From a virus (Duplodnaviria > Caudoviricetes), in the IMG/VR virus record IMGVR_UViG_3300021411_000001, positions 1 to 54,770 of that record: DNA of 54,770 nucleotides, one strand, 5' to 3'. Positions 1-54,770 of the stretch are shown here, one piece after another. The position numbers and the translations under genes were made by a program. The first letter of the stretch is position 1. Every line of letters starts with the position of its first letter. The notes below the pieces were generated by a model. The model had not been told where the DNA came from and did no database searches. It worked only from the letters and a program-made list of their open reading frames with translations.

Positions 1-127
1 CATACGCGCGAGGCAGCAGGCAAGTGTGAACTTCCGCCATGGCCATATTCTGGGTTACCAGCACGAACAACCCGAGCTCAGAGCCATCATCGTCATAGAT
101 CATCACATACCGCATCGCCGGTGTGTC
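1..127. repeat. Terminal direct repeat, identical to 54644..54770 (circular-assembly overlap)
   Basis: First 127 nt (catacgcgcg...ccggtgtgtc) recur exactly at the end, and a gene reads in frame across the join. Confidence 0.97.
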
Positions 128-244
128 TGGCGGTTCGTAGTCGAGGCAGTCCGGCGATCCGTCCTCTGTGATATATGGATAGATCGCATCGCACGACATG
201 ATCTCATAGATGAGCTTAAAGTCTCTTGTCTCCTCTGCCCTCAT
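1..244 (-). CDS. P22 gp14-like (GNAT-fold, DUF2824-like) virion assembly protein, 5' part; continues across the circular join to 54405
   Basis: ATG at 244 overlaps the gp10 stop (TGATG); MRAEETRDFKLIYEIMSCDAIYPYITED... runs in frame into MRYVMIY...EVHTCLLP; 160 aa in total; lies between gp10-like and gp7-like genes. Confidence 0.75.
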   Translation of the reverse strand, partial: MRAEETRDFKLIYEIMSCDAIYPYITEDGSPDCLDYEPPDTPAMRYVMIYDDDGSELGLFVLVTQNMAMAEVHTCLLPRAY

Positions 245-1686
245 CAGCCCCGCCTTCCTGGACCCGACTCGAAGAAGGCATCGAGGATTGCCCACTTCAC
301 CGGATCTGTCATGACTATCTCATACACCCTATCGCGTGATTTGCCGAGCCGGTCGAACATGACTCGCTTCCTGTACTCGCCGATACTGCCGCCCGACTTC
401 ACACGCTCATTGCTCCAGGTATGGGCTCCGTCATCCGACCAGCGCAGTGCGATCATCGGATCGGATCCCTGTCCAGAGTTCAGTCCGACACCTGCCTCGA
501 TGTCGATATTCAGCCGCTTGTTGACTGTCCAGCGCATCTCGTCTGACAAGTGTGGTGCCCGACGCATGCGGCGGAGGAAGTCAGTATAGTCAGCATAGAT
601 CCCGATAGACGACGTATAGATGTTGCCGTTCAGACTGTCACCAACCAGGTGCTGCCCGAAGCCGAAGGTATGCGTCCTCGCCCTGTCCGCCTTATATGCA
701 GCCAGTTGTGGGCTCCATAGTCCCCTCTCATGCCACTCATCCGTAGTGACATCATACACCCAGGTCTGGTTGTCATCGGGGAAGTTCATCACATAGAAGG
801 AGTGCCCGTTCTCCTGGTAGCCATAAGCCCACATCGTCGCAATGCTGGTCATTTGACGCAAGGCATTCTCTACGGCATGGTTCGAAATGCGCGAGGGACG
901 GAAGCCATCTGCACGGAATACCATGCCCCCGCCGCGCACATCCCCTCCGATCCAGAACACTGAGTTATCCAGCTTCACTGGGCTGTTCGCTGCGATAGTG
1001 CCCTGCTCGATCAAACCGCCAGGTGTCGGCTCGAATGGGAAGTCGGAGGCTCCACTGTTGAAGAAGACCTGTATTGAGCTGCTGCCGAATATCCACAGTT
1101 CCCTGTGGTCCGTCAGTATGGCCACGATGTTGTCTGGGTTGCCACTGGCAGTCCCGAAGTCGATCGGGTCCCAGGTCAGCCCGTCATTCGGCGCGGATAT
1201 GTAGAAGTCCTGTGTGGCGTCTCGGTGCGCGATGAAGAAGCTGTCCAGGAACTGTGCGCTGGCTGGCTGCACATTCGCGATCGGTCCGGTGAATGCTGCA
1301 GTGGACTTGTTGAAGACGTAGCCACTCAGCCCGCTTGCGATGAAGAGCTGCGTGGCGTTCTCGGCGATCTGAGCCTGCAGCCCATCATCGATAACTGTCC
1401 CGCGCTCTGTGAATGTCCCATTAGAGAAGAGTTCATACAACTTAGCGCCACCGACTGCGAAGACACGATCTGTCCTCGGGGACAACTGCTTGATGGTGAA
1501 TAGGCAGCGTGACGCTCCACCAGGCAGCGTGCAGAACAGACTCTTGCCTGGAGCGCTGTACAGTACACTCGGGCTCTTGCCGTGCTGGCTCTCCATAATC
1601 TCGCGGTAGAGGTTCATAGACCTCTGGCAATCCGCATTGACTGAGAAGCTAGGATAGCTGGGACCTACAAGTCCGTCGAACCTCAT
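244..1686 (-). CDS. P22 gp10-like packaged-DNA stabilisation / tail hub protein (480 aa)
   Basis: Start re-called at MRFDGLVGPSY (ATGA overlap with the upstream stop); beta-propeller-like motifs, GHSFYVMNFP..QTWVYD, LRWSDDGAHTWSNE, LGKSRDRVYEI. Confidence 0.85.
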   Translation of the reverse strand: MRFDGLVGPSYPSFSVNADCQRSMNLYREIMESQHGKSPSVLYSAPGKSLFCTLPGGASRCLFTIKQLSPRTDRVFAVGGAKLYELFSNGTFTERGTVIDDGLQAQIAENATQLFIASGLSGYVFNKSTAAFTGPIANVQPASAQFLDSFFIAHRDATQDFYISAPNDGLTWDPIDFGTASGNPDNIVAILTDHRELWIFGSSSIQVFFNSGASDFPFEPTPGGLIEQGTIAANSPVKLDNSVFWIGGDVRGGGMVFRADGFRPSRISNHAVENALRQMTSIATMWAYGYQENGHSFYVMNFPDDNQTWVYDVTTDEWHERGLWSPQLAAYKADRARTHTFGFGQHLVGDSLNGNIYTSSIGIYADYTDFLRRMRRAPHLSDEMRWTVNKRLNIDIEAGVGLNSGQGSDPMIALRWSDDGAHTWSNERVKSGGSIGEYRKRVMFDRLGKSRDRVYEIVMTDPVKWAILDAFFESGPGRRG

Positions 1687-1970
1687 TGAAATATTCCCTT
1701 TTTGTGCATGCCATAAAGTCCGTTGGCTAGTGCATTCACTAGCTTCTCCTCGACATCCTGCTCTACCAGGCGGTCCGCACCGCTCGACCATGTGATGACA
1801 TGCAGCACCTCATGGATGAATGTCATTTCTTTGTTCTGCTGACTCAGGTCTGGCCGAATGTGGATCTCATTGTCGTTGAAGATCGTCTCTCCCCAGGCCT
1901 CGTCCTTCGGCATCTTGTACGAGACCTTCCACTCCGTCCCGAGGAATGTGAACTTCTTTGGGATCTTCAT
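1683..1970 (-). CDS. Small HExxH zincin-like protein (95 aa)
   Basis: MKIPKKFTFLG...TFIHEVLHVI; ATGA coupling at both ends. Confidence 0.6.
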   Translation of the reverse strand: MKIPKKFTFLGTEWKVSYKMPKDEAWGETIFNDNEIHIRPDLSQQNKEMTFIHEVLHVITWSSGADRLVEQDVEEKLVNALANGLYGMHKKGIFQ

Positions 1971-2410
1971 CGCGCTATATAGAACCTGAAGTCGCCGACC
2001 ACTGTTGTGCGCTTGCTTGTCGGGTCCTTTGCCCATGCTGGAAGGTTTCCGTCCAGGGACTTGTCGAAGTAGTGAGTCGCGCCGCCTACAGTGTCGGCTG
2101 TCTTTCCCGCTGCGACATCCGCTGCAATGCTCATGCACAGCTCGAACCTGTCCCACTCTGGCCTCCCGTGATGCGGAAAGTTAACTCCGTTATGATCGAT
2201 TATCGGTTGGTCCTTTCCGTTAAACCACGGGAAGGAACTGTATTGAGCTCGTGCAGTGACCACTTCAGCATAGTCATCTGCGCCACGGAACTTGACAAGC
2301 AGCCTGTTTCTGATCGAGCAAGCGACCGCAGTGATCTCTTCTGCTGTGCGGCTTCGCGCTTCGCGCCACAGGCAAAGCGCGAGCATCATGATGTTGTACT
2401 GTTCGGTCAT
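1967..2410 (-). CDS. SleB / Hydrolase_2-family cell wall hydrolase (probable endolysin)
   Basis: LALCLWREARS, VACSIRNR, AQYSSF and GGATHYF motifs. Confidence 0.8.
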   Translation of the reverse strand: MTEQYNIMMLALCLWREARSRTAEEITAVACSIRNRLLVKFRGADDYAEVVTARAQYSSFPWFNGKDQPIIDHNGVNFPHHGRPEWDRFELCMSIAADVAAGKTADTVGGATHYFDKSLDGNLPAWAKDPTSKRTTVVGDFRFYIAR

Positions 2411-2685
2411 TATCCTTCCAGCCTTCCCACGTCCACTCGGACGTCTGCTATGTCCTTATTGACTCCGTCGATTTTCCTGAATGCCAGGTCGACATCCTCT
2501 TCCACGCGCTGCTTCCATGGCTTGAAGACCTCAGACTTGACATATGTCCCATTGATGGACTTGAGGAGCTCATCCTTGAACTTGTACAGCCGCAATGACA
2601 CATACAAGGCTACTGCGGCGGCGACCAGCGACGATGCAGCGGTTATCCCAGCTAATACAATCTGTGCTACAGTGTCAGGGCTCAT
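2410..2685 (-). CDS. Small membrane protein (single N-terminal TM helix; possible lysis accessory)
   Basis: Hydrophobic IVLAGITAASSLVAAAVALYV followed by a charged helix; coupled to the endolysin gene. Confidence 0.5.
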   Translation of the reverse strand: MSPDTVAQIVLAGITAASSLVAAAVALYVSLRLYKFKDELLKSINGTYVKSEVFKPWKQRVEEDVDLAFRKIDGVNKDIADVRVDVGRLEG

Positions 2686-3410
2686 GCGGTCTCTCCGGTC
2701 ATCCAGTTGAACTCTCCACCGCCCTGCATGAGATCAGGCATCACCATCGGATCCATGTGGTCGACTACATTGCCGGCCTTGATGGCTGCGTAGCTTCCAG
2801 CTGCCAGTGCAGCGACTGCAGGTTCGATCTCGGTCACTCCCATGGCCAGGAGCACTGCCAGATTCGATATAACGGCCATCCGGTAGCCCGGAGGGAGCGC
2901 CAAGGTCAATCCTATGGTTGCGAACTCGGGGACTGCCACAGGCACGTATAGAATGACCTGGTTGGCCTCACTTGGTATTGGGTAGAGCCAGACTGTGGCG
3001 AGAGGACTTGTGCCTGCATATGTCTTCTCGAAGAACAGGGATCGTGGCAGCTCAGAGGTGATAGTCTTCACGGGCACACGTGCCCATTCTTTCAGGGTGA
3101 GGATCCGCATTGGCAGCTCGACGTCGTCACCGATTATCAGGTCAATGAGCCCTGCGGCGTCGATCCACATCGGCCTTGCAGTATCCCATGCCCCACCTGT
3201 TCCTACCGTGTAGCTCTGCGTGCCAGCGACCAGGTTGAAAGGGCCGACGCGCGAGCGGACGGGAATGGCCAGGCGGTCGATGCTCCAAATGTCCAGCATC
3301 TGGTTCAGCTTGCTCAGGCCGTACTGCATTTCGGCATCGGTCAGCGTCTCGCCCAGGGCAAGACTTCCGGCCATCACCGACGCTTCAGTTATCGCTTCGC
3401 CTACAGTCAT
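2682..3410 (-). CDS. P22 gp4-like head-to-tail adaptor
   Basis: MTVGEAITEAS..GSLALGETL..GLSKLNQMLDIWS and LPPGYRMAVISNLAVLL; position downstream of the coat gene. Confidence 0.75.
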   Translation of the reverse strand: MTVGEAITEASVMAGSLALGETLTDAEMQYGLSKLNQMLDIWSIDRLAIPVRSRVGPFNLVAGTQSYTVGTGGAWDTARPMWIDAAGLIDLIIGDDVELPMRILTLKEWARVPVKTITSELPRSLFFEKTYAGTSPLATVWLYPIPSEANQVILYVPVAVPEFATIGLTLALPPGYRMAVISNLAVLLAMGVTEIEPAVAALAAGSYAAIKAGNVVDHMDPMVMPDLMQGGGEFNWMTGETA

Positions 3411-3427
3411 TGTTCTCTCGTTTCCTT

Positions 3428-3450
3428 GGGCGGGGCTTGTGGCCCCGCCC
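3428..3450 (-). promoter_or_regulatory. GC-rich intergenic hairpin without U-tract
   Basis: GGGCGGGGC-N5-GCCCCGCCC. Confidence 0.5.
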
Positions 3451-3458
3451 TGTTGCGG

Positions 3459-3908
3459 TTAAGTCAGGTCTTCGGCGTCCTTGCCTTCGTCACTGGCTTC
3501 CTTTGTCGGTTCGTCTTCACCACCGAGCTTGGAGGTCAGTTCGAGGACAATCTCTTCGACAGCAGCGAGCCGTGAGTTGATGTCGCGATTTTCCGCCAGG
3601 AGTACGCGAATCAGAGCATCACTTGCTGCACTTGCTTCTTTCTTCTGCACCTCTTCTTTGGGTGCTTCGGGAACTGGCACGAAGTCTTCACCGAATCCTG
3701 CGTCCTTAGCGGACTGAAATTCGACTTCGCTGTTCACTGTCTTGGACTCACCTTTCGGTCCGTACAGGATTTTCGGGAAATGGGAGTGGACATACTTCGG
3801 CCCAAAGCCCTGCGCCTTGAACTGCGCGACTTCGGTGTCGTTGTTTGCTACCTTCGATTCGCCTTTGGCGTTGTAGAGGTAGAGGGGATACTTGCTATTC
3901 ATGAGCAT
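3459..3908 (-). CDS. Hypothetical head-region protein with a two-fold internal repeat
   Basis: YPLYLYNAKGESKVANNDTEV / FPKILYGPKGESKTVNSEVEF repeats, then a coiled coil; GAAAGGA RBS. Confidence 0.7.
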   Translation of the reverse strand: MLMNSKYPLYLYNAKGESKVANNDTEVAQFKAQGFGPKYVHSHFPKILYGPKGESKTVNSEVEFQSAKDAGFGEDFVPVPEAPKEEVQKKEASAASDALIRVLLAENRDINSRLAAVEEIVLELTSKLGGEDEPTKEASDEGKDAEDLT

Positions 3909-3933
3909 GGTTTCCTTTCAGGGAATTTTGGTC

Positions 3934-3962
3934 GCGGCCGCGTGGGTTTGCCACGCGGCCGC
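3934..3962 (-). promoter_or_regulatory. 12-bp GC-rich intergenic hairpin without U-tract
   Basis: GCGGCCGCGTGG-N5-CCACGCGGCCGC. Confidence 0.55.
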
Positions 3963-3968
3963 TCGTCG

Positions 3969-4949
3969 CTAGTAGAGGCAGGCGACTGGTGCAGTCGTAG
4001 CCGTGAACGTTGTCGCAGGCACAATGGTCGGCAGTGTGCCGAATGTACCCGTCTGCGACTTGGCATTAATGTCTACATAGGTCGAAGCTGCTACGAGCTT
4101 GAACGCGTCAGTCGTTCCATTGCTCTGCGCTCCGATAACGTAGAATGCCGGTCCTGTCACGAGCCTCGGCGTTGTGAATGCCAAGGTCTGGAACGTATTG
4201 GAGCCGCTGACGGTCGCACCTGCAAGTGCCGAGTTCGCCAACAGCTTGCCGTCCATATTGAACAGGGCCCCGATGATCGCATCTGTGCCGGCTACTGTTC
4301 CTTCCAGGATTCGCACACCCGTCGCCAAGAAAGTTCGTGGGACGAAGATGCTAGTCTGGTAGATCGTGCCAGCCACAGTGGCTGTGGATGTGCCAAGAGA
4401 GGCATAAGCCACACCTCCGATCGGAATGCTGCAGACCTTTGTCGGAACCGGGGGAAATGCGACCTGCTGGGAAGCCTGCTCTTCGATCCATACGCCGCCC
4501 TGGCAGTCATAGAACACGCCAGTGCGCACGTTGATGATCGGCAGGATGGCTCCAGGAGATCGGGTGCAGGAGCCTCCGAGTGTGGTAAGCGTGAAGGCCG
4601 ACTGATAGAGTGCAGCTGCACCTCCTACTGGCCCGAAGTACGCCGTTGTGCCGGCCGCATGTCCGGTGCTGAGCGAGGGCCCATAACCGGGGGAGACGGT
4701 CAGCGAAGTGGAGCTGTTCACCGCAGTGATGCGGTATGCTTCCTTGTCCAGGTAGATGACCTGGTCAAGGGTCTGTGTGCTCGCGACGATACCAGTCGTG
4801 CTGGTCACGACCAGTCGGGTCGCGCCCACGCCGACTGCATTGGTCAGTGCTGTGTTGGGAATTGCCGTCTGCGCATACCCCTGTGGGACCGCGACCACCA
4901 GGGCCACGATCAGCAGGAGTGCGACAGCCAGCTTGTTAAAGATCTTCAT
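3969..4949 (-). CDS. Signal-peptide-bearing beta-rich protein, probable capsid decoration or spike; C-terminal domain paralogous to the tail fibre
   Basis: Start MKIFNKLAVALLLIVALVVAVPQGYA|QT (alternative ATG at 4967); directly after the coat gene; Thr/Ala/Gly-rich; ends PVACLY like 14958..16268. Confidence 0.75.
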   Translation of the reverse strand: MKIFNKLAVALLLIVALVVAVPQGYAQTAIPNTALTNAVGVGATRLVVTSTTGIVASTQTLDQVIYLDKEAYRITAVNSSTSLTVSPGYGPSLSTGHAAGTTAYFGPVGGAAALYQSAFTLTTLGGSCTRSPGAILPIINVRTGVFYDCQGGVWIEEQASQQVAFPPVPTKVCSIPIGGVAYASLGTSTATVAGTIYQTSIFVPRTFLATGVRILEGTVAGTDAIIGALFNMDGKLLANSALAGATVSGSNTFQTLAFTTPRLVTGPAFYVIGAQSNGTTDAFKLVAASTYVDINAKSQTGTFGTLPTIVPATTFTATTAPVACLY

Positions 4950-4986
4950 TGGTTTGTTCTGCCTCATTGTTAACGGTTGTCGTTTA

Positions 4987-5009
4987 GGGGCGGCCGCGAA
5001 GGCCGCCCC
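4987..5009 (-). promoter_or_regulatory. GC-rich hairpin after the coat gene (no U-tract)
   Basis: GGGGCGGCC-TTCGC-GGCCGCCCC on the minus strand. Confidence 0.55.
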
Positions 5010-5023
5010 GCTTCCTGCTCGGC

Positions 5024-6247
5024 CTAGCTCTGCACCCGCGTTGCCATCTCGGGGTACATCGTGGTCCAGCCCCACAGCGCTTCCAACCGGGTCGGTCGCG
5101 TGTTGGTCCGGATGTCAAACGCTCGTGTCAATCGCAGCGCGAGTCCGAGGTCCTCGTCGACGATGCGACCGGCCATGTCAATGCCCTTCGGCATTTCGAG
5201 GTCGACCATCACCAGGGTGAACGCGTTCTTGTGGAACACGAGGCCCTGAGGAGTCACTGTACCCGCTGCGCCCTTCACAGTGATCGCAGCGTTGTCCGCC
5301 GGCAGTGCATTGACAGTCGCGAATGCGCCGACTGCAATGAGAGGCGGAGAGATCGGGAGGCTGGCATTGCCGGATCCGTCGGACGACACGTCGTCGGTCA
5401 CAACGAAGTCCTGCAGCTGGCCGGTGCTGATGCCGCCGGTCGCAGAGCCAGTCTGGGGCTTGATCCCATAGACGCCTGCGATCGTGAACGTGTCCCCGCG
5501 GTTTAGACGAGCTGCAGCAGCCGCCGTCCAACCATCGGTGACGAGCGTGCTGCCCGTCTGGTTCGCGCCGTTGATGAGAGGTGTGCCTCCCAATGGGCCG
5601 ACCGTGTGGGTGTACACGTTCTGATCCATGGAGAAGTTCAGGCCGAGGGAGTAACCCATCTCGCCGTCTTCGTACTGCTCACGGATCTTCTCGGACGACT
5701 GGAAGAGCCCCTTCAAGCCATGCACGAGTGTGGACTGCATTTGCGATCCGATGACTGCGGTGCGTACCTTGCCCCGTCGCGGTGTGCCAGTGTTGTCCAG
5801 CTTGACGCCCGCATTGAGGTAGGGTTCGTCGTCCACGGGCACGACTCCCGGGGTTCCGACATTGTTGTAGATGTTGCGGTATTCCTGCAGGCCGGTCGAG
5901 TCGATCTCGTTGGCAATGCGGGCGACCGCGGAATCCAGATAACGCGAGCGGAAATTGTCCATCGTGAGGGTCAAGTCGACGTCCGTGAACTCGAGGTCCA
6001 CGCCGAACAACTTGTCCACCACGACCGGGACGGGCGTCTCCTGGATGTCTTCCACCTGAAGCGCATTTCCGTAACGGCCCTGATACTTGGGCGGCCGTCG
6101 AGCGGAAATGACCGACCCGACCTTTGCGCCGGCCTTTGCGAACTGGCCGTCGTACTCGCGGTTCACGTAGCGCGCGAACTGCAAGTTGTTCTTCAGGATC
6201 ATCATCGACTCCTGAAGGATCTTTGCTGTAGTAATGAACTGATTCAT
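5024..6247 (-). CDS. Major capsid protein, P22 coat (gp5) family
   Basis: NREYDGQFAKAGAKVG..ISARRP, RIANEID, GDTFTIAGVY, FHKNAFTLV and TRLEALWGW..YPE motifs; 407 aa following the scaffold gene. Confidence 0.92.
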   Translation of the reverse strand: MNQFITTAKILQESMMILKNNLQFARYVNREYDGQFAKAGAKVGSVISARRPPKYQGRYGNALQVEDIQETPVPVVVDKLFGVDLEFTDVDLTLTMDNFRSRYLDSAVARIANEIDSTGLQEYRNIYNNVGTPGVVPVDDEPYLNAGVKLDNTGTPRRGKVRTAVIGSQMQSTLVHGLKGLFQSSEKIREQYEDGEMGYSLGLNFSMDQNVYTHTVGPLGGTPLINGANQTGSTLVTDGWTAAAAARLNRGDTFTIAGVYGIKPQTGSATGGISTGQLQDFVVTDDVSSDGSGNASLPISPPLIAVGAFATVNALPADNAAITVKGAAGTVTPQGLVFHKNAFTLVMVDLEMPKGIDMAGRIVDEDLGLALRLTRAFDIRTNTRPTRLEALWGWTTMYPEMATRVQS

Positions 6248-6263
6248 GGTTGCCTTCTTTGTT

Positions 6264-6286
6264 CGGGCCGGCTATCTGCCGACCCG
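6264..6286 (-). promoter_or_regulatory. Hairpin between the scaffold and coat genes
   Basis: CGGGTCGGC-AGATA-GCCGGCCCG on the minus strand. Confidence 0.5.
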
Positions 6287-6296
6287 CGATTCGTGC

Positions 6297-7328
6297 TTAG
6301 CGATGCCGCCTGTGCTCCGTCCGTTCCTTCTCGTAGTCACGGTCGAACTTGATGTGGTCCACGTGACTCGCCTCTTCCTGCTCTGTCTTCGACTTCACAG
6401 TTTGAGTGGAGGACTTGACCGGAGTCGTCGGCTTCGGCGCCTTGCTTGGTTTTCGTAACGCCTCATTCGGTTTCACTTCGGGCTTGGGATCTTCGCTGCC
6501 TTTCTTGGCTTCGAGTGCAGCGACGATGTCCTCGACCTTGCCCTCTATCTTGCCCATTGCCCTGATCTGCCCTGCGCGGTCCAGTGAACCGATCCGCACG
6601 GCTTCGTCCGGGTGCTTAGCCAAGTAGTAGGACATGTCGGGGCCGACCGGCGATGTCAGCATGACGTACTGCATGACTGGAGTTGCGGGCACACTGTCTG
6701 GCAGGTCGTCGAACGCCTCGTCCCAGTCTTCGTACCGCGTCTCCGCTACCGTCACGCGCTCGGTGTACTCTGCCTGGATACGTTCAGACTCCTGATTGGT
6801 GTCCCGTGCTTGTCGCTCCTGGTCCTGAGCTGCTGCCTTCTCATCAGACTTCCAGTCTGTCAGCGCCTCTACAAAGGCGCCATCCGGGTCCTCGTCATTT
6901 GCGAACTGATCCCTCGTTGGTCGCGGCCGACCAGAGAGTGGTTCCGCCTTGGCGGCCCGTGCTGGGTCCGCTTCTGGCTTCCGTTGCGCCGCCTCCAGCC
7001 TTGACAGGCGGTCGGTAAGTTCGCGCCGCTCTTCGCGGAGTTCGCGCCGATCCTGTCTCAGCTTTGTGATGGCCTTCTTCACTCCCGTAGGCAGGTCCTT
7101 CTCATCGAGGTCTTCCTCGCCCTTCGCTTTGCCTTTCTGAGTTTCGTCCTTTGTTTTGTCCGCTTCCGAAGCGGCTCCGCTTTCGGGCTTATCGTTGCCC
7201 TCGGATTGCGTTTCGACTTCCCCGATGAGGTCCTCGTCGTCATCCACTGTTACTGTCTCGGCAACTTCGCCGATAGCCTGCTTGACCTCTTCCACCGTGT
7301 CAGTCGTTGTGTCCAGTCGAATCGCCAT
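6297..7328 (-). CDS. Scaffolding protein
   Basis: Acidic/coiled-coil protein; AFVEALTDWK, GPDMSYYLAKHPDEAVRI and Pro-rich KAPKPTTPV; between portal and coat. Confidence 0.85.
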   Translation of the reverse strand: MAIRLDTTTDTVEEVKQAIGEVAETVTVDDDEDLIGEVETQSEGNDKPESGAASEADKTKDETQKGKAKGEEDLDEKDLPTGVKKAITKLRQDRRELREERRELTDRLSRLEAAQRKPEADPARAAKAEPLSGRPRPTRDQFANDEDPDGAFVEALTDWKSDEKAAAQDQERQARDTNQESERIQAEYTERVTVAETRYEDWDEAFDDLPDSVPATPVMQYVMLTSPVGPDMSYYLAKHPDEAVRIGSLDRAGQIRAMGKIEGKVEDIVAALEAKKGSEDPKPEVKPNEALRKPSKAPKPTTPVKSSTQTVKSKTEQEEASHVDHIKFDRDYEKERTEHRRHR

Positions 7329-7345
7329 GAATTTTCCCTTTCACG

Positions 7346-9559
7346 TTAGGTTTGCGCCGGAGATTCCGTCTCCGTGGCGGTTCCAGATGTTGGTTCAGGC
7401 TGCGCGCTCTCGCCCCCGCCCTCTATAGGTCCTGGCATCTGGAAGAGATCCAGTTCCTGCTGAATCCGTGCGACTTCCGCACGGAATACTTCGATGTCGC
7501 CCTTCTGCATGAGACCAGCAAGCTTGACCTGCTCCTGCAGCGCCACTATCCGCTCCTTGCTCGCGATCTCCTGGGCCTTCGTCTTTATTGTCTCGTTCGC
7601 CTTCTCCAGGGCACCGACCAACTGCTCGTGCTGCGCACTGAGTGCCTGGAACTTCGCCTGCAGCGCTTGCTTCGCCACTTGCTCGTCGGTCTGGTCGTCC
7701 GTGCTCTCGAGCATCCCAGGCGGTAGGGACTGCCGCAGCCGCTTCACAATGACGGCAGAGTCCGGCCAGTCCATGTGCTCGACTATGATGTCGCCGATGA
7801 GTTTGAAGATGGCCGGGTCTGCCTTCACCAGGTCCATCATCGAGGACACTGCTTGCTGCCGCTTCGTTCCGTCCTTCGGGCCGACGCTCACGACGCATGC
7901 GTAGTCGCCGACGGTCATGTCGTACTTCTTCTTCTTGCCGTCCTTCTTGTCCTTGAACATCGCATTAATGAGGACTTGATCCTGCTTCTTGTCGGCTCGT
8001 GTGACCGATATGGTCCTCGCTGCATCATAGTAGTAGGGCATCATATCCAGAGCAACCTGGCCGCAGTGCTGTACTGCGCGCCTCATATTGTCCAACCAGT
8101 TGAAGTTGCCGGACTCGCTTTCCATCTTGCGGGCGTCGATCGCCTTGCCGGACTCCTGGGGTCCGCGCTGGCCGAGCGACGCGTCGAATATGTTGAAGCC
8201 GAGTTTCAGATCGTTGTCAGCCTGCCGGATGGCCATAATCATGGCCTGCACTGGCGGGTCGACGCTGTTCCGCTGTGGGGCCCCTACGAGCTGGCCCCCC
8301 TTCTCCACTGCGTCATACGGTAGATATGGCCATGCCTCTTCATTCGCACTGTCCCAGATGGCCTTATACTTTGCTACCTGTTGTGCTTCTGCCACAAACG
8401 GCGACTTGGGTGCGAGGGCGATCATTTCGGTAAATGCCGTCACCCAGTAGTTATACATGCGCTGGGCATCACGGTTGGCTCGAACCAGACCCGACAACCG
8501 CACCTGACCGCGGATGTTCTTACGCCGTCCCTGAACCATGATGAGCGGAATCCACTTGCCGCCGATCAGCCGGCCCGCAGTCTTATCATCATTGCCGTCG
8601 AGAATCTCCATGGCATTGTGCTTGCACCACATGATCTTCTTGCGGGAGCTCATGCGCGTAATCGCCTTGTCGTTCTCGTCCATCAGAAGCTGGTCGTCTG
8701 CCGTCAGTTCATCCTCGAACTTGCCGGAGCCGTCGGCCAACTGGAAGAGCTCTGCCTCTTCCTCGTCCACATAATAGTACTCGGCGACCCTGATCGTGCC
8801 GTTGGTAACCCAGTCTGGAGCATCGTCTCCGATGCTCATCATGCCGGTCAGTGACGCTGCAGCCAGCTTCGACTTGGGATACTCCGACATATACTCGCCG
8901 ACTGGCATGTCCTCGACGATGTGCCCCCACTTGATGTCCTTGCGCGTAGGTTCCACTGCAGTAGGGTCTACATAGACATTGAAGTCATTGTCGAATCCTT
9001 GAATGACCATCTTCTGGTCGAAGGATTTCTCACTCTCATACTGCGTGACGATGCGGAACCAGCTCCATCCCTTCTCGAGCATCCGGTCGTAGGCCTCGTC
9101 GTACACAGTGTCCGCGGTGCTGTCATACTCGATGTGCTTGATGAGACCCTGCTTGATTTCAGCTGTCTCCTTGTCGCTGCCATTCCCTGTTGGGTCGATC
9201 TTGATGGAGAGTTCAGCGCTCCTCTGCTCATTGGCGACATGCGCGATCATCGGAAGAAAGCGGTTGATGGTCAGGCACGGCCGCTTCTTGGCTTCACGCT
9301 TGCTTCGTACCGTCGGATCCCACTGGCCTTCACCGTCCACCATGAGGACGTCGATCATGCCCTCTTTGCGGTTATAGGCCTCTGCATCGGACGCCATTCT
9401 CTGGCGTGCCACAGATTGTGCGAGGAACTTCTCGACGGATTCGGTGACTGTATCCCTGGTCGGATCATCATCCGCGAGGTCAATACGTGCGGTTACACCT
9501 AGGCGACCGTCCCGTATCTCTACCCTCTGTCGTACTTTCCGCTGGCTCCTGCTTGCCAC
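7346..9559 (-). CDS. Portal protein, P22 gp1 family
   Basis: GEGQWDP, RPCLTINR, DAQRMYNYW, ALAPKSPF, ESGKAIDARK, C-terminal helical barrel; 737 aa; AAGGAG RBS with GTG start. Confidence 0.93.
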   Translation of the reverse strand: MASRSQRKVRQRVEIRDGRLGVTARIDLADDDPTRDTVTESVEKFLAQSVARQRMASDAEAYNRKEGMIDVLMVDGEGQWDPTVRSKREAKKRPCLTINRFLPMIAHVANEQRSAELSIKIDPTGNGSDKETAEIKQGLIKHIEYDSTADTVYDEAYDRMLEKGWSWFRIVTQYESEKSFDQKMVIQGFDNDFNVYVDPTAVEPTRKDIKWGHIVEDMPVGEYMSEYPKSKLAAASLTGMMSIGDDAPDWVTNGTIRVAEYYYVDEEEAELFQLADGSGKFEDELTADDQLLMDENDKAITRMSSRKKIMWCKHNAMEILDGNDDKTAGRLIGGKWIPLIMVQGRRKNIRGQVRLSGLVRANRDAQRMYNYWVTAFTEMIALAPKSPFVAEAQQVAKYKAIWDSANEEAWPYLPYDAVEKGGQLVGAPQRNSVDPPVQAMIMAIRQADNDLKLGFNIFDASLGQRGPQESGKAIDARKMESESGNFNWLDNMRRAVQHCGQVALDMMPYYYDAARTISVTRADKKQDQVLINAMFKDKKDGKKKKYDMTVGDYACVVSVGPKDGTKRQQAVSSMMDLVKADPAIFKLIGDIIVEHMDWPDSAVIVKRLRQSLPPGMLESTDDQTDEQVAKQALQAKFQALSAQHEQLVGALEKANETIKTKAQEIASKERIVALQEQVKLAGLMQKGDIEVFRAEVARIQQELDLFQMPGPIEGGGESAQPEPTSGTATETESPAQT

Positions 9560-9571
9560 TAGGTCTTCTCC

Positions 9572-9736
9572 TTAGTAGGCATACTTTTTCTTTTTCTTCT
9601 TCGCCATACTCGCAGCGAAGTCCCTCAGTGACGTCTTAGGCATACTCAGCATCCCCTTGTTGCGGGCGTACAATTTGTCGGGTGCGTGCAGCGCGATAGC
9701 CATTGCCTCGCGCTGCTTCTCGCTCTTCGCGGGCAT
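9572..9736 (-). CDS. Small basic protein (DUF3008-like, 54 aa), absent from the ORF track
   Basis: Hand-translated MPAKSEKQREAMAIALHAPDKLYARNKGMLSMPKTSLRDFAASMAKKKKKKYAY; GGAGG RBS. Confidence 0.7.
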   Translation of the reverse strand: MPAKSEKQREAMAIALHAPDKLYARNKGMLSMPKTSLRDFAASMAKKKKKKYAY

Positions 9737-9737
9737 G

Positions 9738-10322
9738 CTAGCCTCCAGTTATTTCGGTCCAGGCAAGCTCAACTAGCAATTCGGCCTGCCCTGCCGCACC
9801 GAAAAGATTCTCGTTCAGAATGACCAGCCCTTCATTCTGCTTTAGCACGAAGGGGTACTCACCTGCCTCGAGCTCGAGGTCATTGGAGTAGACGGCCGGG
9901 TTCGGCGTTGTGATGGTCAAGTTCGTATTCAGCGTCAGTATCGGGTGCGTGTCGAGGGTCTTGGTCCCGGATGTAAGGCCAGCGGCAAGCGATATTGACC
10001 CGCGCATGTCCCCTGTGGCGATCTTTGTGTTGGGCTGCTTGATATTCTTCTTGCCACTATTGGGCGTCAATGCAGCGCCTGCAGTATCAGACACCGTCCA
10101 GTTCCTTGCAATCCAGGCGTCATAGCGCGGGAAGATGGTGGCTGTCGCAGCAACGTTCTGTATGGCCCGCAGCTTCAGCTTGTCGATTCGAAGGAAGGTA
10201 TCCGGATCCGTCCAGCGGAGCGAGAACACTAAACTGCCAGCCGCCTGGGTCGCTATGAGCAACAGGTCGATTGACGTCCTGAACTGCCCGATTACTCCGC
10301 TGTCTTGAAGTCGTGGTAGCAT
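9738..10322 (-). CDS. Hypothetical beta-rich protein, possibly virion-associated
   Basis: AGGAGAGGAG RBS; fills the operon between TerL and portal. Confidence 0.65.
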   Translation of the reverse strand: MLPRLQDSGVIGQFRTSIDLLLIATQAAGSLVFSLRWTDPDTFLRIDKLKLRAIQNVAATATIFPRYDAWIARNWTVSDTAGAALTPNSGKKNIKQPNTKIATGDMRGSISLAAGLTSGTKTLDTHPILTLNTNLTITTPNPAVYSNDLELEAGEYPFVLKQNEGLVILNENLFGAAGQAELLVELAWTEITGG

Positions 10323-10332
10323 CTCCTCTCCT

Positions 10333-10656
10333 TTAGTAGCTTCCGCTCTCGGTTTTCTCTTCGGCTGCGATCTCGCCGATCTTCTTGGTGAGGAAGTCCG
10401 TCACTCCCTTGTAGTCTTCGAAGACGAACTTTTCATCTGGCAGGTAGTCGCTGCAGTAGACTTCCTTTTTGCGGTTCGCTGCCTGAATTTCCGGCTTCAT
10501 GCAATAGCTGCACCGGACTGTCAGTCCGTTCTCTGCAGGCTCGATGTTGATGCTGGAAATGTAGAAGTCGCTCTTCTTCGCTTTCTTCTGCTTGATCCTC
10601 GCCGATACGCCGAGGTCGCTCTCTGTCACTTGACTTTTGGCCACTGTTCCCTCCAT
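10333..10656 (-). CDS. Hypothetical protein
   Basis: ATG overlaps the upstream TAA (or GTG at about 10644 after GGAGGG); ISSINIEPAENG motif. Confidence 0.6.
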   Translation of the reverse strand: MEGTVAKSQVTESDLGVSARIKQKKAKKSDFYISSINIEPAENGLTVRCSYCMKPEIQAANRKKEVYCSDYLPDEKFVFEDYKGVTDFLTKKIGEIAAEEKTESGSY

Positions 10657-10847
10657 TAGACTTGTGCTGGGGCAGGGCCCCACTCTTCTTGTCGCCTTAA
10701 AAAAGGCTTGACCGTTTCAAATACCTGGCGTCGGTGCTCTTCTGGCACACGGCCGAGCACAGCCTGCAATTCCGCATGCGACCTGATGCTGCGGGCCATC
10801 CGTATCATCTTGAGTCGGGCACGGGCTGCTTTCTGACGCGGTTTCAT
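10656..10847 (-). CDS. Small basic hypothetical protein
   Basis: 63-aa ORF in operon orientation, coupled to the next gene. Confidence 0.5.
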   Translation of the reverse strand: MKPRQKAARARLKMIRMARSIRSHAELQAVLGRVPEEHRRQVFETVKPFLRRQEEWGPAPAQV

Positions 10848-10893
10848 ATATCCAACTAGGCCGCTGTGGCGCAGGATTATTTAGCCAGCGTTT

Positions 10894-11664
10894 TCAATTG
10901 CTCATCCAGCCCTGCGCATTGCCCCCTATGACCCATTCGCCAGAACCCGGTACGACAAGCAGTTCTGCCGGCTTCGGGGTCCACTTGCTGATTGCCATCA
11001 GACCATAGCGGAAGGCATCCATAAGGTGGTCGTTTCGCTTAACTGGCTTGCCTTTAAGGTCGCGCCGGTACATCCTGTACTCTTCCTGGAAGTACTTGCA
11101 GGTCTTGAACACCTTGAATCTGCCGCTGGAGAGGCGGAGCCAGGCCTCATAGATGCCTGCTTCAACGGAGTTGTCTGCCAACTCGAGATTAAGGCCAAGC
11201 TTCCGGTATGTGTTCGTTAGTTGCTCGCCATCCTCTGCTTTGCGCTCGCCGTTGGCACTGGGGTCGATATGGCCGAGCATCCACTCGCCCCTCGCCTTGA
11301 TTGCTCCTGCATGCTCGTAGGGCGATACGCCTCCCATGTAGTGCTCAGACCACAGATAGACTGTATCGGTCTGAATGTCCCACGCCATGAATGCCGCAGC
11401 CGTTCTGTTCCAGCCTACGTCGAAGCCGTACCCCCGCATCCAGTGCGCTGGGATCTCGAAGTCGGCGATCAGGATGTCCTCGAGCGAGGCACACTGGTAG
11501 ATCAGCCCTGATCCCAGGTTCGGTATCCCGCGCATGCGAGCATCTCTCTGGTACTCCGGGATCGTCTTCGCGAGCTCATCACGCATCCCCTTGTCGAGGT
11601 GCGGTGCGTCGTCCCATGTCGCGGTTATGACTGCTCGTGCGTTCTTCTGCTCGAGGACTTCCAT
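10894..11664 (-). CDS. terL: Terminase large subunit, C-terminal part (ATPase lid + RNase H-like nuclease)
   Basis: ATWDDAPHL, DARMRGIPNLGSG, GFDVGW, IDPS, NSVEAGI, NDHLMDAFRY (P22 gp2-like); own AAGGAG RBS. Confidence 0.9.
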   Translation of the reverse strand: MEVLEQKNARAVITATWDDAPHLDKGMRDELAKTIPEYQRDARMRGIPNLGSGLIYQCASLEDILIADFEIPAHWMRGYGFDVGWNRTAAAFMAWDIQTDTVYLWSEHYMGGVSPYEHAGAIKARGEWMLGHIDPSANGERKAEDGEQLTNTYRKLGLNLELADNSVEAGIYEAWLRLSSGRFKVFKTCKYFQEEYRMYRRDLKGKPVKRNDHLMDAFRYGLMAISKWTPKPAELLVVPGSGEWVIGGNAQGWMSN

Positions 11665-11665
11665 G

Positions 11666-12214
11666 CTACTCCTTAGACAACTGGCTTGAGATCATCTTGT
11701 TCTTCGCATCCGACCCTGCGCTGGAGCCAAAATAGTACGCCAAGACCATGATTAGGGCGGAGTCCATGGTCCCCATGACGCGCCCGACTACCACACCATC
11801 GATGTCCTTCGGCAGGCCATGCCAAAGGATGATCCCCTCGAAGAGCAGTGTGATGCCCACGACTACGAAGGCGAGGATCTTGTTAGTATGGTCCTTGACT
11901 GCGACCTCGCGAGCCCTGGCGTCCGCTCGATCGGCATTGTCCGCAGCGAGGAGGGCTTCTGCACTGTTGATGCCAATCTCCTTCATCTTAATTGTGAAGT
12001 CATTCTCGATCTGCTTCAGTTTGAGGAATGCTTCGGGATCCACTGCCTGTGCCTGGGCTATCGCGTCCGATATGCCGACGTGTGATGCTTCAACCTTGTC
12101 GAGGCCGAATGCCTTGCCGACCATCGAGGCGACAATGACTGCCGGCGGTCCGCCTATGCTCGCCGCTGCAGAAATGAATGGATAAGCTTTCCCAAGAATG
12201 TCCTTGAAACCCAT
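11666..12214 (-). CDS. Probable holin (3TM-holin-like), located between the two terL parts
   Basis: Start MGFKDILG after AAAGGAG; ADRADARAREV, two C-terminal TM helices, YYFGSSAGS. Confidence 0.75.
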   Translation of the reverse strand: MGFKDILGKAYPFISAAASIGGPPAVIVASMVGKAFGLDKVEASHVGISDAIAQAQAVDPEAFLKLKQIENDFTIKMKEIGINSAEALLAADNADRADARAREVAVKDHTNKILAFVVVGITLLFEGIILWHGLPKDIDGVVVGRVMGTMDSALIMVLAYYFGSSAGSDAKNKMISSQLSKE

Positions 12215-12447
12215 GATCCTTCTCCTTTGATTTTGTGATGGCAGCCTGGTGCGTTCAGCACATAGGCTTCCAGCTTCTCTGCGAATACCCATGCAGCGTC
12301 CACCAATTCGTCCTCGTCATTACCTGCCTGAAAGAACGAGCAGTTAGTTGCATTAGGGTGGCGCAGCGTCATGAACTGGTCCGTTAGTTCGGTCTCGAAA
12401 CCCCTCATATCGAGTTCTATCAGCTTCCACGCGCTTCGTGGCGTCAT
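12154..12447 (-). CDS. Hypothetical protein (97 aa) between the two terL parts
   Basis: MTPRSAWKL start overlaps the terL-N stop (ATGA); AAGGAAGGAG RBS. Confidence 0.6.
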   Translation of the reverse strand: MTPRSAWKLIELDMRGFETELTDQFMTLRHPNATNCSFFQAGNDEDELVDAAWVFAEKLEAYVLNAPGCHHKIKGEGSWVSRTFLGKLIHSFLQRRA

Positions 12448-13217
12448 AGCTTGTCTCCTTCCTTGTCGTACATCTCTGTGACCTCCGTCAGTCCTAGGAC
12501 CGGCGTGTAGGTCAGTATCACTATCCCGTCGACTGTCATAATGCGCATCTCGCATGCAGAATTCACATCGGCGGGCACTTCCTCGTCATTCCATATCACG
12601 TGCTTCGCATTTGACTCAAAGCTTTCTGCCCCCTGGGTGTAGGCCTTGAACTGAACCAACGAGGTCCCCCCCTTAACGTGCCTTACAGCTACGGTGTCCA
12701 TGCCGAACTTCGAAAAGCCGTGGTAGTTGTGCCGCACAATCAGTTCGCGCGGTATGAACCCGGATCCGATCTCTTCAGGTTTCTGCGGGTTGCCCAACAG
12801 TGCGGCCTGGTTGACATCGCGCACCTTCTCCCATGAGATGTTGCTGGCCCACACCTCTACTGGCTCTGTGAATACCTTGCCATCCCACCAGTCGGGATAG
12901 ATGCCTGTCAGGTGGCAGGTCACCTCGTACGCCGCAGCCTCAGTCTTGCCGATACGGTTGGCCGCGCGGAAACACCTGAAGCGGTAGATCTTCCCTGCGC
13001 TGAAGAAGATCATGTGCTTCGTGTACTTCCTGCGGGCGTGCATCAGCTTGCCGCCGACGATTGTGTCCTCGTCTGGGAAGTAGATCCTGAACTTGTGCGC
13101 TGCCTTCGAGGCCAACTCGAGCACCTCGCGGTTCGCAGCATCGCCTGCAGCCCTTGCTGTGAGCGTCTCGAATGCTTTAACTGCCTTCTTACCGCTAAGC
13201 AGGTCTCCGAGTCTCAC
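12444..13217 (-). CDS. terL: Terminase large subunit, N-terminal ATPase part
   Basis: Walker A RAANRIGKT, HLTGIYPDWWDGK, Walker B VIWNDEE, coupling motif LTYTP; GTG start overlapping the upstream TGA. Confidence 0.9.
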   Translation of the reverse strand: MRLGDLLSGKKAVKAFETLTARAAGDAANREVLELASKAAHKFRIYFPDEDTIVGGKLMHARRKYTKHMIFFSAGKIYRFRCFRAANRIGKTEAAAYEVTCHLTGIYPDWWDGKVFTEPVEVWASNISWEKVRDVNQAALLGNPQKPEEIGSGFIPRELIVRHNYHGFSKFGMDTVAVRHVKGGTSLVQFKAYTQGAESFESNAKHVIWNDEEVPADVNSACEMRIMTVDGIVILTYTPVLGLTEVTEMYDKEGDKL

Positions 13218-13927
13218 AGCAGTCCCCCATCGTAATTCGCCATTGTGCATGACACGCCAGCATCATTGCCGAAGAAGTAGATGCCCGGCATGCCGTACGA
13301 TATCGGGCCGACCGCGTCCACGAATGTCCCTTGGAGGGTCCCGTTAAGGTACGCTCGGATGGTCGTGAAGCCGACTGACAGGGCAGCTTCGATCCTCAAC
13401 GTGTCGCCGGCGACGACCGAGGGAATGGTCCCCAATGACGCTAGACTGACACTACCGGATTTGAAAACATCCACTGCTAGGCCGACCTTCCTGATGCAGA
13501 GCCAATATGCGTTGCCCCTGTTCGGGTCTATGCACACGCCGGGGCCTATCGCATTCCCGGCTCCGGGTGTACCTGACGGAGCATTGGATACGACCGTTAT
13601 CTGCGAGTACTGGTTCGCGCCAGACAGCAAGTCCTGCGAGAGTTTGGTCGGTAGGAAAGCGCACTTCGCCGTGCCACCCCCCGTCGTCGTAAGGCCAGTG
13701 ACCCCCAGATTCAGAAGTCCGTCGAGCGTGGAGCCAGCAGTGCCTGAGTCGGGCCCGAAGCAGACCTGCCATTCCGAAGTTATAAAAGAAGTTAATTCGT
13801 CGGGCGGCGTAGTGAGCGGGTCTGTGAACCTCGTGCGCCCGCCGTTGATGTTGCTGTCCTCCGGCCAGATGCGGAACTCCTTGCGCCTGTAAAGTGGCCC
13901 TGAAGCGGGGGTTACTCGTAGTGGCAT
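13214..13927 (-). CDS. Beta-sandwich (lectin-like) putative tail/virion protein
   Basis: Start MPLRVTP coupled by TGATG; Gly/Ser/Thr-rich; GDTLRIEA..TIRAYLNGTLQGT..G.PGIY. Confidence 0.55.
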   Translation of the reverse strand: MPLRVTPASGPLYRRKEFRIWPEDSNINGGRTRFTDPLTTPPDELTSFITSEWQVCFGPDSGTAGSTLDGLLNLGVTGLTTTGGGTAKCAFLPTKLSQDLLSGANQYSQITVVSNAPSGTPGAGNAIGPGVCIDPNRGNAYWLCIRKVGLAVDVFKSGSVSLASLGTIPSVVAGDTLRIEAALSVGFTTIRAYLNGTLQGTFVDAVGPISYGMPGIYFFGNDAGVSCTMANYDGGLL

Positions 13928-14259
13928 CAGCTTGGTACCGCCGCCATGGTAAGGAAGTAATCGATATCCGCCCCCGCAGTCTGCCATGCCTGGATCGTAT
14001 CGCCAGGCAGGATCTGCAGGCGGAGGTCGATCTCAAGCGTCTGACCTGGCTTCAACACGCTGTTGGTCGAGTCGCCTGCGAAGACATATACCCCTGCGAT
14101 GAGCAGGTTGATAATCCTGCTCGATGCCCCGCGATTGCACATGGTGCCGAACAGTCTGACTGACTGCTTGCTTGCTGGGGCATCCATAAGGACTGAGGGC
14201 GTAATGCTGAGTGTGCCGATCGCCCTCGTTAGTGTCGACACTCCTATCGGTGCTGCCAT
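13927..14259 (-). CDS. Small beta-rich putative virion protein
   Basis: GGAG RBS; ends ILPGDTIQAW...; in the tail cluster. Confidence 0.55.
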   Translation of the reverse strand: MAAPIGVSTLTRAIGTLSITPSVLMDAPASKQSVRLFGTMCNRGASSRIINLLIAGVYVFAGDSTNSVLKPGQTLEIDLRLQILPGDTIQAWQTAGADIDYFLTMAAVPS

Positions 14260-14261
14260 TG

Positions 14262-14651
14262 TTAGTCTCCGAAGAAGAGCGCTTCTGCGCTCAATGGGTA
14301 GTTGTATCCTATCGTGACGACCGCCGCCTGGTTCACCGGGTCGTCCTCTATGTCGATGAGTATTGCATCACTTGGTATCAAGTCCATTGTCGACCTGGTG
14401 GAGACCTCCACGCCGTTCAGCTCGAAGATCGTTCCGCGACCAGTAATGAAGTTGAGCAGGTCATTGAACCACTTCAGCCAGGGGTACGACACGAGTGTCC
14501 CGCCAGTCCCCTTCTTGCCGCCGCCCTCCACTCCTTGCTGCTTGCCGGTCTTGTAGAATGACTGCCTGGCGTCCAGGGCTGCAAGCGCAGCGTCATCCCA
14601 GTCAAGGAACGGAGTCCTATACGGTGGAGGCGGAGCTGTCCTGTTCGGCAT
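14262..14651 (-). CDS. Putative tail-needle/adaptor-like protein
   Basis: N-terminal PPPPYRTPFLD...VSYPWLKWFNDL resembles proteins I recall being encoded after gp10 in P22-like podoviruses; AAGGAGG RBS. Confidence 0.45.
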   Translation of the reverse strand: MPNRTAPPPPYRTPFLDWDDAALAALDARQSFYKTGKQQGVEGGGKKGTGGTLVSYPWLKWFNDLLNFITGRGTIFELNGVEVSTRSTMDLIPSDAILIDIEDDPVNQAAVVTIGYNYPLSAEALFFGD

Positions 14652-14823
14652 CGCACACCTCCTTGAAGTGATCGAGCATCTTGCCGCTCACGATCAGCCT
14701 CCAGTCTCCACTGGGCAGCTTCGACAGTTCGAGCGTCTCCCTGTCGACGTACAGCACTACGAGTTTCGCCTGGTCGATCTCGAGCACCTGGTCGGTGCCG
14801 TTAACCTTCAGCTGGATCTTCAT
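14617..14823 (-). CDS. Hypothetical protein
   Basis: 68-aa ORF in operon orientation. Confidence 0.5.
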   Translation of the reverse strand: MKIQLKVNGTDQVLEIDQAKLVVLYVDRETLELSKLPSGDWRLIVSGKMLDHFKEVCDAEQDSSASTV

Positions 14824-14956
14824 GCTTCACCCTGTCCTTCATCACCTTGCAATAGACTTGACTGTCCTCGTACCTCTTATAGGCCATGTAGCAACACCAC
14901 GCGAGACCTTGCTCGTCCCAGTATATGGGCTCATTGCAGATGTAACACCTGTCCAT
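14801..14956 (-). CDS. Cys-rich micro-protein (51 aa), absent from the ORF track
   Basis: Hand-translated MDRCYICNEPIYWDEQGLAWCCYMAYKRYEDSQVYCKVMKDRVKHEDPAEG; starts 1 nt after the fibre stop. Confidence 0.5.
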   Translation of the reverse strand: MDRCYICNEPIYWDEQGLAWCCYMAYKRYEDSQVYCKVMKDRVKHEDPAEG

Positions 14957-14957
14957 G

Positions 14958-16268
14958 TTAGTAGAGGCACGCAACTGGCCCGACTCCCGCAGTGAACGTC
15001 GTCGGAACAGTCAATGCAGGGAAGGTCCCAAACGTCCCTGTTGCCGATGTGGTTAACACATCCACGAAAGTCAGGGTTGCGATTGTCCTGAATCGGGCAG
15101 ATGTTCCATTATATTGGATCCCTATGTAGTAACGAGCAGGCCCGACCGCTGCGTATGTGCCGGTGAATGCCACGTCCTGAAAGACGTTGGTACCTGCCTC
15201 CGCGGTACCCGCCAGCGCACTGTTGGCGAGGGCCGACCCGTTCGCGCCGGCGTAGATCGCAACGTTGACGCTGTTCGCTGCCGCCGATCCGTTAAGCGTA
15301 CTCACACCTGTGACCGTCATGTTGACGGGCAACCATACTTCAGACCAGTACGTAGTTCCGCTGACTGGCGTAGTGTCCGTGCCGACCGACCCGTACGCCA
15401 CCGATCCGACTGGTACAGAGCAGACCCTTGAGCGGCCATTGCTTAGCGAAGTGATCTTGGGCGTAGTGAGCGTCTTGTTCGTAAGAGTCTGGGTCGCAGT
15501 GTCGAGGACTACCGTTCCGCTCTCGTTAGGCCCTGTGTATGTCCTGGTCGTCGCTGTGGTGATCCCCGACGCCTCAAAGGCGATCTTCTTGGTGTTGTCG
15601 CCGTTATCCGCTACGGTGAACGTGGAGTCCAGGGCGGTGATGCTATTGGTTGTGCCGATGACCTTGTTTGTGATGGTCTGAACCAAAGTATCGAGCACGA
15701 TGACACCGTTCGCATCGGGCAAGGTGTAGGTGCGGGTCGTCGCAGTCGTGATGGACGTCGCGCTGAACTGCGCCTGCTTCGTAGTGTCCGTATTGGCTTG
15801 GAGCGTAAAAAGGTTGTCCTTGACCGTGATGGTGTTGGTGTTGTTTAGCACCTTGTTGGACAAAGTCTGTACGCTTGTCGTGTCGACGATCGCACCTGAG
15901 ATGTTGCTGGCAAGTGGAGCGCACACATTGTCCTGGGTCCACTGCGTCACGCTCAGGCTGTTCTGTAGCACGAGCTTGTAGCATGCAGCGGTCGAGAGGT
16001 AGATCGTCGCCCTGCCTGCGGAGTCAAGCACTACTGGGTTGGCGTTGGGTGTACCGATTGAATCAGCATACGACGCAAGTGGGGTGCCTGGGCAGGTCGC
16101 CCCTGCAGTGCATGTGTACAGCTTGCCTCCGCTCAGTGGGTTGCCGTTGGCATCGAACAGCTGCAGCTTGGCATACGGCATGATGGTATAACTCTGGCCG
16201 TACGTGTGGTCGATGCTAACACAGAACAGGATGGCTACAAGCGCAGCCAGGAAAAGTATTCGCTTCAC
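14958..16268 (-). CDS. Tail fibre/spike with P22-type head-binding domain and N-terminal signal peptide (436 aa)
   Basis: GTG start with GAGGAGGG RBS, overlapping the upstream TGA; MKRILFLAALVAILFCVSIDHTYG|QS; FDANGNPLSGGKLYT...NANPVVLDSAGRATIYL; about 60-aa TRTYTLPD...QTLTNK repeats; C-terminal domain ending PVACLY. Confidence 0.85.
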   Translation of the reverse strand: MKRILFLAALVAILFCVSIDHTYGQSYTIMPYAKLQLFDANGNPLSGGKLYTCTAGATCPGTPLASYADSIGTPNANPVVLDSAGRATIYLSTAACYKLVLQNSLSVTQWTQDNVCAPLASNISGAIVDTTSVQTLSNKVLNNTNTITVKDNLFTLQANTDTTKQAQFSATSITTATTRTYTLPDANGVIVLDTLVQTITNKVIGTTNSITALDSTFTVADNGDNTKKIAFEASGITTATTRTYTGPNESGTVVLDTATQTLTNKTLTTPKITSLSNGRSRVCSVPVGSVAYGSVGTDTTPVSGTTYWSEVWLPVNMTVTGVSTLNGSAAANSVNVAIYAGANGSALANSALAGTAEAGTNVFQDVAFTGTYAAVGPARYYIGIQYNGTSARFRTIATLTFVDVLTTSATGTFGTFPALTVPTTFTAGVGPVACLY

Positions 16269-16369
16269 GGTCCCTCCTCGAAGTCCTCGTCGTTTAATAT
16301 GGTCCCGCATGCGCAGCACACGGGGCAGCAGCAAAGGCAGTGCGTGCCGTCAATGCTTTGGCAGCACAT
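16265..16369 (-). CDS. Cys-rich micro-protein (34 aa, 9 Cys)
   Basis: Hand-translated MCCQSIDGTHCLCCCPVCCACGTILNDEDFEEGP; TGATG and GTGA coupling on either side. Confidence 0.55.
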   Translation of the reverse strand: MCCQSIDGTHCLCCCPVCCACGTILNDEDFEEGP

Positions 16370-16503
16370 CAGACCTCGTCTTCACACTGGTCGCCGCATG
16401 CACACTCATGGAAGCCATCGCAGGTCTCCTGCAATATGCACTCGTGCTGACCACCGCATTGGTCGTCGTCATACGGCGACTCCCATTGGTAGCCACACCT
16501 CAT
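16369..16503 (-). CDS. Cys-rich acidic micro-protein (44 aa, 7 Cys)
   Basis: Hand-translated MRCGYQWESPYDDDQCGGQHECILQETCDGFHECACGDQCEDEV; TAATG and TGATG coupling. Confidence 0.55.
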   Translation of the reverse strand: MRCGYQWESPYDDDQCGGQHECILQETCDGFHECACGDQCEDEV

Positions 16504-16712
16504 TAAAGCACGCTGCGGTACGATCCGCTATGGTGTCCGCCGCGACTTCCGATAATGCGGAAGAGCACAAGAGGTCGTGGTTGCCACCCAGCTCTGCGCA
16601 TTATTACTATTGAGCGCCGCGTTGGCCTGCAGTTGCACTCGTCTTTTGGTTCATGACAGCCCTGGCACTCAGTGACGAGCCGCTTGACCTCTTCGTCCAG
16701 TGCCTTAAACAT
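16503..16712 (-). CDS. Small Zn-finger-like protein
   Basis: CQGC...CNC; coupled to its neighbours. Confidence 0.5.
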   Translation of the reverse strand: MFKALDEEVKRLVTECQGCHEPKDECNCRPTRRSIVIMRRAGWQPRPLVLFRIIGSRGGHHSGSYRSVL

Positions 16713-16932
16713 CCTTGATCCTTTCTGGCGGATTAGTCACCGCCTCTGGTCCGTGCACCACTGCAATGTTGAACAGCATCCCGTAGTTGACGCAATTGGG
16801 GTTGGCGCAGCTGGCCTTCATGTAGCGAGGGTCTTGACAGTGCATCGTCTCGCCGTTCGAGTTGGTAGAGTGAGTTATCATATAGCCGAAACAATGCGAG
16901 CATTGCTGGGTCGGTATGCCGATGCAGCTCAC
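16705..16932 (-). CDS. Small Cys-rich Zn-ribbon-like protein
   Basis: CSHC...C...CANPNC; GTGA overlap with the terS stop; GGAGG RBS. Confidence 0.55.
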   Translation of the reverse strand: MSCIGIPTQQCSHCFGYMITHSTNSNGETMHCQDPRYMKASCANPNCVNYGMLFNIAVVHGPEAVTNPPERIKDV

Positions 16933-17741
16933 TTGCCTCCCTCCGTCTTGATCTCGATCTCATTCCATTCCTTGCTGATGGCTGCGATGACGTCGGCATC
17001 CTTCACGTGGTGCGCCAGGACCAGCCCCATCCGATCCAAGAGAGCGGAGACCGCCTCCCAAGTCAGCGTGCTGGTCTGTTTCATCTTGTGTATTCGCTCC
17101 GCCATTCTGCCTACACGGTCGATGATGACAGATGCAGCCGAGACGTCGATGACCTCGACAGGCCGCTCGTTGACGGCCGATGCGATCATGCGACATGCCT
17201 TCTGCATCAATACTGGATCCTGGGTCCTGTCCGCATTGGCTGCTATAGTGATGGCTGGGGCGAAAGACTGCTTGAACGCGATGACTGCCTCGGTATACTC
17301 GTCCCGCCTCTCGACAAAATCGAGCACGATGGCGCGCAGCACCTCGACCTCGGGGGCAAGGTCGAGCGTGTCGACACCACTCTCCTTGACGCGCTGAATG
17401 GCATCAAGCAACGATGGCGACTGAACCTTCGAGTACAAGCCATGCTTGATGTGACCGGGCGAAGTGCCTCCATGATACTTGCACGATCCGGTGCCGGGAT
17501 GTGGGGTCTGGAAGCCCATGGGATTGGTGCAGGGCAGACCGTCCGTAGTGGTTGGCCTGCCGCAATGGGTATCTGGGTTATATTCACGTCGCCTTGGCGG
17601 CTTCGGTGGGTACAGTCCGCGCTTGTGCTCGGGCGTTCGGTCTCCGTCGACGTTGCGCAGCTCCTCAGCTGTGCCGAGCAGGCTGTGCATGCCCTCGTCG
17701 CCGAGCAAGTCGTCCTCTATTCCTAGCAGATCCTCTTCCAT
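16929..17741 (-). CDS. terS: Probable terminase small subunit (HGGxS Zn motif)
   Basis: HCGRP..PC..GTGSCKYHGGTS, IKHGLYSK, LAPEVEVLRA, helical C-terminus; upstream of terL in the late operon. Confidence 0.6.
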   Translation of the reverse strand: MEEDLLGIEDDLLGDEGMHSLLGTAEELRNVDGDRTPEHKRGLYPPKPPRRREYNPDTHCGRPTTTDGLPCTNPMGFQTPHPGTGSCKYHGGTSPGHIKHGLYSKVQSPSLLDAIQRVKESGVDTLDLAPEVEVLRAIVLDFVERRDEYTEAVIAFKQSFAPAITIAANADRTQDPVLMQKACRMIASAVNERPVEVIDVSAASVIIDRVGRMAERIHKMKQTSTLTWEAVSALLDRMGLVLAHHVKDADVIAAISKEWNEIEIKTEGGK

Positions 17742-17750
17742 CGTCTAACG

Positions 17751-17948
17751 CTATGCCTGCGTCGCAGCAGTTGTACATAGCTCAGCAAGAAATGCTTGGG
17801 AATGCTTGCACGTTAACCAGGACTTGTTCTGGCGCGGATTGAGGTGCAGCTTGTAGTTGCAGTCCCCTTCATGGCACTCGAATAGTGCGAAGTCCTTGGC
17901 TATCAGCTCACCCTTGTCAGCCACTTGCTTGCGCTCTATCATAGGCAA
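17751..17948 (-). CDS. Small Cys/His-containing hypothetical protein
   Basis: CHEGDC...CKH...C. Confidence 0.45.
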   Translation of the reverse strand: MPMIERKQVADKGELIAKDFALFECHEGDCNYKLHLNPRQNKSWLTCKHSQAFLAELCTTAATQA

Positions 17949-17952
17949 TCCC

Positions 17953-18387
17953 TTAGCATTGAATCATCCCAGGAGGTATTGTCGCCAGGTCGACCACAGT
18001 GCGCATGACCTTGATGATCCGGTCTTTCGACCAGTCCCGTGCGGCCGGGTGCGCTATGGACAGCAGTGGAGCCTTGCAGGCATAGTCTGACAGCTCGTGC
18101 GTTCGCTGCGCCACCTTGCCGCAGAGCAGTATCACGCTTGGGTACTTCCAAGACTCGAGCCACCTTAGGTTGTCACCGAGCCACTTCGGATCCGGTTCCC
18201 CATGACGATTCGCATTGCCGACCACATACTTGCACGCATCGGTGACTAGGAGGTCCGTGTCCTGGCCGACCAGCTTGTAGAGCATACGGCCGGAGTGATT
18301 GGTCCTGCTGATGCGGAACGCCCTGGGCGCGACCCGGCCCTCGTACTTGGGATCCCAGTATGTGTCCAGCACCGCGATGATCCTCAC
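17953..18387 (-). CDS. Uracil-DNA-glycosylase-fold-like protein (144 aa)
   Basis: GTG start overlapping the upstream TGA; SGRML, VTDAC, VILLCGKVAQ and AHPAAR resemble UDG-superfamily motifs. Confidence 0.45.
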   Translation of the reverse strand: MRIIAVLDTYWDPKYEGRVAPRAFRISRTNHSGRMLYKLVGQDTDLLVTDACKYVVGNANRHGEPDPKWLGDNLRWLESWKYPSVILLCGKVAQRTHELSDYACKAPLLSIAHPAARDWSKDRIIKVMRTVVDLATIPPGMIQC

Positions 18388-18596
18388 TGGGTCGGCTCCA
18401 GGACCATGCACTCGCGAAACCTGCGGCCAGACATCTGGCGCGCGGACTTCTCGCCCTTCCGATTGAGACACGTCTCGCACTGAACATGCTTCGCACCGGC
18501 TAGCACATACTGCACGACCGTGTGGCCCGCATTGGCATGGTGGTCGATCATGAACTGTACAGTGCTGAATGCTGTGGGCTGCGCGATGACTCTCAT
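18384..18596 (-). CDS. Hypothetical protein (CxxC)
   Basis: ATGA/GTGA coupling on both sides. Confidence 0.45.
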   Translation of the reverse strand: MRVIAQPTAFSTVQFMIDHHANAGHTVVQYVLAGAKHVQCETCLNRKGEKSARQMSGRRFRECMVLEPTQ

Positions 18597-18826
18597 GCTT
18601 GCATTCCCTTTTTGGTGTCGTGGCCATGCGATTGCCAGCGCTCAATGGCCATGTCGCGAGCGATTACTTTGCGAGCTGATCTTGCGAGATGTGCCAGCCT
18701 TTGGCCGACGTAATCGTACGCTGCCCGGCGCAGTGCTGCTCGGGTGCGCTGCCGCGTCGGTACCTTCTCTATGGCGATGTGTTCGTGCGGATGCCAAGTG
18801 TTCGCTTTGCTATTGAATGATCTCAT
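18593..18826 (-). CDS. Basic hypothetical protein
   Basis: MRSFNSK start after GAAGGAG. Confidence 0.45.
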   Translation of the reverse strand: MRSFNSKANTWHPHEHIAIEKVPTRQRTRAALRRAAYDYVGQRLAHLARSARKVIARDMAIERWQSHGHDTKKGMQA

Positions 18827-19067
18827 GCTCTCTCCTTCTAATTTCCAGCGGTGATGACGGACCGGACAGTTTGACTTCCAGCACATTTCGTCGATCAGCT
18901 GTCTCACGGGCCATCATCGCATCATTGTGCTGCTTTTGGGGGACGAAAAGGCCCAGTTTTACTTCGACGCCGTTCCGGCGTTCCGCACCTGGAAAGAGCA
19001 GGCTGGTTGTCAGCGGATTGTCAGCGGCCAGACCCAGCGCTCGGGTACGTCCAATTGCAGCGCTGGA

Positions 19068-19397
19068 GTGCGGGATGTGCAGCTTTTTAGGCCTTTTGTA
19101 TGCTCTAGGAATTTTTCGGGTGTTTTTGGGTGTATCTGAGGGTATTTCATAGTTTTCTGGTATAACTTAAGAAATAAGCTGCACATCCTGCACATCCCAT
19201 ACTCCCTATAGATAACAAAGGACTTATGGATTCTCCAGCAGCTGCACGCCAGTTGCACATCCTGCACGCCTTGTGGCGTCGCGGAGGCCCGGGCCCTTAG
19301 GTTATACCTCCCGGGAGTCAATTAAGCGCCACGGAGGTACGTCGTGGAGTCATTTAGGTGTGCAGCATGTGCAGGTAGGTGCAGGTAGGTGTGCAGC
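19068..19397. repeat. Putative replication origin: TGCAC-core iterons in both orientations around an AT-rich spacer
   Basis: 18-bp inverted pair 19068..19085 / 19176..19193 (one mismatch) flanking an AT-rich tract; further TGCAC/GTGCA copies at about 19241-19270 and 19360-19397; directly downstream of the primase-helicase gene. Confidence 0.6.
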
Positions 19398-21581
19398 TTA
19401 TCCCGCGTTCGAAAGGGCCTTGCGAATTGACTCCGAAAGGGCCACGAACCGGTACGCGTTCTTCCTCTCGTTGTCAGCGGGATCTGTCAGCAGAGTTCGG
19501 GTCGTAAGGGGCAGCATTTTAGAGACCGCGCGGCCTACCTGTTCGGACAGCCCGGAATACGCGTTCGTCTTCAGCCCTTCGCTGGACATATGGCCCACGA
19601 ACGAGGCGTGCAGGTCCTTCCTGAACGCGCACTGGACGCCGCCGCGCTCGAAGCACATCGCCTCGAGCCGGCCGTCCTCCATAATGGCCAGGAGCCACTG
19701 CTCCGCGGCCGCCATCGACCGCCGCTTCTGGTCGCGCAGGCCAGCTGTGTTCGGCCGATCGTCGAGAGGGTGGAAGACCGCAATGTCCCGCTCGAGCAAG
19801 TCCTTCAGCATCGCTTCATAGCCACCCTCATCGAGCTGCTTGAATAACGCGTCGAAATAAGCCCGACTGCGCTTCTCATCGGCGGTCCGGAAGATCGCAT
19901 AACGGCGGTCATCCCAAGCCACTGGAGCGACCCAATCCTCATTGGATGCCATGATAATGTGGAGCAGGTTCTTGGCCCATACAATGTCCGCGCCCTTCCG
20001 CTCATAGGCCAGGCGCTTCTCGGTTATCATTCCTTTGAGCACAGACTCGGCCTCCTTGTTGCCCGACCACACCGCCTCGTCTGCGAACAGCACGACCTTG
20101 TCCCGAAGGTGGTGGTTGAACCGGCCTGTAAGATGCTCTCGACTTCGGATCTCTGCACCATGTGCGCCGAACAGACGGGCGAGTGCGGATCCCAGGGCGC
20201 CTTTGCCGACTCCCTGTCCGCCCTGCATAACGAGTGCGACCTCACCTGGTTTGTCTGGCCTTTGGACTGTGAGGGCGCACCAGTCCATTATGTAGTCCGC
20301 TACAGCTTGGTCCCCTGCAGACAAGATCTCGAGGATGTGGGCCTTCAGCAATGACCAGTCCCCTTCCTTCGGATCGACAGCAAACCCGCGCCACAGGTTC
20401 AAGCGGCCATCGGCCGTCCTTTTACCTTGGAGCGGTTCGAGGGTAGCACCGACATAGGTCTCCTTCTTCCTGTAGTTGTCGAACCAGTACTGGCCTGCTG
20501 GAATGTAGCGAACCTTCTCGCCCGAGGGGATCTCCTCATCGCGCATCTTGAGGACCGCTTTGGTCAGTTTGAAGAACTGCTCAGACGCATACCACGACCG
20601 CTCACCTTCACGCGTGGGCTCATTCTCCACTACATAGACCTTGCCGCCTTCCGCTACTGCGCAGAACTGCCTGGACAGCATCTGCATCGGCGTCTCTTCG
20701 ATCTCCTCGTCGTCCTCTACTATGCCGTCGAAGTCCGACGCTGCACGACCTGCGGGCAGGCCGACCTTGCTGTCGAGGGCCAGACTTCTCAGCGTGCCTA
20801 TCCCTGAGTTGCCGGGCTTACCCGCTGTGAAGGACCTCCACCTCGCGCGATTCGTTTCCACTGCATTACTATACATGGGGTCACGAGCAGACCAGGCCAG
20901 GAATTCATCCTCACCATCACCGCCTGTTACTTCATGGCAGGCGCTAGCAATACGTAACCAGTCATCGTTAGTGGACGCTATGACCTCAGGGTCGAGCTGG
21001 GCCAGGAACTCGGCCAGCATCTCAGGTGTCCAGTCGGCGTCCTCACTTAGCTGTGCAGGCCTTTCCTTCTTCTCGAGCAATGCAAGCAGACTCTCCGGTA
21101 CATTTGATGCTGGAAGGCCGGGGCTTGCCAGGTCCCACTCATATTCGCCGAACCCCGTCTTCTTATATGAGCAGCCGACCGCCACCACGTAGTGGCCCTC
21201 GCTCAGGAAGTCGATGCCTGGATAGTCCTTGAGGTGCACCACTGTCTTGTGGTCTGCCGGCTTCTTCATGAAGTGGTGCAGCCCTCCGCTCGGTGTGCAC
21301 ACAGTTGGGAAGGATCCCAGATCCAGTCCAAGAGCTCGTGCGCTGCCTGCCCCGTTAAGGCGGGGATTCTTCACGTCCACATCCACCACCAGGTCCTCGG
21401 GACCGAGACGCACACCGAAGTGCGGACCTACTATGTTGTAGTGTTCGGCGAGGGACTCCATATCTAATGGAGGGGTCGTGGCCAGTTGCCATCCGCTTTG
21501 GGTCGGCACATTGTCCGGCCCGAGAGGGATGAGCTCATAGCCATAGTTCATCAACTCTAGGAGGTCGTTAAGATTGTTCAC
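19398..21581 (-). CDS. Bifunctional primase-polymerase / PriCT-2 / SF3 (DUF5906-like) helicase
   Basis: VVDVDVKN, TPSGGLHHF, WLRIASACH..FLAWS, Walker A GGQGVGKG, FADEA, IIMASN, DDRRY. Confidence 0.9.
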   Translation of the reverse strand: MNNLNDLLELMNYGYELIPLGPDNVPTQSGWQLATTPPLDMESLAEHYNIVGPHFGVRLGPEDLVVDVDVKNPRLNGAGSARALGLDLGSFPTVCTPSGGLHHFMKKPADHKTVVHLKDYPGIDFLSEGHYVVAVGCSYKKTGFGEYEWDLASPGLPASNVPESLLALLEKKERPAQLSEDADWTPEMLAEFLAQLDPEVIASTNDDWLRIASACHEVTGGDGEDEFLAWSARDPMYSNAVETNRARWRSFTAGKPGNSGIGTLRSLALDSKVGLPAGRAASDFDGIVEDDEEIEETPMQMLSRQFCAVAEGGKVYVVENEPTREGERSWYASEQFFKLTKAVLKMRDEEIPSGEKVRYIPAGQYWFDNYRKKETYVGATLEPLQGKRTADGRLNLWRGFAVDPKEGDWSLLKAHILEILSAGDQAVADYIMDWCALTVQRPDKPGEVALVMQGGQGVGKGALGSALARLFGAHGAEIRSREHLTGRFNHHLRDKVVLFADEAVWSGNKEAESVLKGMITEKRLAYERKGADIVWAKNLLHIIMASNEDWVAPVAWDDRRYAIFRTADEKRSRAYFDALFKQLDEGGYEAMLKDLLERDIAVFHPLDDRPNTAGLRDQKRRSMAAAEQWLLAIMEDGRLEAMCFERGGVQCAFRKDLHASFVGHMSSEGLKTNAYSGLSEQVGRAVSKMLPLTTRTLLTDPADNERKNAYRFVALSESIRKALSNAG

Positions 21582-21638
21582 TCTCTAATCTTACCTCTCT
21601 TAAGGACGACTGCGAACCAACAGGACGCAATTGCTTGA

Positions 21639-21666
21639 TTGCACAGTCTGCTCAGTCGTACATAAT
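21639..21666 (+). promoter_or_regulatory. Sigma70-like promoter of the rightward replication operon
   Basis: TTGCAC-N16-CATAAT upstream of AAGGAGG-ATG at 21700. Confidence 0.45.
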
Positions 21667-21699
21667 AGGTCCTGTTCGCAATACACAAAGGAGGACAGC

Positions 21700-22092
21700 A
21701 TGTTCGAAAAGTTCATGGCGATTATGGCGGCGATACTCACGACCCTGCAGAGCATCGATAAGAAGCTCGAGGCGATTGAGTTCCCCACAGAAGTTCCGGC
21801 AGTTGATGCCCCACTGGCGGCCGAAGCACCGGGTAAGGTGATTCCCTTCGTTAAGCCCGCAGAGAAGGAAGAGGAAGACGACCTGACGGGCGACGCCCCA
21901 AAGGCCAAGCCAGCGAAGAAGCTCACGCAGGCCGATATCGTGGAGGTCGTGCGGGCCGGAGTCGAACGGGTCGGGAGAACCGATGTGAAGGCCGTGCTGG
22001 TAAAGTACGGCGCAGCACGGGCCACCCTGGTTACGGAGAAGGACTATGACGCCTTCTTCAAGGAGGTCGCAGCGCTGCAGCCCAAGGCATAG
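21700..22092 (+). CDS. Conserved small protein of PolA/DUF2800 replication modules
   Basis: Acidic/Pro-Lys linker, then VKAVLVKYGAARATLVTEKDY; strong RBS. Confidence 0.65.
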   Translation: MFEKFMAIMAAILTTLQSIDKKLEAIEFPTEVPAVDAPLAAEAPGKVIPFVKPAEKEEEDDLTGDAPKAKPAKKLTQADIVEVVRAGVERVGRTDVKAVLVKYGAARATLVTEKDYDAFFKEVAALQPKA

Positions 22093-22185
22093 CCGAACCA
22101 GCGGAAGCTGGCCACGGCGCGGTGGGGTAGCCGGCAGCGTTGGGCCGTCGGCGCCCCGTCAACAACTCTAACAATGGAGGATACG

Positions 22186-23163
22186 ATGATGAGACTACTC
22201 ATAAGGCTCGAGCGGCGCGATGGCGCATGCGTCGAGACACGACACGAGATTGCAGACCATGCGATATTTGGCTGGCCTGCGTTTGTTTCCCAGGTCCTGC
22301 GGCCGGCATTCGAAGGCCTGAAGAACCTGGGAACCGGAAGAGTTATGGGCTTCCTCGGCTTCGAGGATGGCACAGTCGCTTACAGTGACTACAGCCGAGA
22401 GACGCGGCAGAAGAGCCAATATGCAGCGGAAATCGACAGCCTGCGCCAGCAGCTCAAGCTGTCCAGGGAAGAGACTGCCGCGATTCAGAAGATCGCGGAC
22501 GGCCGGCAGTACGAGATCAGCCAGCTGAAAAAGGAAACGACGGAACTGAAAGCCAAGCTCAAGAAAGCCTTTTTCTTCCCCGACTTCCCATTTGCTCCAT
22601 TTCCGCCGCCCCCATTCCCGTTATCCGGTGCTGCACTGCGGTTCAGCACGGTCAATGACCCATTCAGCTTCGGTCCAGACGTCTCTGGGGTCCAGCCAGG
22701 GCCGACATGTGAATGCGGATCGTGCAAAGAACAATTCAAAGTCGAACGGGCAGAGATCGCAATGAAGAAAGCACAGGATAATCGCGAAGAGAAGCGACTC
22801 CGGTACATCGCTGCGGACCAAGCATTGGCCGACGCGCGTACCAAGGTTAACAAGGCATTCAAGGCTCGCGACGAGAAGCAAAAGGACTTCCAGCAAGCGA
22901 GCGACGAAGCGGACAAGGCAACCAGTTTGTACAAAAGCCTCCAATTCGAGCGCATAAACTGGCGCCGCGGTGATGTCATCGAAGTGCGCAAGCCAACGCC
23001 TTACACGCGATTTGCCAATGTGCCCAAGCACATTGTCAACAACCGGACTGCAGCGAACGTGGAGTACAGGAAAGCCCTGCTCAACCAGGGCGTCAACCCT
23101 GACCAGCCGACAGTGCAGGAATTCGAGTTCTTCACAGACACGTACAAAATCTGGAACACCTAG
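22186..23163 (+). CDS. Coiled-coil hypothetical protein with a Pro/Phe-rich insert and CxCxxC
   Basis: GGAGG RBS; long ORF with phage-like codon usage. Confidence 0.7.
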   Translation: MMRLLIRLERRDGACVETRHEIADHAIFGWPAFVSQVLRPAFEGLKNLGTGRVMGFLGFEDGTVAYSDYSRETRQKSQYAAEIDSLRQQLKLSREETAAIQKIADGRQYEISQLKKETTELKAKLKKAFFFPDFPFAPFPPPPFPLSGAALRFSTVNDPFSFGPDVSGVQPGPTCECGSCKEQFKVERAEIAMKKAQDNREEKRLRYIAADQALADARTKVNKAFKARDEKQKDFQQASDEADKATSLYKSLQFERINWRRGDVIEVRKPTPYTRFANVPKHIVNNRTAANVEYRKALLNQGVNPDQPTVQEFEFFTDTYKIWNT

Positions 23164-23170
23164 TAGGAAT

Positions 23171-23195
23171 GGCGGTGGCCACAACGGCCACCGCC
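23171..23195 (+). promoter_or_regulatory. 10-bp GC-rich hairpin without U-tract
   Basis: GGCGGTGGCC-ACAAC-GGCCACCGCC. Confidence 0.5.
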
Positions 23196-23228
23196 TAAAC
23201 AAGAATTACGGGAAAGGACAAGACTGAA

Positions 23229-23756
23229 ATGAAGAGAATCACTTTGGCCATTCTGATCCTGCTGATGGTAGTCGTCAGCGTCTACGCCTACGGGGTCCAT
23301 GACTGGAACGGCCAGTATGCGACTATGGATTACGCGGACTTCGTCATCGGCGGTTGGCCGGCAACGGGCGGAGGTGCGATGACCGTCACCGCACCATATG
23401 CGGCCGGGGTATCCCCATCGAATGTGCTCACCAACAGGTACTCCATTGACACATACAGAAAGACAATCCACTGGGTGCTCGACCTGACGGACCTGAACAT
23501 CGGCGGGACCAGGACAAACCAGTTCATCGCTCTGAAGATCCCTGAAGGTAAGTACGCCAATGCGACGGTGCAGAAGAGCTGCCTCGCGTCGGACAACAAC
23601 GGGACGGCCAGCTGGTATCCGTGCTACTTCATACAGTCGGAGTGGCTGCAATACCTTTATGTTCGCAGGATCGACCAACAGAACTGGCCGGCGACGACAA
23701 CCTTGAGGCTGGACATCGACACCATCATCGAGTATGTCGACCAGCCACCCCAATGA
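23229..23756 (+). CDS. Secreted beta-rich protein (signal peptide, one Cys pair)
   Basis: MKRITLAILILLMVVVSVYA|YG; mature part resembles fibre-tip beta domains. Confidence 0.7.
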   Translation: MKRITLAILILLMVVVSVYAYGVHDWNGQYATMDYADFVIGGWPATGGGAMTVTAPYAAGVSPSNVLTNRYSIDTYRKTIHWVLDLTDLNIGGTRTNQFIALKIPEGKYANATVQKSCLASDNNGTASWYPCYFIQSEWLQYLYVRRIDQQNWPATTTLRLDIDTIIEYVDQPPQ

Positions 23757-24031
23757 GCGACCTAGTAGTAAGCACCTTAGTGGTGGCTGCTCTAGTGGCC
23801 ATTATCTTTATGCTGGTTGCCGGCGTAAATGCATGGCATAGCCAGAAGGAGTCTCTTAGTCGGCCGATGACATTGCTGACTATCAAGCCCTTCATGCTGG
23901 AAGGCAGCGAAGCGTACTATCTCATGATCGACCATAAAAGCCGGCTGTTTGGGATTTATGCCCAGGATGGCCGACTCATCAAGAAGGGGGACATTGTATG
24001 GGAGTCCCTCTTTGAAGGGAAGGAGAAGTAA
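23753..24031 (+). CDS. Membrane-anchored hypothetical protein
   Basis: ATGA-coupled start MSDLVVSTLVVAALVAIIFMLVAGV. Confidence 0.55.
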   Translation: MSDLVVSTLVVAALVAIIFMLVAGVNAWHSQKESLSRPMTLLTIKPFMLEGSEAYYLMIDHKSRLFGIYAQDGRLIKKGDIVWESLFEGKEK

Positions 24032-24225
24032 TGAACCCGACGGCGAAGCTGCAGGTCAGGCATCAGCGCTACCCAAAGATTGCCATGGCCAGGTTATTCG
24101 CCATGGTTCCAGTGTGGTTCCTCTACCGCTGCCTCGCGGCGGCGGTAGGGGTAACCCGCGAGACCTACGGGATCTACCGGCTGCTGAGAATACAGATCAG
24201 ACTGAACAGGAGAAGAGGAAGATGA
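24031..24225 (+). CDS. Small hypothetical protein
   Basis: TAATG/ATGA coupling; AAGGAG RBS. Confidence 0.5.
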   Translation: MNPTAKLQVRHQRYPKIAMARLFAMVPVWFLYRCLAAAVGVTRETYGIYRLLRIQIRLNRRRGR

Positions 24226-24752
24226 AGTTCCCGCATGTGATGCTCGACCTTGAGACGATGAGCAGCGACCCGACAGCCGCGGTCATACAGATAGGTGCAG
24301 TGCCATTCAGCCTCGAAGACATTGGCCCCGGGTTCAAGACGACAATAGATCTCGAGGACTCGATGCGGTACGGCACAGTATCCGGCCCCACGATCAAGTG
24401 GTGGATGGAGCAGGCTGACGCAGCACGTAAGTCTGTAATGTCCGGCACGAGGACCCTACGCCAGGGATTGCAGGATTTCGGCGACTGGATGCGCGGGCTC
24501 GAGGGCGGCGGCCATAAAGTCTGGGCCCACGCCACGTTCGACCATCCCATTCTGCTGAACGCGTACAGCAAGTCCAACCTTATCCGGCCGTTCCACTACC
24601 GCCAGTGCCGCGACCTTCGCACCCTTGAGGAATTCTGGGGAGGCGGAATTGAATGGCCCTCACGCAAAAACGTCCATCATGATGCGCTCGACGACGCCAT
24701 CTTCCAGGCAGAGGCAGCTCGGCTAATGCTGCGAAAGGCGTGGGGCAAATGA
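24222..24752 (+). CDS. DEDD 3'-5' exonuclease (DUF5051/Rv2179c-like)
   Basis: VMLDLETMS, IQIGAV, TIKWW, FDHPIL, RDLRT, HDALDDA. Confidence 0.85.
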   Translation: MKFPHVMLDLETMSSDPTAAVIQIGAVPFSLEDIGPGFKTTIDLEDSMRYGTVSGPTIKWWMEQADAARKSVMSGTRTLRQGLQDFGDWMRGLEGGGHKVWAHATFDHPILLNAYSKSNLIRPFHYRQCRDLRTLEEFWGGGIEWPSRKNVHHDALDDAIFQAEAARLMLRKAWGK

Positions 24753-26050
24753 GCGCGCACGCGAGGCTGAGTGCCTCGGAGTCCCACCGGTGGATGCACT
24801 GCGCAGGAAGTGTGCGAAAGTGCAGGGGTATCAAGCGCAAGTCCAGCCCATCGGCGACCAAGGGCACGGCGGTCCATGCCCTGGGTGCCATGCTCCTTGA
24901 GAAGAGCCCCAAGATTGCTGCGCGACTGAAGGAATCCAAGACGCTGGTCGGTTGGGTGTTCGACTTCTTCGACGGTGCAGTTCGTAAGAAGGAAACTGTT
25001 ACGCAGGACATGCTTGATGCGGTACATGTCTACGTCAACGATATCGAGAGGATAATCCGCGAGAATCCGCAGGCAATCCTGCACATTGAGCGCAAAGTGT
25101 CGCTTGAGCACGTAAGGCCCAACATGTTCGGGACTGCGGATGGGGTCATCGATGATGTCCTCGAGCTGACCGTCGCGGACTACAAGAACGGGGTCACACC
25201 GGTCATCCTGGTCGAGGAAGGCTATGATCCAGAAAGACCGGACCTCGGCAAGCTCAACTCCCAGTTGTTGTTCTATGGGGCAGGAGCAGCTCACGAGTTC
25301 AAGTGGGAGCACACGCACGTGACGCTGAAGATCCACCAGCCTAATTGTCGCGAAGTCCCGTCGATCCAAGAGGTAACGATAGACGCGAGGCTGCTAAGGG
25401 ACTGGATGAACGGGCCACTGCGCCTCGCAGCACTCGCGACCGAGGATCCGAACGCCCCGTTGACTGCAGGCCCTTGGTGTACCTGGTGCCCCGCAGCCGG
25501 CGACTGCGAGGCATTCACCAACAAGGCGGTGGCTATAGCGAAGGCAGACTTCAAGGGGATCAAAGAGGACGAGGGCGAGCTGCCTGTGCCTCCTGACCCT
25601 ACGAGCTTGACCAACATGCAGCTGGCGAAAGTCCTCAAATGGACGCCGGTCCTTGAGAAGTTCCTTAAGGCATGCAATGCGCGGGCCTTTGAGCTGCTCA
25701 CACAACGGCGCGGCGACGGGCTGGGCCAGAAGCTGGTGCGCAAGCGTGCGAATCGGGTGTTCCCTGCATTGGTGACCCCCGAGGATCTCGCGAACAAACT
25801 GAATGACGCAGGCGCAGGGAACATCGACCCCAAAGACTTGCTAACTGAGCCGGAACTTAAGTCCCCTGCGCAAGTCGAGTTACTACTCGTAGGTAGTAAA
25901 GCGGCAAGGAAGAAGATCGTGGATGCAGTGGCGTACAAGCCCGACGGCGGCTTGACCATGGCATCGCTCGCAGACAAGCGCCCAGAAGAGGTCCCCACGA
26001 CAGAGGATCTGCGGAATATCGAAGAAGAAGAAATGGAGGAAATGGAATGA
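24749..26050 (+). CDS. Cas4-like PD-(D/E)xK exonuclease (DUF2800-like)
   Basis: HARLSAS..RWMHCAGS, GTAVH, FGTAD, DYKNG, QLLFY, GPWCTWCPA..C. Confidence 0.88.
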   Translation: MSAHARLSASESHRWMHCAGSVRKCRGIKRKSSPSATKGTAVHALGAMLLEKSPKIAARLKESKTLVGWVFDFFDGAVRKKETVTQDMLDAVHVYVNDIERIIRENPQAILHIERKVSLEHVRPNMFGTADGVIDDVLELTVADYKNGVTPVILVEEGYDPERPDLGKLNSQLLFYGAGAAHEFKWEHTHVTLKIHQPNCREVPSIQEVTIDARLLRDWMNGPLRLAALATEDPNAPLTAGPWCTWCPAAGDCEAFTNKAVAIAKADFKGIKEDEGELPVPPDPTSLTNMQLAKVLKWTPVLEKFLKACNARAFELLTQRRGDGLGQKLVRKRANRVFPALVTPEDLANKLNDAGAGNIDPKDLLTEPELKSPAQVELLLVGSKAARKKIVDAVAYKPDGGLTMASLADKRPEEVPTTEDLRNIEEEEMEEME

Positions 26051-26469
26051 TTCCAATAGGGACGACTTTTACTTTCAACCAGGACAACAAGATCTACTTG
26101 TGTGGCAGGTTCTCCAAGCGCTTCGAGTTCCGCTTAGTTCGCGAGGTGCTGAAGGAGCGTGGGTACGAGGTCACCTCGTCCTGGATCGACCAGCCGGACT
26201 CCACGGATCCAGGGAGCTTTGCCACCTTTCAGGCTGTAGCTCGGCGCGACCTGGACGACTTGGATAAATGCGACATCGTGCTGGTGGATCCGGAGCCCTC
26301 GACAAAGGGGTCCATGTTCTTCGAGATGGGGTACGGCTTCGCCAACAAGAAGCGGATCGTCATTGTGGGGGAAAGCCCAATGCTCTTCTCATCGCTCGCG
26401 CACAAGCACTACCCACTTGGATGGACTTACCTCCTCTTCGCTCACCTCAAGAACGGTGGGAGGATCTGA
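26047..26469 (+). CDS. Nucleoside 2-deoxyribosyltransferase / nucleotide N-hydrolase-fold protein
   Basis: KIYLCG, VTSSWI, RDLDDLDKCD, GSMFFEMGYG. Confidence 0.7.
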   Translation: MIPIGTTFTFNQDNKIYLCGRFSKRFEFRLVREVLKERGYEVTSSWIDQPDSTDPGSFATFQAVARRDLDDLDKCDIVLVDPEPSTKGSMFFEMGYGFANKKRIVIVGESPMLFSSLAHKHYPLGWTYLLFAHLKNGGRI

Positions 26470-26660
26470 TGCGCCGCGATGCAGTGAAGTCCCGGCCGAC
26501 ACTGTGCCTGAGGGGCTGCCATACGCACCAGGTTATGCACCAGCGCGACGGGGTTCATGGCCGCGAGTTCTACTGTCTGGTATGTGACGCGAGCTACCCG
26601 GTGAAGTTCTGGAAGATACTGCCACAGAAGCTTGGATGGGAGAAGCGTGCGGGTACTTGA
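26469..26660 (+). CDS. Small Zn-ribbon-like protein
   Basis: MRRDAVK start (TGATG) after GGGAGG; CLRGC...CLVC. Confidence 0.5.
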   Translation: MRRDAVKSRPTLCLRGCHTHQVMHQRDGVHGREFYCLVCDASYPVKFWKILPQKLGWEKRAGT

Positions 26661-26934
26661 GGGAGGGGTCTCGCTGATAATGTCGGCCGAATGCCTGGCC
26701 AACATGCGGCAGGACCCTTCCCAGTATATCCCGCCGCTCGTATGGCACGGCTGCTGCGGCTCGTACGTAGAGCGGCGGCCAATGATGTTCACGCCGTACA
26801 GGTTTATGTACCCCGAAGTCGGGGTCGACACGTGGCTGATGATGACTACGCCATGCAAGTTCTGCGGGCAGGTCGTGTGGTACGAACTAAGGAGTATACA
26901 AAATGATAAGGAACCAGTTCAAAGGAATGGTTAG
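26632..26934 (+). CDS. Small Cys-containing hypothetical protein (start uncertain)
   Basis: HGCC...CKFC; fills the operon. Confidence 0.45.
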   Translation: MDGRSVRVLEGGVSLIMSAECLANMRQDPSQYIPPLVWHGCCGSYVERRPMMFTPYRFMYPEVGVDTWLMMTTPCKFCGQVVWYELRSIQNDKEPVQRNG

Positions 26935-27292
26935 ATATTTCGACGGCAACCTCCGCAAAGTAAAGACAAGGCTCAAGGTACTTAACCCTGCGGACTATGA
27001 CATGGGGCGCCGCCGGATGCTTGAGGAGGTAGTGCCTATCGAAATTACCGCTAGCGAAGCAGAAGTCGACTTCAAGATCATGAAGGCACTGCACAAGCTT
27101 AGCGAAGAGGTCAAGCTGTACTCCGGCCTTGACAAGGAGCTTGAAGTGTACATTCTACCGTCTTCTCCGAACAATGGATATATAGAGACCTTCGGGGGAT
27201 GGTCGATCCGATTCTGTCCGATCTACGACCTAATGACTATGACAAGCGCGCTTGTCATATCTGTCTGCATCAAGGTACTCAAGCCAGAATAA
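26903..27292 (+). CDS. Hypothetical protein
   Basis: AAGGAG RBS; fills the operon. Confidence 0.55.
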   Translation: MIRNQFKGMVRYFDGNLRKVKTRLKVLNPADYDMGRRRMLEEVVPIEITASEAEVDFKIMKALHKLSEEVKLYSGLDKELEVYILPSSPNNGYIETFGGWSIRFCPIYDLMTMTSALVISVCIKVLKPE

Positions 27293-27372
27293 TGCCGGGA
27301 TTCGGACGGAAGGCTCTTGGATAAAATAGGAACAGCCCTCCGGGGCACACTGATTGAAGGAGATTGTTACTT

Positions 27373-27963
27373 ATGGCTACTGAAAAGAAACGGACTGTTG
27401 TCACCCCGATTTTCCGAGTCTCATACTGCTTCGCATTCTCTCCCCAGAAGATGATGAAGGGCAAGCCCATCCCTGAAGAGAAGCAGAAGCACAGTGTGAC
27501 CGCCATCTTCGACCCGAAGAAGTTCACCGATGCCGACAAGGAACGCTGGAAGGACGTGCAGGCACTGGCCGACGAGACTGCCATGGCCGCATTCGGCAAG
27601 ACCATCGCGAAGCTCCCCAAGAACTACAAGACACCGTTCCACGATGCAGAGGAAAAGGAAAACACCCCAGGCTTCGAGCCGGGCATGATCTACATCAACC
27701 TCACAACCAAGTTCAAGCCCGAAATTGTCGGACCAGATGGTGAGACACCCATCACCAGCCCAGACGAGTTCTTCTCCGGCTGCTACGCTCGGGCAAGCAT
27801 CAATGCTTACTCGTTCAATATCGAGAGCAACGGCGTGGCGCTTGGCCTGTCATCGCTCAAGAAAATCAAGACTGGACCGCGACTGGATGGCAAGGCCAGC
27901 GCGAAGGCGGCATTCAAGGACCTCGGCGCAGAAGGGGAAGACGAGGACGACGACCTCACGTAG
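27373..27963 (+). CDS. ssb: Single-stranded DNA-binding protein (DUF2815 / T7 gp2.5-like)
   Basis: FRVSY, KPEIVG, FFSGCYARASIN.Y, NGVALGL, acidic C-terminal tail EDEDDDLT. Confidence 0.85.
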   Translation: MATEKKRTVVTPIFRVSYCFAFSPQKMMKGKPIPEEKQKHSVTAIFDPKKFTDADKERWKDVQALADETAMAAFGKTIAKLPKNYKTPFHDAEEKENTPGFEPGMIYINLTTKFKPEIVGPDGETPITSPDEFFSGCYARASINAYSFNIESNGVALGLSSLKKIKTGPRLDGKASAKAAFKDLGAEGEDEDDDLT

Positions 27964-28048
27964 CGCCATCGACCTTAGGTGCCGGACCCCTCCCGTAGTG
28001 CCATCTAGCGCGCTAAGTCGGCCTGGGAGGAGGCGAGGCCCCTAAGTT

Positions 28049-28139
28049 TGCCACGTAGCTTAATAGGAGAGCAGCGAACGCACCCGGACAGGCTGGCCGG
28101 GTAGATCGCAAGATGCGGGTTCAAGTCCCGCCGTGGCCT
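28049..28139 (+). ncRNA. tRNA-like RNA with an enlarged, non-canonical anticodon arm
   Basis: Acceptor GCCACG/CGTGGC, U8-A9, D arm GCTT-AATAGGA-GAGC, T arm GCGGG-TTCAAGT-CCCGC; anticodon loop replaced by 28 nt containing an ACCCGG/CCGGGT stem; no encoded CCA. Confidence 0.7.
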
Positions 28140-28141
28140 TC

Positions 28142-28219
28142 GCGGAGGCGGCAGCACGAGGATGGGCAAAAACGCCCTGGCTCTCGTGAGCCTTATGATT
28201 CCACGCTAGCCGCCTCCGC
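28142..28219 (+). ncRNA. Structured non-coding element following the tRNA-like RNA
   Basis: 11-bp closing stem GCGGAGGCGGC/GCCGCCTCCGC enclosing CACGAG/CTCGTG and GGGC-AAAAAC-GCCC. Confidence 0.45.
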
Positions 28220-28257
28220 AGTTCCCAAGGGCCTGCGGGCCCGGAAAGGCCCGAGTC

Positions 28258-28725
28258 ATGACACAATTCGTTGTCGAGAACGCCTCCCTTATCATCATCG
28301 GCATAATTTGCTTGGTCTACTGCATCGCCTGCAGCCGTACAGTCAGGGGCAAGCCCTCCTCAGAAATCGAGCAGCTGACCGCTGCGAATTTCTCCGGCGA
28401 TCCAGATGACAGCCTCTTCTACCAGAACAAAGCGCTCAACACTGAATGCAACAACCTCATGGCCAAGAACAAGGATCTAAGAGCCCAGCTCAGACGGGCC
28501 TTAGAGGTCGTTAACGACCAGCCTCCTATCCTGACAGAGAAGCAATCCAATATCATTTTCCAGGAGAATGGCCGGCTGCGTGACCGCATCGAGGAGTTGG
28601 AGCAGGAATTGTCGGCCGATCAGACCCGGCGCAGGATCGCGTACCATGAGTTCCGGCGGATGGAGAAGGAGATCGCACAGCTCCGCATCGACCTTGACAA
28701 GGCACGCGATGGGATCCGCGCATGA
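28258..28725 (+). CDS. N-terminal TM + coiled-coil protein
   Basis: SLIIIGIICLVYCIAC followed by a heptad-rich region. Confidence 0.6.
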   Translation: MTQFVVENASLIIIGIICLVYCIACSRTVRGKPSSEIEQLTAANFSGDPDDSLFYQNKALNTECNNLMAKNKDLRAQLRRALEVVNDQPPILTEKQSNIIFQENGRLRDRIEELEQELSADQTRRRIAYHEFRRMEKEIAQLRIDLDKARDGIRA

Positions 28726-28988
28726 GACATCATCTGGAGGTATTCGAGAGCCAGTTGGTGGTGCTTGACGGCAACGAGTTCGAGGACTGTATGTTCAGGG
28801 ACTGCACGTTCCTGCTGACAGGCACCAAGCCGATCAAGATCTCCAAGTGCTCGCTTGACGAATGCTTCTTCCAGTTCGGTGGTCCTGCACTCAACACTGT
28901 CAACTTCTTCCGCGAGTTCCGACAGGCCGCTGGCCCCGAGGCCTACGAGAACCTTATTAAGCAAATGCTGGAAGGGTTCAGAAGATGA
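28722..28988 (+). CDS. Hypothetical protein (short beta-helix-like repeats)
   Basis: LDGNEFEDCMFRDCTF...CSLDECFF; ATGA coupling. Confidence 0.6.
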   Translation: MRHHLEVFESQLVVLDGNEFEDCMFRDCTFLLTGTKPIKISKCSLDECFFQFGGPALNTVNFFREFRQAAGPEAYENLIKQMLEGFRR

Positions 28989-29446
28989 CAAGAGAAGAGC
29001 ATAGCAGACTAAATCGCCTATGGTACCAAGCACAAAAAACTTCAAACCCAATATACTATCAACAACGCTTGCAGAAATCAAGAGAATATTGTCGAGTTAA
29101 CGCAAAGAGACTATTAGAAGGCAAAGCTAAATGGGCTTTAAAAAATCCAGCACGTAAGCTTTTAATAACAATAAAACGAACTGCTAAAGTTCGAGAGTTT
29201 AAATTCAATCTTACTCGAGAATGGCTTGAATTAAAATTTAAGTCTCAGAATAATCGGTGCTCTATTACTAAAATTAAATTCCAGCAAATAGGAAAACGAA
29301 ATCCTTTTCAACCTTCTATTGATAGAATTGACTGCTCTAAAGGATACATACAAAGTAACTGTCAACTTGTCTGCTTAATCTATAATTATGCTAAAGGAAC
29401 TTGGTCTCATAAAGACGTTATAAAGTTTGCTCGGAGTTTTAAATGA
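28985..29446 (+). mobile_element. Free-standing HNH-type homing-endonuclease-like gene, AT-rich
   Basis: CSIT...PSIDRIDCSKGYIQSNCQLVC..N.AK; markedly lower GC than its flanks; abuts the polymerase start. Confidence 0.7.
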
Positions 29447-31524
29447 AACTTTATTGTGATTTCGAGACAAGATCGACAGCAAAGTTGAAGCTCATCGGCG
29501 CATGGAAATACAGCTTAGACCCATCAACAGAAGTTTTATGCCTTTCTTGGAGATGTACTAACGGAGAAAAAGGTTTTTGGCATTGTGAGCACCCTGGGAT
29601 ATTCGCTGCAACCCCATTGCCAACTAGGCTCTTCGAGCTGATGGCCGACCCGACTTGTACCATAGAGGCACACAACTCCTTCTTCGAATTGGCGATCTGG
29701 ACTAACATCTGTGTGCCTAAGATGGGATGGCCTGCAATACGGCCAGACGCCTGGAGGTGCTCTGCTGCGAAGGCTGCGGCTTGCTCGCTGCCCCGCGACC
29801 TCGAAGGGGCTGGCAATGCACTCTCCCTGCAGACAGTGAAGAGCGACGAGGGGCACCGCATCATGCTCAAGCTCTGCAAGCCAGCGAAGGCCACCAAGAA
29901 GTTCCCTAACAGGAAATGGCATGAGGATTCCGACGATCTCATGGCCTTGTGGGATTACTGCGAGACGGATACTGCGGCTGAAGAAGCTTTGTCTGATGCC
30001 CTGCCGAACCTCTCCAAGTACGAGCAACGGATCTGGGAGATGGATCAGCGCATGAATGCCCGCGGCATCTTTATTGATGTTGAGGGCGTAAGAAAGGCTA
30101 TCAAGCTAGCGGAGCAGTGCGTTGCCAAGCTCAATGAGGAATTGCATTTCCTAACAGGTCTCGATACTGCGGGGCAGCGCGAGAAGATAACCGCATGGGT
30201 GCGTGAACAAGGGGTAGACCTATTCGATACCCAGGCTGAGACCCTCGACCGCATGGTCAAGCGTGACGACCTGCCACGCAATGTCCACAGGGTCCTACAG
30301 ATCGTGCGGAGCGCCGGCAGGTCGAGCGTGAAGAAGTACACTGCGATGCTCGAGATGGCCACAGAGGACTGCCGGGCACGCGGCACGATGATGTACCATG
30401 GAGCTGGCACCGGCAGGTGGACCGGCAAGGGCTTGCAGCCACACAACTTCCCGCGCGGCGGACTGAAGAACATGGAAGGAGCGTGGAGAGCCATCCATAA
30501 CTGGTCGCTCGAGGACATCGAGATGGTGTACGGCGACGCGATGGAGTTCCTCTCCCATGCGCTGAGAGGAGCGATCATCGCCCCGCCGGACCGGGAGCTG
30601 TTCTGCGGAGACTACGCATCGATCGAGGCGAGAGTCTTGTTCTGGCTAGCCGGCGAGATACGTGGAACGGAAGTTTTCCGCAGGAAAGGGGACATCTACT
30701 GTATCATGGCCTCCGACATCTATGACCGGCCCATCACCAAGAAGGATGTGCTCGAACGGATGTTTGGCAAGCAGGCGATCCTCGGCCTCGGTTTCGGCAT
30801 GGGCTTCGTGAAGTTCCTGGTTACCTGCAGGAAGTACAACATCAAGTTTACTGACAGACAAGTCCTTGACATCGTGGGCATCGAACGGTATGCGGAGATC
30901 GCCGAATGGATCCAGACTGACGGTTGGAAATGGGTGAAGCAGTCCACCACCCCAATGACGACTGACGACGTACCCTCGCTGGTCCTCATGAAGTACGTAG
31001 TCGAGCGCTACCGCGAGCGCTATGACACAGTGCCGAAGTATTGGAAGCAGCTCGAGAGGGCCGCGATCTCTGCAGTACAGAATCCTGGTGTAGTGTTCAC
31101 AGCAGGCAAGACAAAGTGGGCGAAGCAAGGCGTCTTCCTCAAGTGCCAACTGCCATCCGGCAGAAAGCTGTTCTACCCGTTCCCCGAAGTCGAGATGACT
31201 GGCTGGGGACCGAAACTCTCGTATATGGGAGTTCATCCGAAGACGCACCAATGGGTCCGCCAGGATACGTACGGTGGATCGCTCTGCGAGAACGTCGTGC
31301 AGGCGACGGCACGCGACATCATGGCCCATGCGATGCTGCTCTGCGATGAGGGCGGGAAGTTCTCGATCGAGATGTCAGTGCATGACGAGATTGTGGCCGA
31401 TGCGCCGATCGGGCTGTACACTATAGACGAGTTCTTGGAGCTCATCATCACTTTACCCGACTGGGCGGAGGGATGTCCGGTCGATGCTGAAGGGTGGAAA
31501 GGTCCGAGGTACATGAAGCAATGA
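29443..31524 (+). CDS. polA: DNA polymerase, family A
   Basis: Exo DFET/AHN..FE/YCETD, TGRW, motif A DYASIEARVL, motif B RMFGKQAILGLGFG, ENVVQATARD, motif C VHDE. Confidence 0.95.
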   Translation: MKLYCDFETRSTAKLKLIGAWKYSLDPSTEVLCLSWRCTNGEKGFWHCEHPGIFAATPLPTRLFELMADPTCTIEAHNSFFELAIWTNICVPKMGWPAIRPDAWRCSAAKAAACSLPRDLEGAGNALSLQTVKSDEGHRIMLKLCKPAKATKKFPNRKWHEDSDDLMALWDYCETDTAAEEALSDALPNLSKYEQRIWEMDQRMNARGIFIDVEGVRKAIKLAEQCVAKLNEELHFLTGLDTAGQREKITAWVREQGVDLFDTQAETLDRMVKRDDLPRNVHRVLQIVRSAGRSSVKKYTAMLEMATEDCRARGTMMYHGAGTGRWTGKGLQPHNFPRGGLKNMEGAWRAIHNWSLEDIEMVYGDAMEFLSHALRGAIIAPPDRELFCGDYASIEARVLFWLAGEIRGTEVFRRKGDIYCIMASDIYDRPITKKDVLERMFGKQAILGLGFGMGFVKFLVTCRKYNIKFTDRQVLDIVGIERYAEIAEWIQTDGWKWVKQSTTPMTTDDVPSLVLMKYVVERYRERYDTVPKYWKQLERAAISAVQNPGVVFTAGKTKWAKQGVFLKCQLPSGRKLFYPFPEVEMTGWGPKLSYMGVHPKTHQWVRQDTYGGSLCENVVQATARDIMAHAMLLCDEGGKFSIEMSVHDEIVADAPIGLYTIDEFLELIITLPDWAEGCPVDAEGWKGPRYMKQ

Positions 31525-32963
31525 AGACGACACCTTACCGGCACCAGAAGAAAGAATTCGATGAGCACTATGCCGACCAAGCCCGAGCTCTGCTGTGGCA
31601 GATGCGCACCGGAAAGACGAAGGTTGTTATCGACACTGCATGTGCACTGCACGAGGCTATGGAGATCGACGGGGCGCTGGTCATAGCACCGAATGGTGTG
31701 CACGTCAACTGGGTGAGCCGCGAAATCCCTGCCCATAGCTGGGACGGCACTCCGCAGCATTCCTTCGCTTGGAGGTTCAGTGACCCAGATAACCGACTTA
31801 AGTTCATCGCCTTCCTCAAGAAGATGGCACAATGCCCTGGGCACTTGGCCTGGATGACAGTCAACATGGAGTCGTTGATAAGGGACGAAGTGCGCGAGGC
31901 GATTCTCATCTTCCGCAAAGCCATCAACAATAGGTTCCTGGTTACTTATGACGAAAGCCACCACTTTGGACACCCAGGTGCAAAGCGCACGTCATTCGCC
32001 CGTGGCCTAGCGCTGCACGCTGCCTATCGCAGGATACTGTCCGGCACTGCCGTGGAGAACTCTCCGCTGCACGCCTTCAGCCAATATGAACTCCTCAAGA
32101 AGCAAGCCCTAGGATACAGGACATATGACGGTTTCATGCACCGATATGCGGAATTCGAGATGCGGTGGGCCGGCTCGCGGCAGTTCAAGGCGATCGCACG
32201 GTACGTCAACACTGACGAGCTGCGGAGTCGGATGGCACAGTACTCGAGCGTCGTATTGAGAAGCGACTGCGAGGACCTTCCATCCCTACAGGAAGTCGTG
32301 CGCACCATTGACCTCTCACCGAAGCAAGCTGCGATGTGGAGGTCACTCAAGAAGAAGGAGCTGCTCGCGCTCGAGGAGATGGGCTTCGTCTCGCCGCTGC
32401 AGGCGAGTACAGTCATCACCAAGCTCCAACAGGTTGAAGGGGGCTTCCTGAAGATCGGCAAGGAGATCCAGAAGATAGAGGGTGTGAACCCCAAGATGGA
32501 AGCCCTGGTCGAGGAAGTCGAGATGTCCGATTCACCTGTCCTAGTATGGTGCCAGTTCGTGCATGAGATCAAGGCAGTCGAGGAGCGGATCCGCAAGGAA
32601 CGTTATAGCTGTGCCACGTACTATGGTGGCGTTCCCGAGCGCGAGCGAGATGACATACGTGCCAAGTTCCGTCGGGGCGACTTGAAGGTCCTTATAGGCC
32701 AGGCACAGGCCGCTGGCGAAGGGCATGACTTCAGCGCTGCTGATCTGATCGTCTGGTACAGCCAAACCCCAGATGCACGGGTGAGGAGCCAGGCCAGCGA
32801 GCGGGCGACGGCTGTCGGCAAGAAGGGGGTACAGGTCGTGCACCTTATGTCCGAGACCGGGGCGGACGCGCGGTGGATGGGTCTTACCGAGGGGAAGTTC
32901 AAGATGGCAGACTATATGACTCGTGGCGGGATGAAGGAATTGCTTGAGAGCATGGACGTATAG
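31521..32963 (+). CDS. SNF2-like SF2 helicase
   Basis: PYRHQ, MRTGKT, YDESH, LSGT, QASER. Confidence 0.9.
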   Translation: MKTTPYRHQKKEFDEHYADQARALLWQMRTGKTKVVIDTACALHEAMEIDGALVIAPNGVHVNWVSREIPAHSWDGTPQHSFAWRFSDPDNRLKFIAFLKKMAQCPGHLAWMTVNMESLIRDEVREAILIFRKAINNRFLVTYDESHHFGHPGAKRTSFARGLALHAAYRRILSGTAVENSPLHAFSQYELLKKQALGYRTYDGFMHRYAEFEMRWAGSRQFKAIARYVNTDELRSRMAQYSSVVLRSDCEDLPSLQEVVRTIDLSPKQAAMWRSLKKKELLALEEMGFVSPLQASTVITKLQQVEGGFLKIGKEIQKIEGVNPKMEALVEEVEMSDSPVLVWCQFVHEIKAVEERIRKERYSCATYYGGVPERERDDIRAKFRRGDLKVLIGQAQAAGEGHDFSAADLIVWYSQTPDARVRSQASERATAVGKKGVQVVHLMSETGADARWMGLTEGKFKMADYMTRGGMKELLESMDV

Positions 32964-32967
32964 CTGG

Positions 32968-32997
32968 CGTACGGATAAGACGCCATGGCGGTACGAT
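32968..32997 (+). promoter_or_regulatory. Putative promoter with CGCCATGGCG palindrome in the spacer
   Basis: CGTACG-N18-TACGAT upstream of GAGG-ATG at 33018. Confidence 0.4.
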
Positions 32998-33017
32998 AGG
33001 CTTTAGAGGACAGAAGA

Positions 33018-33290
33018 ATGCCATATCTTACAAAGGCCTTAAAGGACGTTCTGGACGACAAGACTGTCAAGCCGAACGTTCCCGGGTCGTTGAACTACGC
33101 CATCACGAAGGTGGTGATCGAGTACATTGAGGAAGTCGGGCTGAGCTATACTTCCATCAACGATGTTATGGGCGCTATCGAGTCCGCTAAACTGGAGTTC
33201 TACCGGCGGGTAGCCGTTCCGTATGAGGATCTGAAAATTGGACAAAACGGAGACGTCTATCCAAGGGAGTTCAAGCCATGGAGTCCCTGA
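33018..33290 (+). CDS. Conserved phage helical protein
   Basis: MPY...GSLNYAIT...AKLEFYRR..PYEDLKI..NGDVY motif, which I recall from phage nucleotide-metabolism regions. Confidence 0.7.
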   Translation: MPYLTKALKDVLDDKTVKPNVPGSLNYAITKVVIEYIEEVGLSYTSINDVMGAIESAKLEFYRRVAVPYEDLKIGQNGDVYPREFKPWSP

Positions 33291-33425
33291 GAACTGGAAG
33301 CCTTCTACAACAGGAGAGTATGCTCAACATTGTGCAGCAGATCGATTCTTTCATGCTCGACAAGCAGCACAACATTTAGCGGCTAAATGGTTTGCTGAAC
33401 TTCAGCGGAATATCAAGGAGGAATA

Positions 33426-34379
33426 ATGGTTAAGGACTTTTGGGAGTTCGTCTATGAGCGCCAGCAGATGTGGCTGCGCAGAGAGGCAGGAGTGCCGCGT
33501 GAGGAATGGACGACTGACCCCACACTAAAGACACAGTTCTTCACCAATGTGTTCAGGGAACTCGACCCAGGTACTGACGTCGCACTTGAGATCATGTCTG
33601 AACCGGACAGACCAAAATGGGAGCGGTTGTGGAACTTGGTGTTGTACAGGCGCATCAATCGTGAGGACACTTGGCGCAAGTACATAAGATACATTAAAAA
33701 CCCGCGTCCAGTCGATCTGCTGGTTATACTTGACAACCTAAAGGAGGAGCGAAAGAAACGCGTTTCGATCTTCACCGATGCACACCAAATCTCGCCACTC
33801 GCAAACATCAAGGGGGCGGACCTGCTCGAGCGGGTCTTCCAATGCGCAAAGGACTTCCTGCGAGATGTTGGTCTTGCCGAATTGGACTTGTCCGATGCCC
33901 GCAACATCCAGGAGTTCTTCACACTGTCATCAAGTGTGCTCGGCCCAGGTATCGGTTCTTTCCTCGGCTGGCAGCTGTCGATGGACATGCGGTATGGCCC
34001 TGATCCTATCAACTGCTTCTCTGATGATGAGTGGGCGCCCATCACCCATGGTGCTAAGACTGGTCTCACACTGATGATGAACTGGCCAGTCGTTGGTGTC
34101 GTATCCGGTCAACTTCCAACTGCGGACCTTAAGGCGAAGTTCCCAGGCATCCCAGTCTTCAAGTCCGCATCCAAGTACGATCTCGAGATCGAGGCCCGGC
34201 GGATGAGGGACTCGCAGGACGATGAGTTCGAGGAGAGACTGCTGAACTTCGCCGATGTCGCAGCGCCGGGCTACGAGCGGCTGACTATGGCTGCGATCGA
34301 GCACTCACTTTGCGAGTGGCAGAAGTATGTCGGCTTCTCACGTGGACTGCTTGGGGGTGGACGTGGCTACAAGAAATAA
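33426..34379 (+). CDS. 5-hmdU DNA kinase-like (aGPT-Pplase1 helical domain) base-modification protein
   Basis: FVYERQQMW..R..G...WTTDPTL..FFTNVFRELD, GIGSFLGWQLSMD, IEHSLCEWQKY. Confidence 0.8.
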   Translation: MVKDFWEFVYERQQMWLRREAGVPREEWTTDPTLKTQFFTNVFRELDPGTDVALEIMSEPDRPKWERLWNLVLYRRINREDTWRKYIRYIKNPRPVDLLVILDNLKEERKKRVSIFTDAHQISPLANIKGADLLERVFQCAKDFLRDVGLAELDLSDARNIQEFFTLSSSVLGPGIGSFLGWQLSMDMRYGPDPINCFSDDEWAPITHGAKTGLTLMMNWPVVGVVSGQLPTADLKAKFPGIPVFKSASKYDLEIEARRMRDSQDDEFEERLLNFADVAAPGYERLTMAAIEHSLCEWQKYVGFSRGLLGGGRGYKK

Positions 34380-34381
34380 AG

Positions 34382-34412
34382 CCGCCAAGGCGGAAGAATC
34401 ACGTGCTACAAT
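34382..34412 (+). promoter_or_regulatory. Extended -10 promoter with CCGCCAAGGCGG palindrome
   Basis: TGcTACAAT at 34404..34412. Confidence 0.45.
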
Positions 34413-34458
34413 AGCCTCGGAGGCCCAGAAGAATATGGAAATACCAGTAACGAGGATA

Positions 34459-34920
34459 ATGGCGGACGAACATTTCATGGTCGGTCCGACCGAATACAAG
34501 ATGCTCTACCACAACAGCAGCCGAGCATACGTGCAGATAATGTCCAAGCGCTCGGTGCAGATCAAGGCGACTGATGAGCACGAGGGCACTAGCTTCGATG
34601 CGCCGGGTGGGAAGGTCAACATAAGCTGTGGGACTTTAGTCATTCGCGTTGAGACCCCGCAACATGCGAGAGTGAGTCCATCGGACATGGCAAAGGTGAA
34701 GGCGTGCCCCGACAGCGCAGCGAAGTTGCCCCCAGTGAACCCTGAGACTAAGGTCGGGCAGATCATGAACTACGCCCTAGGCAAGACCGTGTCTATGGCG
34801 AAGCTGATGGAGAAGTTCGGGGTGACACGCGGCTGTGCCCTGTCCCACTTGGCAAGGCTCAGGACAGTGCATGGCTTCACATACACAGTGAGCGGTGATG
34901 AAGTAACGTTGGATTTATAA
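34459..34920 (+). CDS. Protein with C-terminal winged-HTH-like domain
   Basis: SMAKLMEKFGVTRGCALSHLARLR..HGFTY; GAGG RBS. Confidence 0.55.
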   Translation: MADEHFMVGPTEYKMLYHNSSRAYVQIMSKRSVQIKATDEHEGTSFDAPGGKVNISCGTLVIRVETPQHARVSPSDMAKVKACPDSAAKLPPVNPETKVGQIMNYALGKTVSMAKLMEKFGVTRGCALSHLARLRTVHGFTYTVSGDEVTLDL

Positions 34921-34930
34921 GGAGGACTAG

Positions 34931-35605
34931 ATGTTCGAGAAGATGGGAGAACAGGTAAAGGCTTTCAAGGAGAAGATCATCGGTATAAAACTGCCGACAG
35001 AGATCGGGCTGAAGGACGCCGATCGGGCGATGTTCATTGCCAACCACAATGCAGAGGAGATCGATGAGCTTAAGCAGGCGATCCGCGAGGGCGACATCGA
35101 AGAAGTTGTCGATGCTCATATCGATAACATCTACATTTCAATCGGCGCATTGCTTGAGCTTGGTGCCCTGCCACGCTTGCACTTCGACGAAGTGCACTTG
35201 AAGAATATGATGAGGGTGCGCGGGACCAAATCGACGCGGCCGGACTCCGGCGGCTTTGACGCCATTAAACCCGAAGGATGGACGCCGCCGGACCACATGG
35301 CGATCCTTGAGGAAATGGAAGTGAGGATGAAGGTGTGTGACTCCTTCATGCGGGCGACTAAGCTGAAGATCGAGCGTGGCAAGGACTACAATGCCGGCGG
35401 GGTCACACTGCAGGAGCACTTCCCGCTTGGCCTCGCGAGCTACTTCCAGATGTGCTGGACCAAGGCGGTTCGGTTCAAGGCGTTGATGCTCGACGGCCGC
35501 AAGGCCACTGACAGAGCACTGAAGGACTCGGTGCTCGACAACCTGAACTACTTCGCCTTCGCGGAGCAGTTCATACACGATGAAGAACAGAAGGAGAAGA
35601 TATGA
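34931..35605 (+). CDS. MazG-like NTP pyrophosphatase fused to a Nmad1/DUF1599-like domain
   Basis: EEIDEL...EEVVDAHID..Y, EVHLKNM, KPEGWTPPD; second domain RGKDYN..FPLG..K..R..DSVLDNLNY. Confidence 0.75.
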   Translation: MFEKMGEQVKAFKEKIIGIKLPTEIGLKDADRAMFIANHNAEEIDELKQAIREGDIEEVVDAHIDNIYISIGALLELGALPRLHFDEVHLKNMMRVRGTKSTRPDSGGFDAIKPEGWTPPDHMAILEEMEVRMKVCDSFMRATKLKIERGKDYNAGGVTLQEHFPLGLASYFQMCWTKAVRFKALMLDGRKATDRALKDSVLDNLNYFAFAEQFIHDEEQKEKI

Positions 35606-36459
35606 AGCAGTTCGCGTACACCTACCGGGCGCTGCTGCGTGTCCTGTTGAGTGACGGGGTCGAGGAGAAGAACGAGCGGACTGGAGCGGCCATCAAGATA
35701 CTGGAAGGTGGCGGATCGTTCCAACTCGACCTGTCCGATGGTTACCTGCCGACTTGCGGACTGCGGAAGACCTGGCCTCACGTTGCGGCTGCTGAGCTGG
35801 TCTGGTGCTTGCGGGGTGATGACCATATCGACTGGTTGAGGAAGCACACGAAAGTGTGGGACCAGTTCGCTGACAAGTACTACCCACTGGATGAGCACCA
35901 AGGACCGAATTACTTGCTTGATGCAGCCTACGGATACCGATGGCGGCACAAGTTCGAACGCGACCAGCTGGCCCTTGCCGTCGAGGCATTGCAGAAGAAC
36001 CCGACGGACCGCAGGATATGGATCAGCTCGTGGGATCCGGCCGTAGACGGTCTCGGCGCGCCGGACCAAAAGACAGTACCCTGCCCAGTTGGCTTTACGT
36101 TCTCGATCGTGTCCGGCAAGCTGCACAGCACATTCGTGCTCCGGTCGAGCGATGTGTTCATGGGGTTGCCCCACGATGTGATGCGGCACGCCCTGCTGAT
36201 GGCATCCGTTGCAGCCGACCTCAAGGTCTGGCTCGGAACGATGCAGGTGACACTGGCCCACCCGCACTTGTACGACAAGCACTGGGACTTGGCCAGGAAG
36301 TGCCTCGACGAAGTCATGGTTTGTCCGCCGATCATACTGCCGAAGTACACCGCATGCGAGATCCTGACAATGGAGGATGTGTACGTGACAGAGATGAAGG
36401 AGACGGCCGCTGCTCTGGCATGGCCGACTTACAGTCCGAAGGTTGAAGTGATCGCATAA
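35602..36459 (+). CDS. Thymidylate-synthase-family pyrimidine (hydroxy)methylase, Asp-type
   Basis: NERTG, AELVW, AYGYRWR, DQL, PTDRR, catalytic VPC, RSSDVFMGLPHD, HLYD.H. Confidence 0.88.
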   Translation: MKQFAYTYRALLRVLLSDGVEEKNERTGAAIKILEGGGSFQLDLSDGYLPTCGLRKTWPHVAAAELVWCLRGDDHIDWLRKHTKVWDQFADKYYPLDEHQGPNYLLDAAYGYRWRHKFERDQLALAVEALQKNPTDRRIWISSWDPAVDGLGAPDQKTVPCPVGFTFSIVSGKLHSTFVLRSSDVFMGLPHDVMRHALLMASVAADLKVWLGTMQVTLAHPHLYDKHWDLARKCLDEVMVCPPIILPKYTACEILTMEDVYVTEMKETAAALAWPTYSPKVEVIA

Positions 36460-36473
36460 CTAGGAGGAAGAAA

Positions 36474-36908
36474 ATGAAATTAGCTTACGCACTTGCACTG
36501 ATGATGATACTGGTGGCCGTTGTGCTGGTAACTGGCCAGACGATGCCCGGACCGATTCCCAATAACATAGGCCTGCCGTTCCCGATAACGACGGACCAGG
36601 TCGACCCGATCATCGAGTCGGTGAAGTGGAAGACCAATGACCTGGCAACCGCTATGCCGGCGATGGGTACAGTCAACGTGTGGACGTTCGACGTAAAGGC
36701 CAGTGACAATCTGGGCGTCGGATCTGCGCTACTCTATGTGGATGGGCAGCCAGTTGGATGGCAAGGGTCCGGCGGCAAGTACTTGCCGGCCACCTTCAAG
36801 ATCCAGTATACTGACACTGGCATTGCATCGGGACAGCACGCATTCAAGCTGTACGTGTATGACCGAGTAGGTCGACACGACACATTCGACTGGAGCATGA
36901 CCAAATGA
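36474..36908 (+). CDS. Secreted Ig-like domain protein
   Basis: MKLAYALALMMILVAVVLVTG|QT; ASDNLGV...LYVDGQPVG...GQHAFKLYVYD. Confidence 0.7.
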   Translation: MKLAYALALMMILVAVVLVTGQTMPGPIPNNIGLPFPITTDQVDPIIESVKWKTNDLATAMPAMGTVNVWTFDVKASDNLGVGSALLYVDGQPVGWQGSGGKYLPATFKIQYTDTGIASGQHAFKLYVYDRVGRHDTFDWSMTK

Positions 36909-37327
36909 AGACCAAGGAGACATCGCTTTGGGGATGGCTCCGTCGTGGCTTCGAGGCCTTCGGGCTTCGGAGCCACGTCAACCGTATCGAGAACAGTGCC
37001 GGCATTGGAACGCCGGACGTGGAGGGCTGCATCAGCGGCTCTCAGTTCTGGATCGAACTGAAGGTGGCGGAGGTCCGCGCGAACCTGCGCATGGCTGTCG
37101 ACATTACGACTGACCAGGCGATGTGGCTCCGCGCTCGGCGCAGTGTCGGGGGCCGGTCATTCCTGCTCATCCGCTTCGGCAAGTACCACTTCCTGCTTCT
37201 AGGCAATGATCCAATAATTCCGCAACTCATCGGTGGTCACTCTGTCCTCATATCTGAGGTCCGCCGTGGATCGCTGACTCCATTCGACGCGAAGGCAGTC
37301 GACGTCGTGAACTACCTTTCCTACTAG
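36905..37327 (+). CDS. VRR-NUC / PD-(D/E)xK nuclease (resolvase-like)
   Basis: ETSLW, RIEN..G.PDVEG, WIELK, Q..WL. Confidence 0.8.
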   Translation: MKTKETSLWGWLRRGFEAFGLRSHVNRIENSAGIGTPDVEGCISGSQFWIELKVAEVRANLRMAVDITTDQAMWLRARRSVGGRSFLLIRFGKYHFLLLGNDPIIPQLIGGHSVLISEVRRGSLTPFDAKAVDVVNYLSY

Positions 37328-37432
37328 CTTTCTAGTACTAGCCCCGAAAACAAAATCGCCATGGCTGCATTTTTATGTGTACAAGCACTGGACGCCAGCG
37401 TACAATATCCCTAGTTGAGCGCTGGGAGGACA
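37321..37432 (+). promoter_or_regulatory. Early promoter cassette, copy 1 (112-bp direct repeat with 42781..42892)
   Basis: A-tract, GCCATGGC, TGTACA-N17-TACAAT, leader ccctagttgagcgct, GGGAGG RBS. Confidence 0.8.
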
Positions 37433-37438
37433 GAGACA

Positions 37439-37609
37439 ATGAACATGTACACACAGGAAATTATGGCACTCTTAAAGATTGACGCTGAGACGGCAATGAA
37501 GGTTCAGGACAACATGATGGTGGACTTCAGCGAGTGCAGCACACGAGCATTCAACAAGGATGCCAAGGAGACCTACGCTGCTCTCAAGGCGACCGGCAAG
37601 ATCAAGTAA
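37439..37609 (+). CDS. Small early protein
   Basis: ATG after the repeat RBS; MNMYTQEIMALLKID...DFSECS. Confidence 0.65.
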   Translation: MNMYTQEIMALLKIDAETAMKVQDNMMVDFSECSTRAFNKDAKETYAALKATGKIK

Positions 37610-37793
37610 GGAGGGATAATGATACGGCATAAGGACAATCGCGACCTCATGACTATGGAGCGAGTGGACGTAGAGACGATAAGAATGCTGCGGCATAAGA
37701 TCAAGCAGCTCGAACAGCAAGTTGAATTCCAAAAGATCGACAGACGACGAATGGTGCAGGTTATCGAACGACTCGAAGGAAAGGTGAACTAAC

Positions 37794-38873
37794 ATGGCTG
37801 AAACGATCAAGGACTTCATTCTTAACTATACGGAGAAGCATCCGAACGCCACTGCGGAGCAGATCTTGCCGCATGTGCAGCGGCACTTCAAGGGATGCAG
37901 CACCACGGTCGCCTCGGTGGCAAGCACACTGTCGAGGGCACGAACGGACGCCGGCAAGAAGGATGAACTGCCGACAGTGCGGCATGAGTCGCTTCCCGAC
38001 CACAACCCCGAAGAGGACACAGAGACAGAAGACGAGGCGCGCAAGCGGATCTCAGTGCGCTACGATGCAATGGCTCGTATGTCCCGCAGGCTCATCTCTG
38101 GAATGATCCCTTCGCTCATCATCAGCGGCCCGCCGGGCATTGGCAAGTCACACACTGTTCATGAGGCAATCGTCGAGAGTGGCCGCCAGCGGCACGACGG
38201 CTTCACGGATGTCAACGGCGGCGGGAAGTTCGGCGCCTTCAATGAGGAAACCGGCGAACGCGAGGAGACACCCGGCTGGTACGATCAGATCAGCGGTTCC
38301 ATCACGGCTGTTGGCCTCTACCATGCACTGTGGAATATGCGGAACGGTGGCGTGCTGGTCCTTGATGACTGCGACGATGTATTCCGCGACGAGACTGCGC
38401 TCAACCTGCTGAAGATCGCCACGGACTCCACCAAGGAGCGGTTGGTGTCATGGAGGAAGAATGCAGCATGGCTCGATGAGTATGAGATCGACAAGACCTT
38501 CGACTTCCAAGGGCACATCATCTTCCTCACTAACATCGACTTCGAGGATGTGGTCGAGCGCGGCCACAAGGATGCCGACCACTTTAAGGCGATCATCGAT
38601 CGTGCCTTCTATCTCTGCCTCACGCTGCGCACCAAGCGGGACTTCATGATCCGCATCAATGATGTGAGCACCGGCAAGAATGGCATGCTCGCCAAGAGTC
38701 ACAACCTGAACGACAAGGATATCAAGGAGGTCCTCGAGTTTATCGCCGAGAATCAGAAGAAGTTCTACAACTTGAGTCTGCGCCTTGTCGGGCAGATCGC
38801 TATCAGCAAGAAGGCTGATCCTGACAGCTGGAAGGCGGACGTCGAGGCCACGAAGATGAGGACACGAGCATGA
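37794..38873 (+). CDS. AAA+-type P-loop ATPase, early region
   Basis: ISGPPGIGKS, VLVLDDCD, LNLLK, IIFLTN, AIIDR. Confidence 0.8.
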   Translation: MAETIKDFILNYTEKHPNATAEQILPHVQRHFKGCSTTVASVASTLSRARTDAGKKDELPTVRHESLPDHNPEEDTETEDEARKRISVRYDAMARMSRRLISGMIPSLIISGPPGIGKSHTVHEAIVESGRQRHDGFTDVNGGGKFGAFNEETGEREETPGWYDQISGSITAVGLYHALWNMRNGGVLVLDDCDDVFRDETALNLLKIATDSTKERLVSWRKNAAWLDEYEIDKTFDFQGHIIFLTNIDFEDVVERGHKDADHFKAIIDRAFYLCLTLRTKRDFMIRINDVSTGKNGMLAKSHNLNDKDIKEVLEFIAENQKKFYNLSLRLVGQIAISKKADPDSWKADVEATKMRTRA

Positions 38874-39526
38874 GGTGCAGATGCGGTACTTGTCAAACCC
38901 ACACGCACCTGGTCGGTGACCGAGTGATCTACAAATTTCAGAAGGAGGACAGAATGCTTTTTACAAATGAGGCCAAGAAGAGGGAGTGGATGGACAAGCA
39001 GACGGTCGAGCGACTGCAGGAGTCCGAGAAGAAGATCGCATCACTGCTGTCGCGATCCGATGAGGGGTCAAGCCAGTTCAACCGTGTAACAAGGGACCTA
39101 GCGCTAATCCGCAAGGTCATCAGCGAGCGCAGACGTGGCGAGTGGCGCAGCATACGGCAGATGCAGCCGGCGCATCGTGAGTACCTGTATGACGAGCTCA
39201 CCTACGCCACGGAGCGCCAGCTGATCGGCCGGCGTGACAACGGGTTGGAACTGGTTGAGAGCCTCGAGGCGAATGCGAACCTCGCGACCGCATGGCCACA
39301 GCATCATCATGCCCGCATTCGCTATGGCAAGGAGACGGTCATCCTGCTCATCGATGAGCTCGAGCGACGGCGACTCAAGGCACGGCTGCTGGCAATCCAT
39401 GAGAAGATCAAGTGCGGTTATGACTGCTTCGTGGCCGAGCGGAACATGCTGAGTGACGAGGAGAAGCAAGTGCGCGAGGAGCTCACTGCGCTCGGAACGG
39501 AGGTCTCGATCCATGGACGCGACTAA
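38870..39526 (+). CDS. Helical hypothetical protein (start may be 38954)
   Basis: Long ORF; GAAGGAGG precedes the internal MLFTNE. Confidence 0.6.
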   Translation: MRCRCGTCQTHTHLVGDRVIYKFQKEDRMLFTNEAKKREWMDKQTVERLQESEKKIASLLSRSDEGSSQFNRVTRDLALIRKVISERRRGEWRSIRQMQPAHREYLYDELTYATERQLIGRRDNGLELVESLEANANLATAWPQHHHARIRYGKETVILLIDELERRRLKARLLAIHEKIKCGYDCFVAERNMLSDEEKQVREELTALGTEVSIHGRD

Positions 39527-39703
39527 GTCGATCTTCGACCTTGAGGACGACATCAAGATGGAGCTCGGGTACATCGGCGAGTATGTCGAGTACAACATGG
39601 CAGCAAAGCGTCGGCAGGACGAGCTGGAGCAGCGGTGGCTGGACCGCGCACCCTGGGAGCAAAAGGGACAGTACCCGAGGGACTACGATACCCAGCGTTA
39701 CTA

Positions 39704-39750
39704 GCCATGGCCACTTTTACATGTACGAACGACCAACACAGGAATAGAAT
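39704..39750 (+). promoter_or_regulatory. Diverged third copy of the early promoter
   Basis: GCCATGGC..TTTT..TGTACG-N17-TAGAAT upstream of AAGGAGG-ATG at 39767. Confidence 0.55.
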
Positions 39751-39766
39751 AGACAAGGAGGACCCC

Positions 39767-40279
39767 ATGACAACGAAGCAACTAGTGGACCGGTTCAATG
39801 AGCTCTCCGCCAAGAAGATCAAGGCATGGAAGGGCAAGACAAGCGACTTGGCCGTCAAGGTCGCAGCACTCGAGCTCACAGCGAGCCCAGCAGGGCAGGC
39901 AGTCGACGCGTTGCTGGCGACCAGTGATGCAACAAAGGCCAAGGAACTCGTCAAGAAGATCCCCAAGCGCAAAGTGGTGAAGATTAAGCCGAAGGGCGGC
40001 AAGAAGCTCGGCATCGGTGCCGCGGCCTACGCGCTGCTCGGCGAGATCAAGCACCACGAGAACGACAAGGGCGAGAAGCTCAAGGTCGCCGCGGCAGGCT
40101 CCCACCCCGTCGGCTTCTCGTACTCGAACATCCTGAAGAGGATGCAAGCCAAGTTCCCCACGTCCGCCGTCGACCAGAAGCACCTGCGGTGGTACGCCAA
40201 CAAGATGCGGGAGCTGGACATCTTCGTCCCGGTCTACCGCGAGAAGTCCGACTGGGACCAGGAGGACCTCCATGGCTAG
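39767..40279 (+). CDS. Basic, probably DNA-binding early protein
   Basis: Lys-rich; C-terminal YSNILKRMQAKFP...LRWYANKMR helical motif. Confidence 0.6.
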   Translation: MTTKQLVDRFNELSAKKIKAWKGKTSDLAVKVAALELTASPAGQAVDALLATSDATKAKELVKKIPKRKVVKIKPKGGKKLGIGAAAYALLGEIKHHENDKGEKLKVAAAGSHPVGFSYSNILKRMQAKFPTSAVDQKHLRWYANKMRELDIFVPVYREKSDWDQEDLHG

Positions 40280-40472
40280 GATGAACTACTCGAGGGGAGG
40301 CGGCTTTAGTGCGCAACAGATGCCCCAAGCCATGGTGTCTCAAATCATCTGCGCCGATCGGGCGCAGATCCTGGCCGAGGCGAGGCAGGGCAAGTGTGCG
40401 GACTGCAGGACTAAGTTCGACACCAAGCACGGCCGCTACACGCTCTGCCCCAAGTGCAGGCCAGTACGGTAA
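40272..40472 (+). CDS. Small Zn-finger protein
   Basis: CADC...CPKC; AGGAGG RBS. Confidence 0.55.
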   Translation: MARMNYSRGGGFSAQQMPQAMVSQIICADRAQILAEARQGKCADCRTKFDTKHGRYTLCPKCRPVR

Positions 40473-40481
40473 GGAGGGAAC

Positions 40482-40751
40482 ATGATAGAGCACCTGCTAG
40501 TAGGTCGCTGGCCCGAGGGCGGCGAGGTAATGGAGGGGACAGGCAAGAGCAAGTTCCCGCAGATCCAGAAGTTCGTGGGCGGCTACGTGGAGATGCTGGT
40601 TATCAAGGTTGACGGCAAGCGTGCCCAACTCTGCATCAATGAGGAGGGCCTGCTGAGGAGGCTCCCTCCCAACCCGCGGGCATCCGCAATAGCCGGCAAG
40701 CTGATTGTCGGTAATGCGGTACTGCTAACCGGAAAGGACTTGCTGCGATGA
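40482..40751 (+). CDS. DUF3846-like protein
   Basis: QKFVGGYVE, INEEGLL..LPPNPRAS, IVGNAV. Confidence 0.7.
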   Translation: MIEHLLVGRWPEGGEVMEGTGKSKFPQIQKFVGGYVEMLVIKVDGKRAQLCINEEGLLRRLPPNPRASAIAGKLIVGNAVLLTGKDLLR

Positions 40752-41230
40752 GGTTATTCCTCGACATGGATGGGGTGCTGGCGGACTTCGACCAGCACCA
40801 CGAGGATATGCTCGGCTGGCGCTCGTCGAGGTACGACACGGCAGCTGGCGGTCGGGACCTCGACTGGGACAGGATCCGGGAGGTCCAGGGATTCTTCCTG
40901 AACATCCCGCCGATGAAGGACATGAATGTGCTGTGGGGTTTCGCTGAGCCGCGGGGCCCCATCGTACTGACGGGTATCCCAGGGGACAGCGTGCCCGAGG
41001 CTGCTGACAACAAGAGGCTGTGGGTCGCCAAGCACCTGGGGCCTAGCGTGCCAGTCATCTGCTGCAAGGCCAGTGAGAAGTACAGGCACTGCTTGCCGGG
41101 CGATGTCCTGGTCGACGACTGGGACAAGTACAGGGAACGGTGGCGGAATGCCGGCGGGACGTTCATCACGCATACCAGTGCAGTTGAGAGTGTCAGACAA
41201 CTCGAGAAGATAATGAGGAGGATACAGTGA
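40748..41230 (+). CDS. HAD-family 5'(3')-deoxyribonucleotidase-like protein
   Basis: LFLDMDGVLADF, VLTG, K..WV, LVDD, W..AGG..I.H. Confidence 0.85.
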   Translation: MRLFLDMDGVLADFDQHHEDMLGWRSSRYDTAAGGRDLDWDRIREVQGFFLNIPPMKDMNVLWGFAEPRGPIVLTGIPGDSVPEAADNKRLWVAKHLGPSVPVICCKASEKYRHCLPGDVLVDDWDKYRERWRNAGGTFITHTSAVESVRQLEKIMRRIQ

Positions 41231-41427
41231 AGAGACCATTGAAGATCGTGTCGGTGTCGGCGACGATCGCGACAGCGGATGGGATGACTATCAAGCACAC
41301 GGCGGCTGTCGATGAGCTCGGCCAGGCCTGGGAGTTGAAGGGCGCAGAGCGGGGCGGCGGACAGAAGTGGAGCAAGCTGCCGGTATTGCCCGAGACAGTG
41401 GAAGACGATGCAGGAGGCCTTGTATGA
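41227..41427 (+). CDS. Small hypothetical protein
   Basis: GTGA coupling; GAGGAGG RBS. Confidence 0.5.
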   Translation: MKRPLKIVSVSATIATADGMTIKHTAAVDELGQAWELKGAERGGGQKWSKLPVLPETVEDDAGGLV

Positions 41428-41754
41428 AGAAATTTCTTAAGAGTCTCGCCATTGCTCTTGTCAGCGCAGTCCTGGGGTTTGTCATCCTAGTCCTGCTGAT
41501 GGTCGCAACGGCCCAGGTCATGGTGTGGATCCAGGCGGTGATACCTTGAGCCCATTAGAGAAGCAGATGTTCAAGGCCCTTGAAGGCTTGCTTGGGATGT
41601 CCGGACTGCCAGGCACCACGAACTGCCCCGACAAAGACTGCCTGGTCTGTCCGCGGCAGCGGAAGGCCGTGGCTGATGCGAACGAGGTAGTGATTGCCTA
41701 CAAACTCGCCCTGCTCGAGAAGACCAGGGCCCACATGGAAAGGACGAAACAGAA

Positions 41755-42717
41755 ATGAAAATCGCGTACGTCAAGCGCCGGTTCCACCCGCCGTCGCTGG
41801 CAATCATAGCAGCCGCGAATGGGATCATCGAGTCGTACCAGAAGCAGGGCTATACGATGACGCTCAGGCAGATCTACTACCGCTTCATAGCGGCTGATCT
41901 GTTCCCACGGTCATGGGTGGATGACGAATACAACAAGAAGTTCGGCCATGCGCCGGGCACCAAGAACACGATGAAGAACTACAAGCGCCTCGGCGAGCTG
42001 CTGAACGATGCACGACTCGCTGGCCTGGTTGACTGGGACGCCATGGAGGACCGCACTAGGAACCTGATGGGCGCTTCGCACTTCGCCGACCCGCAGCACG
42101 CAGTGGAGGCTGCTGCACGGCAGTACCTGACCGACAAGTGGGAGGGCCAGCCCAGGCGCGTCGAGGTGTGGATAGAGAAGGATGCACTGCTTGGCGTGTT
42201 CGAGCGTGCCTGCCTCAATCGTGACATCGATGTCCCATACTTCAGCTGCCGTGGCTACAACTCTCAGTCTGAGATGTGGGGAGCGGCGCAGCGGATCCTG
42301 TGGTACAAGGAGAGGTATGGACAGGATACAACGATCCTGCAGTTTAGCGACCACGACCCATCGGGCATTGACATGGAGCGGGACATCCGAGAGCGGCTTG
42401 AGATGTTCCTCTGTCCAGTGACTGTCCGGCGCATGGCGCTGACGATCGCGCAGGTGAGGAAGTTCAATCCACCCCCGAATCCCGCTCGCGAGACCGATGC
42501 GCGGTATGCCGACTACAAGCGGAAGTTCGGGGATGACTCCTGGGAGCTCGATGCGCTCGACCCAGTCACACTCGACAAGCTGATCCGCGATGCAGTGCTC
42601 AAGGACTACCGGGACCATGGAGCCTGGGCCAAGGCGCTGAAGGCCGAGGCGCGAGACAAGACCCTGCTCGCGAAGGTCGCGAAACGATGGGATAAGGTGA
42701 AGCGCGCAGTACGGTAG
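41755..42717 (+). CDS. Topo VI-A/Spo11-like TOPRIM protein
   Basis: TLRQIYYR, EVWIEKDAL, DHDPSGIDM, WELDAL. Confidence 0.75.
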   Translation: MKIAYVKRRFHPPSLAIIAAANGIIESYQKQGYTMTLRQIYYRFIAADLFPRSWVDDEYNKKFGHAPGTKNTMKNYKRLGELLNDARLAGLVDWDAMEDRTRNLMGASHFADPQHAVEAAARQYLTDKWEGQPRRVEVWIEKDALLGVFERACLNRDIDVPYFSCRGYNSQSEMWGAAQRILWYKERYGQDTTILQFSDHDPSGIDMERDIRERLEMFLCPVTVRRMALTIAQVRKFNPPPNPARETDARYADYKRKFGDDSWELDALDPVTLDKLIRDAVLKDYRDHGAWAKALKAEARDKTLLAKVAKRWDKVKRAVR

Positions 42718-42751
42718 CATGTAGATGTTGTTCATCTGATCCTCCTTGACT

Positions 42752-42781
42752 AGGGGCCCGCCGATGGGGCCCCTTCTTTTC
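42752..42781 (+). terminator. Rho-independent terminator
   Basis: AGGGGCCC-N7-GGGCCCCT followed by TCTTTT. Confidence 0.75.
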
Positions 42782-42892
42782 TACTAGATCCCTAGTACTA
42801 ACCCCGAAAACAAAATCGCCATGGCTACATTTTCTTGTGTACATCCTCCCAGTGCCGCAGTACAATATCCCTAGTTGAGCGCTGGGAGGACA
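42781..42892 (+). promoter_or_regulatory. Early promoter cassette, copy 2
   Basis: Near-identical to 37321..37432, differing mainly in the -35/-10 spacer. Confidence 0.8.
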
Positions 42893-42897
42893 AGAAG

Positions 42898-43254
42898 ATG
42901 AAGATGTTAGTATTTCGAAACGCAGTTCAAGTCGCCCTGTTTACCGAGTTGGATGGCCAGTTAAGTGATGGAATGTGGGAGAACACCCGGCCATACGACC
43001 ATTACAAGCCCTGGTGTGAAGCCGAGACGACCACCACCGACCAGTATGCCCTGAAGAACGACGGCAGCAAAGTCCTCGGACGGAACTTCTGGGCCCCGAA
43101 GGACAACTACAACTTCAACTCTTCATTCCTGCTCGAATGCGTCGGCGACCGTATGCTGAAACTTTGCCGCGATGTTGCCGGCCAGAACTTCACCATGGCA
43201 ATGATGCGCACAGAACTTAAGGACATGATGAAGATAGTGAGGATGTCATGGTAG
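42898..43254 (+). CDS. Early hypothetical protein
   Basis: ATG after the repeat RBS; ELDGQLSDGMWENTRP. Confidence 0.7.
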   Translation: MKMLVFRNAVQVALFTELDGQLSDGMWENTRPYDHYKPWCEAETTTTDQYALKNDGSKVLGRNFWAPKDNYNFNSSFLLECVGDRMLKLCRDVAGQNFTMAMMRTELKDMMKIVRMSW

Positions 43255-43622
43255 GCCGGTACTCTACCTGCTTCAACAGCAGTATCCGAGTGGTCGCCGC
43301 GCCGACCGACCCTAAGTGGCGTGAACAGCTTGAGGACGCGAAGGAACTGGACCAGAAGAATCGGGATTTCTACGGCTTCCGCGGGGATCGTGATGGCGAA
43401 CTCTGCCGAGTACAGTGCAAGCAGCAGGCCGCTGGCCTCGAGATGGCCGAACTGGTGAAGACCTTCTACGGCTTCCGTGCCCGCACGGTCTTCATGGGCG
43501 GCGAGCCATTCGGACCGAGGTTCGACACTTATGAGGAACTCGAGAGGTGGCTGGTGGACGTGTGGCACGCAGAGGCACCGAGCCGACGCGAGGTTATCGA
43601 CCGCGGAATGGGAGGGCGGTGA
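43248..43622 (+). CDS. Early hypothetical protein
   Basis: GAGG RBS; overlaps the upstream stop. Confidence 0.55.
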   Translation: MVGRYSTCFNSSIRVVAAPTDPKWREQLEDAKELDQKNRDFYGFRGDRDGELCRVQCKQQAAGLEMAELVKTFYGFRARTVFMGGEPFGPRFDTYEELERWLVDVWHAEAPSRREVIDRGMGGR

Positions 43623-43825
43623 CATGCGGGAGAAGTGGATCCGGTTCAACCCGAACACCGGCAAGCTGCAGATTCAGTACATTGAGGACAGTGTGCTGTT
43701 CAGCGTCGACACCGACAAGAAGGAAATCGCAGAGAACCTCGGCAAGCCGACCCTACGCCGACTGCTGGCCTCGCCGAAGGACAAGAAGGGGTTTCACAAA
43801 CTAGACCGAAGAGGAGGACATTGAC

Positions 43826-44173
43826 ATGAAGGACAACGCGCAGTTCAGACAGCTCTACCACGACTCCATGGTCGCCGCTATGGCCGCCGGAGGAAGTGCT
43901 CAACCGATACCGATGCACATCAGCGGCTACGCACCAGTCGCGGATGGTGTCTGCGGCTTCGCCGGCGTAGTCATGCGGCCAGCGACCAGCGCCTTTGCCA
44001 AGTGGCTCAAGGCGATGCTCATCGCACGCAGCCACTACGGTGGTGGGCTCTACATCAACATCACTGACTTCAACCAGTCCTACACAAGAAAGATGGCAGC
44101 TGCCGAGGCAATGGCAAAGCACCTGCGGGACAAGGGTGGAGTCAATGCACACGCAGAAGGGAGGCTCGACTAA
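43826..44173 (+). CDS. Conserved phage hypothetical protein
   Basis: GVCGFA.V, FAKWLK, QSYTRK..A.A.A..L, ends GRLD; GAGGAGG RBS. Confidence 0.7.
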   Translation: MKDNAQFRQLYHDSMVAAMAAGGSAQPIPMHISGYAPVADGVCGFAGVVMRPATSAFAKWLKAMLIARSHYGGGLYINITDFNQSYTRKMAAAEAMAKHLRDKGGVNAHAEGRLD

Positions 44174-44200
44174 TGTGGCAATGGGTCAAGAAGGAAATCT

Positions 44201-44623
44201 GTGACTGGTGGAAAGCAATCAAGATCGTATTTTGGGAGGACTGATATGGGTATCAACAACGAACAGATGGACCCAGAGTTCGAGCGGACTGCCCGACAGG
44301 TGAGTGCAGAGTTCGAGCGGACCGTCCGACTGGCGGCCGCGGCGGAGGAGTACCGTCAGAAACAGGACGCAATCATGGGCTACCGAGGGATGTACCCCGA
44401 GAAGGCCTCAGAGTTTCCTGATGCAATATGCGAGTGTGGTGAACCCTACAGTATGCACTCGCCTGGTCGCGATCCGAATGTGATGGCCTGCCGAGGGGAG
44501 GAGGAGTGCGGGTGCACCGGTTTTGAGTCGAAGGCTGATAAGTTGGTGACATGGGGCGACCTGCTCGACTATGCCAAGAAGCTTGCTAGGTTCCATTGGC
44601 ACATGCTAAGGAGCAATTTTTAG
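44201..44623 (+). CDS. Hypothetical protein with CxC..H..C..CxC motif (start probably 44246)
   Basis: GGGAGG before MGINNE; last gene of the plus-strand arm. Confidence 0.55.
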   Translation: MTGGKQSRSYFGRTDMGINNEQMDPEFERTARQVSAEFERTVRLAAAAEEYRQKQDAIMGYRGMYPEKASEFPDAICECGEPYSMHSPGRDPNVMACRGEEECGCTGFESKADKLVTWGDLLDYAKKLARFHWHMLRSNF

Positions 44624-44652
44624 ATAGGAGGTGCCTATGAGAGGCCTGTAGA

Positions 44653-44709
44653 ACACTGCCCGGACCGTCCAGGTTGCCCATTACGGCGTCCCGACGGCCC
44701 GGGCAGTGT
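44653..44709. terminator. Long hairpin at the convergence of early and late transcription
   Basis: ACACTGCCCGGACCGTC-N23-GACGGCCCGGGCAGTGT (16 of 17 pairs). Confidence 0.6.
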
Positions 44710-44712
44710 CAT

Positions 44713-46302
44713 TTATACCTGGCCGGCCCAGAATGCACCATCGACGCATATGTGCGAGTGTGACTTGCCCATGGGGTCAATCGAGGTGTGGGCGTTCATC
44801 CACGAGCCGATGGGGCCAGTGTACTCAAGGTTCAGGAAGGTGCAGGTGCCATTCCGCCGGTGCCCTCCCTCGATGCCAGGAGCGTGACCATGACCACTGA
44901 CCACCTTCGACCCTATCTTCGCCAAGTTCCTGATTGAGCCCCTCGCCCCATTCGCTCCCTTGTCACCGTGCAGCGCCATCTGGAAGCCCGCGATCATCAG
45001 CGAGTCGAGGGGCGTCAGACAGTGCAAGTTCTTCTGTCTGCGCTTCTTCACCCAGTAGTGGAACGGGTCGGGTGTGAAGGCCCCGTGCTTCGTCATCACT
45101 GACCGCTCGGCCATATACGTCGCAGTCCTCAGGTAGAACAGGGCATTGGTCGGATCCTTCTTCCAGTCGGTGTTCTCCACCCACCGTCGGAACATATCAT
45201 CATGGTTCGACGAAGTGATGAAGGTCTCCCTGCCCTTCACCTTTTCGATGACGAAGTCTATGGTCTCCCGAACTTCCTTCTCCATGTCGTCCATGCCCGA
45301 CTTCCGCTTCGCTATTGCGATGAAGGGGCGATCCTTGTGGTGTGGTGTTCCTGCGTAGCAGTCGAACGTATCGTGGAGGATAATCTTCTTCGGCTTTAGC
45401 CTGTCGACCAGACCGCCGTCGCCGAAGGTTGCCCTTATCACTGCGGGGTCGGAGAACGGAGGATGGAGGTCGCCGACACTCAGTCCGGGGTAGTCGCCGG
45501 CCGGCTTGACTGTGCCGTCGGGCAGGTAAGCCTTTTCGAAGAAGCAGAATGCTCCATCCTTGCGGGCTGTGATCTCGTCGATGTGGAAGATCTTGCCGTT
45601 GACGAGCTTGACTACCAGGGCGCCGATGATGTGGTGGAATTCCCCCTTCTTGCCGGCCTTGGTGTCCGTATAGTTCTCTATGGTACAGGACCCTGTGGTC
45701 CACATCACCTTCGCGATGCTGTGGTTTGGTGTCGGCACGACGATGAGTTCGCGCTTCGGATGCCCGAGTATGGAGGACTCGCCATGCGACAACCCCTCGA
45801 GGTCACTCAGTGGATACTGCGCAGTCGGCTGGACGTGCACATCGGCGAGCAGCATAAGGTTGTCATTGAGTCTCGTCCGCTTATTGATGAGGAACGGGAC
45901 GAGCTCCGGAGCCCACCATTGCGCGTTCTGCTGGCTCTCCTCCCACCGCGATGTCGGGTTCTTGTACCGACCAGGAGTGACCATGAGAGTTGCGAAGAGG
46001 TCGTCCCTCAGTCGCTTGAGGCCAGTCAGGAACCCACGGTGCACAGGTGTGGCATTCTGCGCCCAGGTAACGATGATGGTATCCGTCCACTCGAGGGTCG
46101 CACCAAACTCGAGCTTAGCCTCGACCTTCTTGCCGTCACCCCGATAGGGTGCTGTCGGGTCTGTCGTCTCGTAGCACTTCGAGTCCACTGTCTTGCACAC
46201 CCATCGGTCCTTGCCTCTTGCAGTCTTACCGTTGCGAACCATGGGGGCATTGTTGTTAGCGCATCTGGGATTCGGGCATGGGTATGTCTTCTTCATTCTC
46301 AT
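44713..46302 (-). CDS. T5 A1-like metallophosphoesterase-fold nuclease with N-terminal Zn ribbon
   Basis: CPNPRC..C; TWAQNAT, GHPK, TTGSCT..NY..KAGKKGEFHH; metal motifs GDLH, LHD, SNHD, HGD.GANGARGS, GHGH. Confidence 0.65.
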   Translation of the reverse strand: MRMKKTYPCPNPRCANNNAPMVRNGKTARGKDRWVCKTVDSKCYETTDPTAPYRGDGKKVEAKLEFGATLEWTDTIIVTWAQNATPVHRGFLTGLKRLRDDLFATLMVTPGRYKNPTSRWEESQQNAQWWAPELVPFLINKRTRLNDNLMLLADVHVQPTAQYPLSDLEGLSHGESSILGHPKRELIVVPTPNHSIAKVMWTTGSCTIENYTDTKAGKKGEFHHIIGALVVKLVNGKIFHIDEITARKDGAFCFFEKAYLPDGTVKPAGDYPGLSVGDLHPPFSDPAVIRATFGDGGLVDRLKPKKIILHDTFDCYAGTPHHKDRPFIAIAKRKSGMDDMEKEVRETIDFVIEKVKGRETFITSSNHDDMFRRWVENTDWKKDPTNALFYLRTATYMAERSVMTKHGAFTPDPFHYWVKKRRQKNLHCLTPLDSLMIAGFQMALHGDKGANGARGSIRNLAKIGSKVVSGHGHAPGIEGGHRRNGTCTFLNLEYTGPIGSWMNAHTSIDPMGKSHSHICVDGAFWAGQV

Positions 46303-46335
46303 ATTCTGTCGTTCATGTTCCGCGAACGGGACCAG

Positions 46336-49300
46336 CTACTGAACGGGTTGGCCTTTTGCTTGGAGATCCTCACGCATCTCTGGGGTTATCTTGATGGACC
46401 AGACGGGCTCAGGTTCAGAGAGCTTCGCATACTTCTTCAGCTTGGGCAGCATGTAGTCTGTAAGCCACTCCTTGGTCCCAGAGATGCCCACTTTCTGGCC
46501 ACGGGCGTCTACCAAGTCGAAGGTGACATGGCCCGGTGTATTGTCCTTAGTAATCTTCCAGGTTGATGGATCATCATGCTCTGCAAACATTTTATGGTAG
46601 CTCTTCAATGTTGGGCTATCATTCACTGGGTGCAGGGGCACCTTCTCGGCCTTCACCCCATACTTCTTCAGGTACTTATCCATGAAGTTGGGCAGGATCT
46701 TGTCGTAGAAGCCCTTCATTCCCTCGCCGCCGATGTCGAGACCAAGTCCGGAGATAACCCCTCGATTCTTAGGGCCCCCTTCGACTGGAATAGCATTCAT
46801 GTCGCTTTTATATGACGACCCTCTACCAGCTCCCTCACCTGTGATGATCTTCTCTGCGAGTTCCTTCCCGACCATATCAGCGAGCTCTGATTCAGATAGC
46901 CCGTCCTTCCCGACGACCTTGGCTCCATTCTTACGAGCTAAGATGCCATATGTTCCATCAGGATTCTTATCCCACTGCAAGGCATCGATATGCTTGCTCA
47001 GGTTATACCTGTCCGCTTGCTGCTTGCCAGTGGTCCAGCTTAGCGATTCATAGTCATTGTCCACGGCCTCCTGCAGCATGCGCTTCATGCCGAGCTCGTG
47101 CCAATCCTTCTTGAAGGGCGCATCAGGAACACCAGCTGGTTTGAACTTGTTCATGAGAAAGCTTATAGACCCTGGATCCTCATCCTCCCAGGTCTTAAGC
47201 TGCTCGAGAGCTTCTGGCTTGGTCAATTCTGAACCTTCACCGAACTCAGCAATACGATCCTCATCGGTCCAGACCCCATTCGGGTCATTCTTTTGCAAGA
47301 GGTCTCTCAGCTGCTCTAGAGATAGGTCCTCAAATGCAGGCTGCTTGGTTGCATAACCTTTCTTCCTGCCGGCTTGATGCCAGTCTGACTGGAGCTCCTC
47401 GATGAACAGTGACTTGCCACCAACGATTTCACGGTCCTTCACCCTGGCATGGAACAGACGGTTGAGGTCTAAAGTACTGTCGCCATAGTTATGGCCTGTT
47501 GGGACTTCGTAGTCACCACCAAGTGGGCCGCCGGCTTCATGGCGTTTCCAGTTATCGTACTCGCGCAATGCGTCGCCGGTCTTCCTTGCAGCCGCCTTGT
47601 ACACGATCTTGCCACTAGGGTCTTTGATGACTTGCGAGGTCCCAGTATCTGAGATTGTAAACCCCTCAGGCAGCAGGATATTTGCTGGTTGCCGGCCCTG
47701 TGTAGGCAGGTTTGCTGTGTATTCGCGATAGTTCGTACCACCAGACAAAGTGTACTTTTCGAACCTTGGTGACAGACCTAGTGCACTATCCATCTGGTCC
47801 ATAAGGTTCCTGGTGTAGTCGTCATACTGTGCAGCCAGTTGGCCTTGCTCGGCAGGTGACATGGTGTCCCAGTCATGGTCATCGATATTCATTGCCTCGT
47901 GGCGCCAGTCCTCGAACTCAAGAGGTGCCTCGATTTCCTCAGCAGACAGGTTAGAGAACTTCTTTCCCTTCGTGCCTCCGATCCAGTTATCTGTGATCTT
48001 CGGCATAGTCTCCTCGACCTTCGCAAGCACATCGGCTTTGGAGACCTTCTTGGTCCCCAGGGCCTCGAGCCATGACTTGAGGCCTGTAGTCTCTGCTTCC
48101 TTGCCGGCGTTCTTGGCGATGTTGAGGAACTGCGCGGCCGGTCCGGCGTTCGGCCCCTTCTCCTCGATGGTATCACCGAGCTTCGTGAAGAAGTTTCCGA
48201 AGTCCTTGAGGCGGATCGACCCACGCTCTAGTTCACCCTTCGCCCTGGCCTTCTCGTAGAAGTCACTATGCTTTGCGATCCACTTGTCAAATGCCTGCAG
48301 GGATGTTTTGCCTGTGTCCTTCTTAAACTGCTGGAATATGTTCTGGCTCTCACCGGCCGCAGTGCTTGCTGCGGTGTTCGGATAGATCCTGTGGATGTCA
48401 GCGATAAGTTCCTTTGGTGTGCCCATCTCACCATGGGCACCAATCTCCCAACTCGCCATCTCGATCTTAGGGTTATTGGCGATCATCTTCTCGAGGGCAT
48501 TCATGGCCTGCTTGGTCGGCTCATGGAACATCTGCACACCGATGGCCTTAGGATCCCACTTGTTTATGCGGATGAGCTTGTTACTCTTGAGGGAGTTCAT
48601 CATCGCCTCGTCATCATTGCGGAACTCCGCCATCTTAGATTTGATTTGGCCGATTTCATTCAGTGCGCCGAAGTGGTCCTGCCCCACATCGACTGCATTG
48701 CCATTGTTGTCGACGAACAGGCTCATGCGCCGGCTACCGAGTGGCTTCTCGAGGTCTAATGGTTTTGCATCTGCTTTCTCGATGAGCTCCTTCGTCACCG
48801 GGTCAGGGTTCTTGAATCGGATGGAGCCGCGCTCGAGTTCTCCGGATGCCTTGGCTCGCTGGTAGAACCCGCCCAGCGAGCCATCAGCTTTTGGGAATGC
48901 CTTGTTGACTGCCTTGTAGAACTCCTTGGGTGTGCCGGATCCGTGCACTCCACCTGGCAGGTCAAATGACACTGGTGAGTCGGGGTTCTGCGTGAACAAC
49001 TTGTCGAGCGTCTTGAATGCCTTGTCGGATGGCCTTGCGCCAATCTGTATTCCGATCTCGCCTTCCTTCACGCCATACTTGCCCATAGATGGCTTGGTCG
49101 CATTGACGCGGATCATATCGTGGTCTGCCAGAGCCTTCTGCATGATTGCATCTGGATTTGCATTTGCACCGTACAGCTTCTCCACAAACTTCGGGTCGAC
49201 TCCTGTCATCGCGCGTGGATGATCGGAATGCAAGGACAGCATGCGGCCATCTCCACCGATGAACAACTTGACCTTACCGGTCTGTTCCTTGATGTCCTCA

Positions 49301-51678
49301 AGTGCCGCGGGCTCAACGAAGTTGCCAGACTTGTTCTTTGCGATCTTGTCGAGCATTGCCGTCTTGGACTCGCCCTTAGCGAAGTCCTTCAGCTTTGCCG
49401 GGAGGGGCATCTTGTCTATGATGCGGTCCTCTATCGCCCGGTTCTGGCCCTCGTAGAAGGCGGAGTCCTGCTCCTCCCTGGGCAGCTTGGAGAAGGCCCC
49501 CTCTGGGGCACGGCGCTCTGGGCCACCGTAGTTCGTACGCTCGGCGGCTACCTCCTCGTCAGTGAATTTCGGGGCGTACGCAGTGTCGGTCTTGCGAAGG
49601 CTGGGGATCTTCGGCTGGTCGAGCGGGGTGATCCCGTATAGACTCACCGCCCCACGCTGGTCTCTCGCCTTGTTCTTGAACCAGTCCTTTAGGTTGAACT
49701 TGCCGGCGGGCATCGGCTCACCGCCTTCCGACGTGAAGACCCTCTTCATGCGGCCAGTCTTCGGATCGCGCACAACGTCAGACTTTGCAGTGACGTTCAG
49801 GTCCTTCAGGCTGATGTCCCCTGGTCCGAGCTGGATCGCAGGCTTCGGTCCAGGTGGAAGTGCACGTGCTGGGTTGGTCCGTGCTACATTCTGTTTGAAC
49901 TCAGCCTGGAAGTCCTTCAGGTTCGAAGCCTCCATGCTGGATGGCAACTGTATCGTGCGCCCAGAACTGGGAATCACAGTTCCACTTGTGCTAGTTGCAG
50001 CCGGCAATGCACGAACTGGTGCGGCCGGTCGGTATGGCGTGAATGGTGCAGAGAGCGGCTTCGGTGCTCCGATACCATCATCCATCAATGCCCTACGCAG
50101 CATGTTCGCTGAAGAGCCCCTCTCCTTGAGGAACTTCGACATCTTCTTTATAGCCCAGGCCTTCGCAAGATTGCTGGTCGCGAGTCCTGCACCGACTGCT
50201 GCGAGTTCAGGGTTTCCGGTCGCTAGGCCTCCACCGATCTTCACGGCTGCAGTGCCCAGTTCCTTGGCCATGGCCAACTTTCCGGCCTGCTCTTGTAGAC
50301 TGTTCGGCTGCTGCCGCTCAAAGACATTTTTCCGTCGATACAGTTCTTCCTCGAAGTTGAGGAGTTGGCCATAGCGTCGGCTGGCCTCTGCCGCCGGACC
50401 ACTCTGTCCCTGTATGTCTACATGGTCATAGATCAGCTTGCGCAGTGCGGTTGCCTCGGCGACGAGTCCGGCAGTCTCTGGATTCTTAGCTGCAGCATTC
50501 CGCTTCGCAGTCGGATACTTGTCATAGTAAGCGTCCAGTTCTGCATTCGTTGTATGCAGCATGTCCTCAAGATCGGACAGACTATGGGCCTGACGATATG
50601 CTGCAGCTTCTTCTGCTAGTGCAGCAGCAGCTTCTGGATTCTTAATCCACAGCTTGGTGGGGATTGACCCAACTATTGCATTAGCAACCGGCGATGCATC
50701 AACTGCATCACCGAGCGCAGGATCCACAAACTGTGAGCGCTGCTCCCACAACTTCTTCTTAGCATTCTTCGTGACATCGATGACATCCTGGAATAGCAGG
50801 TTGGGGTCCTCACTCAGTGGCCGGCCAAGATCTGCGATGGACGCCTTAACTTCGGGCAGTACAGTCTCGAGGTTCACCTTGAACTGCGTGTTGGTGGCCT
50901 TCGGCTTTATAGCACGCATGGTCGCTTCGATTGGTGCAGGAGGTACACCAAGTACCGCCTCTGCTGCCCTGGTAGCCACGCTTCGTCCCAACTTCAATGG
51001 GACGCTCGCAGCTTTCTTCAATGCGCCGGCTGCCATCGCCTCACCCTCTGGGGTAGAGACTGCAAGGCCGCCGATCATGCCGATGGCATTGCCGACACCT
51101 GCAGAGGCCTTTTCCACATCGCCAGTATCGAGTCCCTCGCGGATCTTAGATCCGATCTCTGCAGCTTGCGGGCCGATCAGCGGTATGGCTCCGGCCACGC
51201 GATGCACAAACTCGCCGGCTCGATTGCCCTGCTGCTTGTACTCTTCCGCCTGACGGAACTGCTCTTCCTGTGGAGCAAGGAGCGTCCTGCGGGCTTCTAT
51301 TGTGGCCTTACGCCGCTCTGCGTTTATTGCTGCGGCCTCAGCGGGAGTAGAACCAAGACCGAGCGACTTGTCCAAGCCGGACGCAGGGACGCGCTCAGGG
51401 ATGATACCCGATGCGTTCACCAGGTTCTTCCCGAAGTTCCAGATGCCTGACACTACACTGGTCAATGGTTGTGCTGGGTCAATGCCTAGGCCTTCTGCAA
51501 TGTTCAACGGAAGGTCGCGAGCCTGATCTTTTGCTACCTGGAAGCCACTGCGGTCCGTCTGTCGTTGTGCATAAACATCCTGACCTGGCATGGTAACAGG
51601 TGGTGCAGGGGCCTTCAGGAAGCCCAGGTCGATCTTAGGCGTGTCTTCGATGAATCCGAGGTCGATCTTCTGAGCCAT
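46336..51678 (-). CDS. Large DNA-ejection / polyvalent protein (P22 gp16 position), 1780 aa
   Basis: Third gene of the ejection cluster; Ala/Gly-rich N-half; duplicated internal domain; C-terminal GGTNYRE..LFIEELQSDWHQ..PDAPFKK..GMKGFYD region. Confidence 0.7.
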   Translation of the reverse strand: MAQKIDLGFIEDTPKIDLGFLKAPAPPVTMPGQDVYAQRQTDRSGFQVAKDQARDLPLNIAEGLGIDPAQPLTSVVSGIWNFGKNLVNASGIIPERVPASGLDKSLGLGSTPAEAAAINAERRKATIEARRTLLAPQEEQFRQAEEYKQQGNRAGEFVHRVAGAIPLIGPQAAEIGSKIREGLDTGDVEKASAGVGNAIGMIGGLAVSTPEGEAMAAGALKKAASVPLKLGRSVATRAAEAVLGVPPAPIEATMRAIKPKATNTQFKVNLETVLPEVKASIADLGRPLSEDPNLLFQDVIDVTKNAKKKLWEQRSQFVDPALGDAVDASPVANAIVGSIPTKLWIKNPEAAAALAEEAAAYRQAHSLSDLEDMLHTTNAELDAYYDKYPTAKRNAAAKNPETAGLVAEATALRKLIYDHVDIQGQSGPAAEASRRYGQLLNFEEELYRRKNVFERQQPNSLQEQAGKLAMAKELGTAAVKIGGGLATGNPELAAVGAGLATSNLAKAWAIKKMSKFLKERGSSANMLRRALMDDGIGAPKPLSAPFTPYRPAAPVRALPAATSTSGTVIPSSGRTIQLPSSMEASNLKDFQAEFKQNVARTNPARALPPGPKPAIQLGPGDISLKDLNVTAKSDVVRDPKTGRMKRVFTSEGGEPMPAGKFNLKDWFKNKARDQRGAVSLYGITPLDQPKIPSLRKTDTAYAPKFTDEEVAAERTNYGGPERRAPEGAFSKLPREEQDSAFYEGQNRAIEDRIIDKMPLPAKLKDFAKGESKTAMLDKIAKNKSGNFVEPAALEDIKEQTGKVKLFIGGDGRMLSLHSDHPRAMTGVDPKFVEKLYGANANPDAIMQKALADHDMIRVNATKPSMGKYGVKEGEIGIQIGARPSDKAFKTLDKLFTQNPDSPVSFDLPGGVHGSGTPKEFYKAVNKAFPKADGSLGGFYQRAKASGELERGSIRFKNPDPVTKELIEKADAKPLDLEKPLGSRRMSLFVDNNGNAVDVGQDHFGALNEIGQIKSKMAEFRNDDEAMMNSLKSNKLIRINKWDPKAIGVQMFHEPTKQAMNALEKMIANNPKIEMASWEIGAHGEMGTPKELIADIHRIYPNTAASTAAGESQNIFQQFKKDTGKTSLQAFDKWIAKHSDFYEKARAKGELERGSIRLKDFGNFFTKLGDTIEEKGPNAGPAAQFLNIAKNAGKEAETTGLKSWLEALGTKKVSKADVLAKVEETMPKITDNWIGGTKGKKFSNLSAEEIEAPLEFEDWRHEAMNIDDHDWDTMSPAEQGQLAAQYDDYTRNLMDQMDSALGLSPRFEKYTLSGGTNYREYTANLPTQGRQPANILLPEGFTISDTGTSQVIKDPSGKIVYKAAARKTGDALREYDNWKRHEAGGPLGGDYEVPTGHNYGDSTLDLNRLFHARVKDREIVGGKSLFIEELQSDWHQAGRKKGYATKQPAFEDLSLEQLRDLLQKNDPNGVWTDEDRIAEFGEGSELTKPEALEQLKTWEDEDPGSISFLMNKFKPAGVPDAPFKKDWHELGMKRMLQEAVDNDYESLSWTTGKQQADRYNLSKHIDALQWDKNPDGTYGILARKNGAKVVGKDGLSESELADMVGKELAEKIITGEGAGRGSSYKSDMNAIPVEGGPKNRGVISGLGLDIGGEGMKGFYDKILPNFMDKYLKKYGVKAEKVPLHPVNDSPTLKSYHKMFAEHDDPSTWKITKDNTPGHVTFDLVDARGQKVGISGTKEWLTDYMLPKLKKYAKLSEPEPVWSIKITPEMREDLQAKGQPVQ

Positions 51679-51679
51679 T

Positions 51680-53575
51680 CTACTCCGTGTATCCTGCGCC
51701 CTTCAGGGCCGCTTTAACTGCCTGCCGGTTAGCAGGTGTGTCCGAGAGCTTGTTGTGGGAGAGTCCTTTGACTACCAAGTCCTCTGTGATCTTCTTGCCG
51801 GCCGGCGCTGCTTGCACATCCGGCTTTGGTGGTGCAGTCGGGGCCTCGGTCTTCGTTACTGGATCCAAGGCGTCCACATCCGCACCCAGATCCTTCAGAA
51901 TCTTCCGGGCCTTTGCATCCAGGAAACTGAAGTCCCTTGGCTTTCCCATTCCCTTCGTGTACTGACTGTTCAGCGCCTCGAGCCTTGAGCCCATGAGGTC
52001 GATCGCACTGTCGATGGCTTCCTGCAGCTGTTCCGGCGAGCCGGCTGTATCGATGCTCTCCTTCCACGACTTGATGTCTGCCTCAGCGCCACCAGTTCCG
52101 CGAAATACCTTGGTTAGTTCGTTCGCCACTGCGTTCCTTGCCACCTCGAAGGCCACGACACGCTTGTCACCTGTCTCGCTCGCCAACCAGTTCGCCACTG
52201 AGTTGTACTTCTTGATGCTCGAGTTGTCCAGTGCCTGCCCGGCCTTGTGCAGTTTATCAAGATGGCCGACAACCGTATTCAGGGACTTAACGTTGTCTGC
52301 CGCCTTGCCAGACGTGAAGTCCTGACGAAGCTTCAGCCTCACGTTGTACTGCGAGGCATCGAAGTCCGGATCGAACTCCCCGGCCTTCTCCAGAACCTGC
52401 TGCCAGTATGGTGTCTTCAGGGCCATGCCTGATGGAAGCTGAATCTTATAGTCTACCAGTTGTCGCACGACGGACGTTACCCCTGGACTCAGTCCAGAAA
52501 GTGCGGACTCATTGCGCTGCCCGAGGGTCGCCGCAGGTATCACCTTACCTGGCGTTCCTCCGCCGCCCAGGGCTGCTGCATTCGCAGCCATGATCTTCCC
52601 GACTTCCACCGATATGCCATACTTCTTCAACTCATCGAGGGCCTTCTGAGCAAGCTTTGCTTCCGGTCCTCCCCTGGCGATAATCATTGCAAGCTCGGTC
52701 GGACTATCCACCTTCGCGAGCGTGGCACGAGTCTCCGGGCTGATACCCTGGGAGAGGGCCTGCATCCTAGCCTGCTCTGAGAACTCTGCAGGGTATTTCT
52801 TCTTGCGCTCTTCGTCGAGCTGGGCCAATGCGTTGTCCCATCCTGCTTGGTCAGTCGCTGCGCCGAGGATCTGTGCTTCGTTCTCTATGTTCTTCTTCAG
52901 CAGGTCTGCCTTCGAGGTCGCAACAGTCCTCTGCTCTGTTATCTTCGCCTGTGCCGCAGAGATCTGATCCTTGGCACTCATCGTCTCATCTACTAGTTGC
53001 TTCAAGAGCGCATCCGTAGAGGCTGGGTCATACTGCTGGGGTATTGCGCTCATGTGCTGTGGGTCGATCAGTTGTTCTGCCTGTGCCTGCTGCAAGGCCT
53101 GGGAGTAAAGGCCCGGCCTGTTTGCAGGGTCCCCATTCAGCACGCTCTGAGCCAAAGCTGCGAAGCGCTCGGACTTCTTAAGATGTAGGGTCATCTCCTT
53201 CTCTACCTGGTCGAGTGCAGCTTTGTGAACTGTCTGCTTGTGCACCTGATGCGCCTGTGCGATCTCCGGGTGACCAGCCTGTATCAGGTCGTTCATCACA
53301 GCATCATCATCAATCGCGATCCCCTTCTCAGGATCGTATGACGTGTGGCTGCGCACAATGTCCTCGTATGCCTTCTCGTCAACGACCTGCTTCTGTTCCT
53401 TCTGTGCAGTCCTCTGCTTCTGCTGGATGTCCAGGTCGTTAACCTGTGACTGCTGCGCATTCAGCTTCCGCACATCCCGCATGTTCCTTAGGGCCATCTG
53501 CTGGCCCCGGATCTCATTCAGGTTGGGGATAACTGGGGGCTTTACCCCCAAGGCGATGTTAGGATCGATGGGCAT
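51680..53575 (-). CDS. DNA-ejection protein (P22 gp20 position)
   Basis: MPIDPNIALGVKPP start; Gln/Ala-rich, helical; position in cluster. Confidence 0.65.
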   Translation of the reverse strand: MPIDPNIALGVKPPVIPNLNEIRGQQMALRNMRDVRKLNAQQSQVNDLDIQQKQRTAQKEQKQVVDEKAYEDIVRSHTSYDPEKGIAIDDDAVMNDLIQAGHPEIAQAHQVHKQTVHKAALDQVEKEMTLHLKKSERFAALAQSVLNGDPANRPGLYSQALQQAQAEQLIDPQHMSAIPQQYDPASTDALLKQLVDETMSAKDQISAAQAKITEQRTVATSKADLLKKNIENEAQILGAATDQAGWDNALAQLDEERKKKYPAEFSEQARMQALSQGISPETRATLAKVDSPTELAMIIARGGPEAKLAQKALDELKKYGISVEVGKIMAANAAALGGGGTPGKVIPAATLGQRNESALSGLSPGVTSVVRQLVDYKIQLPSGMALKTPYWQQVLEKAGEFDPDFDASQYNVRLKLRQDFTSGKAADNVKSLNTVVGHLDKLHKAGQALDNSSIKKYNSVANWLASETGDKRVVAFEVARNAVANELTKVFRGTGGAEADIKSWKESIDTAGSPEQLQEAIDSAIDLMGSRLEALNSQYTKGMGKPRDFSFLDAKARKILKDLGADVDALDPVTKTEAPTAPPKPDVQAAPAGKKITEDLVVKGLSHNKLSDTPANRQAVKAALKGAGYTE

Positions 53576-53589
53576 CGTGTCTCCTGTTC

Positions 53590-54414
53590 TTAAGCTTCGG
53601 CTTCCTTGTCCTTGGGGTTGTACAGTTGGTAGAACCCACTCAGTGTGTTGTTGAACGCGTTAGCCTGCCCGATGTACCCGCTGGCATTCGCGTTGCCTGC
53701 TTGCGTGGCGTATTCGCCCTGCGCAGCCGCGGCACTCCGGTTGATGTCATTGACTGCGCTCATCGACCCCTGCATTGTGTTACCTGCGCCGACTGTGAAC
53801 TGCTGGGATGCCTGGTTCTGTCCAGTCGCTGCATTCTGTCCGAACTGCGCAAGGCTCATTAAGGGGTTTATCTTCCGCGCTTGGTTATCGTTGAAGATGC
53901 CATACGCCTGCTGATACTGCTGCTGGGCCCGACCGTACGCATTGCCGAACTCCTCAGACGTGTAGTCCTGGTTGAACTTCGACAGGGCCTGAGTAGTTGA
54001 GCTGCCCAGGTTGTCCCCACGTGCAGAGGCCTGGTTCATGATTGCTTTGTTGCCGGCTGCTAGCCGTCGCTCGAAGGCCGGATCCATCTGCACGGAGTTG
54101 GGGTCGAACTTCTGATCCCATGTAGGATTGAGTGTGCCTTCCTGGATACCTTTGCCGAGTGTATTGAGTGCAATTGTACCCTGCTCCTGGTAGGGCTGCA
54201 GGTTCTTCTGCTGCTGGGCATACTGTTCGCGCTGCAAGGCAAGCTGGTTGGCTGCGGACTCGCGCTGCTGGGCTGTAGCTTCACTCGCTGCCTTAGCCTG
54301 CAGGGCAGACGCATTGTTCGCTGCTTCGGCCTGCGTCTTGGCCGCCTTTCCCGAGGCCCTGGCCGAGATGATGCCTCCTACGATAGATCCTGCTGCGAGC
54401 GCTATTACTGGCAT
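53590..54414 (-). CDS. DNA-ejection protein (P22 gp7-like)
   Basis: Hydrophobic Gly/Ala N-terminus, AAKTQA, NLQPYQEQG, DPAFERRL, GNANASGYIGQANA. Confidence 0.75.
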   Translation of the reverse strand: MPVIALAAGSIVGGIISARASGKAAKTQAEAANNASALQAKAASEATAQQRESAANQLALQREQYAQQQKNLQPYQEQGTIALNTLGKGIQEGTLNPTWDQKFDPNSVQMDPAFERRLAAGNKAIMNQASARGDNLGSSTTQALSKFNQDYTSEEFGNAYGRAQQQYQQAYGIFNDNQARKINPLMSLAQFGQNAATGQNQASQQFTVGAGNTMQGSMSAVNDINRSAAAAQGEYATQAGNANASGYIGQANAFNNTLSGFYQLYNPKDKEAEA

Positions 54415-54770
54415 TTCGGTCCCGTCTCCTCTGGCCTCGATAGGCCTAATAGAATGCTATCCCACAGTACACCCTTTTTCATATAGCTTTTTGGATTTAA
54501 TCCGTATTGCACCATACCGCAGCGCTTGGCAAAGGCAAGAGCTACCCGGTTGTATGCTGGGACCAGGGTCACCAATCGGTGGAACTTTGTAGCGTCCCAC
54601 ACCCACTTCTCCATCAGCTTGCCTGCCTTCACTGCCTTCGAGCCATACGCGCGAGGCAGCAGGCAAGTGTGAACTTCCGCCATGGCCATATTCTGGGTTA
54701 CCAGCACGAACAACCCGAGCTCAGAGCCATCATCGTCATAGATCATCACATACCGCATCGCCGGTGTGTC
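54405..54770 (-). CDS. P22 gp14-like GNAT-fold protein, 3' part (starts at 244 across the circular join)
   Basis: EVHTCLLP, LVTLVPAYNRVALAFAKRCG, GLNPKSY.K.G. Confidence 0.75.
   Translation of the reverse strand, partial: DTPAMRYVMIYDDDGSELGLFVLVTQNMAMAEVHTCLLPRAYGSKAVKAGKLMEKWVWDATKFHRLVTLVPAYNRVALAFAKRCGMVQYGLNPKSYMKKGVLWDSILLGLSRPEETGPKCQ
54644..54770. repeat. Terminal direct repeat, second copy
   Basis: Identical to 1..127. Confidence 0.97.

Follow-up and report, generated by a model that had tools for sequence, protein, structure and literature searches.

The large terminase subunit (TerL) is the best-studied viral motor protein and a universal marker of tailed phages, and to our knowledge it has always been treated as a single chain. 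Other essential phage genes are known to occur in pieces: the T4 topoisomerase genes 39 and 60, with mobA, encode an enzyme that assembles non-covalently, and nrdA of Aeromonas phage Aeh1 is split by mobE. TerL genes carrying split inteins are known as well, and in the gene of the herpesvirus terminase pUL15 the intron between two exons contains other genes. The DNA polymerase of an OM43 phage is described as two ORFs with a small ORF between them (PMC10580990). Two further sources report terL genes cut by group I introns in the Jug phages, with RNA reads across the splice sites (PMC12880540), and TerL inteins in cyanophage Mic1 (PMC7156551).

Here we describe an interrupted terL in the genome of a soil phage of the Caudoviricetes (IMG/VR record IMGVR_UViG_3300021411_000001), the whole 54,770-nt stretch of which is referred to below as the window. 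As in the genes in pieces, an essential enzyme is encoded by two ORFs with unrelated genes between them, without intron or intein, and its function is presumably retained through subunit association. Where genes in pieces arise through a free-standing homing endonuclease they differ from the window, whose gap holds none; they differ further in that the window's family has been split many times at the same site, often without an insert, and in that the enzyme is the packaging motor. The gene of pUL15, a terminase ATPase from the same realm, is likewise cut within the ATPase region with unrelated genes between its parts, but its cut lies at another position and its parts are joined by mRNA splicing, whereas the likely end product in the window is two chains. 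In the Jug phages and in Mic1, too, foreign DNA capable of carrying ORFs breaks up the coding sequence of TerL. However, the introns and inteins described there (PMC12880540, PMC7156551) restore one polypeptide by RNA or protein splicing, while no splicing element was detectable in the window and its relatives point to halves that operate as separate genes. A full-text literature search, with supplements and subscription journals outside its scope, returned no paper on a two-gene TerL free of inteins and introns. We consider it very likely that the TerL of the window is naturally two-chained and that accessory genes use the junction inside it as a slot.

Gene anatomy of the terminase locus

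In the window, ATPase and nuclease are encoded not on one polypeptide but in two ORFs, with exactly 779 nt (11665-12443) between the stop of the first and the start of the second. A first-pass annotation, made from the sequence alone, had reported terL as two genes at this distance, the second with an AAGGAG ribosome-binding site, and coordinates, ORFs and Pfam matches agree with it. The locus comprises the following features:

10894-11664, minus strand: TerL-C gene, 256 aa (ORF with a Pfam Terminase_6C match)
11666-12214, minus strand: gap ORF H, 182 aa, holin-like membrane protein, with AAAGGAG upstream
12154-12447, minus strand: gap ORF O, 97 aa, ORFan
12444-13250, minus strand: TerL-N gene, 268 aa (ORF with a Pfam Terminase_6N match)

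TerL-N ends in ...LTYTPVLGLTEVTEMYDKEGDKL*, 18 residues past TYTP, which bears out the earlier remark that the N part stops shortly after the coupling motif. It spans the ATPase core through that motif, with what we take, from general knowledge of TerL, to be Walker A (G101-K102-T103), Walker B (D222-E223-E224) and the coupling motif TxTP (T249-P250); all of these residues were invariant in an alignment of 17 proteins consisting of the N half only. TerL-C begins MEVLEQKNARAVITATWDDAPHL, from its own ATG placed 1 nt past the stop of H and preceded by AAGGAG. It contains the last strand of the ATPase core (residues ~8-17), the lid helices (25-44) and an RNase H-like nuclease (from residue ~50).

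The cut follows the coupling motif and precedes the next core strand, which places it about 50 residues ahead of the nuclease. Terminase_6N spans both halves, with positions 2-145 of its 215 matching TerL-N (31.1 bits against a cut-off of 22) and positions 161-211 matching TerL-C (14 bits, below the cut-off by itself), so that the break falls inside the ATPase region and before the lid, as had been proposed. TerL-C matched Terminase_6C at 38.6 bits against a cut-off of 22.6. Residues 50-223 of TerL-C resembled the P22 nuclease domain 4DKW (E 2e-21). TerL-N had no PDB match at sequence level, as a single sequence or as a profile, while the top PDB folds for its AF2 model (pLDDT 79) were the TerL ATPase domains of T4 gp17 (2o0j) and P74-26 (4znk); the AF2 model of TerL-C had a pLDDT of 85. 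By homology, the TerL of the window is a member of the Terminase_6 (P22/T4-like) family with an atypical, predicted two-chain architecture. A six-frame search of the whole genome recovered the same two TerL pieces only, and other terminase families were absent. The genome, of 54.8 kb with a 127-bp assembly overlap, is rated 100% complete and encodes a P22-type portal and coat.

The junction in one-piece relatives

Two one-chain TerLs served as references, gp39 of EBPR podovirus 1 and gene 3 of Chlorobiaceae phage CV-1-33. Both share the family and the motifs of the window's TerL (identity 38-39% to the N half and 50-53% to the C half); each is a single CDS of ~474-480 aa, whereas the window has a cut and two inserted genes. 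The one-piece relatives align through the window's junction with nothing lost and nothing added, and TerL-N residue ~266 and TerL-C residue 2 abut in EBPR podovirus 1 gp39.

This alignment bears on two explanations by which a single TerL would still be made. Firstly, a split intein of the GOS-TerL or AceL-TerL type could join the halves after translation, and TerL inteins have been described for cyanophage Mic1 (PMC7156551). However, the abutting halves leave no spare sequence, so that neither side has space for an intein piece of 25-100 aa; the C chain opens with M-E-V and lacks His-Asn followed by Cys, Ser or Thr (relatives start MPEI.., MSR.. or MSK..), and neither half matched an intein Pfam family. 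We rejected the split intein on the junction alignment, which lacks extra residues, and regard it as extremely unlikely.

Secondly, the gap and its ORFs could belong to a self-splicing group I or II intron, whose removal from the mRNA would yield one full-length TerL. The insert does drop out cleanly in the alignment to one-piece relatives, and such introns are documented for other TerL genes, namely those of the Jug phages (PMC12880540). Against this, the N ORF has a stop and the C ORF its own ATG and ribosome-binding site, and some relatives' inserts hold opposite-strand genes. Moreover, in 33 relatives, the window's nearest tree neighbours among them, the halves are adjacent or overlap by 4-8 nt, and an intron would find no space between them. 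The intron was rejected because Rfam gave 0 matches at E≤1 on either strand of 10500-13600 and because the two ORFs, each with a ribosome-binding site of its own, take up the whole gap apart from 1 non-coding nt; we hold it to be quite improbable. The first-pass annotation had seen no intein, intron or homing nuclease in the gap, a view upheld by the clean alignment, the lack of an Rfam match and the lack of any nuclease family (Pfam, PHROG) in O or H.

Recurrence of the break

The split of TerL is recurrent and family-wide rather than a one-off, which is the new observation here. Related genomes were searched for the same breakpoint, a check that the first-pass annotation had suggested, and the same loop was found broken in 74 of 184 classifiable related loci (window included), a share of 40% that is biased in that the metagenome and genome scans used patterns derived by aligning N-only proteins; when IMG/VR was queried with single proteins, the split share was 1/6 and 6/37. 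The 184 loci divided into 110 with a one-piece gene, 33 split with adjacent halves, 29 split with an insert (0.17-4 kb in size) and 12 with the N half only. Relatives from the pattern scans of metagenomes and genomes were all at or below ~51% identity. The N-only proteins, 250-284 aa long and 56-72% identical, lie on contigs of up to 60 kb and share a common end point. Family-wide recurrence had been missed by the first-pass annotation.

Across 57 split loci, the N chain ended 15-31 residues (median 20) past TxTP, and the C chain started 4-23 residues (median 18) before a conserved P-H, with ATG in 47 loci, GTG in 8 and TTG in 2. Only 2 loci (L180, L207) were broken at another position of the gene. 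The C ORF of L071 had no canonical start ahead of the conserved strand. Split genes also occur in cultured strains (Acidovorax sp. Root219 and A1169, Vibrio galatheae S2757 and several Azospirillum), and GenBank MW202785.1 carries two CDS named 'large terminase protein', of 255 and 243 aa. The cargo of the gaps (54 ORFs) included DUF1643 and HTH_31, three of each, and one each of a PAS histidine kinase, Cpn10, Phage_gp49_66, HNH_3 with NUMOD4, and Beta_helix. A homing endonuclease, the HNH_3 and NUMOD4 protein of L112, was thus present in 1 of the 28 insert-bearing relatives with scanned gaps.

The adjacent-type loci raise the matter of ribosomal recoding, in which a frameshift or stop read-through at the junction would produce a fused TerL beside or instead of two chains. 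Consistent with it, the C frame lies one base back from the N frame at ATGA in many of these relatives (a 4-nt overlap of the ATGA type was present in 13 of the 31 adjacent-type loci within the 57), and an in-frame stop is all that intervenes in a few loci (L071, L109, L176, L208). However, recoding is impossible for the window itself, where 779 nt with many N-frame stops intervene. Among relatives, L035, L036, L038, L052, L005, L149, L168 and L225 share no common slippery motif, frame relations vary, and the C ORF had its own start codon in 57 of 57 loci examined. Recoding is, in our estimation, very unlikely.

Selection, phylogeny and integrity of the locus

Judged from dN/dS in 11 split-locus pairs, both halves of TerL are under purifying selection (N 0.011-0.247, C 0.044-0.250). 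On a tree of the N half, the split state required 21 changes, whereas 100 shuffles gave 57 on average and never fewer than 48, and at least 8 changes were forced by starred branches; the tree was built with FastTree from ~216 columns, 62 of its 171 inner branches are unresolved, and it does not distinguish splits from re-fusions. The window grouped with L071 and L149 (97*). As both of these nearest relatives are split without an insert, the split is older than the insertion.

The same data weigh on the possibility of an artefactual split or a dead gene, whether because the assembly is chimeric, because sequencing introduced a frameshift or because the phage is defective and needs a helper terminase. 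The genome is a metagenome assembly, and the runs holding the stretch in full all come from one sample. Yet Logan contigs of two runs (X1 record 2, covering 11295-13300, and X2 record 4, covering 11236-13079) run across both junctions without joints and with 0 differences, both runs being from one sample that is possibly the window's source; the mis-assembly that the first-pass annotation had wished to exclude was thus not seen at either junction. Furthermore, the same break appears in dozens of loci from differing samples and cultured strains, and the breaks gather in one loop. A dead gene would accord with the N-only loci of bacterial genomes that have no detectable C half, and since a C-half match was found anywhere in the genome in only 1 of 5 genomes with such loci, some split loci may be decaying prophages. 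In the window, however, both halves keep their motifs, dN/dS in the family does not exceed 0.25, and a genome rated complete without a second terminase argues against a defective phage. We therefore consider an artefact or a dead gene very improbable, and the earlier proposal of a naturally two-chain TerL gains support from the loss-free alignment of one-piece relatives and from the recurrence of the break.

Two further runs (X3, X4) held small shares of the stretch only, as 151-nt pieces inside H, O and TerL-N, and no habitat inference is drawn from them. None of the sequencing runs listed as holding the stretch is an RNA run. Identical copies of H and O are present on another contig, 54,784 bp long. 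Two of the closest N-only relatives may also carry H, as the lengths of their contigs (11379 and 38018) match those of contigs with H homologues.

Genes within the gap

The first-pass annotation had described two gap ORFs with ribosome-binding sites, the first coupled by ATGA to the TerL-N stop. Both ORFs and the coupling stand, with the amendment that the coupled ORF is the orphan O and not the holin-like H. The ATG of O overlaps the TerL-N stop and is preceded by AAGGAAGGAG. Since its 3' end shares 58 nt with the start of H and its GC3 (0.57-0.60) is lower than that of its neighbours (0.69-0.73), the coding status of O is less sure. O matched no Pfam, PHROG or nuclease family, no ESM Atlas feature and, in a search of 5.8 billion proteins, nothing other than itself; a small alpha/beta fold is its sole structural lead.

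H has three hydrophobic segments (Kyte-Doolittle peaks at 13-32, 112-132 and 140-160), and thereby the GTA_holin_3TM trait of about three such segments in a small membrane protein. It matches phrog_1544, a family of unknown function (E 2.8e-13), and carries the motifs DRxxAR and YYFGSS of its family alignment. One of its 70 homologues bears the UniRef name 'Holin of 3TMs, for gene-transfer release'; compared with ESM Atlas clusters of that name, H scored 0.96, the name's share being 11% in one cluster. Relatives of H are often flanked by peptidoglycan hydrolases, families found in up to 32 of 103 neighbouring ORFs. On the other side, H had no Pfam match even at E≤10, and so none to GTA_holin_3TM (PF11351), which also matched 0 of 30 members of the H family at E≤0.01. 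No endolysin family was found in the window (55 ORFs, with six-frame searches for 4 families and a PHROG alignment route that shows only 25 of 57 families), and the neighbours of H there are O and TerL-C. The earlier claim of a holin between the halves is thus favoured by the hydrophobic segments and by the hydrolase neighbours of relatives, and weakened by the missing PF11351 and endolysin matches; a holin is a plausible identity for H.

Single-protein scans of IMG/VR with H and with O gave no match, and the insert flanks showed no convincing direct or inverted repeats of the kind left by mobile elements. No promoter- or terminator-like sites were found. This, the gene order and the ribosome-binding sites suggest that the gap genes may be co-regulated with packaging.

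Predicted association of the two chains

A complex model of the two chains reached a median ipSAE of 0.85, compared with 0.01 for the best of 3 controls; in the benchmark for that mark, 58 of 80 solved complexes passed, as did 2 of 110 mismatched pairs, and a pass is to be read as likeness rather than binding because the model may remember solved one-chain TerL structures. The runs agreed in at least 77% of contacts, with a partner pLDDT of at least 76. In the model, the first strand of the C chain lies against the P-loop strand of the N chain, so that the ATPase sheet is rebuilt from both. The tightest contacts are between residues 89-95 of chain 1 and 10-14 of chain 2, and the interface of TerL-C comprises residues 8-17, 19-23 and 42-49.

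We propose, accordingly in conditional terms, that the large terminase is made as two polypeptides, an N chain with P-loop, Walker B and coupling motif and a C chain that would bring the next core beta-strand, the lid and the nuclease. Both would be translated separately, each from its own ribosome-binding site, on one late transcript. The chains would then come together again through non-covalent contacts: the C chain would pair its N-terminal strand with the P-loop strand of the N chain and pack its lid on top, which would restore the normal TerL fold and allow it to work in the packaging motor. The break would fall in a single surface loop that tolerates interruption and that members of this TerL family have repeatedly cut or joined again. 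After such a cut, the site between stop and start would be intergenic yet inside an essential late operon, and accessory genes may settle there. In this phage these would be an ORFan and a holin-like membrane protein, presumably expressed along with packaging because of their place at that junction.

Implications

A more ambitious proposal, which we offer as doubtful, treats the loop that joins the coupling motif to the last core strand as an evolved docking site and not just a tolerated break. Phages would repeatedly make their packaging motor two-chain and use the junction, inside an essential late operon, as protected space for accessory genes that change fast, among them holins, regulators, kinases and chaperonins. 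The halves on either side would then guard the cargo from deletion and guarantee its late co-expression, and the split may alter how Avs-type host sensors, which see the whole TerL fold, perceive the protein. On this proposal, the two-chain form of the motor would be an alternative architecture, widespread and so far unstudied, with a selective logic of its own.

The split would explain the half-length 'terminases' that gene callers and marker pipelines return from many prophages and viromes, and it would point to a previously unremarked hot spot for phage accessory genes. A common natural form cut in the ATPase core would also offer a ready-made system for studying communication between ATPase core, lid and nuclease, and the split prophages of cultured, harmless bacteria (Acidovorax, Azospirillum and Vibrio galatheae among them) make the idea directly testable.

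Organisation of the terminase locus

The large terminase (TerL) of the window is encoded in two pieces, TerL-N and TerL-C, separated by an ORFan (O) and a holin-like ORF (H):

12444-13250, minus strand: TerL-N, 268 aa, first in order
12154-12447, minus strand: ORF O, 97 aa, whose ATG forms ATGA with the TerL-N stop
11666-12214, minus strand: ORF H, 182 aa
10894-11664, minus strand: TerL-C, 256 aa, whose ATG lies 1 nt past the H stop

These coordinates agree with the 779 nt which the first-pass annotation had placed between the TerL-N stop and the TerL-C start. An AAGGAG-type ribosome-binding site lies upstream of each of O, H and TerL-C. The minus strand of the four genes shows no promoter-like or terminator-like site, an absence hinting that they may share a single transcript. 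Directly upstream, a 257-aa ORF (13214-13987, minus strand) overlaps the start of TerL-N by 37 nt; it has no PHROG match and is not recognisable as a small terminase, nor was a TerS identified elsewhere in the genome. Four small ORFs lie between TerL-C and the portal gene (9572-10847).

The window comprises an entire IMG/VR virus record, and CheckV rates the genome as 100% complete. It encodes P22-type portal and coat proteins, a primase, a DNA polymerase of family A and a set of genes for thymidine modification. At 33426-34331 (plus strand) lies a 5-hmdU DNA kinase domain (HMUDK_hel, E 2.6e-39) which, together with thymidylate-synthase-like, nucleoside 2-deoxyribosyltransferase and PRA-PH genes, suggests thymidine hypermodification of the phage DNA. 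Positions 1-127 are identical to 54644-54770; this 127-bp overlap, recorded as a 'direct terminal repeat', is typical of a circular assembly and is no sign of true phage ends.

Logan contigs from two runs bridge the gap intact, covering 11295-13300 and 11236-13079 with zero differences and zero joints, and are not fully independent, as both runs derive from one sample, possibly the window's own source. A second contig, of 54,784 bp, carries H and O letter for letter. The split is no assembly artefact, for which the comparative evidence below is stronger than the bridging contigs.

Two halves of one terminase

In Pfam, TerL-N covers positions 2-145 of 215 in Terminase_6N (31.1 bits, cut-off 22), while TerL-C covers positions 161-211 of the same family (14 bits) and then Terminase_6C at 38.6 bits. 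A six-frame search of the genome returned exactly these two terminase pieces, with no TerL_ATPase or Terminase_3 gene. The crystal structure of the P22 nuclease domain (4DKW) is matched by TerL-C residues 50-223 (E 2e-21); the cut thus falls within the ATPase domain, some 50 residues before the nuclease begins. The Pfam positions and this match bear out the earlier view that the break falls within the ATPase region.

The closest phages with annotation, EBPR podovirus 1 (gp39) and Chlorobiaceae phage CV-1-33 (gene 3), differ in having a single terminase CDS. When aligned on gp39, TerL-N residue ~266 and TerL-C residue 2 abut, so that no residues were lost or gained at the junction. Intein fragments were rejected, as halves which abut on a one-piece protein leave no room for them, and no Rfam family matched 10500-13600 at E<=1; the claim that the gap holds neither intein nor intron thus survives. 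We consider it very probable that TerL-N and TerL-C constitute a natural two-chain large terminase.

The AF2 model of the N chain (pLDDT 79) is a TerL ATPase core, with T4 gp17 (2o0j) and P74-26 (4znk) as best PDB matches (TM 0.44-0.48). Its strands include residues 91-95 before the P-loop, 218-222 at Walker B and 243-248 at the coupling motif, and its last helix spans residues 256-265. Modelled alone (pLDDT 85), the C chain is without structure in residues 1-16; the lid, two helices at 25-44, comes next, and then the nuclease. The complex model pairs C residues 8-17 with N residues 88-102 and sets the lid on N 249-268. At least 77% of contacts are shared between runs, partner pLDDT is 76 or more, and the median ipSAE is 0.85, the best of three controls reaching 0.01; 58 of 80 solved complexes attain the ipSAE mark, as do 2 of 110 mismatched pairs. 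Such pairing is what one would expect of a cut ASCE sheet restored by strand complementation: the N-terminal strand of chain C would join the sheet of chain N, reassembling the cut ATPase core. As one-chain TerL structures are already solved, the high score may reflect the predictor's prior exposure to them, and the model speaks for likeness rather than for binding.

Recurrence of the break in relatives

Searched against 5.8 billion proteins, TerL-N returned N-only proteins of 250-284 aa and 56-72% identity on contigs of 11-60 kb, and every one found stops within a few residues of the window's TerL-N end. We collected 223 loci from IMG/VR, JGI metagenomes and GTDB genomes which, with the records of EBPR podovirus 1 and phage CV-1-33, gave 225 (window excluded), and placed both TerL halves in each by tblastn. 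A stricter pass comprised 184 rows, the window among them.

Table. State of TerL in related loci (one-piece, single TerL CDS; split, N and C halves as separate ORFs; N only, without C half)
First pass (225 loci): one-piece, 111; split, 63; N then >1.5 kb without C, 11; cut by contig end, 23; no N match, 17
Stricter pass (184 rows): one-piece, 110; split, halves <150 nt apart, 33; split with insert, 29; N only, 12

The first-pass annotation had proposed a search for the same breakpoint in related genomes, and it is indeed present there, for example in the 33 adjacent and 29 insert-bearing rows of the 184. The split share was 1/6 in IMG/VR by C half and 6/37 by N half, 26/62 in metagenomes and 40/76 in genomes, the latter two biased upward by scans seeded from an alignment of N-only proteins. 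Within the genome set, the split form accounts for 31 of 39 Pseudomonadota loci and 9 of 25 Acidobacteriota loci, and several split loci belong to cultured strains. The circular 40-kb podovirus MW202785.1 (GenBank) carries two 'large terminase protein' CDS (255 and 243 aa) 133 nt apart.

Junctions read directly comprise ATGA overlaps in L035, L036, L038, L052, L168 and L225, TGATG in L005, and an 8-nt overlap preceded by GGAGGAAAGG in L149. Across 57 split loci, the N chain ends 15-31 residues past the TxTP motif (median 20) and the C chain starts 4-23 residues ahead of a conserved P-H (median 18), using ATG in 47 cases, GTG in eight and TTG in two. Only two loci (L180, L207) are broken elsewhere in the gene; random frameshift errors, which cannot explain breaks so concentrated at one site, were therefore ruled out as the cause. 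In L071 (5762-5823), the C half keeps its conserved first strand in frame, with no ATG, GTG or TTG between that strand and the preceding stop; this half may use a non-canonical start, or the C chain may be shortened. In L010, an IMG/VR contig of 4.7 kb, a portion of the TerL N region recurs inverted at the start of the contig (26-301, minus strand, and 3270-3692, plus strand), probably through an assembly fold-back.

Over 11 pairs of split loci, dN/dS ranged from 0.011 to 0.247 in the N half and from 0.044 to 0.250 in the C half. On a FastTree phylogeny of N halves (184 rows, 216 columns; unrooted, 62 of its 171 inner branches being open), 21 changes are required to account for the split/one-piece label. 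In 100 label shuffles the mean was 57 and the minimum 48, none of 500 separate shuffles was as low as observed, and well-supported branches force at least eight changes. The tree shows repeated transitions, their direction not being resolved by it. Split TerL forms are alive and arose more than once. The window clusters with L071 and L149 (97*), both split without insert; given these nearest neighbours, the cut most likely predates the arrival of O and H in the window's lineage. The split-TerL observation is confirmed, and its two-chain reading is supported and widened to relatives with the same cut.

Genes carried at the junction

From inserts of 0.17-4 kb in 28 loci, 54 candidate ORFs were hand-picked, the TerL strand being preferred. 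Their Pfam families include DUF1643 (3), HTH_31 (3), a PAS histidine kinase (1; L123:5764-6903, plus strand), Cpn10, Phage_gp49_66, a beta-helix protein and SlyX. An HNH_3+NUMOD4 homing-type endonuclease (1; metagenome locus L112:2861-3400, plus strand) is the sole nuclease among the 54 scanned. The junction acts as a slot open to accessory genes in general rather than as the seat of a single mobile element.

Opposite-strand cargo occurs in the gaps of three Acidovorax prophages (L181, L191, L192), where an XRE-type HTH gene on that strand accompanies DUF1643 genes; their near-identical TerL genes differ in gap size (705-2033 nt). Two Aminobacter prophages have gaps of 1.8 kb (L147:5696-7513) and 4.0 kb (L148:5681-9652), sharing a ~102-aa protein and a ~185-aa coiled-coil protein, with an additional 788-aa protein in the larger. 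The pair shows cargo growth at the junction within one genus.

As to the window's own cargo, O has no relatives among 5.8 billion proteins, a lower GC3 and a 58-nt overlap with H; it may have arisen recently or may not be a real gene. H, with three hydrophobic stretches, has 70 homologues in the protein search and at least 500 relatives in IMG/VR, across which the motifs DRxxAR and YYFGSS are conserved. It has no match to Pfam GTA_holin_3TM at E<=10, nor do any of 30 family members at E<=0.01; 'Holin of 3TMs' is nevertheless the name given to one relative in UniRef and, automatically, to two Atlas clusters. In none of 80 IMG/VR loci does this TerL lie within 3 kb of an H relative.

Neighbours of H relatives were scanned in 103 of 150 listed flanking ORFs, loci resembling near-duplicates by coordinates being dropped. 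Peptidoglycan-hydrolase families are frequent: Glyco_hydro_108 (13), Muramidase (6), Peptidase_M15_4 (4), Peptidase_M15_3 (3), Phage_lysozyme (2), Glyco_hydro_19 (2), Glucosaminidase (1) and VanY (1), at most 32 of the 103 ORFs since two families can share one. These neighbours give good indirect support to H as a putative lysis-cassette membrane protein. DUF5675 genes adjoin H-family genes in 3 of the 103 ORFs, at L228 and two further H-family loci, and may belong to the lysis cassettes of these phages. The 55 ORFs of the window include no recognised endolysin; a six-frame search with four families also found none, though two of the four control searches matched nowhere and are uninformative. 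H relatives of 66% and 60% identity lie on contigs of 11379 and 38018, sizes equal to those of the contigs bearing the N-only proteins P0002 and P0005, which suggests that the window's nearest relatives keep H.

Relation to other interrupted genes

T4-like phages possess 'genes in pieces', and the herpesvirus terminase is a two-exon gene; these are the closest mechanistic parallels, the two-ORF DNA polymerase of OM43 phages being another. [quoted passage not shown]

In the main texts of articles, mostly from outside subscription journals, we came across no account of a TerL that lacks inteins and introns and is cut within the ATPase core, of its recurrence or of its cargo. Such a cut is apparently undescribed. 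In this P22-like TerL family, the probable two-chain TerL is a recurrent architecture, and its internal junction collects accessory genes, in the window an ORFan and a holin-like protein.

What the first reader, a model, noticed from the sequence alone, without database searches (positions are those of the whole stretch)
14958..16268. Tail fibre with a P22-type head-binding domain carries a Sec signal peptide: candidate extracytoplasmic virion-maturation system
Seen: the best-supported start is GTG 16268 (GAGGAGGG RBS; overlaps the TGA of the upstream micro-ORF), whereas the internal ATG at MPYAK has no RBS. This gives MKRILFLAALVAILFCVSIDHTYG|QS, a basic-hydrophobic-cleavage signal peptide directly ahead of the head-binding domain. 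The mature protein has six Cys that fall into three plausible pairs (YTCTAGATCP; AACYK..NVCAP; RVCS..ACLY), while coat, scaffold and gp4-like proteins have none. Known: tailed-phage virions assemble in the cytoplasm, Dsb disulfide formation is periplasmic, and P22 tailspike attaches to finished particles as the last step, even in vitro. Inference: the fibre is exported, oxidatively folded in the periplasm and joins particles only once the inner membrane is breached. Alternatively, the exported receptor-binding protein masks receptors (superinfection exclusion). I know of no described pathway of this kind.
Basis: partly seen in the sequence, partly recalled or inferred. Interest (0 to 1): 0.92.

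Follow-up and report, generated by a model that had tools for sequence, protein, structure and literature searches.

The report
Phage tail fibre with export signal
A complete P22-like phage genome encodes its only tail fibre with a secretion signal in front of the part that docks onto the virus particle, which suggests that the particle is finished outside the cytoplasm.

Summary
GTG 16268 (GAGGAGGG upstream, GTGA overlap with a 34-aa upstream ORF) opens a 436-aa protein. Its first 24 residues have the layout of a Sec signal peptide, with predicted cleavage TYG|QS.

Homologues show the signal is real. Among 161 proteins carrying the same N-terminal domain, 80 have a signal-like extension of 15-72 residues and 77 start directly at the domain. 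None is intermediate. 74 of the 80 show small-x-small|Q at the boundary, and Met30 is not conserved.

The domain after the signal matches the particle-docking N-domains of podophage fibres by fold (Pan3, Pam1, Sf6, P22 tailspike head-binding domain). It has no Pfam hit. All three Cys pairs are gained and lost as pairs. With one exception they occur only in signal-bearing proteins.

This complete genome and five related virus records (two at least 96% complete) each hold exactly one such gene, the signal-bearing one. In relatives it occupies the canonical tailspike slot. A second signal-bearing fibre-like paralog follows the coat gene.

Best reading (about 0.5): a true virion fibre that is exported, disulfide-bonded and attached to particles only after the inner membrane is breached. 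Export, cleavage and attachment are untested, and the host is unknown. My seven literature searches found no description of this.

The parts
16272..16279 (-). Shine-Dalgarno-like GAGGAGGG, ending 3 nt before the GTG start
16265..16369 (-). Upstream 34-aa ORF with 10 Cys. Its TGA overlaps the fibre's GTG (GTGA), which suggests translational coupling.
16197..16268 (-). Residues 1-24: Sec/SPI-type signal peptide (n-region K2 R3, h-region 4-17, c-region ending TYG). Predicted cleavage is before Q25.
   Evidence: modelled as a helix over residues 2-21
15894..16196 (-). Residues 25-125: N-terminal particle (tail-hub) docking domain with Cys pairs C53/C59 and C96/C116
15432..15893 (-). Residues 126-279: shaft built of about two and a half roughly 50-aa repeats of the phage fibre type
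   Evidence: (phrog_38058 tail fiber, phrog_692 virion structural protein)
14958..15431 (-). Residues 280-436 plus stop: C-terminal beta-sandwich knob, clamped by Cys pair C283/C434. It is shared with the paralog and with other fibres and spikes.
3969..4949 (-). Paralog (326 aa from ATG 4949) directly after the coat gene. It has its own signal peptide with predicted cleavage GYA|QT and the same C-terminal knob (46% identity to residues 280-436).
   Evidence: signal-bearing orthologues in the same position in L029, L038, L070
244..1791 (-). gp10-like tail hub protein (phrog_578, head closure Hc3), the presumed docking partner. It has no signal peptide.
2682..3410 (-). gp4-like adaptor, without signal peptide

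Best explanation
The gene encodes the phage's genuine tail fibre, its receptor-binding protein, made as a secretory precursor. Steps shown or strongly supported by sequence: translation starts at GTG 16268; the first 24 residues are a Sec-type signal peptide with a signal-peptidase-I site before Gln25; the mature N-terminal domain is the domain by which podophage fibres and spikes dock on the gp4/gp10 tail hub; three Cys pairs behave as structural pairs. Steps inferred: the precursor crosses the inner membrane through Sec. It is cleaved, and Gln25 probably cyclises to pyroglutamate as in 'Q-rule' bacteria. It trimerises and gains disulfides in the periplasm. DNA-filled, fibre-less particles accumulate in the cytoplasm. 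The fibre meets and binds the hub only when the inner membrane is breached at lysis, or just after release. The coat-adjacent paralog, with the same knob and its own signal, would follow the same route. The likely benefits are disulfide-stabilised adhesins and no premature receptor binding.
For: (1) The signal is real. Among 161 N-domain proteins, 80 have a hydrophobic extension of 15-72 aa and 77 have none; 4 were dropped; none falls at 6-15 residues. 74 of the 80 show small-x-small|Q at the boundary. Gln25 is invariant in 28 of 28 signal-type proteins aligned. Q at +1 is the published hallmark of signal peptidase I substrates in Bacteroidetes (PMC5837995, abstract and section 16 read). (2) The docking domain is real. 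Residues 28-120 align to the very N-terminus of annotated tailspikes of Xanthomonas phage PBR31 and Rhodoferax phage P26218. Foldseek matches tail-complex chains of cyanopodophages Pan3 (E 2.2e-5, 30% id) and Pam1, Sf6 gp14N and the P22 head-binding domain. (3) It is the only such gene. This complete genome (127-bp terminal repeat) has one N-domain gene. So does each of 5 of 5 related records with a signal-type gene, two of them at least 96% complete. (4) Position. In 6 of the 8 signal-type IMG/VR loci (L039, L060, L070, L072, L081, L107) the gene directly follows the ejection/internal proteins, where present after the gp4-like and gp10-like genes, as the signal-less spikes do in the cultured phages; in L036 it follows the gp10-like gene and precedes the ejection-like genes, and in L038 it follows a gp4-like gene. 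(5) Cysteines. C53/C59 are both present in 51 of 80 signal proteins against 1 of 77 without a signal, and never singly (0 of 157). C96/C116 are both present in 11 of 80 against 0 of 77; in 2 of the 80 only one of these two columns holds a Cys. C283/C434 are both present in 13 of 37 knob proteins, all 13 signal-bearing, and never singly. (6) The gene is in the operon. It is translationally coupled to the upstream ORF and has no promoter-like or terminator-like site on its strand. (7) Predicted complex of 3 N-domains with gp10-like: weak support. Score 0.41, best of 3 controls 0.02. The mark was reached by 58 of 80 solved complexes and 2 of 110 mismatched pairs, but at 0.60 or under by only 7 of those 80 and by both mismatches that passed. 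Runs agree in at least 77% of contacts and partner pLDDT is at least 83. P22 gp10:gp9N complexes are solved, so the pass may reflect likeness to them. P22 tailspike joining finished heads last, also in vitro, is recalled textbook knowledge.
Against: Nothing here shows export, cleavage, disulfides or attachment. With phylogeny controlled, the link between signal and Cys pair is not significant: 6 independent contrasts on supported branches, the pair going the same way in about 1.3, the other way in 0 and unchanged in about 4.7. The raw 51/80 against 1/77 may therefore reflect few lineages. The 161 proteins are those most similar to a signal-type query, so 'half' is not the family-wide share; only 8 of 81 IMG/VR matches were signal-type. 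Pantoea WceF shows that an exported tailspike-like trimer can keep a P22-like N-terminal head domain without being a virion part (PMC7949094, passages read). No holin or spanin was recognised, so the membrane-breach step has no identified machinery. The host is unknown, and even whether it has two membranes. Joining fibres to particles at lysis faces dilution. Signal-less orthologues work in related phages, so export is not required by the domain itself. In this phage the gene lies upstream of the terminase, not in the usual tailspike slot.
Confidence: 0.5

Rival explanations
1. The protein is exported but is not a virion part. It would be a phage-encoded periplasmic or secreted glycan-binding protein (a depolymerase in relatives), comparable to Pantoea WceF. 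It could act on nascent capsule, EPS or LPS to ease release, keep progeny from sticking to debris, or exclude other phages. The N-domain would be kept only for trimer stability. The real receptor-binding protein would be an unrecognised ORF.
For: WceF is Tat-exported, trimeric, tailspike-like, retains a P22-TSP-like N-terminal head domain, and needs it for solubility (PMC7949094, passages read). Many signal-type homologues are 600-870 aa; I did not test them for enzymatic domains. Several ORFs here have no assigned function: 13214-13987, 13927-14259, 14262-14651 and 51680-53575. The gene lies outside the tail module in this genome. The Porphyromonas phage paper reports phage genes of unknown function with Q-rule signals, read there as modifying the host envelope (PMC10367356, passages read).
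Against: It is the only gene with a hub-docking domain in this complete genome and in 5 of 5 related records. In six of the eight signal-type relatives it sits right after the ejection/internal proteins, where signal-less phages place their tailspike. The N-domain is conserved while C-terminal modules are swapped, which is the pattern of virion-anchored receptor-binding proteins. No independent promoter or terminator was found. The genome looks virulent.
Confidence: 0.25
2. The hydrophobic N-terminus does not lead to full export. It might act as an uncleaved membrane anchor holding the fibre at the inner membrane until lysis. Alternatively, export is inefficient late in infection and the cytoplasmic fraction is what assembles.
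For: No experimental data on targeting exist. Some homologue signals carry a lipobox-like Cys (P0002, P0010, P0015, P0123), which hints at membrane tethering in part of the family. SAR endolysins (recalled) show that phages use N-terminal signal-anchors as timing devices.
Against: 74 of 80 have a canonical small-x-small|Q cleavage motif. With a basic n-region, the positive-inside rule places the C-terminal body outside. The Cys pairs are confined to signal-bearing forms, which argues for an oxidising compartment. The target itself has F at -1 of C16, so it has no lipobox.
Confidence: 0.1
3. The true start is Met30 (ATG 16181), and the upstream in-frame hydrophobic stretch is untranslated or an annotation artefact.
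For: Signal-less homologues start 1-5 residues before the equivalent of Pro31, so a product starting at Met30 would look like them.
Against: There is no ribosome-binding motif before ATG 16181, but a strong one before GTG 16268 together with the GTGA overlap. The position of Met30 is L, F or I in the closest homologues, which still carry the extension. Homologue P0003 opens with the same seven residues as the GTG product. An untranslated region would not keep n/h/c architecture and Gln at +1 across 80 divergent sequences.
Confidence: 0.03

Closest known systems
N-terminal hub-docking domain of podophage tail fibres and tailspikes (cyanophage Pam1 7EEQ, Pan3 9VYG, Sf6 gp14, P22 gp9 head-binding domain 1LKT)
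   Same: Same fold (Foldseek prob 1.00; 29-31% identity to Pam1/Pan3; TM on target 0.43-0.71). Same position at the start of the mature protein. Same genomic partners: P22-type portal and coat, gp4-like and gp10-like proteins.
   Different: All solved and cultured examples begin directly with the domain. 10 of 25 GenBank phage hits were checked and none has room for a signal. This one has a 24-residue signal peptide and two Cys pairs inside the domain. There is no Pfam PF09008 match.
Pantoea stewartii WceF (PMC7949094)
   Same: An exported, tailspike-like protein that keeps a P22-TSP-like N-terminal head domain behind a cleavable signal.
   Different: WceF uses a Tat signal, is chromosomal within an EPS biosynthesis cluster, and is an enzyme with a beta-helix. 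The present gene has a Sec-type signal (K-R, no twin-arginine motif), lies in a complete phage genome as its only docking-domain protein, and has a repeat shaft and knob instead of a beta-helix.
Filamentous phage pIII/pVIII (recalled)
   Same: Virion proteins, including the receptor-binding protein, are made with Sec signal peptides and join the particle outside the cytoplasm.
   Different: Inoviruses assemble by extrusion through the envelope and have no cytoplasmic capsid. Here the capsid is a P22-like icosahedral head assembled and packaged in the cytoplasm.
Secreted or SAR endolysins; Acidianus two-tailed virus extracellular tail growth (recalled)
   Same: Phage proteins pre-positioned outside the cytoplasm before lysis; a virion that matures after leaving the cell.
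   Different: Endolysins are not virion parts. ATV is an archaeal virus whose tails grow without Sec export of a separate fibre.
Bdellovibrio chimeric fibre (MAT) proteins (PMC10769870; search listing and abstract only)
   Same: Trimeric phage-fibre-like adhesins used outside the cytoplasm by a bacterium.
   Different: They are bacterial surface proteins, not encoded in a phage or attached to a capsid. I did not compare sequences.

Membership tests
Sec / signal peptidase I signal peptide | Basic n-region, hydrophobic h-region of about 10-15 residues, and a c-region with small residues at -3 and -1 | tested here: met
   K2 R3; residues 4-17 hydrophobic (Kyte-Doolittle 9-residue mean 3.27); T at -3 and G at -1 before Q25. 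This is my own heuristic; SignalP was not available.
Sec / signal peptidase I signal peptide | The architecture is conserved in homologues while the sequence diverges | tested here: met
   80 of 157 classified N-domain proteins have such an extension. 74 of the 80 have small-x-small|Q. No extension of 6-15 residues occurs.
Sec / signal peptidase I signal peptide | Actual translocation and cleavage | not testable with these tools
   Needs fusion, fractionation or N-terminal proteomics experiments.
P22 tailspike head-binding domain (Pfam PF09008) | Match to the Pfam model | tested here: not met
   0 Pfam families at E<=1.
P22 tailspike head-binding domain (Pfam PF09008) | Same fold as 1LKT/2VKY | tested here: met
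   Foldseek prob 1.00, TM on target 0.43-0.61, 91-92 columns, 12-13% identity. Model pLDDT is about 82-92 over residues 41-110.
Podophage fibre/spike N-terminal hub-docking domain (Pam1/Pan3 type) | Sequence and fold similarity to chains resolved in tail complexes; domain at the start of the mature protein | tested here: met
   9vyg_m E 2.2e-5 at 30% identity; 7eeq_A at 29% identity, TMt 0.71. tblastn hits the N-termini of annotated tailspikes.
Podophage fibre/spike N-terminal hub-docking domain (Pam1/Pan3 type) | Binds the gp10/gp4 hub of its own phage | tested here: inconclusive
   Predicted complex gives weak support: 0.41 against best control 0.02. The pass may come from likeness to solved P22 complexes.
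Bacterial lipoprotein (SPII) signal | Lipobox with A, G or S at -1 of the Cys | tested here: not met
   C16 is preceded by I-L-F. Some homologues do have lipobox-like motifs.
Type IX secretion cargo | C-terminal sorting domain (NCBIfam/TIGRFAM CTD models) | tested here: not met
   No CTD model among NCBIfam hits at E<=1 for the fibre or the paralog. The C-terminal Cys pairs with C283, so the domain looks retained.
Moron / lysogenic-conversion gene | Own promoter and terminator, in a temperate phage | tested here: not met
   No sigma-70-like promoter or intrinsic terminator on the minus strand around the gene (non-sigma-70 promoters are not covered). GTGA coupling to the upstream ORF. No integrase or repressor hit in 57 of 77 ORFs scanned.
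WceF-like exported bacterial tailspike homologue | Tat signal; chromosomal polysaccharide gene cluster | tested here: not met
   No twin-arginine motif in the n-region. The gene lies in a complete virus record with terminal repeats.

The most novel reading that the evidence does not exclude
A large, uncultivated group of P22-like and related podophages finishes its virions outside the cytoplasm. Their tailspikes or fibres, and in some a coat-adjacent fibre, are Sec-exported, cut by signal peptidase I to a Gln (pyroglutamate) N-terminus and disulfide-bonded in the periplasm. They dock on fibre-less, DNA-filled particles only once the inner membrane is breached. This would be an obligatory extracytoplasmic last assembly step in tailed phages, apparently tied to hosts that follow the Q-rule.
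Probability: 0.45. Interest if true: 0.92.

Novelty: new variant of a known kind. Interest (0 to 1): 0.8.

Why it matters
Tailed-phage virions are taken to assemble entirely in the cytoplasm. If the only receptor-binding protein of a phage is routed through Sec, the last assembly step must happen in the periplasm, at lysis or after release. That would be a new morphogenetic route for the most abundant viruses.

It would also explain how such fibres can carry disulfides. It would link phage adhesin biogenesis to host envelope machinery (Sec, signal peptidase I, thiol oxidases, glutaminyl cyclase). It offers a simple sequence marker, signal plus Q at +1, that may help assign hosts to uncultivated phages.

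There is a practical point too. Receptor-binding proteins of this class would need periplasmic or oxidising expression to fold when produced recombinantly. Even under the rival reading (exported but not in the virion), a lytic phage exporting a tailspike homologue would be an undescribed infection strategy.

Tried and rejected
- Pfam on the fibre gave nothing. NCBIfam gave only sub-threshold noise and no type IX sorting domain.
- The genome-contig scan with the fibre returned only repeat-region matches in two Saccharibacteria MAGs and was no help for the host.
- The first viral-contig scan with the single protein also hit only the repeat shaft. An alignment-based scan was needed.
- Cluster look-up of 10 homologues gave no organism names.
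- The protein atlas gave only sub-0.9 leads to viral clusters.
- No tRNA genes were found.
- Host assignment failed. The only named relative of the portal is a Bryobacteraceae MAG protein at 40% identity, which is too distant to count.
- 'Relatives' cannot be drawn for a virus record.
- Model coordinates are not exposed, so Cys-Cys distances could not be measured.
- The independent-contrast test of signal against Cys pair lacked power.
- Lysis genes were not identified. There is a weak Rz-like hit for 22174-23163 at E 3.4e-4 and a cell-wall hydrolase at 1967-2410 inside the structural module.
- Seven literature searches and passages of PMC5723332 and PMC8143477 found no report of a signal peptide on a tailed-phage fibre or spike.
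- I considered and rejected a lipoprotein, a type IX secretion cargo, a moron, and a start at Met30.
Full report
**What the window is.** The window is a whole IMG/VR virus record of 54,770 bp. It is classed as having direct terminal repeats and 100% complete, and I found a 127-bp exact terminal repeat. It is a P22-like podovirus:
- P22-type portal at 7346-9559 (PF16510, E 8e-142) and P22 coat at 5024-6247 (PF11651)
- scaffold at 6297-7328
- gp4-like adaptor at 2682-3410 and gp10-like hub at 244-1791 (phrog_578, E 1e-108)
- ejection proteins that wrap round the record end: 54405-54758, 53590-54414, 51680-53575, 46336-51678 and 44713-46302.

The plus-strand block carries a family A DNA polymerase, an SNF2 helicase, exonucleases, a thymidylate-synthase-like gene, a 5-hmdU DNA kinase domain and a nucleoside deoxyribosyltransferase. 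No integrase or repressor was hit in the 57 of 77 heuristic ORFs that I scanned in at least one library. The phage therefore looks virulent.

**The observation.**
- GTG 16268 is preceded by GAGGAGGG and overlaps the TGA of a 34-aa, 10-Cys ORF as GTGA.
- ATG 16181 (Met30), ATG 16310 and TTG 16334 have no comparable ribosome-binding motif.
- The 436-aa product starts with K-R, a 14-residue hydrophobic core and a c-region ending T-Y-G before Gln25.
- The mature part has six Cys (53, 59, 96, 116, 283, 434).
- Coat, scaffold and gp4-like proteins have none, but gp10-like has 6 and the portal 4. The Cys contrast is therefore only partial.

**Is the signal peptide real?** SignalP was not available, so I relied on comparison.
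- The four full-length homologues (55-77% identity) and further partial ones all carry an N-terminal extension with different residues but the same architecture. It ends A-x-A or x-x-G directly before Q-[TS]-Y. Their residue at the Met30 position is L, F or I.
- A full HMMER scan with the mature N-domain (residues 25-125) found 15,689 representatives at E<=1e-3.
- I pooled the best 150 with earlier hits, which gave 161 proteins carrying the domain. Four were dropped: two with internal domains and two with weakly hydrophobic extensions.
- The projected domain start is bimodal. 77 proteins start at -4 to +5 and 80 carry an extension of 15-72 residues with a hydrophobic core. None falls at 6-15.
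- 74 of the 80 have small-x-small|Q at the junction. Gln25 is invariant in 28 of 28 signal-type proteins aligned.
- Gln at +1 is the published 'Q-rule' of signal peptidase I substrates in Bacteroidetes. The mean is 71% of substrates, and the rule also appears in scattered other lineages such as Ignavibacterium (PMC5837995, abstract and section 16 read).

One caveat applies. These 161 are the sequences nearest a signal-type query, so the share of signal-type members in the whole family is unknown. Among 81 N-domain matches in 80 IMG/VR loci, 8 were signal-type, 67 were not and 6 were unresolved.

**What follows the signal.**
- Pfam finds nothing. PHROGs gives tail fibre and virion structural families for the repeat shaft.
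- tblastn against GenBank phages matched 25 records, all over residues 28-137 only.
- In Xanthomonas phage PBR31 (annotated tail spike) and Rhodoferax phage P26218, the match begins at residue 3-5 of the protein.
- Eight further records leave no room for a signal. In all, 10 of the 25 records were checked and none is signal-type.
- An AlphaFold model (mean pLDDT 74; N-domain about 82-92 over residues 41-110; knob mostly 86-92 over residues 301-390 and more uneven, 71-92, to the end) puts a helix at residues 2-21 and a disordered linker at 20-32.
- Foldseek matches the N-domain to tail-complex chains of cyanopodophages Pan3 and Pam1 (29-31% identity, E down to 2.2e-5), Sf6 gp14N, and the P22 tailspike head-binding domain (1LKT, 2VKY; prob 1.00, 12-13% identity).
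- The knob matches a cyanophage A4 capsid-unit chain and mycobacteriophage central fibres.

**Cysteines.** Each of the three pairs behaves as a unit.
- C53/C59: both present in 51 of 80 signal-type proteins against 1 of 77 signal-less (Fisher p = 3e-19), and never singly in 157.
- C96/C116: both present in 11 of 80 against 0 of 77; 2 of the 80 carry a Cys at only one of these two columns.
- C283/C434: both present in 13 of 37 knob-domain proteins, all 13 signal-bearing, and never singly.

The cultured, signal-less spikes have Tyr and a gap at the first pair's columns and Ala/Thr at the second pair's. This is what disulfides restricted to an oxidising compartment would look like.

A FastTree-based independent-contrast test had little power. 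It gave 6 contrasts on supported branches, with the pair changing the same way in about 1.3, the opposite way in 0 and not changing in about 4.7. The association may therefore rest on few lineages.

**Is it the virion's fibre?** Several results say yes.
- The complete genome has one N-domain gene.
- Five of five related virus records with a signal-type gene also have exactly one. These include G005 (terminal repeats, 100% complete) and G006 (96%).
- In six of the eight signal-type IMG/VR loci (L039, L060, L070, L072, L081, L107) the gene comes right after the ejection/internal proteins, and gp4-like and gp10-like genes lie upstream where the locus reaches them. This is the order seen in the cultured phages PBR31 and P26218. 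In L036 the gene follows the gp10-like gene and precedes the ejection-like genes, and L038 shows a gp4-like gene, a 171-aa ORF and then the gene.
- The N-domain stays conserved while C-terminal modules differ, as expected for a virion anchor.
- The gene has no promoter-like or terminator-like site of its own and is coupled to the upstream ORF.
- A predicted complex of three N-domains with the gp10-like hub gave weak support. The score was 0.41 against a best control of 0.02. The mark was reached by 58 of 80 solved complexes and 2 of 110 mismatched pairs, but at 0.60 or under by only 7 of those 80 and by both mismatches that passed. Runs agree in at least 77% of contacts and partner pLDDT is at least 83. 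Because P22 gp10:gp9N is solved, the pass may be memory of a like complex.

**A second case in the same genome.** Directly after the coat gene lies a 326-aa protein (3969-4949).
- It has its own signal, with predicted cleavage G-Y-A|Q-T.
- It shares the same knob (46% identity to residues 280-436) and includes the equivalent Cys pair.
- Signal-bearing orthologues sit in the same place in L029, L038 and L070. In L039 the coat-adjacent ORF starts without a signal.
- L039 has three more large ORFs with signal-like N-termini after its spike, and L029 has a Gly-rich one.

Export of appendage proteins thus seems to be a habit of this phage group, not an oddity of one gene.

**Mechanism.** The best-supported reading is that the fibre is made as a Sec precursor and cleaved before Gln25, which is probably then cyclised. 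It is oxidised and trimerised in the periplasm. It is added to fibre-less particles when the inner membrane is breached or just after release. P22 tailspike binding to finished heads as the last step, also in vitro, is textbook knowledge that I recall and did not check here.

Shown: the start codon context, signal architecture and its conservation, docking-domain homology, paired Cys behaviour, single copy and synteny. Inferred: translocation, cleavage, disulfides, and the time and place of attachment.

I put this reading at about 0.5. The main rival (about 0.25) is an exported non-virion protein of the WceF kind. Pantoea WceF is Tat-exported and tailspike-like, and it keeps a P22-like N-terminal head domain that it needs for solubility (PMC7949094, passages read). 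Retention of the domain therefore does not by itself prove virion attachment. A membrane-anchor or leaky-export variant gets about 0.1, and a Met30 start about 0.03.

**Weak points.**
- The host is unknown. The only named portal relative is a Bryobacteraceae MAG protein at 40% identity.
- No holin or spanin was recognised.
- In this phage the fibre gene lies upstream of the terminase rather than in the tail module.
- Signal-less orthologues evidently work in related phages.

**Novelty.** Seven full-text searches and passages of two Bacteroides phage papers found no report of a signal peptide on a tailed-phage fibre or spike.

The nearest statements in print are two. The other is WceF.

The protein is a new variant of a known kind of protein. 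The assembly route it implies would be new for tailed phages.

Noticed in passing
window 10894-13250 (-): The large terminase appears split. The N-terminal ATPase part is at 12444-13250 (PF03237) and the nuclease part at 10894-11664 (PF17289). They are separated by a 208-aa ORF (11666-12292, phrog_1544, unknown function). This could be an inserted mobile element or a genuinely two-gene terminase.
   Followed up: no
window 26047-26469, 33426-34379, 34931-35605, 35602-36459 (+): A gene set suggests thymidine hypermodification of the phage DNA: a 5-hmdU DNA kinase domain (PF18723, E 1e-37), a thymidylate-synthase-like gene, a nucleotide pyrophosphohydrolase and a nucleoside 2-deoxyribosyltransferase.
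   Followed up: no
window 16265-16712 and 14801-14974 (-): A run of small Cys-rich ORFs flanks the fibre gene: 34 aa with 10 Cys, then 44 aa and 69 aa upstream, and a 57-aa CxxC-containing ORF downstream. None has a family hit. They could be zinc-binding proteins, or they may not be genes at all.
   Followed up: partly
window 23229-23756 (+) and 36474-36908 (+): Two more small proteins have signal-like N-termini. The 144-aa one has a predicted cleavage T-G|Q-T, again with Gln at +1. Neither has a family hit.
   Followed up: partly
window 4985-5020 (-), between coat and paralog: A GC-rich inverted repeat follows the coat stop codon directly and has no T-run. It may be an attenuator that sets the coat-to-paralog expression ratio.
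   Followed up: no
L039 11095-17981; L029 16162-17475; L070 11326-12234: Related phages carry further large ORFs with signal-like N-termini next to the signal-bearing spike or coat-adjacent gene. One of them is a Gly-rich 437-aa protein.
   Followed up: partly
homologues P0002, P0010, P0015, P0123: In some close homologues the signal contains a lipobox-like motif 7-8 residues before the A-x-A|Q site. Part of the family might therefore be lipid-anchored rather than soluble.
   Followed up: no
window 46336-51678 (-): A 1780-aa protein among the ejection genes has no Cys at all and only a weak lysin-like stretch (phrog_7348, E 2e-5).
   Followed up: no
window 13214-14651 (-): Three ORFs (257, 110 and 129 aa) between the fibre and the terminase have no family hit. 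A small terminase subunit was not identified and may be among them.
   Followed up: no
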